Assembly (NCBI RefSeq): GCF_000284115.1
Contig: NC_017080.1
Location: forward strand, 1,980,001 to 2,012,000
Length of the DNA: 32,000 bases
Direction: 5' to 3'
Source: Phycisphaera mikurensis NBRC 102666
GTDB lineage: Bacteria > Planctomycetota > Phycisphaerae > Phycisphaerales > Phycisphaeraceae
In this document: positions 1-32,000 of the stretch, one piece after another
How the letters are laid out: each line of letters begins with the position of its first letter
Position numbering within the stretch: the stretch's first letter is position 1
The notes under the pieces: generated by a model
Seen by the model: the letters and a program-made list of their open reading frames with translations, nothing else
Databases searched by the model: none
What the model was told of the DNA's origin: nothing
Program-made: the position numbers and the translations under genes

Positions 1-426
1 GCCGCCAAGGACTTCGCCGCGAACGTCCGCAAGTGGGTGGAAGGCGAAGACAGCGTCACGCAGGAGGAGCTGATCCAGGTCGTCACCTCCAACAGCGGGG
101 TGAGCGAAGCCGAAGCGCGGAAGGGCCTCGACGAGATCAATTCGGCCTACACGACCGCCAAGACGGAGGCGACCGAGGCGTACGAGACGGCCAAGGCCGA
201 AGCCAGCGACGCCTACGGCGCCGCCGAGGACCGCGCGACGCAGGCATACCAGACCGCCAAGACCGAAGCCACCGAGGCGGCGCAGACCGCCTACGAGGAA
301 GGCACCGACGCGCTGGGCACCGCCGCGCTCGCCTCCTTCGCCGTGCTGCTGCTGGGCGCCCTCGCCGCCAGCTTCGGCGCCAGCCTCGGCAGGCCCGACG
401 AGGACGAGTTCCGCACCCGCGGCTGA
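1..426 (+). CDS. Hypothetical membrane-anchored protein, 5' end cut by the window edge. It has Ala/Glu/Thr-rich ~11-residue repeats and a C-terminal TM helix.
   Basis: Frame 1 is open from base 1 (AAKDFAANVRKW...) into tracked ORF 37..426. It contains repeated TAKTEATEAY / TAKAEASDAY / QTAKTEATEAA units and a hydrophobic LGTAALASFAVLLLGALAASFGASL segment near the C-terminus. No family recognised. Confidence 0.5.
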   Translation, partial: AAKDFAANVRKWVEGEDSVTQEELIQVVTSNSGVSEAEARKGLDEINSAYTTAKTEATEAYETAKAEASDAYGAAEDRATQAYQTAKTEATEAAQTAYEEGTDALGTAALASFAVLLLGALAASFGASLGRPDEDEFRTRG

Positions 427-432
427 GCGGAA

Positions 433-480
433 GCCGCGGACGGTCGACGAGAACGGCCGCCCGGGCCCCCGGTCCGCGGC
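433..480. repeat. REP-2-type palindromic hairpin between convergent genes; possible bidirectional terminator.
   Basis: GCCGCGGAC at 433-441 pairs with GTCCGCGGC at 472-480. It shares the CCGCGGAC core with the hairpins at 9501, 9852, 17834, 20744 and 29656. Confidence 0.5.
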
Positions 481-557
481 GGCGGTTTGCGGCGCCTCGT
501 GCCCCCCGCGGGCCCGCTGGCCTCGGGCTCGCCCGGCGCCGCGCGAGTCCGGCTCGG

Positions 558-899
558 TCACGCGTCGCCTGTGGCGACGAAGCCGAGGAAGCGCACCTCC
601 TTCTCGCGGGTCTGCAGCTTCGCAAGCTCCGCGAGGAAGACCGGGTGGTGCGGCTGGGCGTCGTGGTTCTGGATCGCCGCCTCGTCCTCCCAGCACTCCA
701 CCGACGTGAAGCGGCCGGGCTCTTTCTGGTCCTTCATCACGAAGAAGGCGAGGTTGCCCGCGTCGTGCCGCCCGTCCTCGACGTGCTGCGTGAAGAGTGC
801 GACGGCCTCCGCCTCGCGAGCCGGGTCGGTGAAGAAGTCGACGATCAGCCAGACGCCCGAGCGGGCGGCGGGCGAGAGGTTCAGCAGGTTCTCGGTCAT
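558..899 (-). CDS. Antibiotic-biosynthesis-monooxygenase (ABM) domain protein, YgiN-like.
   Basis: The 113-aa ORF has the size and pattern of ABM/dimeric alpha-beta barrel proteins (WLIVDFF...FFVMKDQKEPGRFTSVECWEDEAAIQNH). Its ATG (899..897) overlaps the trpF stop TGA (898..896) as ATGA. Confidence 0.7.
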   Translation of the reverse strand: MTENLLNLSPAARSGVWLIVDFFTDPAREAEAVALFTQHVEDGRHDAGNLAFFVMKDQKEPGRFTSVECWEDEAAIQNHDAQPHHPVFLAELAKLQTREKEVRFLGFVATGDA

Positions 900-1594
900 C
901 CGGCCACGCTACCCGCGGCTCCCACGAACGCCCGCACCTTCGCCGCGTCCTTGACCCCCTTGGCCGACTCGACGCCGCTGGAGACGTCGACGCCGAATGG
1001 CCGCACGATCCCGATCGCCCCGGCGACGTTCTCCGGCGTGAGCCCGCCGGCGAGCCACAGCGGCGGGAGGCCGCCGCGGTCGACGCCGGCGAGGGCCTGC
1101 CAGTCGAACCGGACGCCGTGCCCGCCGGTGACCCCGCCGCGGGCCGGAGGCGGCGCGTCCACGAGCAGCGCGGCGAGGCCGCGGACGCCGGCCCAGCGCC
1201 GCACGCCGTCGGCATCGAAGGGGACCGCTTTCCACACGGTGAGTCCGGCGTCCGCGAGCGCCGCCACCTCGGCGGCGGACTCGCGGCCGTGCAGCTGCAC
1301 CGTCGTCAGACCCGCCGCCGCCGCGATCGCCCGCACGTCCTCCACCGCGTGGTCGCAGAACAGCCCCACCGGCACCGGCGCGTGCAGCCCGAAGGCGTGC
1401 AGCGCCCGGGTCACCCCCTCCGCCTCCGCCGTCTCCACGCAGCGTGGCGACCGCCGGACGAAGACGAGCCCGACGAAATCGACCCCCGCCTCCGCGCACA
1501 CCGCCGCCGTCCCCACATCCCGCACCCCGCAGATCTTCACGCGCGTGCGGTCGGCGGGCGTCTCGGCAGGAGCATGGAATCCGCGGACCGTCAC
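896..1594 (-). CDS. trpF: Phosphoribosylanthranilate isomerase.
   Basis: TRVKICGVRD...GVDFVGLVF...VQLHG...LLVDA...GGHG..FDW...LAGGLTPENV are typical TrpF motifs. I chose the GTG at 1594 because GGAGG (1601-1605, minus strand) lies 6 nt upstream. The tracked 263-aa ORF extends further into a REP element. Confidence 0.85.
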   Translation of the reverse strand: MTVRGFHAPAETPADRTRVKICGVRDVGTAAVCAEAGVDFVGLVFVRRSPRCVETAEAEGVTRALHAFGLHAPVPVGLFCDHAVEDVRAIAAAAGLTTVQLHGRESAAEVAALADAGLTVWKAVPFDADGVRRWAGVRGLAALLVDAPPPARGGVTGGHGVRFDWQALAGVDRGGLPPLWLAGGLTPENVAGAIGIVRPFGVDVSSGVESAKGVKDAAKVRAFVGAAGSVAG

Positions 1595-1616
1595 CGCTCG
1601 CCTCCAGGGCGGAGGG

Positions 1617-1769
1617 CCGGGTTGCCACGCAACCCGGAACGGCTGCGGAGCAGCCGGTCGCCTCGGTGCAGGCGTGCTGCGGAGCACGACCCGCCGGTGG
1701 CGCGAACCAGCTCGCCGCGCCCGAAACAGCTCCGGCGCCGCCGGAGTTCCGGGTTGCGTGGCAACCCGG
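1617..1769. repeat. Inverted pair of REP-3 hairpins (BIME-like) between uvrD and trpF.
   Basis: CCGGGTTGCCACGCAACCCGGAAC (1617-1640) is the exact reverse complement of GTTCCGGGTTGCGTGGCAACCCGG (1746-1769). Each arm is itself a 9-bp-stem hairpin (CCGGGTTGC-NNN-GCAACCCGG). Confidence 0.8.
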
Positions 1770-1787
1770 CCCTGCGTGCTTGGGACC

Positions 1788-4196
1788 TCAAACCCGCTCC
1801 AATCTCGCGTACTGCAGGATCATCGTCTTGAGCCCGTGCGTCTGGAACTCGACGCTCGCCCGCGTGTGCGCACCCATCGAGTCGACCTTGCGGATCCGCC
1901 CGCGCCCGAACTGCGGGTGGCGGACCTCGGTGCCCGGGGGCCACGCGTCCGCCTCCCGGTCGGCCCGGTTCCGCTGCGCCTGCCCGCGTCGGTGCGTGAA
2001 GCCCCCGCCGTCCAAAGCATCGTCAGCGATGTCCCTGCGCTCCACCGCTGACTCGGGCAACTCGTCGAGGAAGCGGCTGGGCACCGTCGGGTTCGTCCGG
2101 CCGAAGACGGTGCGGTACTTCGTCGAGGTCAGGTACAGGTGCCGCTCGGCCCGCGTGATCCCCACGAAGGCGAGGCGCCGCTCCTCCTCCATCTCGTCCT
2201 CGTCCTCGGCGGCCCGCTGGTGCGGGAGCAGGCCGTCCTCGAGTGCGATCATGCCGACGACCGGGAACTCGAGCCCCTTCGCGGCGTGGAGGGTCATCAG
2301 CGTGACGCTGCCGTCGGCGGCGTCGATCGAGTCGGCGTCGGCAACCAGCGCGACGCGCTCCAGGAAGCCGAGCAGCTTCTCGCCGAGGCCGGGCACTTCC
2401 GCGTCGGGGTCGTCCTCGAGCCGGTCCAGCTCCATCTGCTCCTCGAACTGCGTGACGCTGGTCACCAGCTCGCCGAGGTTGGCCAGCCGCTCCTGGTCGG
2501 GGTCGCTCTTGTCGTTGCGGTAGAAGGCGTCGAGCCCGGAGCGGTCGATCACGTCGCGGACCAGATCGGCGAGCGAGCCCTGCTCGCTGGGGTCCGCGTC
2601 GCGTCTGGGGACCAGGAGCCCTTCGCCCGGCGTGGCCACCAGCCCCGCCCGCTGCCGCCAGCCCTCGAGCATCGCGTGGAACTTCGCGACCGCGACCTGC
2701 GCCCGGTTGTTCAGCCCGGCGATCTTCTCGGGATCGGCGAGGGCTCCGTTCAGCGGCTGGTCCGTCGCGAGGGTGTGCGCCCGGATCGCTTTCACGCTCG
2801 CGGCGGAGATCCCCCGGGCGGGCGTGTTGATGATCCGGAAGTGCGTCACCTCGTCGGCGGGGTTGGCGATCGCGCGGAGGAAGGCCAGCGCGTCCTTCAC
2901 CTCCTTGCGGTCGTAGAAGGCCGTGCCGCGGGCGATCTGGTACGGGATCGCGCCGTCGCGCAGCGCGTCCTCCAGCGAGCGCGACAGCGAGTTGATGCGG
3001 TAGAAGACCGCCATGTCCGACCAGGGCGTGCCGGCGTCGTGGTGGTGCTTGAGCCGCTCTGCAAGGAACTGCGCCTCCTGGTCCTGGTCGTAGGTCTTGG
3101 TGACGACCACCGGTCCGCCGTCGTCGTTGTCGGTGAACAGCCGCTTGGCCTTCCGGCGTGCGTTGTTCGCGATGAGCGCATCCGCCGCGGCGAGGATCGT
3201 CTTCGTGGAGCGGTAGTTCTGCTCCAGCCGGATCGTCTTGGCCTCGGCGTAGCCGGTCTCGAAGTCGAGGATGTTGCGGATGTCCGCGCCGCGCCACCCG
3301 TAGATGGATTGATCCGGGTCGCCGGTGACCATCAGGTTGTGGTGCGACTTCGCGAGGAAGTCGGCGATCATGAACTGGGCCCGGTTCGTGTCCTGGTACT
3401 CGTCGACGAGGATGTAGCGGAAGCGGTCCTGCAGCTCGGCGAGGACGTCAGGGTGGTTGGAGCACAGCTCGACGGTCTTCATCAGCAGGTCGTCGAAGTC
3501 GACCGCCGAGTTGCGCACCAGGATCTGCTGGTACTTGGCGTAGACCTTCGCGACCGTCCGCTTGTGGAAGTCGCTGGCGGTGGCCTGGTACGCCGCGGGC
3601 GTGAGCAGCTCGTTCTTGGCGTTGGAGATGCCCGCGAGCATCGAGGCGGGGGCGAAGTTCTTCGGGTTGATCTCCAGCTCGGACAGCGCGGTCTTGATCG
3701 CCGCCTTCTGGTCGGCCGTGTCGTAGATCGAGTAGCCCGGCGGCAGCCCCACCCGCTCGGCGTGCTGGCGGATGAGTCGCGCGCACAGGGCGTGGAAGGT
3801 CGAGACCGTCGCCGCCCGGGCCTGCTTCTCGGTAAGCAGCTGCGCCACCCGCTCGCGCATCTCGCCGGCGGCCTTGTTCGTGAACGTGATCGCCAGCACG
3901 TGCCACGGCGGCACGCCGCAGGCCCGCACCAGGTACGCCACCCGCCGCGTGATCACCCGCGTCTTGCCCGACCCCGGCCCCGCGAGCACCAAGAGCGGCC
4001 CGTCCACGTGCGCCACCGCCTCGGCCTGCGGCTCGGTCAGCCCCTCGGTCAGCTCCGCCGCGTGGTCGACGCCGGCGGACCGGTAGCCGGCGCTCGCCTC
4101 CTTGAACGTCGCCGGCTCGGGCGGAGCGGCGGCCGCGGCCTTCGGGTGGGCCTCGTCGGACAGGAAGTCCGGCAGAACATCGGCGGCGTCGGGCAT
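1788..4196 (-). CDS. uvrD: ATP-dependent DNA helicase, UvrD/PcrA family.
   Basis: After trimming the spurious 1515-aa ORF to the ATG at 4196 the protein is 802 aa. Motifs: GPLLVLAGPGSGKTRVIT (Walker A), ILVDEYQDTN, YRSTKTIL, VTLMTLHAAKGLEFPVV, and a C-terminal VRHPQFGRGRI Tudor-like tail. Confidence 0.92.
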   Translation of the reverse strand: MPDAADVLPDFLSDEAHPKAAAAAPPEPATFKEASAGYRSAGVDHAAELTEGLTEPQAEAVAHVDGPLLVLAGPGSGKTRVITRRVAYLVRACGVPPWHVLAITFTNKAAGEMRERVAQLLTEKQARAATVSTFHALCARLIRQHAERVGLPPGYSIYDTADQKAAIKTALSELEINPKNFAPASMLAGISNAKNELLTPAAYQATASDFHKRTVAKVYAKYQQILVRNSAVDFDDLLMKTVELCSNHPDVLAELQDRFRYILVDEYQDTNRAQFMIADFLAKSHHNLMVTGDPDQSIYGWRGADIRNILDFETGYAEAKTIRLEQNYRSTKTILAAADALIANNARRKAKRLFTDNDDGGPVVVTKTYDQDQEAQFLAERLKHHHDAGTPWSDMAVFYRINSLSRSLEDALRDGAIPYQIARGTAFYDRKEVKDALAFLRAIANPADEVTHFRIINTPARGISAASVKAIRAHTLATDQPLNGALADPEKIAGLNNRAQVAVAKFHAMLEGWRQRAGLVATPGEGLLVPRRDADPSEQGSLADLVRDVIDRSGLDAFYRNDKSDPDQERLANLGELVTSVTQFEEQMELDRLEDDPDAEVPGLGEKLLGFLERVALVADADSIDAADGSVTLMTLHAAKGLEFPVVGMIALEDGLLPHQRAAEDEDEMEEERRLAFVGITRAERHLYLTSTKYRTVFGRTNPTVPSRFLDELPESAVERRDIADDALDGGGFTHRRGQAQRNRADREADAWPPGTEVRHPQFGRGRIRKVDSMGAHTRASVEFQTHGLKTMILQYARLERV

Positions 4197-4266
4197 CGGG
4201 CGAGTGTACGGATGGGGTGCTACCGTTCCTTTCCCGAACAGGGATTCTGCGTGGCGGAGGTCGTAC

Positions 4267-4500
4267 GGGCAGCGCTTCGCTTCATCACAGAGGGCGCAGA
4301 GGCACGGAGGCCACGGAGAGAGGCACAGAGGTGGATGGTTTTGCGTCGATCCAGCAGAAGAGATGGTCCTGTTGACGCTGGTAGTTTCGATCGCGGAGTC
4401 GAAGCCGAGGCCGCGGGCGAGTCCGCGGGGCCAATCCTGACTTCTTCTCTCCGTGCCTCCTCTGTGGCCTCTGTGCCTCCGTGTCCTCTGTGATCTGCCT
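4267..4500. mobile_element. MITE-like nonautonomous element (family A) in the uvrD-recN divergent intergenic region; the right end is degenerate.
   Basis: The left terminus GGGCAGCGCTTCGCTTCATCACAGAGG matches both termini of the 27032-27309 element. Subterminal 8-nt purine-rich units (GCACGGAG-like, 4291-4335) are mirrored by their complement (4441-4495). Confidence 0.5.
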
Positions 4501-4517
4501 CGGAAGGATCCGCGACG

Positions 4518-6257
4518 ATGCTCAACCAGCTCCACATCCAGAACCTCGCCGTCATCGAGGACGCCACGGTGGACTTCGCCGAGGGGCTCAACGTGTTCAC
4601 GGGCGCCACCGGGGCGGGCAAGTCGCTGGTGATCGGGGCTTTCGAGGCGCTGCTCGGGCTGCGCAAGGCGACGGACATGGTGCGGCCCGGGGCGAAGGAG
4701 GCGCGGATCTCCGGCTTGTTCACGCTGGACGATCCGCGGGCGGCGGCGGAGGTCGGCGAGGCGCTCGACCAGGAGATCGCCGCCGGCGAGGAGTTCCTGC
4801 TCACGCGGAAGCTGTTCGCGTCCGGCCGCTCCAGCGTGTCCGTGAACGGCCAGCCCGCGACGGCGGCGATGCTCGCGCGGGCGGCGGAGTCGCTCGTGGA
4901 CATCCACGGCCAGCACGACCACCAGCACCTCTTCAAGCCGGCCCACCAGCTGGCGATCCTCGACGGCTACGCCGGCACCGAAGCGCTGCGGGACCGCTTC
5001 GCCGCGGGCTTCGCGGAGCTGCGTTCGATGAAGAAGAAGCGGGATCGGCTCGCCGCCTCCGCCGAGCTGCGCGAGCAACAACGCGACCTGGCGCAGTTCC
5101 AGCTCGACGAGATCGACGCGGTGGAGCCGCAGGAGGGCGAGTTTCCCGAGCTCGCCAGCCGCGGGGCCGTGCTCGGCAACGTGCAGTCGCTCAAAGCGGA
5201 TGCGGCGCGTTGTTACGGCGCGCTGTATGAAGCCGACGGCTCGATCAACGAGCGGCTGCAGGGGCTCACCGGGATCCTCCTCGACGTCGCGGAGACGGAT
5301 CCGTCGGCCGCGCCCATCGCCGAGGCCGTCCGCTCCGCCACGATGATGCTCCAGGAGGCGGCCTTCGATCTGTCCCGCTACGAGAGCCGGCTGGAGACCG
5401 ACCCCGAGGAGGCCGCCGAGGTGGAGGCCCGGCTCAACCAGCTCAACCGGCTCATCGCCAAGCACGGCGACGGCCGCAGCGGCCGGCACGTCGTCGGCGG
5501 AGAGGACCCGCTGCAGCCGGTGATCGACAAGCGGAACCAGCTCGCCGAGCAGCTCGAGAAGCTGGCCGCCGCCGAGACGGACGCGGGCGGCCTGGACGCG
5601 CAGATCGAGGCCGCCGAGCGGGCGCTGGACGAGCTGGCCGGGGCGCTGACGGTGAAGCGGAAGGCCGCCGCCGCCGAGCTCGCCCCCGCCGTCGCGGCGC
5701 AGCTCGCCGAGCTGGGCATGGTCGGGGCGACGCTGGACGTCGGCTTCGATGCCGCCGACGACACGCCCTCGGGCCGCGACCGGATCGAGTTCCTCGCCCG
5801 CACCAACCCCGGCCAGCCCGAGCGTCCGCTGCGGGCGATCGCCTCCGGCGGCGAGCTCTCGCGCGTGATGCTCGCGCTCAAGGGCGTCCTCCACGGCGGA
5901 GACCGCATCTCGGTCCTCGTCTTCGACGAGGTCGACGCGAACATCGGCGGGCGGTTGGGGTCGGTGATCGGGCGGAAGCTGCGGGCGCTGGCGGATGCAG
6001 ATGCCGCGGAAGGGCCGAAACCGCAGGTCCTCTGCATCACGCACCTCGCGCAGATCGCCGCCTTCGGCGACAAGCACTTCGTCATCCAGAAGAGGACGAC
6101 CGGCTCGAAGAAGACCGATTCCACCGCGACGACCGTCGCCGCCATCGACGGCAAGGCCCGCGTCGACGAACTCGCCGAGATGCTCGCGGGCGCCGAGGCG
6201 ACCCCGACGACGAGGAAGCAAGCCCGCGAGCTCCTCCGCGTGGCGGAGCGGGGGTGA
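4518..6257 (+). CDS. recN: DNA repair protein RecN.
   Basis: The 579-aa ORF starts MLNQLHIQNLAVIEDATVDFAEGLNVFTGATGAGKSLV (Walker A), has long coiled-coil middle regions, carries the SGGELSRVMLALK signature and ends its ATPase core with VLVFDEVDANIGG (Walker B). Confidence 0.95.
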   Translation: MLNQLHIQNLAVIEDATVDFAEGLNVFTGATGAGKSLVIGAFEALLGLRKATDMVRPGAKEARISGLFTLDDPRAAAEVGEALDQEIAAGEEFLLTRKLFASGRSSVSVNGQPATAAMLARAAESLVDIHGQHDHQHLFKPAHQLAILDGYAGTEALRDRFAAGFAELRSMKKKRDRLAASAELREQQRDLAQFQLDEIDAVEPQEGEFPELASRGAVLGNVQSLKADAARCYGALYEADGSINERLQGLTGILLDVAETDPSAAPIAEAVRSATMMLQEAAFDLSRYESRLETDPEEAAEVEARLNQLNRLIAKHGDGRSGRHVVGGEDPLQPVIDKRNQLAEQLEKLAAAETDAGGLDAQIEAAERALDELAGALTVKRKAAAAELAPAVAAQLAELGMVGATLDVGFDAADDTPSGRDRIEFLARTNPGQPERPLRAIASGGELSRVMLALKGVLHGGDRISVLVFDEVDANIGGRLGSVIGRKLRALADADAAEGPKPQVLCITHLAQIAAFGDKHFVIQKRTTGSKKTDSTATTVAAIDGKARVDELAEMLAGAEATPTTRKQARELLRVAERG

Positions 6258-6271
6258 CGGTCCGCGCAGCG

Positions 6272-6481
6272 GACGCGAAAGCCGGATCGCTGCGCGATCC
6301 GGGCCGAGCGGGAGGGCGGCTCCCGGGGGGTCCAATCCGCGGCTGCGCAGCGGGTCGGCTCCAAGGGTCGAATCCGCGGCTGCGCCGCGAGTCGGCTTCG
6401 CCGACGCCCGGACCGCGGCAGCGGTCCGGCTTCCGCGTAGGCTGCGCCCACCGGTTCGGGCCGCGGGGGCCCGGACACCGC
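6272..6481 (+). repeat. Composite REP-1 element (~210 bp) with two CCGG-stem hairpins and an internal ~37-bp tandem duplication.
   Basis: Hairpins are CCGGATCGC-TGC-GCGATCCGG (6282-6302) and CCGGACCGC-GGCA-GCGGTCCGG (6408-6429). The tandem units GGTC(C/G)AATCCGCGGCTGCGC lie at about 6327-6400. An inverted copy lies at 18087-18278. Confidence 0.7.
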
Positions 6482-6497
6482 GCCGTGGACACCGTGC

Positions 6498-6544
6498 CGA
6501 GGAAGCAGGCCCGCGAGCTGCTCTGCCTTGCGGAGCTCACGTAG
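6498..6544 (+). pseudogene. Displaced duplicate of the recN 3' end.
   Basis: CGAGGAAGCAGGCCCGCGAGCTGCTCTGCCTTGCGGAGC (6498-6536) is about 80% identical to recN 6211-6249. It encodes RKQARELLCLAELT* versus the recN tail RKQARELLRVAERG*. The offset is 287 bp. Confidence 0.55.
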
Positions 6545-6592
6545 CGCGGACACGCGACGCCACGCCGCGGCAGCCGCAGGCGGCACGAAGCC

Positions 6593-9019
6593 TCAGCCCA
6601 CGCGACGGCGGCGGAGCACGAGCGTGGCGAGGGCGAGCAGGCCGGCGGCGCCGGGCTCGGGCACGACGGTGAGGGTGGTCAGGGTCGTGGTGCCGCCCAG
6701 CGGCGTGAAGCTCAGGCCCAGGTCCGACGCGGGGGTGCCGGGCTGCACGACCGGGCCGAGGTCGTACGCGCCCACCCGCAGTCCGCCGGCGTCGAAGAAG
6801 GCGACGACGGCGTCGTCGGCCTGCGACGGCGTGGGCGTGACGGGCCCGGGGTCGAGCAGGCGGCCGCTCCGCGAGCCCAGCGCCACCACGCCGAGCCCGT
6901 CGCCGACGCTCAGGACGACCTCCCCGGTGGAGGGGTCGTAGGTGCCCGAAGCGGTGCCGGCCGCGGCGGCCGCGGCAACGCCCGCGGAAGCGGCGTCGGC
7001 GAAGACGCCCGCGGACCGCGACGCCGCGGCGCCCGACGCCGCGCCCACCGTTGCCCCCAGGTTGCCGGCGAGCAGCTGGGCGTCGCCGGTGCCGGTGAAC
7101 ACCTCGGCCACGTCCACGTCGCCGTCGCCGCTGAAGTCGCCGTCCACCCACGCGGCGCCTCCGGTGATCCCCAGGTTGCTCGCGAGGATCTGCGCGTCGC
7201 CGTTCCCGGTGAACACCTCCGCCACGTCCACGTCGCCGTCGAGGTTCGCGTCGCCGATGAGGGCGCGGGTCGCGTGCACGCCGGCGGCGTCGTACGTCAC
7301 CGCCAACGCGGTGCCGTCCTCGAAGGGCGCCTGCGCGACGGTGGCGAAGCGGCCCCCGAGGTCGCCGGCGGCGAGCACGGTGGCCCGCTCGTAGGGCGCA
7401 GGCACGGCTTCGGGGCTCGACGCGGTAAGCTCCAGCCCGCCGGCGAGCGTGGCGGTCCCGCTGGTGGTGAGCACGGCTCCGGGTTCGTCGTGGAACTGGA
7501 CGATCAGGCGGCCGCCGTTGTACTGCTCCAGGTCGCCGCCGCCCAGGTCGTTGACGCCCGCGGCGAGGATCGCCCCGCCGTCGTTGAGCACGTCGCCGGT
7601 GGTCTCGGCGTTGACGAGCAGGAGCTGGCCGAAGTTCTCCACCTCGCGGCCGAAGTCGGCGGTGCTGTCGATGAGGGTGAGGCTCGCGTTGGGGTTGACG
7701 TCCACGCGGCCACCCGCGAACACGCCCAGGTGGCCCTCCCGCACCAGGACCTGAGCGAGGTCATATAGATCGAGAAGCTCGCCCCCCTCCACCCGCCCGC
7801 CCGGCTGGACCTCCAACGAAGCGTCCTCCTCGAGGATGAAGCTCCCGCCGTCGCCGATCCGCACCGTGCCGCCGACCTCAACGGAACCGTCGGGGGCAAC
7901 GGACAGCCCGGCGGCCGCGTCGACGAGGCCGCCGGCGGAGACCCCGAGCGTCGCGTCGGTCCCGAGCGTCACGCCCTCGGGGGAGGTGAGGGTCCCGCCG
8001 ACCCGCATCCCGGCACCGGCGTCCACCGGTGTCCGCAGGTCGCTGTGGAGCTTGCCCGCGACCACCAGCTCTCCGGCGTCGACGCGGAGGCGGCCCACCC
8101 GGCTGTCCTCGCCTGCGAGGGTCAGCGTATAACCGGCATTGTCCACCACCAGCGTGCCGGAGCCGCCGAGGTCGCCGGAGAAGGTCGTCGCCGTGGCGCC
8201 GTTGGAGTGGCTGCCGACGGTGAGGATGGCCGCGGAGCCGGCCAGATCCACCACCCCGGTGCCGCTGAGCGAGGCGATGCGGTCGTCCACCTCGTCGACC
8301 AGGAACGTGCCGTCCGCACGCACGCGGGTCCCGTCGCTGAGGCGGCCGTTGTCGGCCAGCCGGACCGTCCCCGACGCGATGTTCAGCTCCGAGAAGCCGT
8401 TCCCGCTGCCCCGCAGGTGGACCCTGGACGTCTCGGGCAGGTCCACCGTCACCGTCTGCCCCGGGGCGATCAGGTTCCGGTTGAAGAAGACGGCGCCGCC
8501 CGAGAGCGTCGGTTCCCTGGCGGTGCGCCGGAAGCCGATCGTGATCCCGCGGTCGTAGGAGTGAACCGGGCGTTCGAAGCCCAGGACGCCGGGCTTGCTG
8601 AGCCAGATGCCGAAGTCTTCGGCGCCTCCGCCGACGACGTCGAGCCGCGTGTAGAAGCGGTTGCGGGCGGCGTGGTTCAGGTAGATCTCGTCCGTGATGC
8701 CCAGCCGGCCGTCGCCGCGGAGATCGAAGCCCGGCTCGCCCGCCTCGCCGGAGAAGGTGACCCGGTCGACGGTGTACGCCAAGTTGACGTCGACCTGGTA
8801 CCGCTCCGTCGCGATGCCCGCCTGGAAGACCGCCGCCTGGTCGAGATCGGACGACTCGGCGCGCCTGGGGTATTGCTGGTCGCCCCAGTTGCGGTTGAGG
8901 TTCCATGCGGCGCTGTTGTCGTCCCACCCCGTCCAGGTCACGGCCTCGGCGGTCTCGATGCAGAAGCTTGCTTGGAGGAAGGCGGCGGCGAGGGGAAGCA
9001 GGCGTCGGTCAATCGGCAC
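6593..9019 (-). CDS. Secreted surface protein: autotransporter-associated beta-strand (PATR)-type repeats, two dockerin/EF-hand-like repeats, and a PEP-CTERM anchor.
   Basis: GTG at 9019 is preceded by AGGAGG. Signal peptide RRLLPLAAAFLQASFCIETAEA. PATR-like stretches SGTGVVDLAGSAAILTV...GSGTLVVDNAGYTLTLAG...AGELVVAG. Repeats GDANLDGDVDVAEVFTGNGDAQILASNLG and DGDFSGDGDVDVAEVFTGTGDAQLLAGNLG. C-terminus VPEPGAAGLLALATLVLRRRRVG. The tracked 1199-aa ORF is an upstream read-through. Confidence 0.8.
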   Translation of the reverse strand: MPIDRRLLPLAAAFLQASFCIETAEAVTWTGWDDNSAAWNLNRNWGDQQYPRRAESSDLDQAAVFQAGIATERYQVDVNLAYTVDRVTFSGEAGEPGFDLRGDGRLGITDEIYLNHAARNRFYTRLDVVGGGAEDFGIWLSKPGVLGFERPVHSYDRGITIGFRRTAREPTLSGGAVFFNRNLIAPGQTVTVDLPETSRVHLRGSGNGFSELNIASGTVRLADNGRLSDGTRVRADGTFLVDEVDDRIASLSGTGVVDLAGSAAILTVGSHSNGATATTFSGDLGGSGTLVVDNAGYTLTLAGEDSRVGRLRVDAGELVVAGKLHSDLRTPVDAGAGMRVGGTLTSPEGVTLGTDATLGVSAGGLVDAAAGLSVAPDGSVEVGGTVRIGDGGSFILEEDASLEVQPGGRVEGGELLDLYDLAQVLVREGHLGVFAGGRVDVNPNASLTLIDSTADFGREVENFGQLLLVNAETTGDVLNDGGAILAAGVNDLGGGDLEQYNGGRLIVQFHDEPGAVLTTSGTATLAGGLELTASSPEAVPAPYERATVLAAGDLGGRFATVAQAPFEDGTALAVTYDAAGVHATRALIGDANLDGDVDVAEVFTGNGDAQILASNLGITGGAAWVDGDFSGDGDVDVAEVFTGTGDAQLLAGNLGATVGAASGAAASRSAGVFADAASAGVAAAAAAGTASGTYDPSTGEVVLSVGDGLGVVALGSRSGRLLDPGPVTPTPSQADDAVVAFFDAGGLRVGAYDLGPVVQPGTPASDLGLSFTPLGGTTTLTTLTVVPEPGAAGLLALATLVLRRRRVG

Positions 9020-9028
9020 GGAAGGGTT

Positions 9029-9034
9029 CCTCCT
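9029..9034 (-). promoter_or_regulatory. Shine-Dalgarno sequence of the PEP-CTERM gene.
   Basis: The minus strand reads AGGAGG-aacccttcc-GTG, a 9-nt spacer to the GTG at 9019. Confidence 0.6.
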
Positions 9035-9500
9035 GCGGCCTCGGGCGAGGCTCGGATCGGGTGAAAGGGACGGGATGGGTCGGGCGCGTGGCCGCGAGAC
9101 GCGAGAGCGTCTCCCCGAGCCTCGGCCGGCCCACGCGGAGACGGTGGTGGTGTCGGAGCGGCCATCGCGTGTGCATGCCAGCCTCTTTCCCGGGTCCATT
9201 GGCGCGACCCCGCGGGTGGAAGCTACCAGACCCTTCGCCGGAGGAAAAGTCGATGGGGCGCTGGATCGAGCACTTGTCATCCGCAGGACCGAGCGGAGCG
9301 CGGATCGGCGGAGGCGACAGCGTGCCCCGCGGACACCCCGCGCCGATCGTCGCCCACGCGCCGCGCCTCGGCTGCCTGCGCCAGCCGCTCCGCAATGCGA
9401 GGCGGGCCGCTCGAACGCCGCCGGTGCCCGCGCTCGAGCCCGCCCCGCGGCAGCCGTCTGGTTTCCGCCTGGGCTGCGCCCCCCGGCGAGGGAGGCGGAC

Positions 9501-9546
9501 CCGCGGACCGCGCCCGAACACGCCGCGGAACGGTGACGGTCCGCGG
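9501..9546. repeat. REP-2 hairpin, copy in duplication unit 1.
   Basis: CCGCGGACCG (9501-9510) pairs with CGGTCCGCGG (9537-9546). It lies immediately 3' (minus sense) of the FN3-like fragment stop. Confidence 0.7.
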
Positions 9547-9578
9547 CGCCGAAGGTTTTCTTGTGCTTCGAGGAAGGG

Positions 9579-9836
9579 TTACGCGGCGATGCGGAGGGGG
9601 GCGGCGTCCGCGGCCGCGTTGGCGACGAAGCGGAGGATGCCCGGCTCGCTCCAGCCGCTCTGGCGGGTGCCGCGGGCGGCGCGGACCTGGTAGGCCACCT
9701 GCTGGGTGCCCGAGGGCACCGAGTCGTCGGTGAAGGGCCGGCCCGTGTTGTAGGCCAGCGCCGTCCAAGGCCCGGCGTCGCCGGCGGCGTCGATGGGCTG
9801 GCGCTGCGGCTGCGGTGTCCAGGCCCCGGCGAACAG
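9579..9836 (-). pseudogene. Truncated FN3-like gene fragment, copy 1, with no start codon.
   Basis: It encodes ...WTPQPQRQPIDAAGDAGPWTALAYNTGRPFTDDSVPSGTQQVAYQVRAARGTRQSGWSEPGILRFVANAAADAAPLRIAA*. This frame is closed upstream by the copy-2 stop at 9930-9932 and has no ATG or GTG. It is homologous to the C-terminus of 17059..17742. Confidence 0.6.
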
Positions 9837-9851
9837 GCGAGGGAGGCGGAC

Positions 9852-9897
9852 CCGCGGACCGCGCCCGAAAACGCCGCGGAACGGTGACGGTCCGCGG
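9852..9897. repeat. REP-2 hairpin, copy in duplication unit 2.
   Basis: Same sequence as 9501-9546, shifted by 351 bp. Confidence 0.7.
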
Positions 9898-9929
9898 CGC
9901 CGAAGGTTTTCTTGTGCTTCGAGGAAGGG

Positions 9930-10223
9930 TTACGCGGCGATGCGGAGGGGGGCGGCGTCCGCGGCCGCGTTGGCGACGAAGCGGAGGATGCCCGGCTCGC
10001 TCCAGCCGCTCTGGCGGGTGCCGCGGGCGGCGCGGACCTGGTAGGCCACCTGCTGGGTGCCCGAGGGCACCGAGTCGTCGGTGAAGGGCCGGCCCGTGTT
10101 GTGGGCCAGCGCCGTCCAGGGCCCGGCGTCGCCGGCGGCGTCGATGGGCTGGCGCTGCGGCTGCGGTGTCCAGGCCCCGGCGAACAGTTCATTCCATTCC
10201 ATCATTGGACGTATGGACCGCAT
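9930..10223 (-). pseudogene. Truncated FN3-like gene fragment, copy 2. The 97-aa ORF borrows ATG codons from inside the OLD gene 3' end.
   Basis: The ORF is MRSIRPMMEWNELFAGAWTPQPQ...LRIAA*. Homology to the 227-aa paralog begins mid-domain at about WTPQPQ. The first 12 codons overlap 10189-10223 of the OLD CDS in another frame. Confidence 0.5.
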
Positions 10224-12666
10224 CAGCCAGCGTAGTCAACGATGCTCTTACGTCCGTCAGCTCAAGCGCATCGTCTGAACTGCGCTCGTTAAGTTTGAAG
10301 GTCGATCGTGTCTCTAGGATGGCCGCTCGATAACGGTCTGCTTCAGCAGTGTCGTCGAGAAGAGCCTCTATAGCCTCCAAAGTTTGGATCAACAGTCCTG
10401 CTGATACAGGATCCTTGAGGCGGCCGGCCACAGAGTTACATTCCCGCTTAATCCGCCGGTCAAGACGTTCTTCGTTGAGTAAGCGAACTGCGACCCGGCG
10501 CTTCCACTCAATAGCAGTAATGAGTTTGCTAAATCTTTCCAGGGTGGCTGAACGTGCAGATCTGAATGCGTCCGAGTCAAGGTCCAACCCGTTTGGCTGC
10601 TCTGCACACTCAAGAACGGCAACGACCTCCTTTGCCATACCGAGCTTGTCAAGATCCCGCTCCGGTTCACCTCCAGAGCGAGCGACCGCTCTATAAACCT
10701 CCTGAAAGCTAAGAGTCCGCGAATCGCCGTCTTCGGCTGCCGGAACACTAGACAGCAGATTGTCTCTAGCGACATCAATAAAGTTTGCGAAGTAAGACCA
10801 CGCTGCGCAGAAAGCAATCAAGGGGTCGATGAGAGACTCGATATCGGTAAAGGACGCAGTAGTTTTGCTGCTTGACTCCATCTCATCGTGATCTTGTGAG
10901 TTTAGAACATCAGCGATCGTCATCACAAACTCCTCCGCAATCTTCGCTCTTCCTTTTCCTCCTCTTTTGAGTGCCCGTGCCACCTGCTTACCCTCAGGAT
11001 CTGAGTCAAGGAGCACTAGCGCGGCAGGCTTCTCAATATCGCGTCCCCGCGCTAAATGAAGAAGATACTCAATGTGAGAAGCTGATCCGGCAGGCACAAT
11101 CGTCATCGAATTCAGGTTGAGCTGCCGTAGAGAGTCCTTCATCATAGAAGCCAATACACGGTTCACGCCGGCGATGTATACTTGGTCGGATATACCTTCA
11201 ACAAAAAGGTTGCAGTTGCCGATGAAGGCGGTTTCTGCGGTGAATGCGCCGATAGATGATCGGAGCGGTTCGTAATGGTTGCGGCTGGCGTTAGATACAA
11301 CCCGTGTTCCTTCAGCCATGGCACCCTTGTCTACCACACGGATCGCGTGCGCCTTGTTCTTATCGATCAGGTATGGCGAGTGGGTCACCATGAGGACTTG
11401 CATTTTAGGTCTGCCGAGACCCCCGTTGGAGAAGTCGTCGAGGATCTTTAAGAGATCCTGCTGCGCACTAGCCGAAAGGTAAGCATCGGGCTCATCCATC
11501 AGCAAAACTTCAGGTCTCCCATCTGGATTCACGTGAGTTAGATACTGGGCATAATATGCAAGGAAGTGCTTCAGCCCGCTAGATCGCTCGTCGAACGAGT
11601 AGGTCGTACCGGTTCGGTCCCTGATCACGAAAGCTAGATCAGTTTCCCGCAGGCTCAGCTCGATTCGGAAGTCCTTGTCCTGCGCCCACACATTCGGGAA
11701 ATCGAGACATTCATCGAGTTCGCGGTTGATGGTCGACATCACGCCGTCCGCATAACCTTCTTTGTTTCCCTCGACCGATCTCATGACCTCGCCGAAAGCT
11801 TTGGCGTCGATGCCTGCTGCTTTGAGCAGAAGGTCTCGTGCCAATCGCATATCAGCTTCTTTCGATCGTTCCTCATACTGGATCGCATCGACTAAGTTCT
11901 TGACTGCTGCCGGTATAGCTGCTGCGGGACTTGTTTTTTTGCTAGCGTCGTATGCGGCCAGAGCGAGCTTAGCCCCCTCGCCTTCTGCCTCGATTAGGCG
12001 ACGGCTTTCCCGCGTCAGCCTCGATGGAACCTGTTCCGCCTCGCCGTCGACAAGAAATCTTACGCTCAATGTGTCGGGAAGTTCCGCTTGTTCTCTGAGC
12101 CTGATAGTCCGAGGCAACAACTTTCGGAAAGATGCCGCCTTCTTTGCATCCAGCTTGACTTCCTCAAAGCCATCCTCTCCCGCTCTGTAGAGGTCCAGCC
12201 CTGCACCCTGCCCTGTGAAAAAGTAGATCCGTCCTGATCGAGTGCTGCTCGCCTCTTGTTTCTTGCCAAAGTACTGTGCCTCAAGCTCATTGGCATTATG
12301 CATCTCAACACCAAACTCGGGCTTCGCCATCATCCCAGTCTTTGCAGAGAAGAAAGGGGAGTATCGACAGAAATCCTCATGCTTAATTCCGTCGCCGGAA
12401 AGTGCAATCTCGATTGCTCGAAGTAGCTGGCTTTTGCCTGACTCATTCGCTCCAACGATGGTGGTAATCTCTTTCTCAAGAGAGATCCGAACGTGCGGGA
12501 ACCACTCGTCGCGAAACATTTCCCACGCTCTTGGTCTGGCAGAAGTTTGACTTTTCTTGAGGTAATCAAAATTAAACGATTTATAGAATCGCACATAGAT
12601 GGCCTTGAGGAGAATCGGGCTGTCGCCGGCTCTTCCATCTATCTCAGCTTCGTTGTGTTCAGGCAT
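10189..12666 (-). CDS. OLD-family ABC-ATPase + Toprim nuclease (class-1 OLD-like or fused PARIS AriA-AriB-like), 825 aa.
   Basis: Walker A GANESGKS (nt 12430-12453), signature-like SSGLKHFLAYY, Walker B EVLLMDEPDAYLS, H-loop MVTHSP, Toprim NLFVEGISDQVYI and LVLLDSDPEGK, plus a ~235-aa helical C-terminal extension. GC is about 45-50% against about 70% in the flanks. Confidence 0.85.
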   Translation of the reverse strand: MPEHNEAEIDGRAGDSPILLKAIYVRFYKSFNFDYLKKSQTSARPRAWEMFRDEWFPHVRISLEKEITTIVGANESGKSQLLRAIEIALSGDGIKHEDFCRYSPFFSAKTGMMAKPEFGVEMHNANELEAQYFGKKQEASSTRSGRIYFFTGQGAGLDLYRAGEDGFEEVKLDAKKAASFRKLLPRTIRLREQAELPDTLSVRFLVDGEAEQVPSRLTRESRRLIEAEGEGAKLALAAYDASKKTSPAAAIPAAVKNLVDAIQYEERSKEADMRLARDLLLKAAGIDAKAFGEVMRSVEGNKEGYADGVMSTINRELDECLDFPNVWAQDKDFRIELSLRETDLAFVIRDRTGTTYSFDERSSGLKHFLAYYAQYLTHVNPDGRPEVLLMDEPDAYLSASAQQDLLKILDDFSNGGLGRPKMQVLMVTHSPYLIDKNKAHAIRVVDKGAMAEGTRVVSNASRNHYEPLRSSIGAFTAETAFIGNCNLFVEGISDQVYIAGVNRVLASMMKDSLRQLNLNSMTIVPAGSASHIEYLLHLARGRDIEKPAALVLLDSDPEGKQVARALKRGGKGRAKIAEEFVMTIADVLNSQDHDEMESSSKTTASFTDIESLIDPLIAFCAAWSYFANFIDVARDNLLSSVPAAEDGDSRTLSFQEVYRAVARSGGEPERDLDKLGMAKEVVAVLECAEQPNGLDLDSDAFRSARSATLERFSKLITAIEWKRRVAVRLLNEERLDRRIKRECNSVAGRLKDPVSAGLLIQTLEAIEALLDDTAEADRYRAAILETRSTFKLNERSSDDALELTDVRASLTTLADAVHTSNDGME

Positions 12667-12711
12667 ACTCGGACCGAATGCTTTCTGAGGATTGAGAATG
12701 ACACTAGGTTG

Positions 12712-15700
12712 TCAGGCGGCAAACTTGACTTGCCCGCTCAAGTCAGCGTCTCCTTTGGTGGCCAGGCCGAGGGAGGTGAGGGTTTCGCAGATCTCGGTGA
12801 TCTGGGCGAGGCGGGTTTTGGCGGTGGGGAAGGAGGCGGCGAGGGCTTCGGGGGTGAGGGGGGTGGGGCTGGCGGTGAGGAGGTCGCGGAGGATGGCGGT
12901 CTGGGCGGGGAGGGTGTCGGGCCAGCGGAGCTTCTTTCCGCTGGGCTTCTTGGGGGCGGGGGCGTCGGGGAGGTCGAGGGTGGTCTGCTGCTCGGTGGTG
13001 GCTTCCTTCCCCTGCGGGTTCTGAAAGTCGGGGCGGAGCCAGCGGACGTGGCCGGTGGCTTCTTCGGCGGCGCGTTCGGCGTTGAGGGCGACGAGGCGTT
13101 CGAGGAGGGGCTCGTCGATGTCGTCGCCGCGCTGGTGGCGGTTCCAGAGGTCGGACCAGCCGTAGGCGGCGAAGACGGCGGCGTCGAGGTCGTCGTGGAG
13201 CTGCTTCAGGACGGAGACGAGGCCTTGCTCGTGGGTGAGCTTCTCCTTGGCGGTGAGAGGCTCGCCGGAGCGGAGCTTCTCCAGGACGTTGTAGACGTTG
13301 GTGAGGGTGAGCTTGGGGTGGGCGGCCTGCTGACGCTTGCGGTGGGTGTCCAGTCGCTCCGCAACGGCCGCGACTTGGTCCAGCTGATCTTTCTCCTTGT
13401 CAGGAAATGGGAAGCGGTTGAGACAGTCAGCATGGTTGTACGTCGAGTCGTTGCCGACGCCGAGCCATCCGCCGATCCAGGTCGCGAAGTTTGTGTGGAT
13501 TACCGACGAGAGGATCCCGAGCGTTGAGGCACGCTGGTCGGCGATGGCCACAACCTTGGCGTCGGGCAGCGTCGATTCATCAGCGAAGGCGAAGACGCGG
13601 TGCTTGGCTGTGCGGCAGGTGCCGATCCAGCGAGGAAGACCCGCAAGTGCCCGACGGAACTTCAACCTGGGCTCCGCGAAGATCCACCACTCGCGGCGGT
13701 ACTTCTTTCGAGTGTTCTGGTCTCGGTCCGGCTTCACGCGTTCGACGATCCACTGATAAGCCTCAGGATGACCGTCCTGAAGCGTTTCATCGGTCTCGCC
13801 GCTTGCATCCAAGACGTACCGCCCGGTCGGAACCTGCATCAAGTCGCGTCCGTTGATGTAACGCCGAATCAATGCTTCCCTTGTGGCCGCTGGAAACTGA
13901 TCAAGGTCTGCTTCCTCAACAACAAAGCCCATCCCGGACAGCTGGACGCCCGGGCAGGCGAGGCCCTGATTCGCCTTCAACTGGACCGCCGAGGACTTAC
14001 TCACCCCGATGGTTAGGCCGGCGTTGATCGATCCTGTCGTCTGCTGGAGGTCTTCACCCGCTTCCGTAGTCGACAGAACCCCATCGCCGGTACGTCGATC
14101 GACGACAGTCATCGCGACCCGAACGGCAGCAGCGCCTGCTTCATCCGTCCAGGGGTGGTCAGAGATCGCGAAGGCATACCCGATTTCATGGTCCGGCCCG
14201 ACCAACGTGGAAATGATCCGGCGATTGAACGGCTGCGAGATGCTGTTCGTGGTGATGAGTCCGAACGCTCTGAGCTTCTCCGCTTTGACCGCCTCGGCGC
14301 ACCTCAGCCACCAGTAGAGCACGAAGTCGAGACCATTCCCGTAGTCCGAGTAGGTCGCCCGAAGAGCATCCACGTAACCGCTCCCCAGAGCAGCGCGCAT
14401 CTTCTTGTCCCCGATGAACGGCGGATTCCCGACGACGAAGTCCGCCTCCGGCCACTCCGCCTTCCGCGGGTTCACGTACGTGTACGTCACCTCCCGCGCA
14501 GTCTCGTCCGGCACGTCCTCGCCGGTGACCGGGTGCTTCTTCGTCGTGCGGCCGTCCCAGCGGGTGACGGGCTGGCCTTGCTCGTCGGTGACGAGCTTCT
14601 TCTCGTCGTAGGCGAGCACGGCGTCGCGGTTCTCGATGTTGGCAAAGGCCTGGAGGATCGGCTCGGAGGGGGTGGTGCCGCGGTGGGTGCGGTGGTGCCA
14701 CTGGAGGTGACCGATCCACAGGACCAGGTCGGCGATGGCGGCGGCGCGCGGGTTGAGCTCGATGCCCTTGAGCAGGTGCGGGTCGACGGTGATGCCGGCG
14801 CTCTCGAGTTCCAGCGGGGTCTGACCGCCGAGGTCGAAGAGGGTCTGGCGGACCTCGGCCTCCAGCCGCTTCATGTGCTCGAGGGTGACGTAGAGGAAGT
14901 TGCCGCTGCCGCAGGCCGGGTCGAGCACGGTGGTGTTGCACAGCTCGTGGAGGAAGTCGTCGACGGCGCGGCGGGCCTGCTTGGGCTTGCCCAGGCGGTC
15001 GAGGGTGAGGGCCGCGGCCTGGGCGTTGCTCCACCGCTCACGGAGCGGCTCGATGACCGTGGGCAGCACCAGCCGCTCGACGTAAGCCCGCGGCGTGTAG
15101 TGGGCGCCGAGCTTGTGACGCTCCCGCGGGTCGAGGGCACGCTCCAGGAGGGTGCCGAAGATGGCGGGCTCCACGTCGCTCCAATCCTGCTCGGCGGCGT
15201 CGATGAGCAGCTTGAGCTGGTCGGCGTCGAGGGGGATGGCGTGGCACTCGGCGAACAGGCCGCCGTTGAAGCGGAGCACGGGCGCTTCGAGGGCGGCGGA
15301 CACGCCGCCGGTGTTCATCTCCTTCCACAGGCTCTCGACCAGCGGGGCGAACAGCTCGGGCTTGTGCTCGATCCGCTTCAGGAAGGACGTGAAGGACTCT
15401 TTGGGGATCAGGTCGATGTCTTCCGCGAAGAGCGTGAAGAGCACGCGCATCAGGAAGTGAGCGACGACCTCGGCGTTTTGGCCGGTCTTCTCCAGCGAGC
15501 GGGAGAGCTTGGCGAGCCGTGCGGCGATGTCGCGGGTGACCTTCGCGCTGCGTTTGGCGGGGTCGAGGTCGAGCGGGTCCGTCCAGGCGGTGGCGAGCAG
15601 CTGGCGGGTCTTCTCGTCGGCCAGCTGCTCGAAGCGGATGCGGTGGCTGGAAGGATCCGGGAAGGGGGTGTACGTGCGGCCGAGGCGGGAGAAGTCGCTG

Positions 15701-16188
15701 TACAGCTCGAAGGTGTGGCCGATGTCGCAGGTGATGAGCAGCGGCGGGTTACCCTCCTCCGGGGGCAGGCTGCGGGCGTAGCGCTCGGCCTGGCCGCGGG
15801 CGGCGAGCATGGCCTGGTCCCACTTGGCGGTGCCGCGGCGGGCGGTGCCCAGGCGGGTCTTGCGGGGCTTGAGGGCCGTGTCGGCGAGGTCGTCGTCGCT
15901 CTTCGCGGCGGGGGTCTCGCTGCCCTGCTTGGCTTCGAGGATGAAGCAGTCGCGCTTGTAGAGGTCGATGAAGCCGGGGGCGGCGCCGCCCTTGCCGTCG
16001 CGGCTGGTGACGGTGCGGTCGAAGACGTACGCGTTCTCGGCGTCGTCGGCGACGGCGGGCTCGGGGCGGGGGACGCCGAGCAGGTCGCACAGCTCGCTCA
16101 GGAAGGTCTGGTAGTTGCCGCGCTCGCTGCCCTCACTCTTGGCCCAGCGGGCGATGAAGTCGGTGGCGGCGGCGTCGGTCCCGGGCAT
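12712..16188 (-). CDS. MmeI-family type IIL (IIG) restriction-modification enzyme: fused endonuclease, N6-adenine methyltransferase and TRD, 1158 aa.
   Basis: N-terminal FIARWAKSEGSERGNYQTFLSELCDLLG; PD-(D/E)XK-like GFIDLYKRDCFILEAKQ (nt 15925-15975); LGAHYTPRAYV; motif I VLDPACGSGNFLY; motif IV GNPPFIG (NPPF at nt 14416-14427); TRD-like REWWIFAEPR and AKHRVFAF; C-terminal helical tail. Confidence 0.85.
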   Translation of the reverse strand: MPGTDAAATDFIARWAKSEGSERGNYQTFLSELCDLLGVPRPEPAVADDAENAYVFDRTVTSRDGKGGAAPGFIDLYKRDCFILEAKQGSETPAAKSDDDLADTALKPRKTRLGTARRGTAKWDQAMLAARGQAERYARSLPPEEGNPPLLITCDIGHTFELYSDFSRLGRTYTPFPDPSSHRIRFEQLADEKTRQLLATAWTDPLDLDPAKRSAKVTRDIAARLAKLSRSLEKTGQNAEVVAHFLMRVLFTLFAEDIDLIPKESFTSFLKRIEHKPELFAPLVESLWKEMNTGGVSAALEAPVLRFNGGLFAECHAIPLDADQLKLLIDAAEQDWSDVEPAIFGTLLERALDPRERHKLGAHYTPRAYVERLVLPTVIEPLRERWSNAQAAALTLDRLGKPKQARRAVDDFLHELCNTTVLDPACGSGNFLYVTLEHMKRLEAEVRQTLFDLGGQTPLELESAGITVDPHLLKGIELNPRAAAIADLVLWIGHLQWHHRTHRGTTPSEPILQAFANIENRDAVLAYDEKKLVTDEQGQPVTRWDGRTTKKHPVTGEDVPDETAREVTYTYVNPRKAEWPEADFVVGNPPFIGDKKMRAALGSGYVDALRATYSDYGNGLDFVLYWWLRCAEAVKAEKLRAFGLITTNSISQPFNRRIISTLVGPDHEIGYAFAISDHPWTDEAGAAAVRVAMTVVDRRTGDGVLSTTEAGEDLQQTTGSINAGLTIGVSKSSAVQLKANQGLACPGVQLSGMGFVVEEADLDQFPAATREALIRRYINGRDLMQVPTGRYVLDASGETDETLQDGHPEAYQWIVERVKPDRDQNTRKKYRREWWIFAEPRLKFRRALAGLPRWIGTCRTAKHRVFAFADESTLPDAKVVAIADQRASTLGILSSVIHTNFATWIGGWLGVGNDSTYNHADCLNRFPFPDKEKDQLDQVAAVAERLDTHRKRQQAAHPKLTLTNVYNVLEKLRSGEPLTAKEKLTHEQGLVSVLKQLHDDLDAAVFAAYGWSDLWNRHQRGDDIDEPLLERLVALNAERAAEEATGHVRWLRPDFQNPQGKEATTEQQTTLDLPDAPAPKKPSGKKLRWPDTLPAQTAILRDLLTASPTPLTPEALAASFPTAKTRLAQITEICETLTSLGLATKGDADLSGQVKFAA

Positions 16189-16366
16189 GGCTTAAGCGAC
16201 GGTACGGGAGGGGGCATGGCGGATTGCGCCGCGGACCTACCGCGCGGACAGCGTGGCGTCCGCGGACCGTGGGGGGCGAGAGGCGGTGCGTGGCCCTCGC
16301 GCGCGAGCGCAGACCACGCTGATCAATCCCGGCGTCGCACCAGCCGCGTCGCAACGCAACGCGGGC

Positions 16367-16455
16367 CGGATCCGCCGGGGCCTGGACACTGCGCCTCTGG
16401 ACATTGGGATCCGCCGGGGATCCGCCGGATCCGCCGGGGCCTGGACACTGCGCCT
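16367..16455. repeat. Direct repeats containing GGATCCGCCGG(GGCCTGGACACTGCGCCTC).
   Basis: The 30-nt GGATCCGCCGGGGCCTGGACACTGCGCCTC occurs at 16367 and 16426 (59-bp period), with extra GGATCCGCCGG copies between them. A related GACACTGCGCCACGAGAACTGCGTGT lies at about 16571, and a GGGGCCTGGACCCCGCGGCC doublet at about 16498-16540. Confidence 0.8.
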
Positions 16456-16733
16456 CGAGAACTGCGTGTCGACCGCTTCTCCGCCGTCGCTTTGTCGCCG
16501 GGGCCTGGACCCCGCGGCCGGGGGCCTGGACCCCGCGGCCGCCTCGCGGACCGGGATCCGCAAAGGTTCAGACACTGCGCCACGAGAACTGCGTGTTGGC
16601 CGTGCATTCGCCGCCGCCCGGCGCAATGGCGGCCGCGGGCACGGCGGCGATTCTCTTCGGGACGACGTCGGGCGTCCTCGGGCCGAGAGGGATCGTCGCG
16701 GCGACGAGGGCCGGCGTATACGTGCCAAGGTCT

Positions 16734-16859
16734 GGCGTCGCAGCGACAAGGTCTCGCGTCTTCGGGACAAGGTTTGCCGTCGAAGGGCCAAGGTTTGGCG
16801 TCTCCGGGACAGGGTTTGGCGTCGCGGCGACGAGGGCGGGCGTTGGCGGAGTCCCGCTC
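16734..16859. repeat. Six tandem 21-bp units (iteron-like array), about 200 bp upstream of the FN3-like gene.
   Basis: Units: CCAAGGTCTGGCGTCGCAGCG / ACAAGGTCTCGCGTCTTCGGG / ACAAGGTTTGCCGTCGAAGGG / CCAAGGTTTGGCGTCTCCGGG / ACAGGGTTTGGCGTCGCGGCG / ACGAGGGCGGGCGTTGGCGGA. The phasing is exactly 21 bp. Confidence 0.85.
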
Positions 16860-17058
16860 TGGGGCTTCCAGGCCGATTTCTGGTCGGGCGGCGTAGGGGA
16901 TGTCCGGACTTTCTCTTGGGTTGCTTCACCCGCCGGGCGGCGCGGCCGATGGGATCGCTGCCGCCGGCCCATGTGTCGGGGCGTCCCCTTCCAGGGTCGG
17001 CCTCCCTTCTGGGGGAGGGACCCGCCAAGCCCGAGACCCGGGCAGAAAGGTGAGCACC

Positions 17059-17742
17059 ATGGCCACCACCCCCGAGAACGCGTACCCGACGACCCGCCTC
17101 CTGCAGATCCAGTTCGGCGAGGACCGGGCGGCCACGATCCAGGCCCAGGCCGACGAGCTGGGCGTGCCGAAGAGCGAGGCGGACCGCTACGCGGACGAGG
17201 TCCAGGCCGCCGCCGAGGCCAACACGGCGTACCGGCTGGCCCAGCAGCGGGCCCGCGACCTGGGCGAGACCGCCCGGGCGGCCGCGGCCCGCATGAACCG
17301 CACGGCGGCGTCGGTGATCGCCAACGTGCGGGCCCGAGCGGAGATCTCCGCCGACCCCGCCGCCGTGTACGCGATCGCCAGCATCGCCGCCCGCCAGGCC
17401 CCCACCCCGCAGGGCCCGCCGGCCGCGCCCACGGCGGTGACCTGCACGCTGGGCTCCGACGGCGTGACGACGATCACCTGGGCCGGCAGCACCCAGGGGA
17501 CGACCTTCACGGTCGAACGTGAGCTGCTGATGGCCGACGGCACGACGGTGCCCTTCGCGGCCTTCGCCGGCCCGACGGGCCGCCCGATCCAGGACGGCAC
17601 GGTCCCCGTGGGCACCGCGACCGCCCGCTACCGCGTGAAGGCCTTCCGCGGCAACCAGTCGTCCGCGTGGAGCACGCCCGGCGTCCTCCAGCTCGTCAAC
17701 AACGAGACCCTGGCGGCGAACAACCTCCGCCTCGCCGCCTGA
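17059..17742 (+). CDS. Hypothetical protein with a helical N-terminal half and a C-terminal FN3-like beta domain; intact paralog of the 9579/9930 fragments.
   Basis: ATG at 17059 is preceded by GAAAGGTGAG. The C-terminal TCTLGSDGVTTITWAGSTQGTTFTVERE...PTGRPIQDGTVPVGTATARYRVKAFRGNQSSAWSTPGVLQLV...LRLAA aligns residue for residue with the left-hand fragments. A CCCCCC-TGC-GGGGGG hairpin follows the stop. Confidence 0.6.
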   Translation: MATTPENAYPTTRLLQIQFGEDRAATIQAQADELGVPKSEADRYADEVQAAAEANTAYRLAQQRARDLGETARAAAARMNRTAASVIANVRARAEISADPAAVYAIASIAARQAPTPQGPPAAPTAVTCTLGSDGVTTITWAGSTQGTTFTVERELLMADGTTVPFAAFAGPTGRPIQDGTVPVGTATARYRVKAFRGNQSSAWSTPGVLQLVNNETLAANNLRLAA

Positions 17743-17833
17743 CCCCCCTGCGGGGGGCTTCCCCCGCGGTGGAGGTCGATGCGGGGCGGGCGGGGCTGGG
17801 GCGCGGGCCTGACATCGTCGAGAAGAAGGAGTG

Positions 17834-17879
17834 CCGCGGACCGTTGCGGTTCCGCGGCGTTTCGGTGTGCGGTCCGCGG
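17834..17879. repeat. REP-2 hairpin downstream of the FN3-like gene.
   Basis: CCGCGGACCG (17834-17843) ... GTTCCGCGGCGTTT ... CGGTCCGCGG (17870-17879). It shares the internal GTTCCGCGGCGT core with 9501-9546 read on the minus strand. Confidence 0.7.
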
Positions 17880-18086
17880 GGGCGTGGAGGCGGACGCCGC
17901 GTGCGGGCGTGGCCGCCTGCGGCCCGCAGGCGCGGTGGCGGGGTGGGGCGTTGTCGAGGCACGCCCGCCCGCGGGCCGCGGGCGGCCACGGTCCGGGCGG
18001 CGCTCGCGCGACGCTCCGGCTTCCGCGTCGAGTGCGTCAACTCTCCTCCGTGGTTGCTTCGCTGATCGAGCCTCGATCTCTTGGCT

Positions 18087-18278
18087 GCGGTGTCCAGACA
18101 CCGGCAAACCGCCGGCCAACCGCCGATCCACCCCCAAGGTGGGCGCAGACCCCGCGAAAGCCGGACCGCTGCTCCGGTCCGGGCGTCGGCGCAGCCGCGC
18201 GCGGCACATCCGCGGCTCCTCCCCCCGTAACCGCTTCCCCGCTCGGCCCGGATCGCGCAGCGATCCGGCCTTCGCGTC
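18087..18278 (-). repeat. Composite REP-1 element, inverted copy of 6272-6481.
   Basis: The reverse complement begins GACGCGAAGGCCGGATCGCTGCGCGATCCGGGCCGAGCGGG, about 40 nt near-identical to 6272-6311. It continues with GCGGCTGCGCCGACGCCCGGACCGGAGCAGCGGTCCGGCTTTCGCG and ...CTGCGCCCACC...GGACACCGC. Hairpins lie at 18161-18182 and 18248-18268. Confidence 0.7.
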
Positions 18279-18364
18279 GATTCCCTCGACCCTGCTGGTC
18301 CGCGGGACCGGCTCTCTGTGGTGGCCAAGCCTCGGCGACCCCGGCGACCCTTGCTGCGGTGTCT

Positions 18365-19690
18365 ATGCCCCTGCTCCCCTTACACTGCTCCATGATCGCC
18401 GACCTGCTGAGGGCTGAGAAGCTGGTCCGGCAAGCGGTGCTCGATCAAGTCACCTCTGAATCTGTATTCATCCGACTGCTCCAACGGGCCGCACCGGACG
18501 TTCCTCGCGAGGTCATCGAGGCGGCTGTGCCTCTCCTGCTCGCTGGTCAGCAGGTGCATGTGGACGACGAGCACGACCAGCTGATCACAGCCATCCAGGT
18601 ACTTACAGAGGAGAGACTGGCGCGCGCTCTTGATCGCGCAGTTTCCCGCAGCCAGCGGCGGGCGACGCGAGCGTTGCACGAGCACTTTGAGGCGGAGATG
18701 CTTCCCGCATGGCTCTCATCGTTCGACGCGGACAGAGTCAGATCCCGAAGAAGATTGGAGAAGGCGAGGAGACAGCATCGGAAGATCGTCATGACCTTCT
18801 GGAGCGATCCTCTAGACCGCTTCGACCTCCTTGTCGAACTCTTCCGATCCATTCCCTCCTTCATGGAGGCAGAAGACGCGCACGATCCGGATTCTGCTCC
18901 TGTAGACGATGCAAGGGATCCGAAGGCTACTGCGATTGCACAGATTCATGCCCGCGGGACACGTGTCGTCGGTGAGATCGCGCTGCTCCTCCGCGGCGGG
19001 TTTGCGGACGGCGCATTCGCTCGATGGCGGGCGTTCCACGAACTCGCGGTCATCGCGACCTTCCTGAGCGCTGGAGATGCGGACCTTTCAGAAGCCTACC
19101 TCGATCACCGTGTCGTTGGCCACAATCGAAAAGCGCGATCGCTCGCCGAGCACGGAGAGCAGATGGGGGAGGAGCCGCTCGACGCCGAGCATTTCGAGCA
19201 AGTAGAAGCCGCTTACGTGGCAGCGGTCGAGCGGTACGGCAAGCCCTTCAAACAGCAGTATGGTTGGGCCAACGCTCATCTCAAGACTGAGAAGCGGGTG
19301 ACATTCGAGCAAATTGAGAAAGCCGCCGGCCTGACGCCTTGGAGACTTTGGACCAACGCGGCTAGCGACTCGGTGCATGCAGGCAGCGAAGGTTGTTTCT
19401 ACAGCTTCGGCGGACACGAGCCGGGCGAGGTTCCTGAAACCGAAGCGATCGATGGACTCAATGTCGCAGGCTGCAAAGCCTGCGAGTCAATTCGTATCTT
19501 TGGTGCTGCGACCCTCACCAGCCGCACCGCCTTCCCTCGTTTCGCCGTGTACCGCATCCTTGCGGCCGTGGCGGCCGACTGCCATAATGCCTTCGAAGTG
19601 GCGGCGGAAACGCTCGCCGAGCATTGGGTGTCGCCGGAGGAGCTGCCAGCCGAACTCGCAGCCGAGCTGCGGCGAATGAGCGGCGACTGA
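18365..19690 (+). CDS. Hypothetical protein, DUF5677-like (tentative).
   Basis: Only the lower-GC 3' two-thirds of tracked ORF 17831..19690 looks coding. Candidate starts are ATG 18365 or 18392. The stretch RGTRVVGEIALLLRGGFADGAFARWRAFHELAVIATFL...YLDH...YGWANAHL...WTNAASDSVHAG resembles my recollection of DUF5677. GC is about 53-58%. Confidence 0.5.
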   Translation: MPLLPLHCSMIADLLRAEKLVRQAVLDQVTSESVFIRLLQRAAPDVPREVIEAAVPLLLAGQQVHVDDEHDQLITAIQVLTEERLARALDRAVSRSQRRATRALHEHFEAEMLPAWLSSFDADRVRSRRRLEKARRQHRKIVMTFWSDPLDRFDLLVELFRSIPSFMEAEDAHDPDSAPVDDARDPKATAIAQIHARGTRVVGEIALLLRGGFADGAFARWRAFHELAVIATFLSAGDADLSEAYLDHRVVGHNRKARSLAEHGEQMGEEPLDAEHFEQVEAAYVAAVERYGKPFKQQYGWANAHLKTEKRVTFEQIEKAAGLTPWRLWTNAASDSVHAGSEGCFYSFGGHEPGEVPETEAIDGLNVAGCKACESIRIFGAATLTSRTAFPRFAVYRILAAVAADCHNAFEVAAETLAEHWVSPEELPAELAAELRRMSGD

Positions 19691-19714
19691 CCCGGGGCCT
19701 GGGGCCCGGGAAAG

Positions 19715-19762
19715 GGCCCGCGAAAGTGTCGGCCCGCGAAAGTGTCGGCCCGCGAAAGTGTC
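19715..19762. repeat. Three tandem copies of the 16-mer GGCCCGCGAAAGTGTC.
   Basis: Exact copies start at 19715, 19731 and 19747. A fourth copy at 19976-19991 marks the junction of the 229-bp duplication. Confidence 0.9.
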
Positions 19763-20204
19763 AGGAACATTCATGCTGCTTCCTCCGCCTCCCAATCCTC
19801 CACCGCCAGTCCGGGCACGAGGTCGAAGTGCTTGCGGTTGTGGGTGACGACGGTGCAGCCGTGAACCAAGGCGGTGGCCGCGATCGCTGCGTCGAAGGGG
19901 CCGATGGGGGTGCCGGCGCGGCGGAGAGGGGCGTTGACACGCGCCCACTGCTCAGCCACGGGTCCGTCGAAGGGGGGCCCGCGAAAGTGTCAGGAACATT
20001 CATGCTGCTTCCTCCGCCTCCCAGTCCTCCACCGCCAGCCCGGGCACGAGGTCGAAGTGCTTCCAGTTGTGGGTGACGACGGTGCAGCCGTGGACCAAGG
20101 CGGTGGCCGCAATCGCTGCGTCGAAGGGGCCGATGGGGGTGCCGGCGCGGCGGAGAGGGGCGTTGACACGCGCCCACTGCTCAGCCACGGGTTCGTCGAA
20201 GGGG
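19747..20204. repeat. Tandem duplication, 2 x 229 bp, about 96% identical, covering the vapC 3' end.
   Basis: Unit 19747-19975 repeats at 19976-20204 with about 8 mismatches. GAARGGG microhomology lies at the junctions. Confidence 0.9.
19771..19959 (-). pseudogene. Duplicated vapC 3' fragment (C-terminal 62 codons).
   Basis: MAEQWARVNAPLRRAGTPIGPFDAAIAATALVHGCTVVTHNRKHFDLVPGLAVEDWEAEEAA is near-identical to the C-terminus of 20000..20416. Confidence 0.8.
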
Positions 20205-20416
20205 TGGCTGGGGTACAGGGCAAAGAGCGACCGCATCCGTTCAAGGTCCCGCTCCGGGTCCTTGGCGAGCCGTGCTCCCTGCAGCAGCTCCGCCTTCACG
20301 ATCTCAGACAAGACGATGCCGTCAGCGACGTAAGCGGCGGAGAGACGGGAAGCAAGCGCGCTGCGGGGGTGTCTGAAGCTGTAGATCTAGGCGTTGCTGT
20401 CGAGCAGGTAGGTCAA
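20000..20416 (-). pseudogene. vapC: PIN-domain toxin VapC with an in-frame TAG at codon 10.
   Basis: The frame from TTG 20416 reads (L)TYLLDSNA*IYSFRHPRSALASRLSAAYVADGIVLSEIVKAELLQG...PFD...DAAIAATALVHGCTVVTHNWKHF. The TAG is at 20389..20387. The downstream Met ORF (20311) would lack the first catalytic Asp. Confidence 0.7.
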
Positions 20417-20691
20417 TCGACCTCTCCGTGTGCACGCCGGGGCGAGTCCGGAACGTCGTCGTTCGGAGGCAGCACGATGTCGCCGAGAGACGTCAGCGAC
20501 TCGAGGTAGCGGAGGAAGGCCTCCGGCCCGTCGCTGGGTTTGGGCAGCGGCGGGTCCTGCTCATCCGGCCCCGGAAGCTCGACGTGGATGTCGAAGGTGG
20601 TGCCATCGGTGGCGGTGTCGGCCAGCTCGGGGGGGAGGGGGGTGACGAGGCGGCCGTTCTCGACGGAGGCTCTGAGGTGGAGGGTGCTCAT
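20413..20691 (-). CDS. Putative antitoxin, AF2212/DUF104-like N-terminus.
   Basis: ATG at 20691 starts MSTLHLRASVENGRLVTPLPPELADTATDGTTFDIHVEL..., which resembles the VYENGVLKPLEPLDLPEG pattern. The stop TGA overlaps the vapC TTG as TTGA. The tracked 189-aa ORF is an upstream extension. Confidence 0.55.
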   Translation of the reverse strand: MSTLHLRASVENGRLVTPLPPELADTATDGTTFDIHVELPGPDEQDPPLPKPSDGPEAFLRYLESLTSLGDIVLPPNDDVPDSPRRAHGEVD

Positions 20692-20743
20692 GGGGTGGAT
20701 CCGGCGCGCGGGCCAAGCATCATCGTACGGGTGGGGTTCGGGA

Positions 20744-20789
20744 TCCGCGGACCGTGGAGGTCGTGGACGCGAAACGGTGACGGTCCGCG
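20744..20789. repeat. REP-2 hairpin immediately 3' of the MmeI-like relic.
   Basis: CCGCGGACCGT (20744-20754) pairs with ACGGTCCGCGG (20779-20789). The reverse complement CCGCGGACCGTCACCGTTTCGCG matches the 9501-type copies. Confidence 0.7.
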
Positions 20790-20792
20790 GGT

Positions 20793-20955
20793 TCAGGCGG
20801 CGGAGGCGGCGATCTCGGTGCGGGTGGCGAGGCCGAGGGAGGTGCGGGTCTCGGCGCCGGGGCCTTCGGTCGCGCCTGAAAGCGACCGGGCATCGCTCGG
20901 CGTGAGCGGCGGCCGGCCGCGTCGGCCTGCTTCGGCGGGCCACAGCCCGCTTCCA
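20793..20955 (-). pseudogene. Relic C-terminus of a second MmeI-family gene.
   Basis: ...GLWPAEAG..RPPLTPSDARSLSGATEGPGAETRTSLGLATRTEIAASAA* aligns with the intact enzyme tail LRWPDT...TPLTPEALAASFPTAKTRLAQITEICETLTSLGLATKGD. At the DNA level GGCGAGGCCGAGGGAGGTGCGGGTCTCGG matches GGCCAGGCCGAGGGAGGTGAGGGTTTCGC at 12759. Confidence 0.65.
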
Positions 20956-21131
20956 TCGGTCTCCTTGCCAGCCGCCACGCACGCTCTCGCTTCGGCCTCA
21001 GGCGCTCTCAGGCGCGACCTGACACCGCCACCGGAGCTGCGACGCGACGCGGCCGCTCCGCGGCCCCACGCTGCCGGCGGCAGCGAGCCTCGGGCGGCGG
21101 CTCCGCCGCCCGCGCTCCAATCTCGAGAAGT

Positions 21132-21869
21132 TCAGCTCGGCTTCTGCCCCACGAACATCGACCAGGGGCCGTCGCTTTCGACGGGCTCGGCGTGCAGGCC
21201 GGCGGAGCGGAGGGCGTGCAGCCAGGTGGCGGCGGGGAAGAGGCCGAGCTCGTGGGCGTCGTCGATCGACCGCGTGCCGCCGGCGCCGCGGACGGTGAGG
21301 GAGATCGTCATGCGGACGCGGCGGTCCGCGGTGCGATTGACGCGGGTGGTGTAGGCGGTGCCGTCGTCCGTTTTGTCCCCGGCTTCGCCGGGCTCGAAGG
21401 TTTCGGCGGTGTGGGTGGGAGCGAAGAGGGCGACGCCGCCGGAGCGGAGGAGGGCGGCGGCGGAGCGGGCGGTGGCGAGGAGGTCGGCTTCGGTAAGCAG
21501 GTAGTCGGCGGCGTCGTGGGCGAGGACGGCGTCGAAGGTGCCGGCGTCGGGGAGGCGAACGGTCCGCATGTCGGCGGCGACGGTGCGTAGTCCGGGGGGG
21601 CCGGGGGCGTGGGAGGCGGCGACGGCAAGCATCTCGGGGGAGAGGTCGACGGCGGTGACGTCGTGGCGGCCGCCGCGGGTGCCGCCGGCCGACAGGTGGG
21701 CGAGGGTGCAGCCGCCGCCGGCGCCGAACTCGACAAGCTTCAGGTGGTCGTGACCGAGCCGCTCCGCGAGCAGCCGCTCCAGCTCGGCAGCCTCGGCGGC
21801 GTAATCCTCGGGCGGGGAGAGCGCGGGCCAGAGGTGCGCGAGGTCGGCGTAGAGGCGGGGGGTGGTCAC
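21132..21869 (-). CDS. Class I SAM-dependent methyltransferase with TylM1/DesVI-like architecture (small-molecule type).
   Basis: GTG at 21869 overlaps the upstream stop as GTGA. Motifs: LYADLAHLW...DYAAEAAELERLL, motif I LVEFGAGGGCTLAHL, VDLSPEML, DMRTVRL...FDAVL, LFAPTHTAETFEPG, ELGLFPAATWLHALRSAGL. Confidence 0.7.
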   Translation of the reverse strand: MTTPRLYADLAHLWPALSPPEDYAAEAAELERLLAERLGHDHLKLVEFGAGGGCTLAHLSAGGTRGGRHDVTAVDLSPEMLAVAASHAPGPPGLRTVAADMRTVRLPDAGTFDAVLAHDAADYLLTEADLLATARSAAALLRSGGVALFAPTHTAETFEPGEAGDKTDDGTAYTTRVNRTADRRVRMTISLTVRGAGGTRSIDDAHELGLFPAATWLHALRSAGLHAEPVESDGPWSMFVGQKPS

Positions 21870-22438
21870 TCGGCGTAGAGCTCGGCCAGCGGGAGCTCCA
21901 GCGGGAGGCAGCGGATCGTCGCGACGGCGTCGAGGCCGCGGGAGAAGGCGAGGTTCCAGGTGCCGTCGTCCTGGCGGAGGAAGCTCTGGACGTCGGGCTC
22001 GTGCCGGCTGACGAGGATGTACTCCTCGAAGGTCGGGATCTGGCGGTAGAGGTCGAACTTCTCGCCGCGGTCGTGGGCCTCGGTGCTGTCGCTGAGGACC
22101 TCGATCACCACCCGGGCGTTGGTCACGGCGCGTCCGTCCGCGTCGCCGCCCGCGAATTGCAAGGGGCCGCAGACGACCGTGTTGTCGGGGTGGACGTAGC
22201 GGTCGGCCGCCTCGATGGCGAGGTGCAACTCGCTCGTGAACGCGGAGCAGGGGGTGCCCCGGAGGCCGGCAAAGAGGAGGCCCTGGAGCCGGCTGGCCAA
22301 CCGGGCGTGCCTCGCCGTGCCGCCGCTCATCGCCACGACTTCGCCGGCGCGAAACTCGTATCGGCCCTCCTGCTTTTCCGCGAAGGCGAAGAACTCGGCG
22401 GGGGTCATCCGCGGGAGGTCGGTGCGCTGCGCTTCCAT
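21866..22438 (-). CDS. Uma2 family (DUF820) endonuclease.
   Basis: MTPAEFFAFAEKQEGRYEFRAGEVVAMSGGTARHARL...HPDNTVVCGP...ARVVIEVLSDSTEAHDRGEKFDLYRQIPTFEEYILV is the canonical Uma2 pattern. Confidence 0.85.
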   Translation of the reverse strand: MEAQRTDLPRMTPAEFFAFAEKQEGRYEFRAGEVVAMSGGTARHARLASRLQGLLFAGLRGTPCSAFTSELHLAIEAADRYVHPDNTVVCGPLQFAGGDADGRAVTNARVVIEVLSDSTEAHDRGEKFDLYRQIPTFEEYILVSRHEPDVQSFLRQDDGTWNLAFSRGLDAVATIRCLPLELPLAELYAE

Positions 22439-22447
22439 GGGTGGACC

Positions 22448-23746
22448 CTAATCGGCTTGCACCTCCACCCGGTGGGTGTGCGCTCGCCCGGGTGCGTCGC
22501 CGGGCAGGGGCTCCTGGCGGAGCGTGGCGGACCGGCCGTCTGCGGAGACCGCGTAGCCGGGCGGCCCGCCGGTGAAGGGGTCGTCGGGCACGGGCGGGTC
22601 GACTTCGGCGAGCGTCTCGGGGAAGCGGCCGGCGCGGGCCGCGTGCTCCCGCAGCGCTTCGGCCCCCTGCAGGGCGGCCATCCGGCGGTCGAGGTCGGCC
22701 GCGGCGGCGAGGGCGGGCAGGGGCGAGGCGATTAACGGCAGAAGGAGCCGCTCGGGAAGGCCCGGCCCCGGCACGCGCGGCGGCTGCGCCCGCAGCACGT
22801 GGTACGGCACCAGCGTGTCCGCCCACGCCTCCCCGCGCAGCCGGTCCCACTCCGCCAGCACGCCCTCGATCAGCCGCCGCGCCCGCGGCTGGACGCCGGG
22901 CGGCGCGACCGCCTCGAAAGCCGGCCCGAACGCGGCGAGCGCCGCCTCCGCCGCGGGCGGCAGCGGCGGCAGCGGCTCGTCCGGCTTCTCGGGGTCCGGC
23001 TCGAAGCCGACCGCCAGCGCCAGCACCAACCGGTGAAGCAGCTCGTCCCAGTCGGCGTTCGCCAGCTCCCCGGGAGCGTCCACCGCGTCGCGGGCCTGCT
23101 GGATCAGCGGGTCGTTCAGCGCCGGGCGGGCCAGCTGCGTCCAGGCGGCGGGCAGCACGTCGATCCGCTGGTGCGTGAGGTCGGCGAGGGTGGCGTGGAG
23201 GTGGGGGAGGCCGGGCTCCTCCGCGAGGGCCTCCAGCGCCTGCACCACCCGCTGCTGCACGGCGAGGCCCACGAGCACGCGGGTGAGGCCTTGGGCCTCC
23301 CCCAGGCGGTGGCCCAGCCGCACCGCCGCCCGCAGCGGCGGCGTGGCGGCCGACCAGCCCGCTTCCCGCCCGCGGCGGACGCCCTCGGCGGCGAGCAGGC
23401 GGCCCAGCGTGCGCAGCGGCTCCAGGTCCGGGTCGGGTCGGTCCGCGAGCGGGTCCGCGGGGTGGGCGAAGCCGGTGAGCTCCAGCGCCTCCGCCGCCTC
23501 GTCCAGCGCCCGCGGACCCAGCGGCCCCTCCCCCTCGGGCCGCTCCACCCACGCGTCCACCGCGGCGCGATCCGCGGCCCGGACCCGCTCCAGGGTGGGG
23601 CCCAATGCCGCCGCCGCGTCGCCCTCCCGCAGCTCCCACGGCGGGGTGCGGAGGAGCAGTTCGGGCGGAGCGGCGGCGGCGGGGAGGGCGAGCAGGAGGC
23701 AGAGGAGCGCGAGCCGCACGGGGGAAGGTAGAGGGGAAGGGGGCAT
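22448..23746 (-). CDS. Secreted hypothetical protein.
   Basis: ATG at 23746 starts the signal peptide MPPSPLPSPVRLALLCLLLALPAAAAPPE. The protein is 432 aa, Ala/Leu/Pro-rich and helical. No family recognised. Confidence 0.55.
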   Translation of the reverse strand: MPPSPLPSPVRLALLCLLLALPAAAAPPELLLRTPPWELREGDAAAALGPTLERVRAADRAAVDAWVERPEGEGPLGPRALDEAAEALELTGFAHPADPLADRPDPDLEPLRTLGRLLAAEGVRRGREAGWSAATPPLRAAVRLGHRLGEAQGLTRVLVGLAVQQRVVQALEALAEEPGLPHLHATLADLTHQRIDVLPAAWTQLARPALNDPLIQQARDAVDAPGELANADWDELLHRLVLALAVGFEPDPEKPDEPLPPLPPAAEAALAAFGPAFEAVAPPGVQPRARRLIEGVLAEWDRLRGEAWADTLVPYHVLRAQPPRVPGPGLPERLLLPLIASPLPALAAAADLDRRMAALQGAEALREHAARAGRFPETLAEVDPPVPDDPFTGGPPGYAVSADGRSATLRQEPLPGDAPGRAHTHRVEVQAD

Positions 23747-23760
23747 CCGCTGCGTGGATC

Positions 23761-23974
23761 GAGAGACGGAGAGACGGAGAGACGGAGAGACGGAGGCGGG
23801 CAGTCGCGCCATCGCTCTGCTCGGCGGTCCGGTTTCTCTGGTCGGCGCAGCCGATGCCCCGCCCGTCTTCGTCTCTTCGTCTCTCACCCAGCCACGGCCC
23901 ATCCCGCAGCACCGACCTTCGCGGACGATGCAGCCGCAAGCGGGATCGCCCTCCCCCGCGTCGCTCCGTCTCTC
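23761..23974 (+). repeat. Octamer-array element (family B), copy A.
   Basis: A (GAGACGGA)n array lies at 23761-23797. The conserved core CCGTCTTCGTCTCTTCGTCTCTCACCCAGC...CGCGGACGATGCAGCCGCA...GTCGCTCCGTCTCTC lies at 23863-23974. Confidence 0.75.
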
Positions 23975-23998
23975 GGTCGGCCCAGCCGACGCCCCCCC

Positions 23999-24862
23999 TC
24001 ACACGTCCTCGCGGATCCCGCTCTCCTGCCCGCCGCCGTCGACGTCGTGCTCGATCACGGCTTCCGCGACCGCGGCGGCTTGGTCGTTGATCTCGGTCGC
24101 GGCGTCGCGTGGGGCGTAGCCCAGCAGCTCGCGGGTCTCGGTGATGTCCAGGCGGTTGAAGCGGTTGTTGCCGTTGCCGTGGACGACGGCGAAGCGGAGG
24201 CGGCGGTCCTCGACGCACAGCGCGAGCAGCTCGCAGAGGTCGCGGTCGGAGACGAAGGAGTCCAGCAGCTTCAGCCCGCCGTCGCCCTCCGCCAACTCCC
24301 GCGGCTGGTAGGCGCAGATGCGGACGGCGATCACCGAGAGGCCCTCCTGCTCGGCCATGTAGCGGCCCATCGCCTCGTCGAAGCACTTGCTGACGCCGTA
24401 GAGGTCGCCGGGGTTCACCGGGTCGTCGGCCTGCACCTGCCGGCCGGCGGGGTAGCCGCTCACCGCGTGGATGCTGCTCGCCTGCACGACGCGCTGCATG
24501 CCCGCGCGCTTCGCCGCGACCATCAGGTTGTACGTGCCCTCGATGTTCACCCGCTCCAGCACCGGCCACGTGGCCGAGGGGCTCGGTTCGCCAGCGAGGT
24601 GCACGGCGGCGACGCAGCCGGCGCAGGCGGCGTCGAGCGTCTCGGGCTTGGTGAGGTCGGCCTCGACCACCTCGCCGAAGCGGGAAAGATCCCGCTCCGC
24701 CGCCTCGCTCTCGTGGAAGACCATCAGCCGCAGGTCGAAGCGGTCGCGGTGGAACGCGGCGAAGTCGCCGCCGATCGTGCCGCCCGCGCCGGTCACCAGC
24801 ACCCTGGGGCGGTCGGGCAGCGGGTCCAGGGGCTTGTCGAAGAGGGTGAAGGAGTCGGCCAT
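23999..24862 (-). CDS. NAD-dependent epimerase/dehydratase family protein.
   Basis: ATG at 24862. Motifs: VLVTGAGGTIGG (Rossmann), SSIHAVSGY, and YGVSKCFDE (the YxxxK catalytic motif). 287 aa. Confidence 0.85.
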   Translation of the reverse strand: MADSFTLFDKPLDPLPDRPRVLVTGAGGTIGGDFAAFHRDRFDLRLMVFHESEAAERDLSRFGEVVEADLTKPETLDAACAGCVAAVHLAGEPSPSATWPVLERVNIEGTYNLMVAAKRAGMQRVVQASSIHAVSGYPAGRQVQADDPVNPGDLYGVSKCFDEAMGRYMAEQEGLSVIAVRICAYQPRELAEGDGGLKLLDSFVSDRDLCELLALCVEDRRLRFAVVHGNGNNRFNRLDITETRELLGYAPRDAATEINDQAAAVAEAVIEHDVDGGGQESGIREDV

Positions 24863-24880
24863 GCGGGACGGTAGAGGGCT

Positions 24881-25185
24881 CAGAGAGCAGGAGACGGAGA
24901 GACGGAGAGACGAAGAGACGGGGAGGCGGAGAGACGGAGAGACGGACAGACGGAGAGGCGGAGAGACGGGGAGGCGGGGGGATGGAGAGATGGAGAGATG
25001 GAGAGATGGAGAGATGGGGAGATGGGGAGAGGCAGACGCGGCGGCTGCGCCGACCGCTTCTTTCTCTTGCTCGCCGTCTTCGTCTCTTCGTCTCTCACCC
25101 AGCACCCACCCGGCCCGCGGCCGCGGCCTCCGCGGACGATGCAGCCGCACGCCGCGGCACCCCGTCGCTGCGTCGCTTCGTCTCT
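24881..25185 (+). repeat. Octamer-array element (family B), copy B, with about 19 octamers.
   Basis: 24881-25032 holds about 19 phased 8-nt units (ACGGAGAG x~11, then ATGGAGAG x~6). The core at 25074-25185 is homologous to 23863-23974 and in the same orientation. Confidence 0.8.
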
Positions 25186-25230
25186 AGAAGAAGAAGCCCG
25201 GCCGGAGGCCGATCCTCGTACCTTCCCCCC

Positions 25231-25950
25231 ATGTTCACCGGTCTCATCCAGCACGTCGGCCACGTCCGGTCCGCGGACCGCGACCCCGCGGGGCTCCGAC
25301 TCGTGGTGGTCCGCGGGGGGTGGACGCCCGCCGCCGATCCGGTCCGCGGCGACTCGGTGGCGGTGTCGGGCGTCTGCCTGACGGTGGAGGAGGCGACGCC
25401 GGAGACGCTGACGTTCCGCGTCATCGGCCAGACGCTCGCGGTGACGAAGCTGGGGAGGCTCGGACCCGGCGACCGGGTGAACCTGGAGTGTGCGGTCACC
25501 GCCAGCCAGCCGCTGGGCGGCCACTTCGTGCAGGGCCACGCCGATGGGCTCGGCGAGGTCGCGGCGATCCAGACGGACGCGGGCGATTGGCGCGTGCGGG
25601 TGGACGTGCCCGGCGGCTTCGCCCGGCACCTCGTCGACCGGGGCAGCGTCGCCGTCGATGGCGTCAGCCTCACGCTGGCGGAGGTGCACGACGGACCGGC
25701 TGGCTTTACCGTCTGCCTCATCCCCGAGACGCTGGAGATGACCACGCTCGGGAGCCTCGCCGTCGGCGACCCGGTCCATCTCGAGGCCGACGTGCTGGTG
25801 AAGGCGGTGAACGCCCGCGTCGAGGCGATGCTCGGTGGGCAGAAGCAGGAGCGGCCGGTGACCCGGGGGATGCTGCTGGATGCAGGGTTCGCGTCGTCCG
25901 CAGGTTCCCCGAGCGGAGCGATGAGCGGCGCGGGCCGAGATCGCGGATGA
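25231..25950 (+). CDS. ribE: Riboflavin synthase (alpha chain).
   Basis: MFTGLIQHVGHV...GDSVAVSGVCLTV...LGGHFVQGHADG...GSVAVDGVSLTL shows the duplicated lumazine-binding repeats. Start is ATG 25231. Confidence 0.92.
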   Translation: MFTGLIQHVGHVRSADRDPAGLRLVVVRGGWTPAADPVRGDSVAVSGVCLTVEEATPETLTFRVIGQTLAVTKLGRLGPGDRVNLECAVTASQPLGGHFVQGHADGLGEVAAIQTDAGDWRVRVDVPGGFARHLVDRGSVAVDGVSLTLAEVHDGPAGFTVCLIPETLEMTTLGSLAVGDPVHLEADVLVKAVNARVEAMLGGQKQERPVTRGMLLDAGFASSAGSPSGAMSGAGRDRG

Positions 25951-26010
25951 GCCCCCCCCCCCAGCGGCAACGCTCACGCTCGGGAAACATCTCGCCGTTA
26001 GCGTCCGGGC

Positions 26011-27000
26011 ATGACCGCCACCTACCACGACACCGTGCTCGACGTCTACCGCAAGGCCGCGGAGGCGCCGGCCGAGAGCTTGTGCTGCGTGGCGATGCCG
26101 CCGCAGCACCTGCCCGGGCTGCACATCCCCTCGATCATGCACGAGATGAACTACGGCTGCGGCAGCACCGTGCACTCGGCGGACATGCGGAAGGGCCAGA
26201 AGGTCGCCTACGTGGGCGTCGGCGGCGGCATCGAGGCCCTGCAGCTGGCGTACTACACCCGCTCGCCCGGCGGCGTGATCGCGGTGGACCCGGTCGCGGA
26301 GATGCGCGAGGCGGCTCGGAAGAACCTCGACATCGCGGCCGAGACCAACGACTGGTTCGACCCGTCCTTCGTCGACATCCGCGACGGCGACGCGCTGGAC
26401 CTGCCGCTGGACGACGCCGAGGTGCACCTCGCGGCGCAGAACTGCCTCTTCAACATCTTCAAGAGCTCCCCCGATGCCGCGGGCGGCGGCGATCTGGAGA
26501 AGGCGATGGCGGAGATGCACCGCATCCTCAAGCCCGCCGGCGTGCTGGTCATGAGCGACCCGATCGCGCCGCGGCCGATCCCGCAGCACCTCCGAGAGGA
26601 CGAGCGTCTCCGCGCCGAGTGCCTCTCGGGCTGCCTCTCCTACGAGGACTACGTGCGGTCGATCGTCGACGCCGGCTTCGGCCAGCTGGAGATCCGCTCG
26701 CGGCGGCCGTACCGCCTGCTCGATGCCGCCGGCCACGGCATGGAGGAGGACCTGCTGCTGGAGACGATCGAGGTCGCCGCGTACAAGACCCCCGTGGCGG
26801 AGGACGGCGCGTGCGTCTTCACCGGCCGCACCGCGCTGTGGAGCGGCGAGGGCGAGCGCTTCGACGACGGCCGCGGGCACGTCCTGCAGAAGGGTCTGCC
26901 CCTGCCGGTCTGCGACAAGACCGCCGCCGCGCTGGCGAGCACGCCGGGTGTCACCATCACCGACCCCACCTGGCACTTCGCCGGCGGCGGTTGCTGCTGA
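26011..27000 (+). CDS. arsM: Arsenite S-adenosylmethyltransferase, arsenosugar-cluster type.
   Basis: Cys pair SLCCVAMPP; NYGCGST; SAM motif VAYVGVGGGIEAL; QNCLFNIF; ILKPAGVLVMSD; AECLSGCLSYEDY. It is adjacent to arsS. The C-terminus is GGGCC. Confidence 0.78.
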   Translation: MTATYHDTVLDVYRKAAEAPAESLCCVAMPPQHLPGLHIPSIMHEMNYGCGSTVHSADMRKGQKVAYVGVGGGIEALQLAYYTRSPGGVIAVDPVAEMREAARKNLDIAAETNDWFDPSFVDIRDGDALDLPLDDAEVHLAAQNCLFNIFKSSPDAAGGGDLEKAMAEMHRILKPAGVLVMSDPIAPRPIPQHLREDERLRAECLSGCLSYEDYVRSIVDAGFGQLEIRSRRPYRLLDAAGHGMEEDLLLETIEVAAYKTPVAEDGACVFTGRTALWSGEGERFDDGRGHVLQKGLPLPVCDKTAAALASTPGVTITDPTWHFAGGGCC

Positions 27001-27031
27001 AGCGGAAGCCGATGCGAGGCTGAGCCGGTGC

Positions 27032-27309
27032 GGGCAGCGCTACGCTGAACCACGGAGAGGGAAGAGACCGAAGAAGACACAGCCGGAAGCAAGAATGGGA
27101 AGGGCCTCAGGTCAGCGAGATCCGCGGATCGTCGGCCCGCTCGCCGAATCTCCTCGACGGCCCGCCGATCGGTCCTCTGGCGGGCGGGCGGGGCGCTTCT
27201 GGGCGCCAGTGCGAGGACCGCAAGCTGCCGGTGCTCCTGCTCCTGCTCCTCGCTGCTCTGTGTGCTCTTCCCTTTCTTCTCTCTCTGTGATTCAGCGAAG
27301 CGCTGCCCC
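27032..27309. mobile_element. MITE-like nonautonomous element (family A) inserted between arsM and arsS.
   Basis: Terminal inverted repeats are GGGCAGCGCTACGCTGAACCACGGAGAGG (27032-27060) and, read as reverse complement, GGGGCAGCGCTTCGCTGAATCACAGAGAG (27281-27309). Subterminal purine-rich and pyrimidine-rich octamer tracts are present. The termini match the element at 4267. Confidence 0.7.
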
Positions 27310-27351
27310 AACGGCGTCCGATCCTCCAGAGACCACCCGCAAGCACGACCG

Positions 27352-28356
27352 ATGACCGCCACCGACACCCGGCTCCCCGTGGTCTCCGCCGATGCATTCG
27401 CGCGGAGGTTCGAGGAGCCGCTGCACGCGGTGGGCATCACCGCGGTGCAGATCAACATCGGGCTCCGCTGCAACCTCGCGTGCGCCCACTGCCACGTCGA
27501 CTCGTCGCCCCAGCGGCGCGGCGACGAAGACAACATGTCGGAGGAGACGGCGGACCGGATCCTCGCGTGGATCCTCGACCACCCGCAGATCGACACCGTC
27601 GACCTCACCGGCGGCAGCCCGGAGATGAACCCCAACTTCCGGCGGATGGTCGTGGCGTTCAAGCGCCGCGGCATGCGGGTGATCGACCGCTTCAACCCGA
27701 CGATCTACGGCCACGTCGACAGAGACGGCACCGACTACAAGTGGATCCCCGGCTTTCTCGCCGAGCACAGAGTCGAGGTCTCAGCCTCGCTGCCCTGCTA
27801 CACCGCCGACAACGTGAACGAGCAGCGCGGCAGAGGCGCCTTCGACGCCAGCATCGAGGGCTTGCTCGCGCTCAACGCCGTGGGTTACGGCCGCGACCCG
27901 GAGCTGGAGCTGAACCTGGTCTACAACCCCGTCGGCCCGAGCCTGCCGCCGCCGCAGGCCTCGCTGGAGCAGGACTACAAGCGTGAGCTGCGCGAGCGCT
28001 TCGGCATCGAGTTCACGCGGCTGTGGACGATCACCAACATGCCGATCAAGCGCTTCCGGCGGCAGCTGGAGCGCAACAGCAAGCTGGAGCCCTACATGGA
28101 CAAGCTCGTCCACGCCTTCAACCGCGACACACTCGGGGAGCTGATGTGCCAGCACCAGATCCACGTCGACAGCCAGGGCAACCTCTCCGACTGCGACTTC
28201 AACTTCGCGCTGGGGATGCCGACCTCGCTGGGCCGCGGAACGAAGCTCTGGGACCTGACGGCCGAGAACCTCGACGACCGCCGCGTGGTGACGGCGGATC
28301 ACTGCTACGGCTGCACCGCGGGCTCGGGCTCTTCGTGCACCGGCTCGCTGACGTAG
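27352..28356 (+). CDS. arsS: Arsenosugar biosynthesis radical SAM protein ArsS (radical SAM / Cys-rich family).
   Basis: CNLACAHCH (CxxxCxxC); DLTGGSPEMNP; NLVYNP; TITNMPIKRF; Cys-rich tail DCDFNF...HCYGCTAGSGSSCTGSL. Start ATG 27352; the tracked ORF start lies inside the MITE. Confidence 0.85.
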   Translation: MTATDTRLPVVSADAFARRFEEPLHAVGITAVQINIGLRCNLACAHCHVDSSPQRRGDEDNMSEETADRILAWILDHPQIDTVDLTGGSPEMNPNFRRMVVAFKRRGMRVIDRFNPTIYGHVDRDGTDYKWIPGFLAEHRVEVSASLPCYTADNVNEQRGRGAFDASIEGLLALNAVGYGRDPELELNLVYNPVGPSLPPPQASLEQDYKRELRERFGIEFTRLWTITNMPIKRFRRQLERNSKLEPYMDKLVHAFNRDTLGELMCQHQIHVDSQGNLSDCDFNFALGMPTSLGRGTKLWDLTAENLDDRRVVTADHCYGCTAGSGSSCTGSLT

Positions 28357-28516
28357 CTCCGGGCGGAACATCCCGCTCGCCGCGGACCGCGTAAGAATCC
28401 TGCGCTCGCGGACGACTCATCCGGGGGCGGAGGGCCCGCGTACCCCTGTGGGTCCGGCCTGCCCGCCCGCCGCCGCTGCGGCCATGCTCCCCGTCCTCCC
28501 GATCCGACCCCGCTTG

Positions 28517-29365
28517 ATGATGCCAGCCCCGCCCCGAACCCGCACCCGATCCGCCTTCACGCTCATCGAGCTCCTGGTGGTGATCTCCGTCATCGCCCTG
28601 CTCGTGGGGATCCTGCTGCCGGCGCTGGGCGCCGCCCGCGGGGCGGCGCAGGTCTCCGCCTGCCTGAGCAACAGCCGGCAGCTGGCGCTGGCGACCAACA
28701 GCTACCTCGCCGACTTCAAGGACGTCACGCCGAACGCGGCGTACAACAACAAGGCCGGCCTGTCGCCGAAGGGCCAGGGGGCCGCGCCCGGGACGCTGAT
28801 CGGGACCGGCCCCAACCGGGTCATCCCCAGCATCGGCGAGGCGTTGTCGCCCTACCTCTCCGACATCCAGCCCGGGCAGTTCTGGGCCTGCCCGGCGGCC
28901 GATGGCGTGGCCGACAACGCCTTCGCCATCGAAGGTTCAGATCCTTACTCCGGCTTCGCGGCGGACGATCTGTTCGTGCCGAACTACTTCTACATGCAGA
29001 CCTACGCCTGGATCGACATCCCGGCGAACAGCAGCTGGTTCCCGCAGGTCTGGAGCACCCGCAACGCGGCCAACGTCGACCTCGGGAAGATCAACGTGGC
29101 GCCCACGGAGCTGGTTCTCTTTGTGGAGGAGAGCACCAGCCACCACAGCGGCTCGGAGGACATCTACACCCGGGCCGCCGCGGGCAGGAAGGCGACCGAC
29201 ACGTCCAACTTTGCTTTTGCCGACGGGCACGCGGCCACGCAGCGTTTCGACGACCTGGACGGGTACCTCCGATCGCTCCACGGCAAGGTCGTCCAGACCC
29301 AGCCGGCGGGGCAGTGGACGAGCAAGCCCGCGTGGACCTCGCCGCTGAACTTCGACAAACCGTGA
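28517..29365 (+). CDS. Prepilin-type N-terminal cleavage/methylation domain protein (DUF1559-like pseudopilin).
   Basis: MMPAPPRTRTRSAFTLIELLVVISVIALLVGILLPALGAARGAA, and a C-terminal NFAFADGHA motif typical of planctomycetal DUF1559 proteins. Confidence 0.85.
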   Translation: MMPAPPRTRTRSAFTLIELLVVISVIALLVGILLPALGAARGAAQVSACLSNSRQLALATNSYLADFKDVTPNAAYNNKAGLSPKGQGAAPGTLIGTGPNRVIPSIGEALSPYLSDIQPGQFWACPAADGVADNAFAIEGSDPYSGFAADDLFVPNYFYMQTYAWIDIPANSSWFPQVWSTRNAANVDLGKINVAPTELVLFVEESTSHHSGSEDIYTRAAAGRKATDTSNFAFADGHAATQRFDDLDGYLRSLHGKVVQTQPAGQWTSKPAWTSPLNFDKP

Positions 29366-30429
29366 GCGGCGATCCATCTCCCAGGCTGTCCGAAGCCGAC
29401 GCTCCCGGCGTCGCCGATGCCCTCCGCCGCCACGGCTGGCTCGCCGACAGCGAGGCCGTCGCTTCCGTTGCCCCCGCCGGCGAAGGCAACATGAACCTCA
29501 CGCTGCGGCTGCGCATCGCCGGTGGCGAGGGAGGCTCCCGCTCGGTCATCCTCAAGCAGTCCCGCGGGCACGTGGAGAAGTACCCCTCCATCCCGGCGCC
29601 CGCCGAGCGGATCGTCGCCGAGCATGGCTTCTACGCCGAGGTCGCCGCGCTCGATTCCGCGGACCGTGCGTCGGTTTCGTCTTTCCTGCCGACGGTCCGC
29701 GGATTCGCCGAGGCGGAGCGCCTGCTGCTGCTTGAGGACCTCGGCGAGGCGTCGGACCTCACCATTGTCTACGCCGGCGAGGGCTTCCGCGGCGGCGAGC
29801 TGGAGGCGCTCGGCGGCTGGCTCGGGCGGCTGCACGCGGCGACACGCGGGCGTGCCGAGCCGGGGCTCCGGGACAACGGCGCCATGCGCGAGCTCAACGC
29901 CGAGCACCTCTTCGAGGTCCCGCTCGACGGCGTCGCGCGCTTCGGCATGGACCTGGACGACCTCGCGGCCGGGCTCACCGCCGCGGCGGACCGCCTCCGG
30001 CGCGACGCGGGGGTGCGGTCCGCGTTTCATCGGGGGAAGGCGATCTACCTCGCCCCGACCGGCGGCGACGCGGTCTTGCTCCACGGCGATTTCTACCCCG
30101 GCTCGTGGCTGCGCACCGTCGCGGGGGTGAGGGTCATCGACCCGGAGTTCTGCTTCCACGGCGTGCCGGAGGTGGACGCCGGCATCGCGGTCGGCCACCT
30201 CGCGCTCGCCGGCCGCTCCGTCGCCGAGGCGGAAGCCTTCCTCGGCGCGTACGGCCACCCGCTGAACGCCGAGACGCTGCGCGACCTCGCCGGCGTCGAG
30301 GTCGTCCGCCGCCTGATCGGCGTCGCTCAGCTCCCGCTGGGCGGTTCGACGCCGCGGGTCGAGATGCTCGGGCGGGCGCAGGCCACGCTGGCCGCCTCCG
30401 CCGATTGGCGCGGCCTGTTCGCGAGGTGA
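29362..30429 (+). CDS. Phosphotransferase of the APH/choline-kinase superfamily, 5-methylthioribose kinase (MtnK)-like.
   Basis: GEGNMNLTLRL (compare MtnK GDGNLN), LLHGDFYPGSWL, VIDPEFCFHGVPEVDAGIAVGHL. The proposed GTG at 29362 overlaps the pilin stop as GTGA; ATG 29314 is an alternative start. Confidence 0.7.
   Translation: MSGDPSPRLSEADAPGVADALRRHGWLADSEAVASVAPAGEGNMNLTLRLRIAGGEGGSRSVILKQSRGHVEKYPSIPAPAERIVAEHGFYAEVAALDSADRASVSSFLPTVRGFAEAERLLLLEDLGEASDLTIVYAGEGFRGGELEALGGWLGRLHAATRGRAEPGLRDNGAMRELNAEHLFEVPLDGVARFGMDLDDLAAGLTAAADRLRRDAGVRSAFHRGKAIYLAPTGGDAVLLHGDFYPGSWLRTVAGVRVIDPEFCFHGVPEVDAGIAVGHLALAGRSVAEAEAFLGAYGHPLNAETLRDLAGVEVVRRLIGVAQLPLGGSTPRVEMLGRAQATLAASADWRGLFAR
29656..29703. 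repeat. REP-2-like 12-bp-arm inverted repeat inside the kinase CDS.
   Basis: TCCGCGGACCGT (29656-29667) pairs with ACGGTCCGCGGA (29692-29703) across a 24-nt spacer. Total length is 48 nt, or 16 codons (SADRASVSSFLPTVRG). Confidence 0.7.
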
Positions 30430-30459
30430 GAGGTTGCACGCGCGTACCTTCTTTCGCCC

Positions 30460-32000
30460 ATGATCCGCACCCTCCTCCTCGCGCTGCTCTTGGCTCTCGC
30501 GGCTCCGCGGGTCCACGCCGCGCCCGCCGACGTCTGGCTCGACGTCGACACCGCCAACGGCGTCTACGACCCCGACGACGGGATCATGATGATCCAGGTC
30601 TTCCACCGGCCCGACGTGTTCCGCGTCCGCGGCGTCAGCACGCTCTTCGGCAACGCCACGCTGGAGGAGGCCCAGCCCATCGCCGAGCACATCGTGCGGC
30701 GGTACGGCCCCGAGGTGGGGGTCCACCGCGGCGCCGCCTCCGCCGAGGACTTCGGCCGCGAGACCGACGCCACCCGCGCCATGGCCGCCGCCCTCCGCGA
30801 GAAGCCGATGCACGTGCTGGCCGTCGGCCCGGCGACCAACCTGGGCACGGTGCTCTCGCTGCACCCCGAGCTGGCCGACCGCGTGATCTCGGCGGTCATG
30901 GTCGCCGGCCGCCGGCCGGGGCAGCGGTTCCAGTTCTCCGACGACCAGCCCGCCCCCTTCCGCGACGCCAACTTCGAGAAGGACGTGCCCGCGATGCGGG
31001 CGGTGCTCGACAGCGGCGTGAACCTCGTGCTCGCCCCCTGGGAGGTCACCCGCACCACCTGGCTCGACCCCGAGGGCCTGGCCGTGCTCCGCGAGAGCGG
31101 CGGGGCGGGCGCCTGGATCGAGGCGACCACGCGGTACTGGCTGCTCGGCTGGGCGGCGAACCTGGGCACCGAAGGCTTCACCCCCTTCGACACCCTCGCC
31201 GCCGGCTGGTTCACCGACCCCGGGCTCTACGCCGGGGTGCCGGTGAGCGTCGCGATCGTGGAGGGCCCCGACGACGGTGCCCGGCCCGTCGAGCCCCGCG
31301 TCGCGGGCGACCCCAAGCCGTTCCTCGAGGCGCGCGAGGTGCCCGAGGAGGCAGCCAACGGCTTCTACCTCGCCACCGTCGCCGACGCCTTCACCGGCCG
31401 CCTGCTCGAGGACCTCGCCGGCCGCACCGGCGAGCCCGGCCCGCCCTCGGACACGATCTGGCACCCCTCCCCGGGCACCGGGGGCCTCGACCCGTCCGCG
31501 TGGGACGCCGTGGCCTCCCGCTTCGTCACCGCCTCGGGCCGCTTCGACTACGCCGGCCTCGCCGCCGACCCCGACGGCCTCGCGCAGCTCGACGCGTACA
31601 TTGCCGCCGTCGCGGACGCCGACGTGCCCCGCCTCACCCGCGATGCGCACCTCGCCACCGCCATCAACGCGTACAACGCCTGGACGGTGAGGCTGATCCT
31701 CGACCACTTCGCCGAGGGCCGGCCGCCCGCCTCGATCATGGAGATCCCCGAGGACGAGCGCTGGAAGGCTGTCCGCTGGCGCTTCGGGGGGCAGCCGCTC
31801 AGCCTGGACATGCTCGAGCACCTGCTGATCCGCCCGTGGTTCGCGGAGCCGCGGATCCACTTCGCGCTCGTCTGCGCCGCCGCGAGCTGCCCGCCGCTGC
31901 GGGCCGGGGCGTACACGGCGGAGGGGCTTGACGCCCAGCTGGAGGAGCAGATGCGGCGGACGCACGGGCAGGCACCTTGGGTCGGCTTCGAAGCGGGCGA
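30460..32000 (+). CDS. Exported fusion protein: inosine/uridine-preferring nucleoside hydrolase-like domain + DUF547; 3' end beyond the window.
   Basis: Frame 1 is open from ATG 30460 to base 32000 (hand-translated, no stops; absent from the ORF track because it has no stop). Signal peptide MIRTLLLALLLALAAPRVHA. IUNH-like DVDTANGVYDPDDG...VLAVGPATNL. DUF547-like LATAINAYNAWTV...EPRIHFALVCAAASCPPL. Confidence 0.75.
   Translation, partial: MIRTLLLALLLALAAPRVHAAPADVWLDVDTANGVYDPDDGIMMIQVFHRPDVFRVRGVSTLFGNATLEEAQPIAEHIVRRYGPEVGVHRGAASAEDFGRETDATRAMAAALREKPMHVLAVGPATNLGTVLSLHPELADRVISAVMVAGRRPGQRFQFSDDQPAPFRDANFEKDVPAMRAVLDSGVNLVLAPWEVTRTTWLDPEGLAVLRESGGAGAWIEATTRYWLLGWAANLGTEGFTPFDTLAAGWFTDPGLYAGVPVSVAIVEGPDDGARPVEPRVAGDPKPFLEAREVPEEAANGFYLATVADAFTGRLLEDLAGRTGEPGPPSDTIWHPSPGTGGLDPSAWDAVASRFVTASGRFDYAGLAADPDGLAQLDAYIAAVADADVPRLTRDAHLATAINAYNAWTVRLILDHFAEGRPPASIMEIPEDERWKAVRWRFGGQPLSLDMLEHLLIRPWFAEPRIHFALVCAAASCPPLRAGAYTAEGLDAQLEEQMRRTHGQAPWVGFEAG

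What the first reader, a model, noticed from the sequence alone, without database searches (positions are those of the whole stretch)
9486..17742. The R-M/OLD module is bracketed by inverted paralogous FN3-like genes; the left copy is truncated and tandemly duplicated
The intact 227-aa gene (17059..17742, + strand) and two truncated copies (9579..9836 and 9930..10187, - strand) all point away from the module. They share a colinear C-terminal beta domain: NTGRPFTDDSVPSGTQQVAYQVRAARGTRQSGWSEPGILRFV...LRIAA versus PTGRPIQDGTVPVGTATARYRVKAFRGNQSSAWSTPGVLQLV...LRLAA. Each is followed by a homologous REP-2 hairpin.

The left copies start mid-domain, exactly where the low-GC cassette begins. They were then duplicated as a 351-bp unit (3 mismatches) flanked by CCCCGGCGA microhomology.

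The pattern looks like insertion into, or inversion/recombination between, FN3-like paralogs. Copy 2 has acquired ATG codons from inside the OLD gene, so a truncated domain could still be made by coupled translation.
Basis: seen in the sequence. Interest (0 to 1): 0.65.

Follow-up and report, generated by a model that had tools for sequence, protein, structure and literature searches.

The report
Gene remnant beside an imported defence gene
Two back-to-back, incomplete tail-end copies of a resident gene mark the spot where a foreign anti-phage (OLD-type) gene was joined into the Phycisphaera mikurensis chromosome, 7 kb from an intact distant paralog. It looks like a rearrangement scar rather than a working device, although this unnamed gene family lies beside imported DNA in most of the loci I could examine.

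Summary
The sequence features are real. A 351-bp unit (9485-9835 / 9836-10186, 3 mismatches) is tandemly duplicated. Each unit carries the last 75 codons of a helical+FN3 protein and a 46-nt hairpin, inverted relative to an intact 227-aa paralog (17059-17742; 44% identity, E=2e-16).

Several details need correcting:
- Only the OLD gene is compositionally foreign (GC3 0.55 against 0.9-0.99 for the host). MmeI is mostly host-like.
- Protein homology stops 30 nt before the junction. Those 30 nt are a local repeat motif, not FN3 coding sequence.
- The CCCCGGCGA "microhomology" is 7 nt out of register. The real junction overlap is 1 nt.
- Copy 1 has no start codon, and both copies lack beta-strands A, B and half of C.

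The fragment is not a recent copy of its neighbour. Its closest relatives are other paralogs in a related metagenomic genome. No recombinase is encoded in the window, and there is no N-terminal remnant.

Best reading: this is the scar of an illegitimate insertion or replacement that brought in OLD, with a duplication ending exactly at the same junction.

Beyond the finding:
- The family is large, has no match in any library searched, and ends in invariant Ala-Ala.
- It carries 20-21-bp tandem arrays upstream.
- It sits next to defence or mobile genes in about 9 of 14 loci, including a second, independent 5' truncation.

The parts
9485..9835 (-). Tandem unit 1. It holds a 46-nt hairpin (9501-9546), a stop codon (9579-9581), the 3' 75 codons of an FN3-family paralog (9582-9806) and the junction motif (9807-9836). 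There is no start codon.
9836..10187 (-). Tandem unit 2, differing from unit 1 by 3 mismatches. It holds a hairpin (9852-9897), a stop codon (9930-9932) and the gene fragment (9933-10157). Its right end coincides to the base with the junction to foreign DNA. An ORF annotated as 90 aa (P0005) starts at 10202, inside the OLD 3' end.
10158..10187 (-). Junction motif (CTGTTC)GCCGGGGCCTGGACACCGCAGCCG. It is not part of the family homology. It matches the 21-bp repeat unit at 16495-16541 (24/26, inverted).
   Evidence: (I4)
10189..12666 (-). OLD-family ATPase-Toprim gene (825 aa) with GC3 0.55. The foreign segment runs from 10188 to about 12711 and abuts the MmeI stop codon.
12712..16188 (-). MmeI-type type IIG restriction-modification gene (1158 aa). 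Codon usage is host-like, except in 13294-14451, which overlaps the target-recognition domain (GC3 0.74-0.76).
16368..16617 (+). Repeat-rich spacer holding three 64-nt repeats and the motif copies R1 (16374), R2 (16433) and R3 (16497, as a 21-bp x2 tandem). These are inverted relative to the junction motif.
   Evidence: (D2, I3-I8, I17-I20)
16694..16843 (+). Tandem array of 21-bp units (about 5.6-7 units, each with a short palindrome), 215 nt upstream of the intact gene. Analogous arrays lie upstream of most family members.
17059..17742 (+). Intact 227-aa family member: N-terminal helices, a Pro-rich linker, an FN3 domain and a C-terminal LRLAA. GC3 is 0.99, so it is a resident gene.
17834..17879 (+). 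Family-type 46-nt hairpin, 91 nt after the stop codon. It is 85% complementary to the hairpins of the left copies.
   Evidence: (I1, I2)
18083..18114 (-). Further motif copy (GCCGGTGTCTGGACACCGCAGCC), in direct orientation relative to the junction motif.
   Evidence: (D5, D6)

Best explanation
The left copies are the dead 3' remnant of a second, anciently diverged paralog of a resident multi-copy gene family (helical N-terminus, FN3 domain, C-terminal Ala-Ala).

Inferred sequence of events:
1. Ancestrally this paralog lay on the minus strand, downstream of the MmeI gene.
2. A non-site-specific (illegitimate or microhomology-level) recombination brought in a foreign OLD-family gene.
3. That event removed the paralog's upstream region and its first ~150 codons.
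4. The break was sealed at a copy of a local 21-bp-type repeat (GCCGGGGCCTGGAC...).
5. The adjoining 351 bp of host DNA (motif, gene tail and terminator-like hairpin) was duplicated in tandem, in the same repair event or soon after.

Shown: the truncation, the foreign composition of OLD, the exact coincidence of the duplication end with the junction, the absence of the 5' half, and the absence of recombinases.

Inferred: the order of events and the repair mechanism.

The intact right-hand gene is an ordinary resident paralog. The bracket arises because loci of this family are recurrent neighbours of imported DNA, not because the two arms act together.
For: - Real but distant paralogy: 44% over 75 aa, E=2e-16. 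The fragment's nearest relatives are P0049 and P0131 (51% and 48%). Both are frameshift-split full-length genes in related contigs, so a full-length ancestor of this lineage is plausible.
- Sharp composition break at 10187/10188. OLD GC3 is 0.55, against 0.99 for the fragment and 0.88 for MmeI.
- The foreign segment (10188-12711) abuts the MmeI stop on one side, and the OLD stop lies 1 nt from the junction on the other.
- The duplicated unit ends at 10186/10187, on the junction itself, with a 1-nt overlap.
- The fragment shows no decay: 6/6 near-invariant residues are kept and GC3 is 0.99. OLD has not drifted towards host composition. Both point to a recent event.
- No 5' remnant in the window and no integrase, transposase or invertase.
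- Independent parallel: in L134 a family gene is cut at residue ~96 against a low-GC R-M cassette.
- Family genes lie next to defence or mobile genes at both window loci and in L001, L002, L134, L135/L138, L136 and L137.
Against: - The 30-nt motif between the gene fragment and OLD is unexplained by a simple break-and-join. It recurs inverted on the far side of MmeI and direct at 18083, which could mean a motif-directed process.
- The ancestral arrangement is inferred. No close relative with an 'empty' or intact site could be retrieved, because both genome scans and both metagenome scans were uninformative.
- The number of family copies elsewhere in the P. mikurensis genome is unknown, so the significance of two copies lying within 7 kb cannot be computed.
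Confidence: 0.6

Rival explanations
1. A non-autonomous, inverted-repeat-bounded element (about 10158-16520) carrying OLD and MmeI transposed into the paralog. The GCCGGGGCCTGGAC motif copies would be its terminal inverted repeats.
For: - A 26-nt inverted repeat, 92% complementary, lies at 10158-10183 and 16495-16520 (I4).
- The motif is far over-represented locally: 7 copies against 0.11 expected.
Against: - No transposase is present and no target-site duplication is visible.
- Several further motif copies exist inside and outside the supposed ends (16374, 16433, 18090).
- In related contigs the motif sits near family genes with no cargo (L006, L007).
- OLD and MmeI differ strongly in codon usage, so they did not arrive together.
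- The 5' half of the target gene is not found beyond the right end.
Confidence: 0.08
2. A programmed switch. The left fragments would be silent C-terminal cassettes that can be swapped into the intact gene by inversion of the intervening segment, in the manner of a shufflon or the phage Mu G segment.
For: - The fragments are inverted relative to the expressed gene.
- They keep all conserved residues and host codon bias.
- They are duplicated, like a cassette array.
Against: - No invertase or recombinase is encoded in 32 kb.
- No shared crossover site exists inside the coding regions. DNA identity is about 62% with no long identical block.
- The repeated motif lies upstream of the intact gene, not within it.
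- None of the related family loci examined (20 kb in most cases) shows extra fragments.
Confidence: 0.03
3. A 7.9-kb island (10188-18082) flanked by direct motif repeats (10158-10187 and 18083-18114) integrated as a unit, bringing OLD, MmeI and the intact FN3 gene with it.
For: Direct repeats sharing 23/26 nt flank exactly this segment (D5/D6, 57).
Against: - The segment is compositionally mosaic (GC3 0.55, 0.88 and 0.99), so it is not one import.
- No integrase is present.
- The intact gene has the most host-like codon usage in the window.
Confidence: 0.05
4. The fragments are functional mini-genes: a short-form subfamily expressed from ATGs inside the OLD 3' end.
For: - NCBI annotates a 90-aa ORF.
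- 90-124-aa relatives appear in the representative library (P0045, P0131, P0049, P0010).
Against: - Of the three short relatives that could be examined, P0049 and P0131 are frameshift-split full-length genes and P0010 is another truncation. P0045 was not looked up.
- Copy 1 has no start codon.
- The fragment lacks strands A, B and half of C of the FN3 sandwich.
Confidence: 0.04
5. The 351-bp duplication is an assembly artefact.
For: Near-identical tandem repeats are a classic mis-assembly product.
Against: - The two copies differ at 3 positions and are joined in frame.
- The same protein is seen on 2 contigs, one of 3.8 Mb.
- A second, more diverged (96%) tandem duplication of similar design lies 10 kb away.
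Confidence: 0.03

Closest known systems
Gene remnants and duplications at the borders of horizontally acquired DNA in defence-island hotspots flanked by conserved marker genes. This is general knowledge of defence islands and hotspots (for example the core defence hotspots described in Pseudomonas and E. coli), cited from memory.
   Same: - A resident gene is truncated at a sharp compositional boundary next to anti-phage genes (OLD, type IIG R-M, DUF5677, PIN, Uma2).
- The same gene family neighbours different cargo in different genomes.
   Different: - The marker here is a multi-copy, uncharacterised family with its own conserved locus architecture (20-21-bp arrays, hairpin).
- No integrase is present in the window.
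- The scar includes a tandem duplication that ends exactly at the junction.
att-site duplications made by integrative elements that insert into the 3' end of a gene (tRNA, tmRNA or protein genes)
   Same: A 3' gene fragment plus downstream sequence is present in more than one copy at the edge of acquired DNA.
   Different: - The copies are tandem on one side of the cargo, not flanking it.
- The intact paralog is inverted and only 44% identical.
- No integrase is present.
Shufflons and invertible C-terminal cassettes (R64 shufflon, Mu G and P1 C segments)
   Same: Promoter-less C-terminal gene segments lie inverted relative to an expressed gene.
   Different: - No recombinase and no crossover sites.
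- 7 kb of unrelated genes lie between the arms.
- The fragments start mid-domain rather than at a conserved joint.
REP/BIME-type repetitive extragenic palindromes
   Same: The CCGCGGACCG-N26-CGGTCCGCGG hairpin is dispersed in intergenic DNA, about 1 per 5-6 kb in the window and the first related contigs examined.
   Different: The copies behind family genes share their inner 26 nt (a GC stem followed by GTTTTCG, terminator-like). They therefore travelled with the gene during paralog duplication rather than being independent insertions.

Membership tests
Fibronectin type III domain (Pfam PF00041) | Sequence match to the fn3 profile at the gathering threshold | tested here: not met
   No hit for the window protein. 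Relatives reach only E=0.05-0.1 at 13-14 bits, against a cut-off of 25.
Fibronectin type III domain (fold) | Seven-strand beta sandwich superposable on solved FN3 domains | tested here: met
   The AF2 model has pLDDT of about 90 over residues 125-213. Foldseek PDB top hits are neogenin, integrin beta4, titin and bacterial chitinase FN3 domains, with probability 1.00 and TM up to 0.74 on the target.
Helical+FN3+Ala-Ala family (unnamed) | Full-length match to the family profile: N-terminal helices, Pro linker, FN3 and C-terminal AA | tested here: met
   - For the intact gene: 1314 representatives at E<=1e-3, mostly 210-235 aa and covering the whole profile. The C-terminus is AA in 128/139.
- The left copies match only profile positions 153-227.
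OLD-family nuclease (ATPase + Toprim) | ABC-type ATPase domain followed by a Toprim region | tested here: met
   Hits to AAA_21 and AAA_15. PADLOC hits to Old, ATPase-Toprim_I-B, GajA and AriA span residues 59-597.
MmeI-type type IIG restriction-modification enzyme | MmeI N-terminal, helicase-spacer, methyltransferase and TRD domains in one polypeptide | tested here: met
   All four Pfam MmeI domains are present. PADLOC REase_MTase_IIG scores 1467 bits over residues 8-1146.
Integron gene cassette | attC site (RYYYAAC ... GTTRRRY with internal pairing) at the 3' end of the ORF, and IntI nearby | tested here: not met
   A regex scan found no attC-like site in the window and there is no integrase. 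Genuine attC arrays with IntI do exist in related contigs L135 and L138.
Integrase-mediated genomic island | Tyrosine or serine recombinase gene, and direct att repeats flanking the island | tested here: not met
   No recombinase domain in any ORF of the 32 kb. The direct motif repeats at 10158 and 18083 flank a compositionally mosaic segment.
Transposon / MITE | Terminal inverted repeats with a target-site duplication, and a transposase for autonomous elements | tested here: inconclusive
   A 26-nt inverted repeat is present (I4). There is no TSD and no transposase, and extra motif copies lie inside and outside the supposed ends.
Site-specific inversion switch (shufflon type) | Invertase gene and short crossover sites at the borders of the exchangeable segments | tested here: not met
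   No invertase. No shared site inside the coding regions.
Diversity-generating retroelement | Reverse transcriptase and a template/variable repeat pair differing mainly at adenines | tested here: not met
   No RT was found in the ORFs scanned. The arms are about 62% identical with substitutions of all kinds.

The most novel reading that the evidence does not exclude
Loci of this unnamed helical+FN3+Ala-Ala family may act as dedicated landing pads for foreign defence genes in Phycisphaerae. They have 20-21-bp palindromic arrays upstream, a conserved leader, a GCCGGGGCCTGGAC-type motif and a terminator hairpin.

Under this reading an unknown, recombinase-independent or trans-acting process joins incoming ORFs to the motif just after their stop codon and leaves truncated or duplicated family fragments behind.

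Two observations hint at this. The motif core follows the stop codons of both compositionally foreign genes in the window (OLD by 8 nt, DUF5677 by 1 nt). Each of those genes is also followed by a tandem duplication of a host gene's 3' end.
Probability: 0.1. Interest if true: 0.7.

Novelty: new member of a known kind. Interest (0 to 1): 0.38.

Why it matters
As a single locus it is a textbook-type scar. It dates a very recent acquisition of an OLD-family defence gene in a planctomycete, and it shows that the acquisition was illegitimate, with no integrase and only 1 nt of microhomology.

The wider value is the by-product. A large, unannotated protein family has a conserved locus architecture and lies next to defence or mobile DNA in most of the loci examined. 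If that pattern holds in more genomes, the family would be a practical marker for finding defence islands in Planctomycetota.

It would also raise the question of what its invariant ssrA-like C-terminus and upstream 21-bp arrays do.

Tried and rejected
1. Search for the missing 5' half. tblastn of five family proteins against all six frames of the window found nothing.
2. 'Short-form subfamily' idea. Rejected: the examined 90-124-aa relatives closest to the fragment are frameshift-split or truncated full-length genes.
3. Genome-collection scans.
   - The protein pattern from A3 found no relatives, and P. mikurensis itself was not retrieved.
   - As a result, the genome-wide copy number of the motif and of the family in P. 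mikurensis remains unknown.
4. Metagenome scans with the family hairpin and with A3 found nothing.
5. Viral link. Two IMG/VR hits are generic FN3 domains, not family members. PHROG hits are marginal.
6. No Rfam family and no tRNA in the window, so no tRNA-type att site.
7. No attC sites in the window.
8. Synteny between the window's flanking genes and the first related contigs (L001-L007) was absent.
9. The third word-index protein search, with a 37-sequence alignment, returned only 9 hits and gave no names.
10. Cluster look-up gave no names.
12. A literature search on P. mikurensis repeats found nothing relevant.

Full report
ORIGIN AND LAYOUT

The intact 227-aa protein is 100% identical to a hypothetical protein of Phycisphaera mikurensis on a 3.8-Mb contig.

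The window reads as core genes, then a 13-kb variable stretch, then core genes again.
- Core genes on the left: trpF, pcrA/uvrD and a PEP-CTERM protein.
- The variable stretch holds, in order: the two gene fragments, an OLD-family ATPase-Toprim gene, an MmeI-type type IIG R-M gene, the intact family gene, a DUF5677 gene, a PIN toxin and an Uma2 nuclease.
- Core genes on the right include an epimerase, riboflavin synthase, arsM and a radical SAM gene.
- No tRNA or Rfam family was found. No integrase, transposase or invertase is encoded anywhere in the 32 kb.

CHECK OF THE OBSERVATION

The 351-bp tandem duplication is real. It spans 9485-9835 and 9836-10186/7 and is 99% identical, with 3 mismatches.

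Each unit holds the following, read on the minus strand:
- a 30-nt motif;
- 75 codons that align with residues 153-227 of the intact gene (33/75 identical, E=2e-16; the family profile also places them at positions 153-227);
- a stop codon;
- 33 nt further on, a 46-nt hairpin.

The similarity is not compositional. Every near-invariant family residue in that stretch is kept.

The C-terminal domain is an FN3 fold by structure prediction and Foldseek, though not by the Pfam threshold.

The hairpin belongs to a generic dispersed element, CCGCGGACCG-N26-CGGTCCGCGG. Its inner 26 nt are shared only among copies that follow family genes, both here and in related contigs: mean identity 0.75, against a mean best match of 0.44 for 60 generic copies. 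It most likely serves as the gene's terminator: a GC stem followed by GTTTTCG, with two alternative folds.

CORRECTIONS TO THE OBSERVATION

1. Only OLD is compositionally foreign.
   - OLD has GC3 0.55. The fragment and the intact gene have 0.99, and MmeI has 0.88 (0.94-0.97 in its 5' half, 0.74-0.76 across 13294-14451, which overlaps its target-recognition domain).
   - The foreign segment is 10188-12711. It is wedged between the MmeI stop codon and the fragment.
2. Family homology ends at 10157.
   - Positions 10158-10187 are a motif, TCGCCGGGGCCTGGACACCGCAGCCG.
   - It recurs inverted at 16373-89, 16432-48 and 16495-16520, where it forms a 21-bp x2 tandem. It recurs direct at 18083-18114.
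   - The window holds 7 copies at up to 2 mismatches, against 0.11 expected.
3. The CCCCGGCGA copies are 344 nt apart, so they are out of register with the 351-nt period. The true junction overlap is one G.
4. Copy 1 has no start codon before its last 46 codons. Copy 2 has ATGs inside the OLD 3' end, annotated as P0005.
5. The fragments lack strands A, B and half of C of the sandwich.

WHAT THE FRAGMENT IS

An exhaustive profile search shows the family is large. There are 1314 representatives at E<=1e-3 and about 600 at E<=1e-10. Most are 210-235 aa and match end to end.

The family has no hit in Pfam, NCBIfam, PADLOC or PHROGs beyond marginal FN3 similarity.

Members share N-terminal helices, a Pro-rich linker, an FN3 domain and an invariant C-terminal Ala-Ala (128/139, usually [LIMV]AA).

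The fragment's best matches are P0049 (51%) and P0131 (48%), not its neighbour (44%). Both were called as 90-103-aa proteins. Their N-terminal parts lie just upstream in another frame, so they are frameshift-split full-length genes.

Related contigs from one metagenome carry two family genes each: contig_11132 has P0002 and P0131, and contig_9026 has P0007 and P0013. The family is therefore multi-copy within a genome. The left copies derive from a separate, old paralog lineage that is full-length elsewhere.

HOW IT AROSE (INFERENCE)

- No 5' half is present anywhere in the window, so this was not a clean split by an insertion.
- The foreign OLD segment replaces whatever lay between the MmeI stop and codon ~153 of the paralog.
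- The right end of the duplicated unit falls on the host/foreign junction to the base. For an unrelated duplication that coincidence would be improbable. The duplication and the junction are therefore best explained as products of one repair event, or of closely linked events.
- OLD has not drifted towards host composition and the fragment shows no decay. The 0.85% divergence between the units fits a recent origin.
- Full-length OLD homologs (35-37% identity) on plasmids of Acaryochloris, Deinococcus and Rhodococcus are single genes in varied accessory contexts. This fits OLD arriving alone.
- I therefore read the locus as the scar of an illegitimate insertion or replacement, with confidence 0.6.

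RIVALS

- An inverted-repeat-bounded OLD+MmeI element is suggested by the 26-nt inverted motif pair. It is weakened by extra motif copies, the absence of a TSD or transposase, discordant codon usage, and the motif's presence near family genes without cargo in L006 and L007.
- A shufflon-like switch lacks a recombinase and crossover sites. No other family locus shows spare fragments.
- An island bounded by the direct motif repeats at 10158 and 18083 is compositionally mosaic.
- A functional mini-gene and an assembly artefact are both unlikely.

BEYOND THE FINDING

Neighbourhoods of the family genes:
- TA genes in L001.
- A type I R-M system in L002.
- A low-GC gene of unknown function in L004.
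- A low-GC C5-methylase R-M cassette, plus AAA_21/DUF4276 further on, in L134. There the family gene is itself 5'-truncated at residue ~96.
- An integron (an IntI-like gene plus a GCCTAAC...GTTAGGC attC array) in L135 and in the apparently corresponding locus L138.
- A methylase / DUF5131 / AAA+S8 / GmrSD island in L136.
- DUF5131 in L137.
- Ordinary genes in L003, L006, L007 and L133.

About 9 of 14 loci, both window loci included, border defence or mobile DNA, and the adjoining foreign segment is usually on the 5' side. The sample is small, it comes mostly from one metagenome, and the loci are not all independent.

Seven of nine loci with intact upstream DNA carry a 20-21-bp tandem array 155-435 nt before the start codon. 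The unit sequences are unrelated between loci. Only 5 such arrays occur in the remaining ~200 kb examined.

The junction motif matches one such 21-bp unit upstream of the intact gene. This is why I suspect these repeat-rich upstream regions are the fragile sites where foreign DNA gets joined.

VERDICT

As a locus it is an ordinary rearrangement scar in a defence island. The unnamed gene family and its conserved, repeat-laden locus architecture are the more interesting lead.

Noticed in passing
window 16694-16843; L001 9604-9759; L002 9581-9645; L003 9257-9412; L006 9392-9462; L133 9785-9846; L135 9460-9661: Tandem arrays of 20-21-bp units (3-10 units, each with a short palindrome, sequences unrelated between loci) lie 155-435 nt upstream of the start codon in 7 of 9 family loci. 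Only 5 comparable arrays occur in the other ~200 kb examined. Their function is unknown.
   Followed up: partly
window 17725-17742 and the C-termini of 139 family proteins (alignment A6): The family ends in an invariant Ala-Ala (128/139), mostly [LIMV]AA, which resembles the ssrA degradation tag. It could be a degron or a C-terminal recognition signal. This was not tested.
   Followed up: no
window 19747-20204: A second tandem duplication (229 bp x2, 96% identical). It covers the last 62 codons of the PIN toxin gene and part of a 16-nt x3 array (GGCCCGCGAAAGTGTC, 19715-19762). It starts 57 nt after the stop of the low-GC3 DUF5677 gene. The design matches the 351-bp duplication: a foreign gene's 3' end followed by a duplicated host gene tail.
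   Followed up: partly
window 10170-10180 (-) and 19692-19702 (+): The motif core CCGGGGCCTGG follows the stop codons of both compositionally foreign genes, OLD by 8 nt and DUF5677 by 1 nt, on the coding strand. The 11-mer occurs about once per 37 kb in related contigs, so the second case may be chance.
   Followed up: partly
L134 8000-10375: An independent 5' truncation of a family gene (P0010). Homology starts at residue ~96, about 170 nt from the start of a divergent C5 DNA-methylase gene in a 0.55-GC segment. AAA_21 and DUF4276 genes lie 4 kb further on.
   Followed up: yes
L135 4000-9021; L138 2600-8374: A chromosomal integron in Phycisphaera-like contigs. It has an IntI-type integrase (frameshift-split in L135) and an array of 5-7 attC-like repeats (GCCTAAC ... 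GTTAGGC, 60-136 nt, spaced 450-690 bp). The integrase gene ends ~0.9-1.6 kb upstream of a family gene.
   Followed up: partly
window 13294-14451 within the MmeI gene: This part of the type IIG gene, which overlaps the target-recognition domain, has GC3 0.74-0.76, against 0.91-0.97 in the rest of the gene. That suggests a swapped specificity domain.
   Followed up: no
L131 (Deinococcus sp. QL22 plasmid NZ_CP097150.1, 203508-217742): A full-length homolog of the OLD-like ATPase (37% identity) lies beside type I R-M genes and a DUF5677 gene. OLD, an R-M system and DUF5677 also occur together in the window.
   Followed up: no
L006 10337-10377 and 10499-10514; L007 10574-10589; L138 8395-8405: The GCCGGGGCCTGGACAC motif is conserved in related contigs. 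In L006 it carries the same GGGATCGCCGGGGATC prefix as window 16406-16448. It lies 54-300 nt after the stops of the two paralogs closest to the truncated copy, and 21 nt after an integrase stop in L138.
   Followed up: partly
window 16962-17058; L002 9874-9991; L003 9746-9834: About 90-120 nt just upstream of the start codon is conserved (73-77% identity) among the closest family members. It includes a CCTCCC/GGGAGG stem.
   Followed up: partly
window 24891-25030 and 23761-23795: Runs of 8-bp tandem repeats: GAGACGGA x17.5 and GAGAGACG x4.4. They lie within or between the ORFs called around 24-25 kb. Not examined.
   Followed up: no

Follow-up and report, generated by a model that had tools for sequence, protein, structure and literature searches.

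An MmeI-family restriction-modification gene and a long-form OLD-family gene in Phycisphaera mikurensis: probably two autonomous immune systems, adjacent by chance

Two intact minus-strand genes, separated by only 45 bp, lie on the Phycisphaera mikurensis chromosome within the 32,000-nucleotide stretch of DNA analysed here (the window). The upstream gene encodes a 1158-aa restriction-modification (R-M) enzyme and the downstream gene an 825-aa ABC-ATPase/Toprim protein. A first-pass annotation, made from the sequence alone, interpreted the pair as a two-gene module, raising the question of whether these genes form one defence system or two systems that share an address.

Two intact genes and their domains

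The upstream protein comprises, in order, a PD-ExK nuclease, a helical spacer, a gamma-class m6A methyltransferase, a target recognition domain (TRD) and C-terminal helices. Pfam identifies all four MmeI domains in family order, each above its gathering score (MmeI_N, 97.7; MmeI_hel, 60.9; MmeI_Mtase, 107.8; MmeI_TRD, 29.1 bits), and the PADLOC model REase_MTase_IIG (PDLC03627) matches end to end (1467 bits, aa 8–1146), bearing out the full MmeI-type architecture first proposed for this ORF. The nuclease motif has the same spacing as that of MmeI itself (D70-X9-E80-X-K82; PMC2731913), the methyltransferase carries gamma-class m6A motifs I and IV, and the TRD closes with FPFP, which marks the end of this domain in the MmeI family (PMC2731913), before the C-terminal helices. 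Its length is within the published family range of 908–1184 aa and, like MmeI and RpaB5I (Morgan et al. 2009, PMC2731913), it has neither a companion DNA methyltransferase nor a conserved flanking gene. No structural feature sets it apart from the family; its nearest database relatives are just 70, 65 and 58% identical. Judging from family membership, this single polypeptide would bind an asymmetric 6–7 bp site, protect the host by methylating one adenine on just one strand and, given AdoMet and two sites, cut unmodified DNA approximately 20/18 nt away.

Table 1. Features of the gene pair and its borders (window coordinates; aa, residues of the encoded protein)
Feature	Residues	Position	Strand	Basis or remark
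MmeI-family type IIL (IIG) R-M gene	1158 aa	12712..16188	-	Pfam + PADLOC
PD-ExK catalytic motif GFIDLYKRDCFILEAKQ (D75-X9-E85-X-K87)	aa 72-88	15925..15975	-	motif location
GAHYTP motif, MmeI-like protein	aa 361-366		-	motif location
Methyltransferase motif I DPACGSGNFLY (AdoMet binding)	aa 423-433	14890..14922	-	motif location
Methyltransferase motif IV GNPPFIG (catalytic NPPF)	aa 587-593	14410..14430	-	motif location
TRD	aa 768-930	13399..13887	-	Pfam MmeI_TRD
WWIFAEPR motif, MmeI-like protein	aa 834-841		-	motif location
FPFP motif closing TRD	aa 926-929	13402-13413	-	motif location
Intergenic spacer, 45 bp		12667..12711	-	composition of low-GC block; 200-nt windows at 12400-12699, GC 0.45-0.46
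Stand-alone long-form OLD-family gene	825 aa	10189..12666	-	AAA_21, AAA_15; family OLD-like_TOPRIM matches
Walker A GANESGKS	aa 72-79	12430..12453	-	invariant in family alignment
ABC signature SSGLKH; Walker B/D-loop LLMDEPD; H-loop MVTHSP	aa 362-367; 388-394; 426-431	11374..11583	-	family alignment
Toprim domain	aa 485-590	10897..11214	-	PF20469 aligned over aa 485-556
Helical C-terminal tail (~235 aa)	aa 591-825	10192..10896	-	specific to long-form family
351-bp tandem duplication abutting OLD stop codon		9485..10190	-	repeat D2, 99% identity, and D12

The downstream protein joins an ABC ATPase bearing a helical insertion to a Toprim nuclease, and ends in a helical tail. Pfam detects AAA_21 and AAA_15; OLD-like_TOPRIM falls below its 23.2-bit threshold in this protein (16 bits, E 0.018) and is found in 22 of the 26 OLD-family members tested. 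In the alignment of the long-form family, ATPase residues S362, G364, L365, D391, E392, D394 and H429 are invariant, as are E490, G491, D494, D554, D556 and G559 of the Toprim domain. The latter include the acidic residues of the catalytic glutamate motif FVEGISDQ (aa 488–495; E490, D494) and of the DxD motif LLDSDPEGK (aa 552–560; D554, D556), within a region whose predicted model has a beta/alpha Toprim-like pattern. The long post-Toprim tail already remarked upon is real and is conserved along the whole length of the homologues, with K674, R724, R728 and R741 invariant; it is predicted with a pLDDT of 85–91 over aa 700–820 and has no match among solved structures at E < 1. All 12 motifs quoted earlier for the two proteins were recovered when checked against their translations.

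Neighbourhoods, composition and origin

If the two genes formed a module, their homologues might be expected to travel together. The neighbourhood survey took in 80 of the 310 hits in genomes and 80 of the 125 in metagenomes. No MmeI-like gene lay within 10 kb of a full-length OLD homologue at any of the 80 genome loci (80 of 310 hits), nor beside the four closest metagenomic OLD homologues (0/4), which adjoin integrase/relaxase, type I R-M, SMODS/Mrr or toxin–antitoxin genes. From the other side, tblastn and HMM searches found no OLD-like gene at 80 MmeI-like loci, and the three closest MmeI homologues (0/3) also lack one and have different genes downstream; at least 2.5 kb of downstream sequence was present at 44 of 83 MmeI-like loci. 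Neither family has a conserved neighbour. The largest neighbour cluster common to OLD loci occurs at 6 of 80, the 122 immediate neighbours of OLD homologues fall into 142 Pfam families each common to at most five, and the commonest neighbour of the MmeI-like family is present at no more than 7 of 83 loci. Homologues of the two genes were thus never adjacent in any sample drawn, and the proposed two-gene module is not supported.

Base composition also separates the two genes and marks the OLD gene as foreign. The OLD gene has a GC content of 0.523, versus 0.670 for the MmeI-like gene and 0.721 for the rest of the window, and its GC3 is 0.55 versus 0.88 for the MmeI-like gene, with sharp GC steps at ~10189 and ~12711. 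The OLD gene and spacer form a discrete, sharply bounded block, low in GC relative to the MmeI-like gene and everything else, which points to a separate, later insertion. Lower GC than the flanks is common in the OLD family (median difference −0.057; 46 of 75 genes below −0.05). The tandem duplication at the OLD stop codon marks the downstream edge of this putative insertion; each 351-bp copy contains an 85-aa remnant of a gene 3′ end followed by a hairpin, and the remnants (9930–10187 and 9579–9836) match the C-terminus of the plus-strand ORF at 16900–17742 with 44% identity (E 1e-17). A 1199-aa ORF overlapping the OLD stop codon was rejected as an artefact that reads through the duplication.

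The pair is located in a small defence and toxin–antitoxin island, with Uma2 (PDC-S03), PIN toxins and DUF5677 all within 6 kb. A PcrA/UvrD gene (1788–4196), absent from the first-pass annotation, is encoded on the same strand ~6 kb beyond the OLD gene; its product is full-length, scores 781 bits against TIGR01073, carries a PcrA_UvrD tudor domain and looks like a housekeeping protein.

These observations bear on the suggestion that the genes are a co-evolved, co-transcribed guard and backup, in which an OLD/PARIS-like protein would sense Ocr-like inhibitors of the MmeI-like enzyme and fire when restriction is blocked. The genes do share a strand at close spacing, and a terminator scan detected no minus-strand terminator-like site in the 45-bp spacer. 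The logic also has precedents. PrrC is reportedly an anticodon nuclease embedded in the type I R-M locus EcoprrI and set free by a phage peptide that counters restriction, an NTPase-nuclease linked to the restriction system that it backs up. The linkage of PrrC to its R-M genes is, however, said to be conserved, whereas the present pairing was seen only in the P. mikurensis genome and joins genes that appear to differ in origin. PARIS is described as an 'antirestriction induced' system (PMC11464382). Against such a guard stand the complete lack of co-occurrence (0/84 OLD loci, 0/83 MmeI-like loci), the discordant composition with its sharp cassette boundaries, and the solitary habit of both families in variable contexts. 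We consider this proposal very unlikely.

Placing the OLD-family protein

The early assignment of the 825-aa protein to the OLD family is upheld. Its best PDB match is 6p74, the Class 1 OLD of Thermus scotoductus, both by profile (1.8e-8) and by fold (2.2e-11); direct sequence similarity to Class 1 OLDs is very low (phmmer E 0.002). With the Class 1 proteins (6p74, P2 Old and Vibrio cholerae Vc OLD) it shares an ABC ATPase with helical insertion and a Toprim domain on one polypeptide, the Toprim acidic residues, and a solitary gene in variable surroundings. It differs in length (~825 aa versus the 500–600 aa by which Class 1 is delimited; PMC12392090) and in its additional conserved ~235-aa helical tail, which lacks a solved homologue. 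The protein is a member of a widespread, uncharacterised OLD long form of about 780–860 aa with a patchy spread across phyla. P2 Old is phage-borne, whereas 2.9 million viral contigs yielded no true member of the long-form family.

A housekeeping rather than immune role is about as improbable as the guard arrangement. A non-defence function is described for another OLD-family ATPase, the archaeal Class 5 OLD Cran1 (PMC12796447), and a phage phenotype is not known for the long-form family. However, its patchy distribution, GC below the flanks and variable surroundings, which include integrases, a relaxase, transposases and R-M, SMODS and toxin–antitoxin genes, form a pattern opposite to that of the vertically inherited, syntenic Cran1.

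Less probable still is the fused AriA-AriB layout (PARIS 'merge', Class 4 OLD) that the size of the protein had suggested, in which tRNA would be cleaved after a phage trigger is sensed. With PARIS, including its fused forms, the protein shares an ABC ATPase of the same superfamily, a Toprim nuclease on the same polypeptide and an immune-island context; AriA models give the best PADLOC E-values (4e-17, 3.5e-16), and the AriA structures 8ux9 and 8v49 are among the Foldseek matches (about 2–5e-8). However, these matches are limited to the generic ABC ATPase, with the AriAB model aligning over only ~90 residues (aa 340–436). DUF4435, the Toprim family of AriB, is not matched by the protein even at E ≤ 1 and does not figure in the 25 families that most of the 26 members match, and the family profile searched against the PDB at E ≤ 0.01 returns 6p74 and no AriA or AriB. 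With Class 1 Ts OLD also the top fold match and no link to Ocr sensing, we reject a PARIS identity. No separate AriB lies beside the gene, as the first reading had it.

The exclusion of Gabija (GajA/GajB; Class 2 OLD) in the first-pass annotation stands: the ATPase-Toprim architecture is shared and GajA profiles match weakly (1e-9 to 1e-13), but a GajB-type helicase neither adjoins the gene nor occurs in the neighbour families or clusters common to 80 homologous loci. The accompanying statement that a UvrD-like partner is missing is correct for adjacency and overlooked the more distant same-strand PcrA/UvrD gene. That this helicase and the OLD protein form a dispersed Gabija-like system has a negligible probability, since, despite the matching strand and a PADLOC GajB match, it is a full-length PcrA/UvrD encoded outside the low-GC block, two unrelated genes (a PEP-CTERM protein gene and a convergent recN gene) intervene, and no UvrD-like family is common to the immediate neighbours or neighbour clusters of the 80 homologues.

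Probably two single-gene systems in one island

We conclude that the MmeI-like and OLD genes are, with high probability, two autonomous single-gene immune systems that became neighbours by chance in this island. The ABC ATPase of the long-form OLD would probably dimerise via its helical insertion and act together with a two-metal Toprim nuclease and the conserved tail. By analogy with characterised stand-alone OLDs, an infection cue may unleash ATP-controlled nuclease activity on DNA (nicking, as for Vc OLD) or tRNA (as for P2 Old), which would stop phage replication or cause cell death.

Nothing in the analysis connected the two genes functionally. The OLD gene would have arrived as its own low-GC cassette, landing directly behind the MmeI-like gene, from whose promoter it may be read through. 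Because the genes share a strand across a 45-bp gap in which no terminator-like site was found, co-transcription is possible, as is a lineage-specific interplay of the two genes in P. mikurensis. As each gene stands alone in the other sampled genomes and the OLD gene appears to have arrived separately, the arrangement would represent not a new two-gene system but ordinary defence-island stacking.

The two genes and their surroundings

An MmeI-like gene and an OLD gene lie next to each other on one strand of GC-rich chromosomal DNA (~0.72) of Phycisphaera mikurensis, and both products show 100% identity to P. mikurensis NCBI entries (WP_014437065 and WP_014437066). The first-pass annotation had called both ORFs and quoted twelve motifs in them; this observation is confirmed, since the coordinates match and the 45-bp spacer and all twelve motifs are present. 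Both genes are intact, with complete catalytic motifs.

Coordinates of the two genes and of other features of the window
Feature	Position	Strand	Size	Remark
MmeI-like ORF	12712–16188	(-)	1158 aa	
OLD ORF	10189–12666	(-)	825 aa	
Intergenic spacer	between OLD and MmeI-like genes		45 bp	
Tandem duplication	9485–10190		351 bp, 99% identical	directly after OLD stop codon, downstream edge of low-GC block
GCCGGGGCCTGGACACYGCG copies	6463, 9811, 10162, 16374, 16433, 16497, 16518, 18086		20-mer	
PEP-CTERM protein gene	6593–9019	(-)	808 aa	real gene within 1199-aa ORF
1199-aa ORF	6593–10192	(-)	1199 aa	spurious
PcrA gene	1788–4196		802 aa	
UvrD fusion ORF	1788–6335	(-)	1515 aa	over-extended
Arg/Pro-rich ORF	16237–17028	(-)	263 aa	flanks MmeI-like gene; no Pfam match; gene in public assembly
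Paralogue of the truncated gene	16900–17742	(+)		
Inverted-repeat arm pairs	6272–6452 and 18138–18278		58–60 nt	
DUF5677 gene	18392–19690	(+)	432 aa	
Tandem duplication	19747–20204		229 bp, 97% identical	overlaps PIN-domain toxin gene
PIN-domain toxin gene	20000–20386	(-)		
8-nt unit arrays	23733–23812 and 24869–25044			

The surrounding genes include Uma2 (PADLOC candidate PDC-S03), PIN toxins and DUF5677, and fit a small defence and toxin–antitoxin island, where adjacency of unrelated systems is ordinary. The DUF5677 gene lies in a lower-GC stretch (0.64–0.65), adjoins the PIN genes and is probably another island cargo gene; the 229-bp duplication yields a second, partial PIN ORF. Elsewhere in the window, two arrays of an 8-nt unit (GACGGAGA and variants, ~20 copies) lie 1.1 kb apart.

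High GC produces long spurious or over-extended ORFs here (the 1199-aa, 1515-aa and 263-aa ORFs), and the coding parts were told by codon-position GC. An operon of three genes, one of them the 1199-aa ORF that overlaps the OLD stop codon, was rejected: this ORF is spurious because its first ~400 codons traverse the 351-bp tandem duplication together with GC-rich sequence of low complexity. The real gene within it encodes a secreted protein with two 38-residue repeats, Asp/Gly-rich, and a PEP-CTERM-like C-terminal sorting signal (VPEPGAAGLLALATLVLRRRRVG); this protein has no matches in Pfam, NCBIfam or PADLOC. The 1515-aa UvrD fusion is likewise over-extended, across recN antisense, and its real product is an 802-aa PcrA.

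The MmeI-like enzyme and the OLD protein

Both gene identifications made in the first-pass annotation, an MmeI-family enzyme and an OLD-family protein, are correct. In the former, the Pfam domains MmeI_N, MmeI_hel, MmeI_Mtase and MmeI_TRD follow one another in order, each above its gathering score. At the N-terminus (MmeI_N, 97.7 bits), the PD-ExK residues D75-X9-E85-X-K87 have the same D-X9-E-X-K spacing as those of MmeI (D70/E80/K82; PMC2731913). A helical spacer (MmeI_hel, 60.9 bits, aa 242–312) leads from the nuclease to a gamma-class N6-adenine methyltransferase (MmeI_Mtase, 107.8 bits), in which motif I (DPACGSGNFLY) and motif IV (NPPF) are intact. The fused TRD (MmeI_TRD, 29.1 bits; gathering score 27) is followed by C-terminal helices and is closed at aa 926–929 by FPFP, which marks the end of the TRD in the MmeI family (PMC2731913). 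The PADLOC type IIG model spans the protein end to end (1467 bits), and its 1158 aa fall within the published family range of 908–1184 aa. As to a companion DNA methyltransferase, neither flanking gene call carries a methyltransferase domain, and apart from a generic SAM enzyme of 245 aa, encoded 5 kb away, there is no other methyltransferase. No conserved neighbour of the family was found in 83 loci of MmeI-like genes (44 with at least 2.5 kb downstream), an absence likewise reported by Morgan et al. 2009 (PMC2731913). Judged on every sequence feature tested, the protein is a regular MmeI-family member.

[quoted passage not shown] An alignment of 26 long-form family members shows no variation in Walker A, the signature motif, Walker B or the H-loop; the same holds for Toprim residues E490, D494, D554 and D556 and for several positions in the C-terminal tail. 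The OLD-like_TOPRIM family (PF20469) matches 22 of these 26 members (best E 1.6e-5); on the protein studied here it scores 16 bits at aa 485–556, below the gathering score of 23.2. Homologues comprise 1771 database matches and occur in at least 310 species genomes; the best, at 780–860 aa, show ~40% identity across 93–97% of the length and represent Actinomycetota, Planctomycetota, Cyanobacteria, Acidobacteriota and Proteobacteria, and full-length members among the matches listed measure about 780–900 aa.

By sequence, profile and fold, the best solved relative is 6p74, a Class 1 OLD from Thermus scotoductus (single-sequence search E 0.002; profile search 1.8e-8; fold search 2.2e-11). The fold search used an AlphaFold model (pLDDT 72), of which Foldseek aligned 624 columns to 6p74; Retron PtuA, Eco8 OLD, AriA and GajA are weaker fold or sequence relatives, via the common ATPase. 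The long post-Toprim tail that had been pointed out in the first pass (~235 aa) is borne out as helical, confidently modelled and conserved in the family, and no solved homologue of it was found with E < 1.

Class 1 OLD is defined by gene context (PMC10568477, PMC12796447), and the present family likewise occurs as a stand-alone gene in variable neighbourhoods; on this definition the protein counts as a stand-alone OLD of Class 1 type. At 825 aa, however, it is longer than the about 500–600 aa used as the Class 1 length criterion in a published survey (PMC12392090), and it has an extra C-terminal domain, so we term it a long-form stand-alone OLD and not a typical Class 1 enzyme. In part of the supplement to PMC12796447, the accessions and motifs of the long-form family were not found among the published uncharacterised OLD clades U1–U11.

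Other assignments fit less well. The protein had been read as a fused AriA–AriB (PARIS 'merge'), a reading that we abandon: the AriAB model PDLC02981 aligns at aa 340–436 only, some ~90 ATPase residues, DUF4435 (the AriB-type Toprim) is absent from the match list, and the OLD family profile retrieves neither AriA nor AriB from the PDB. The first-pass exclusion of Gabija (Class 2) stands, as the OLD gene is flanked by the MmeI-like gene and a gene remnant, with no adjacent GajB gene. The only UvrD-family gene lies 6 kb off, outside the low-GC block and past the PEP-CTERM gene and a convergent recN, and encodes a full-length PcrA that has a tudor domain and looks like a housekeeping protein; the families and clusters common to the neighbours of OLD homologues in 80 loci include none that is UvrD-like. 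For a retron (Class 3), no RT domain occurs within ±10 kb and no Rfam match in the window. For MADS, NCBIfam MAD2 reaches 20.7 bits against a cut-off of 720 and no other mad genes were seen; the PADLOC mad2 and mad3 matches reflect generic methyltransferase and ATPase similarity, the former because the mad2 model also matches the unrelated 245-aa SAM methyltransferase. DISARM and BREX, to which matches of DrmMI and PglX with the C-terminal half or the methyltransferase had pointed, are dismissed, as the other components are missing.

Origin and linkage of the pair

The OLD and MmeI-like genes are of different origin. Their GC contents are 0.523 and 0.670, respectively, against 0.721 for the rest of the window, and GC3 is 0.55 in the OLD gene versus 0.88 in the MmeI-like gene. 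In 200-nt windows, GC falls from 0.755 to 0.525 at ~10190 and climbs from 0.46 to 0.67–0.73 at ~12711; the low-GC block therefore consists of exactly the OLD ORF and the 45-bp spacer. Each copy of the 351-bp tandem duplication at its downstream edge preserves the last 85 codons of a gene paralogous to ORF 16900–17742(+), together with that gene's GC-rich terminator-like hairpin; the 85-aa remnants show 44% identity (E 1e-17) to the C-terminus of the product of this ORF. An insertion that cut short a resident gene left this duplicated remnant as its scar. OLD genes of the family usually have a GC below that of their flanks (median -0.057), as expected for mobile immune cargo. A search of 2.9 million viral contigs gave just Walker-A-level matches and no true family member.

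In the public assembly, the remnants appear as small genes of 90 aa and 46 aa. The 20-mer GCCGGGGCCTGGACACYGCG has eight copies in the window with up to three mismatches, where 0.05 would be expected; those at 9811 and 10162 lie inside the duplicated remnants, and the rest fall outside the confidently coding genes that surround the defence pair. One copy is 8 bp from the OLD stop codon. The 20-mer may represent a REP-like repeat specific to the species, or else an array of binding sites. Two pairs of inverted-repeat arms (88% complementary, with short hairpins inside) bracket 11.7 kb containing the PEP-CTERM gene, the OLD gene, the MmeI-like gene and ORF 16900–17742, with no transposase or integrase inside. 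A mobile element bounded by these repeats was considered and set aside: the repeats belong to short intergenic families and paralogous gene ends with hairpins, and no transposase or integrase for such an element is present, so that the arrangement stands as an observation.

Turning to linkage, 80 genome loci with a full-length OLD homologue, sampled from 310 genome matches, were searched up to 10 kb on each side (tblastn, E <= 1e-5), and none contained an MmeI-like gene. No neighbour is conserved, the largest cluster occurring in 6 of the 80 loci. Pfam assigns the 122 immediate neighbours to 142 families, of which none is common to more than five; among these neighbours are HrpA, PutA, a TrwC relaxase, an Mrr-ResIII enzyme and helicases, with R-M-type domains in just a few. 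The four closest metagenomic OLD homologues neighbour an integrase and relaxase; type I R-M, an integrase and toxin–antitoxin genes; or SMODS and Mrr, and none of the four adjoins MmeI. Conversely, no OLD-family match was obtained in 80 metagenome MmeI-like loci, sampled from 125 matches (tblastn with 26 queries; family HMM), and the genes downstream of the three nearest MmeI-like relatives (70, 65 and 58% identity) are unrelated. In two of these three closest loci (L163, 5813–6643; L165, 3903–4775), an unannotated same-strand gene of 276–290 aa without a Pfam match lies downstream of the MmeI-like homologue.

The first-pass annotation had proposed a two-gene module and had held that the proposal would fail if homologues were never adjacent elsewhere. 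No adjacent homologue pair occurs in the samples, and within them the proposal fails on these terms because the pairing is not conserved in either direction; neither family has a conserved neighbour, and the origins differ. A new two-gene defence system is thus not supported. The pair is a case of defence-island stacking, in which a restriction enzyme of known type adjoins a stand-alone OLD nuclease.

Proposed action and significance

By analogy with its family, which requires AdoMet and two sites (PMC2731913), the MmeI-like enzyme would methylate one adenine of an asymmetric site and cut unmodified DNA ~20 nt away. The OLD protein, again as family members suggest, would couple ATP binding and hydrolysis to a two-metal Toprim nuclease. 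Among stand-alone relatives, Vc OLD nicks replicating phage DNA (PMC12392090) and P2 Old severs tRNA anticodon stems (PMC12445682). Transcription may possibly read through from the MmeI-like gene into the OLD gene, as the 45-bp gap, in which a terminator scan detected no terminator, would allow.

It is conceivable, though we consider it very improbable, that in this lineage an OLD cassette was captured behind the MmeI-like gene and is co-transcribed with it as a PrrC-like backup for when a phage blocks or evades restriction. If true, the two genes would form a guard pair that has only just arisen and has yet to spread; as to conserved linkage of the PrrC type, MmeI occurs in 0 of 84 OLD loci and OLD in 0 of 83 MmeI-like loci. 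In a weaker version, the clade of long-form OLD proteins, whose helical tail is conserved, would constitute a single-gene immune system in its own right, equipped with a sensor domain of its own.

As defence-island stacking, the locus is a clean example, with a single-gene OLD cassette placed precisely behind a restriction gene and the scar visible. It also adds a likely active planctomycete enzyme to the MmeI family. Novelty, and that mild, is confined to the uncharacterised long-form OLD clade. Here the locus draws attention to a large family of OLD nucleases, spread broadly across the phylogeny and not phage-borne, whose ~800-aa members lie outside the 500–600 aa window of the published Class 1 survey (PMC12392090), are only weakly matched by PADLOC models and have an extra C-terminal domain without a solved homologue. 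A characterised long-form member would extend knowledge of stand-alone OLD immunity.

Follow-up and report, generated by a model that had tools for sequence, protein, structure and literature searches.

The arsM-arsS pair of Phycisphaera mikurensis adjoins a conserved prepilin-like, MtnK-like kinase and exported nucleoside hydrolase module, possibly an accessory branch of an arsenosugar-type gene system

Introduction

Among the described systems closest to the locus studied here is the MtnN/MtnK part of methionine salvage (Bacillus subtilis and the Arabidopsis 5-methylthioribose kinase; PDB 2OLC, 2PUN and 2PYW), in which a cytoplasmic, PNP_UDP_1-type nucleosidase removes adenine from a 5'-substituted adenosine and a kinase then phosphorylates C1 of the 5-substituted ribose. 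The DHAP shunt, or 5-deoxyribose salvage, consists of a nucleosidase, an MtnK- or DrdK-type kinase, an isomerase and an aldolase. Its MtnK-family kinase works on sugars from 5'-deoxy-nucleoside by-products of SAM enzymes, and routes of this type can also take exogenous nucleosides (PMC10986504).

Arsenosugar synthesis is initiated by ArsM and ArsS, as in Synechocystis, and the ArsS reaction is the adenosylation of dimethylarsenite to 5'-deoxy-5'-dimethylarsinoyl-adenosine (DDMAA) (PMC13598754). No paper assigning the steps after DDMAA was found in the literature searched. NCBIfam also names an arsenosugar context set (TIGR04282, TIGR04283 and TIGR04169); the link of TIGR04282, TIGR04283 and DUF547 to arsenic comes only from their gene context and their NCBIfam names.

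Locus organization and gene identities

The window, that is, the whole stretch of 32,000 nucleotides analyzed from P. mikurensis NBRC 102666, carries at its end five genes, all on the forward strand (Table 1), which confirms the placement given to them in an earlier note on this DNA. The host genome is high-GC, and in the reading frames selected GC3 ranges from 0.91 to 0.98 (0.97 in arsM).

Table 1. Features of the locus, in positions of the window
Feature	Position	Strand	Description
arsM	26011..27000	+	arsenosugar-type arsenite methyltransferase, 329 aa
arsM-arsS spacer	27001..27351		351 bp
arsS	27352..28356	+	radical SAM enzyme, 334 aa from ATG at 27352
prepilin-like gene	28448..29365	+	prepilin-type (N_methyl) exported protein; PF07963, TIGR02532; first gene of the trio
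kinase gene	29362..30429	+	MtnK-like sugar kinase, APH family, 355 aa from GTG at 29362; alternative GTG 29314
hydrolase::DUF547 gene	30460..32226 (past the window end at 32000)	+	exported nucleoside hydrolase fused to DUF547, 588 aa

The first two genes are the two known starter genes of arsenosugar synthesis. In keeping with the ArsM-ArsS initiation known from Synechocystis, both scored above curated cut-offs, with 536.9 bits for ArsM against NF038099, "arsenosugar biosynthesis ArsM" (cut-off 400), and 387.7 bits for ArsS against TIGR04167 (cut-off 300), so the identities first given to them stand. ArsM presents Methyltransf_11/31/25 domains, and ArsS presents Radical_SAM and DUF3641 domains, the CxxxCxxC cluster motif (CNLACAHC) and a Cys-rich C-terminus. 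The gap between both genes is also found in a close relative (L038, about 320 bp). Kinase and hydrolase adjoin arsM-arsS in close relatives too, and the locus of a closely related lineage (L039/L040) keeps arsM and the trio with arsS absent.

The named NCBIfam arsenosugar set includes none of the genes for the kinase, the hydrolase, DUF547 and the prepilin-like protein. The TIGR04283-like and TIGR04282-like genes of this genome are below their cut-offs (144.8 versus 182 and 101.3 versus 134, respectively) and unlinked, and no TIGR04169-like gene was seen at the locus. Relatives of the module adjoin genes of this set in other phyla.

Concerning the kinase, Pfam gives APH (PF01636), and some of its homologs also match Fructosamin_kin. 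Its likeness to MtnK, as first proposed, holds by fold and catalytic motifs: the best PDB sequence matches are MtnK (2PYW and 2OLC), the HGD, IDPEF and RRxxG motifs align, and the top 16 Foldseek matches of the AF2 model (pLDDT 89.6) are all MtnK, with TM scores of 0.65-0.74. However, its sequence identity to MtnK proteins of solved structure is only 17-20%, and it reached only 63 bits against TIGR01767 (MtnK, cut-off 275). Since neither MtnN nor MtnA was found in this genome, the kinase does not belong to classical methionine salvage, which its product cannot enter without MtnA. Where that pathway has an isomerase and a dehydratase, this kinase is accompanied by glycosyltransferase-type genes. 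An MTAP-like phosphorylase is encoded elsewhere in the genome.

The hydrolase presents an IU_nuc_hydro domain (90.6 bits, residues 25-277) with an N-terminal aspartate cluster, like RihA, RihB and RihC. Unlike these enzymes, it scored far below the Rih equivalog cut-offs (44.7 versus 382), its Asp motif is stretched to DxD-x8-10-DD, and it is exported and fused to DUF547, which also separates it from MtnN. The reading frame continues past the window end, which adds to the description in the earlier note, and the C-terminal 250 aa of the protein are the DUF547 portion (domain at residues 391-499, 80.4 bits). The DUF547 domain is exported and contains a His...Cys-x4-Cys motif that is invariant. 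The fusion was found in at least 40 protein clusters with 35-53% identity.

The N-terminus carries a signal-peptide-like segment ending VHA|AP, as judged by inspection. Export signals are present in most module hydrolases and in nearly all cluster DUF547 proteins; the topology is not uniform, as about 8 of 40 module hydrolases have no signal peptide. ArsS and the ATP-dependent kinase are cytoplasmic, whereas hydrolase::DUF547 carries an export signal.

The conserved module and its gene neighborhoods

The prepilin-like gene had been taken for a gene that merely intervenes, and this is wrong. Its TGA stop overlaps the GTG start of the kinase (GTGA at 29362-29365), and orthologs that share 43-48% identity along their whole length immediately precede the kinase gene in three distant contigs (L174, L176 and L177). 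When the L177 protein was searched by tblastn against the P. mikurensis genome, the best match was the gene of this locus (219 bits; next paralog, 77). The trio of prepilin-like gene, kinase and hydrolase::DUF547 is conserved in L174/175, L176, L177/178 and L179, the last with the same gene order, and the identity within the conserved trio is 39-47%. Because this order is kept in distant contigs, the prepilin-like gene is, as judged by sequence comparison, a conserved member of the module and not an interruption. The product of this gene can be described as an exported binding-type protein, and the copies of L174 and L179 also match SBP_bac_10.

Some of these loci place the trio next to arsenic-related genes. 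In L177 it lies between ArsM-like/ArsS genes, with arsS frameshifted, and a GT2::TIGR04282::TIGR04283 fusion, and in L179 an ArsR/SmtB regulator is found 3 nt upstream of it. In Dyadobacter, the kinase-hydrolase pair adjoins intact arsS clusters: in L119, a DUF547-kinase operon is divergent from a TIGR04283-TIGR04169-ArsS-TIGR04282 operon, all above cut-offs, and genome G428 has the same layout.

Moreover, kinase neighborhoods were compared in the best 80 loci at the species level, which represent at least 10 phyla. The kinase adjoins an IUNH gene in 40 of them, and TIGR04282/TIGR04283-like or DUF547 genes are within 10 kb in 14, where well under 1 would be expected by chance. In at least eight phylum-level lineages, the kinase-hydrolase pair recurs next to DUF547 and the "arsenosugar glycosyltransferases" TIGR04282/TIGR04283. 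On the other hand, ArsS is within 10 kb in only one of the 80 loci. In 12 Bacteroidota loci, the gene immediately upstream of the kinase encodes a TonB-dependent receptor. Unlike in the DHAP shunt, the conserved kinase neighbors include neither an isomerase (MtnA/DrdI-type) nor an aldolase.

From the side of ArsS, 35 long loci (15 from Planctomycetota and 20 from Cytophagales) contain neither a kinase nor an IUNH gene up to about 9 kb away. In Planctomycetota, 7 of the 15 long loci have DUF547 a few kb at most from ArsS, and in 4 of 30 short loci it is the immediate neighbor. PNP/MTAP-like genes occur inside some ArsS clusters.

Genome-level co-occurrence

The kinase is present in only 4 of 301 Planctomycetota, while 81 of these genomes have ArsS, and it is absent from 78 of the 80 other ArsS-positive Planctomycetota and from 52 of 60 ArsS-positive Cytophagales. 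As most of the ArsS-positive genomes searched have no kinase, the pathway can do without the module. Conversely, ArsS is absent from 29 of 50 kinase-bearing genomes of many phyla, including four named species that are not MAGs (two Flavobacterium, Fibrisoma limi and Algoriphagus pacificus), so the module also works without endogenous DDMAA.

The co-occurrence of arsS and the kinase, suggested earlier as a check, thus gives a divided result: it is lacking in most kinase-bearing genomes and in most of the ArsS-positive genomes searched, but it is seen within Cytophagales, where ArsS is found in 8 of 14 kinase-bearing genomes versus 52 of 187 (p 0.03) and TIGR04283 in 8 of 14 versus 37 of 187 (p 0.004), in tests that ignore phylogenetic non-independence. 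TIGR04283 is above cut-off in 36 of the 50 kinase-bearing genomes, in 21 of the 29 without ArsS and in all three other kinase-bearing Planctomycetota. In Cytophagales it is almost confined to ArsS-positive genomes (40/45). Furthermore, DUF547 is found in 60 of 81 ArsS-positive versus 52 of 220 ArsS-negative Planctomycetota (odds ratio 9.2, with phylogenetic non-independence ignored).

Proposed function and alternative explanations

Regarding these data, the conserved module formed by the trio is tentatively read as accessory to the arsenosugar-type gene system of ArsM and ArsS, probably as a salvage branch, a reading with a little under an even chance of being right. The earlier proposal that kinase and hydrolase supply missing steps is not supported for general steps, given the rarity of the kinase and the export of the hydrolase; what is supported is a functional link to the ArsS-associated gene set, seen in the kinase-IUNH pairing and in the TIGR04282, TIGR04283 and DUF547 neighbors.

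The following proposal covers the substrates, the transport step and the direction of flux, as well as what DUF547 and the prepilin-like protein would do. Outside the cytoplasm, the hydrolase domain, beside exported DUF547, would strip adenine from a 5'-deoxy-5'-substituted adenosine. DDMAA is a candidate substrate, which could be made by ArsS and exported or be released by neighboring organisms. The prepilin-like protein may help in capture or import, its position being occupied in Bacteroidota by the TonB-dependent receptor. The freed 5-substituted ribose would be phosphorylated at C1 by the cytoplasmic kinase, and the sugar-1-phosphate could then be taken over by a nucleotidyltransferase of the DUF2064/TIGR04282 type and a GT2 of the TIGR04283 type. 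This order, first a nucleosidase and then a kinase, would follow the logic of MtnN/MtnK. In other ArsS clusters, a phosphorylase may replace both reactions in one step. The trio genes are thus testable candidates for later arsenosugar steps.

The strongest alternative, less probable but still a serious one, is general scavenging of exogenous 5'-deoxy-nucleosides or ordinary nucleosides (MTA, 5'-deoxyadenosine, purine nucleosides) with no specific arsenic link. The exported hydrolase would free base and sugar, the kinase would trap the sugar, and TIGR04282/TIGR04283 and DUF547 would be parts of a wider ribosyl-transfer system that is not arsenical, with ArsS clusters as only one of its uses. 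The kinase-bearing genomes that keep TIGR04283 without ArsS, the scarcity of ArsS near the kinase, the TonB-dependent receptors and the mostly exported hydrolases are consistent with it, and there is a precedent in bacterial growth on 5'-deoxy-nucleosides via a nucleosidase and an MtnK-type kinase (PMC10986504). However, without isomerase or aldolase neighbors and without MtnA, the ribose-1-phosphate derivative has no catabolic or salvage sink. The near restriction of TIGR04283 to ArsS-positive Cytophagales, the strong tracking of ArsS by DUF547, and the position of the trio inside an ArsM/ArsS cluster (L177) or behind an ArsR-type regulator (L179) also argue against general scavenging.

A literal form of the earlier proposal, in which de novo arsenosugar synthesis requires hydrolase and kinase in the cytoplasm as its second and third steps, acting directly on ArsS-made DDMAA, is improbable, and an accessory or salvage branch is more likely. 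The adjacency to arsM-arsS here and in close relatives, the suitability of a 5-substituted ribose for MtnK-type chemistry and the lack of a paper assigning these steps in the literature searched would agree with such a role. Against it are the signal peptide here and in most homologs, the many ArsS-positive genomes with no kinase and the 35 long ArsS loci. In addition, no cyanobacterial label is among the best 80 kinase loci or the best 120 kinase protein clusters, whereas ArsS, TIGR04282 and TIGR04283 are all present in a cyanobacterial genome used as control.

Finally, it is most unlikely that the adjacency has no functional meaning and that the kinase acts on an unrelated small molecule, like other APH-family enzymes (antibiotics, fructosamines, choline), as the generic Pfam match, the Fructosamin_kin homologs and the non-independence of close-relative synteny might suggest, since MtnK structures rank ahead of all other APH-fold kinases, the association with IUNH, DUF547 and TIGR04282/TIGR04283 recurs across phyla well above chance, and the trio is kept at 39-47% identity.

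Gene organization of the locus

Because the G+C content of the window is about 72%, reading frames were chosen by GC3 and then confirmed by profile searches. The earlier note had described an arsM-arsS pair followed on the same strand by a kinase and a nucleoside hydrolase, and this arrangement proved to be real, with five genes from arsM to the hydrolase. Their positions are collected in the table below, together with those of the related features discussed here.

Features of the arsM-arsS locus of P. mikurensis and of related loci (unprefixed positions are those of the window; C1 is its contig, and L numbers are homologous loci or contigs)
Feature	Position	Strand	Remarks
Riboflavin synthase	25234-25950	+	
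arsM	26011-27000	+	NF038099, 536.9 bits (cut-off 400); profile positions 1-321 of 321 covered
arsS	27352-28356	+	TIGR04167, 387.7 bits (cut-off 300); Radical_SAM and DUF3641
Prepilin-type gene	28448-29365	+	
APH-family kinase	29362 or 29314 to 30429	+	
Hairpin-like element	29661-29677		Within the kinase coding sequence
IU_nuc_hydro with C-terminal DUF547	30460-32226	+	Runs past the window end; 588 aa; signal-peptide-like N-terminus
FNR-like NAD_binding_1 gene	C1:2015322-2016122 (L003:10322-11122; window end +3322 to +4122)		
DUF547 copies of the source genome	C1:2011630, 2263717, 2581861		Three copies
Best TIGR04282 score	C1:2470552		DUF2064 gene, 101.3 bits (cut-off 134)
Best TIGR04283 score	C1:2580917		144.8 bits (cut-off 182)
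DUF547-GT2-SDR operon elsewhere in the source genome	C1:2580000-2582600 (L134:5993-8557)	-	Lipoprotein-type DUF547, GT2 at 144.8 bits, SDR
arsM, then prepilin-like, kinase and hydrolase genes	L039:7906-10004 and L040:2-1048		Related lineage; no arsS between
Split arsS	L177:2691-3675		N-terminal radical SAM piece and C-terminal DUF3641 piece
ArsR/SmtB-family metalloregulator	L179:7766-8086		NF033788, 62 bits (cut-off 55)
TonB-dependent receptor	L073:6729-9800, L054:6934-9918		Directly upstream of the kinase
PNP/MTAP-like genes	L142:10412-11092, L155:6715-7527, L156:7651-8412, L091:8107-8745		Inside ArsS/TIGR04282/TIGR04283 clusters

The product of arsS is assigned to ArsS by its family score, its CxxxCxxC motif (here CNLACAHC) and its domains, with DUF3641 scoring 174.9 bits. 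The activity described for ArsS is the adenosylation of DMAs(III) to 5'-deoxy-5'-dimethylarsinoyl-adenosine (DDMAA) (PMC13598754). The literature searched takes the pathway no further than DDMAA; in line with the earlier note, it assigns neither genes to the later steps nor enzymes to the exchange of adenine for glycerol, phosphate esters or lipids.

The stop codon of the prepilin-like gene and the annotated kinase start are joined in a GTGA overlap, and 30 nt separate the kinase from the hydrolase. The spacer between arsM and arsS is 351 bp long. The riboflavin synthase-arsM pairing (25234-27000) is kept in all the close relatives (L038, L039, L041 and L042). A promoter and terminator scan gave no promoter-like site and three terminator-like hits, which is no excess over shuffles, none of them intergenic on the + strand. 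The hairpin-like element flagged by the terminator scan lies at a place where the kinase protein aligned without insertion to a 72%-identical relative.

A conserved prepilin-like, kinase and hydrolase module

The order of the prepilin-like gene, the kinase and the hydrolase::DUF547 fusion is common to the distant contigs L174/L175, L176, L177/L178 and L179. The fusions of those checked share 41-48% identity with that of the window, the L177 kinase is about 39% identical to the window kinase, and for the prepilin-like proteins the identity to the window protein, taken over the whole length, is 43-48% in L174, L176 and L177. Moreover, in a tblastn search of the source genome with the L177 prepilin-like protein, the best match was the prepilin-like gene of the window, far above the other paralogs. 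The pseudopilin gene, previously taken to be an intervening one, thus belongs to the module, as its orthologs and the shared order show. The protein is below the cut-off for GspG (TIGR01710, 23.9 bits against 88.85), and its N-terminal methylation motif alone matches (TIGR02532, 22.3 against 16.3).

In L177 the trio is part of one co-directional array, which starts with a truncated ArsM-like gene, a frameshifted arsS, a redoxin and a VTT::DUF547 gene, and continues after the trio with a MerA-like flavoprotein, an FNR-like protein, a GT-C and a GT2::TIGR04282::TIGR04283 fusion. The same arsS region is split in L178, so the break is displayed by two assemblies of different sources; the cause may be a pseudogene, or else a common set of reads behind the two assemblies. 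The FNR-like gene of the L177 and L176 clusters has a sole match in the source genome (34% identity), located 3 kb downstream of the fusion gene. In L179 the gene for an ArsR/SmtB-family metalloregulator ends 3 nt upstream of the trio.

In a related lineage whose kinase is 78% identical (L039 and L040), arsM is directly followed by the trio with no arsS between them. In L039 a stretch of N interrupts the prepilin start, and L040 gives the same arsM-prepilin junction without gaps. The L038, L041 and L042 contigs, from sample ERZ25039505, have single stops or frameshifts in arsS as well as in the kinase and hydrolase genes; with several genes broken in the contigs of this sample, assembly indels are likelier than pseudogenes.

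The MtnK-like kinase

The resemblance of the kinase to 5-methylthioribose kinase (MtnK) holds at the level of fold and motifs. Its only significant PDB sequence matches are the Arabidopsis and Bacillus MtnK, and the alignment matches the HGD catalytic loop, the IDPEF metal site (DxE Mg site) and the RRxxG segment, motifs that are invariant across an alignment of 12 family members from several phyla. Furthermore, the predicted structure is confident (pLDDT 89.6) and its top 16 Foldseek PDB neighbours are all MtnK chains (TM 0.65-0.74). The score against the MtnK family TIGR01767 is only 63.2 bits for a cut-off of 275. Hence the kinase is MtnK-like without being an MtnK equivalog. It carries no export signal.

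TIGR01704 (MtnN) and TIGR00512 (MtnA) gave zero matches in the source genome (3.88 Mb in two contigs, 99.97% complete), and a role in classical methionine salvage was rejected because both enzymes are missing. An MTAP-like phosphorylase is present, with a score slightly below its cut-off. The DHAP shunt, or 5-deoxyribose catabolism, is unsupported, since the conserved neighbours of the kinase include no isomerase and no aldolase. A six-frame search of the source genome with TIGR01767 (E<=1e-8) returned nothing, not even its own kinase, so this profile says nothing about the presence of the kinase in a cyanobacterial control genome.

The hydrolase::DUF547 fusion

The hydrolase domain is well above the gathering threshold of IU_nuc_hydro (PF01156, 90.6 bits against 34.2). 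Where the canonical N-terminal DxDxxxDD calcium/ribose-binding motif is expected, it has a DxD...DD cluster whose halves are 8-10 residues apart, and this stretched spacing is kept across the hydrolase homologs of the module. The C-terminal DUF547 (PF04784, 80.4 bits against a gathering threshold of 27) includes the family-invariant NAYNA and H..C-x4-C positions. At least 40 protein clusters (35-53% identity) have this fusion. The signal-peptide-like N-terminus, which had been pointed out as a sign of possible action outside the cytoplasm, is shared by most module hydrolases, with about 8 of 40 lacking it.

DUF547 has an invariant His...Cys-x4-Cys signature, and no function is assigned to it in the literature searched. 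Its predicted structure is confident (pLDDT 90); a Foldseek search against the PDB gave nothing at E<=0.001, and a wide VIA-align search gave an uninformative best Z of 4.8, with no convincing solved relative, which is no evidence for a new fold. Other fusions join this domain to VTT domains, and one Atlas cluster combines it with radical SAM domains; almost all the cluster-associated DUF547 proteins have a signal peptide, a lipobox or a membrane anchor. Among 301 Planctomycetota genomes, DUF547 is present in 60 of the 81 with ArsS and in 52 of the 220 without it (odds ratio 9.2); like all the genome-level associations given here, this test disregards relatedness between genomes and overstates significance. 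Free-standing DUF547 genes lie within a few kb of ArsS in 7 of 15 long Planctomycetota loci, including those of the closest ArsS-bearing relatives. In 4 of 30 short loci such a gene directly adjoins ArsS, and in 3/20 Cytophagales loci it is near. DUF547 therefore behaves as an ArsS-associated family and is the bridge between the hydrolase module and the ArsS gene set. In this way, a family with neither an assigned function nor a solved-structure match in the searches run is now tied to arsenic-associated clusters.

Co-occurrence with ArsS

The earlier note had proposed the kinase and the hydrolase as candidate missing steps of arsenosugar biosynthesis, and their distribution bears this out only in part. 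ArsS is found in 81 of the 301 Planctomycetota genomes and the kinase in only 4; in the two other Planctomycetota with both, the genes are not adjacent. Among 201 Cytophagales genomes, 60 have ArsS, 14 the kinase and 8 both, that is, ArsS accompanies the kinase in 8 of 14. Across many phyla ArsS is present in 21 of 50 kinase-bearing genomes, and a look at 35 long ArsS loci found no gene for the kinase or an IU-type nucleoside hydrolase (IUNH) within about 9 kb. This sparse overlap argues against the two enzymes being steps that the ArsS pathway generally requires; the kinase, present in many genomes without ArsS, does not depend on it. The proposal of the earlier note is thus partly supported: a link of these genes to the arsenosugar-type gene set stands, but more likely as an accessory module of certain lineages, one step of which takes place outside the cytoplasm, than as the missing steps everywhere.

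Neighbours of the kinase and glycosyltransferases

The kinase family is present in at least 594 species genomes. Among its best 80 loci, an IUNH homolog adjoins the kinase in 40, nearly always directly downstream. Within 10 kb, genes like TIGR04282/TIGR04283, the NCBIfam arsenosugar glycosyltransferases (GT), are found in 10, DUF547 in 10 and either in 14, the latter belonging to Hydrogenedentota, Nitrospirota, Acidobacteriota, Myxococcota, a deltaproteobacterial MAG, Actinomycetes and Bacteroidota. Representative neighbours score above the curated cut-offs. A single-linkage count of 20/80 for the GT genes was dropped, as it took in weak DUF2064 relatives (Flavobacterium, about 77 bits against 134). 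The Dyadobacter locus L119 has two operons that diverge from each other, DUF547-kinase and TIGR04283-TIGR04169-ArsS-TIGR04282, TIGR04169 being a third context family of ArsS clusters.

In 12 Bacteroidota loci (L073, L054 and ten more), the gene directly before the kinase encodes a TonB-dependent outer-membrane receptor, in the position that the prepilin-like gene has in Planctomycetota. Nine loci of Flavobacterium and one of Nibrella also have a weak DUF2064 relative upstream, with the L073 copy at 77.4 bits (TIGR04282 cut-off 134).

Of 50 kinase-bearing genomes, 36 have a TIGR04283 protein that exceeds the cut-off, as does each of the three other Planctomycetota with the kinase. Among Cytophagales the family occurs in 8/14 genomes with the kinase and 37/187 without it (p 0.004, overstated since relatedness is ignored), and 40 of the 45 TIGR04283-positive genomes carry ArsS, which shows that TIGR04283 tracks ArsS in this order. 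The best TIGR04282 and TIGR04283 matches of the source genome are both below cut-off and unlinked to arsS; the TIGR04283 match is the GT2 of the DUF547-GT2-SDR operon, next to another of the DUF547 copies. As many as 21 genomes have the kinase and TIGR04283 without ArsS, so the system may lack arsenic specificity, or these carriers may use exogenous precursors. For TIGR04283, the NCBIfam name "arsenosugar glycosyltransferase" may thus be too restrictive.

Possible role of the module

Our preferred reading, a tentative one with slightly less than even confidence, is that the trio is an accessory, salvage-type branch of an arsenosugar-type gene system. A 5'-modified adenosine would be hydrolysed outside the cytoplasm, the freed 5-substituted ribose would be taken up and phosphorylated at C1 by the kinase, and the phosphorylated sugar would pass to DUF2064/GT2 enzymes; what the enzymes act on, how the sugar is transported and what DUF547 and the prepilin-like protein do are inferences here. 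This suggests that part of arsenosugar chemistry could take place at the cell envelope. The locus and its cross-phylum relatives offer a concrete candidate set for expression and assay: the exported hydrolase::DUF547, the MtnK-like kinase, its prepilin-like or TonB-dependent-receptor partner, DUF2064 and GT2.

It is a long shot that the module is the entry point of an organoarsenical cross-feeding route in ArsS-bearing and ArsS-less bacteria alike. DDMAA or related 5'-modified adenosines shed by algae, cyanobacteria or neighbours would be captured through the TonB-dependent receptor or the prepilin-like protein as a binding protein, and the nucleoside cleaved in the periplasm by hydrolase::DUF547, where DUF547, with its invariant Cys-x4-Cys, might be the partner that handles the arsenical, by binding or redox chemistry. 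Re-activation of the sugar would fall to the MtnK-like kinase together with a DUF2064 nucleotidyltransferase, and TIGR04283-type and GT-C transferases would build it into envelope glycoconjugates. Such a route would explain why about half of the kinase-bearing genomes keep TIGR04283 without ArsS.

Finally, PNP/MTAP-like genes are present inside some ArsS/TIGR04282/TIGR04283 clusters, and such a phosphorylase could be a one-step alternative to the hydrolase and kinase. The cytoplasmic MTAP-like enzyme of P. mikurensis could in principle phosphorolyse DDMAA directly. A search with this protein found phosphorylases in 3 of the 35 long ArsS loci, a lower bound given its low sensitivity at 24-28% identity, and one that speaks neither for nor against a complementary distribution. 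These genes suggest alternative routes, with hydrolase and kinase in some genomes and a phosphorylase in others.
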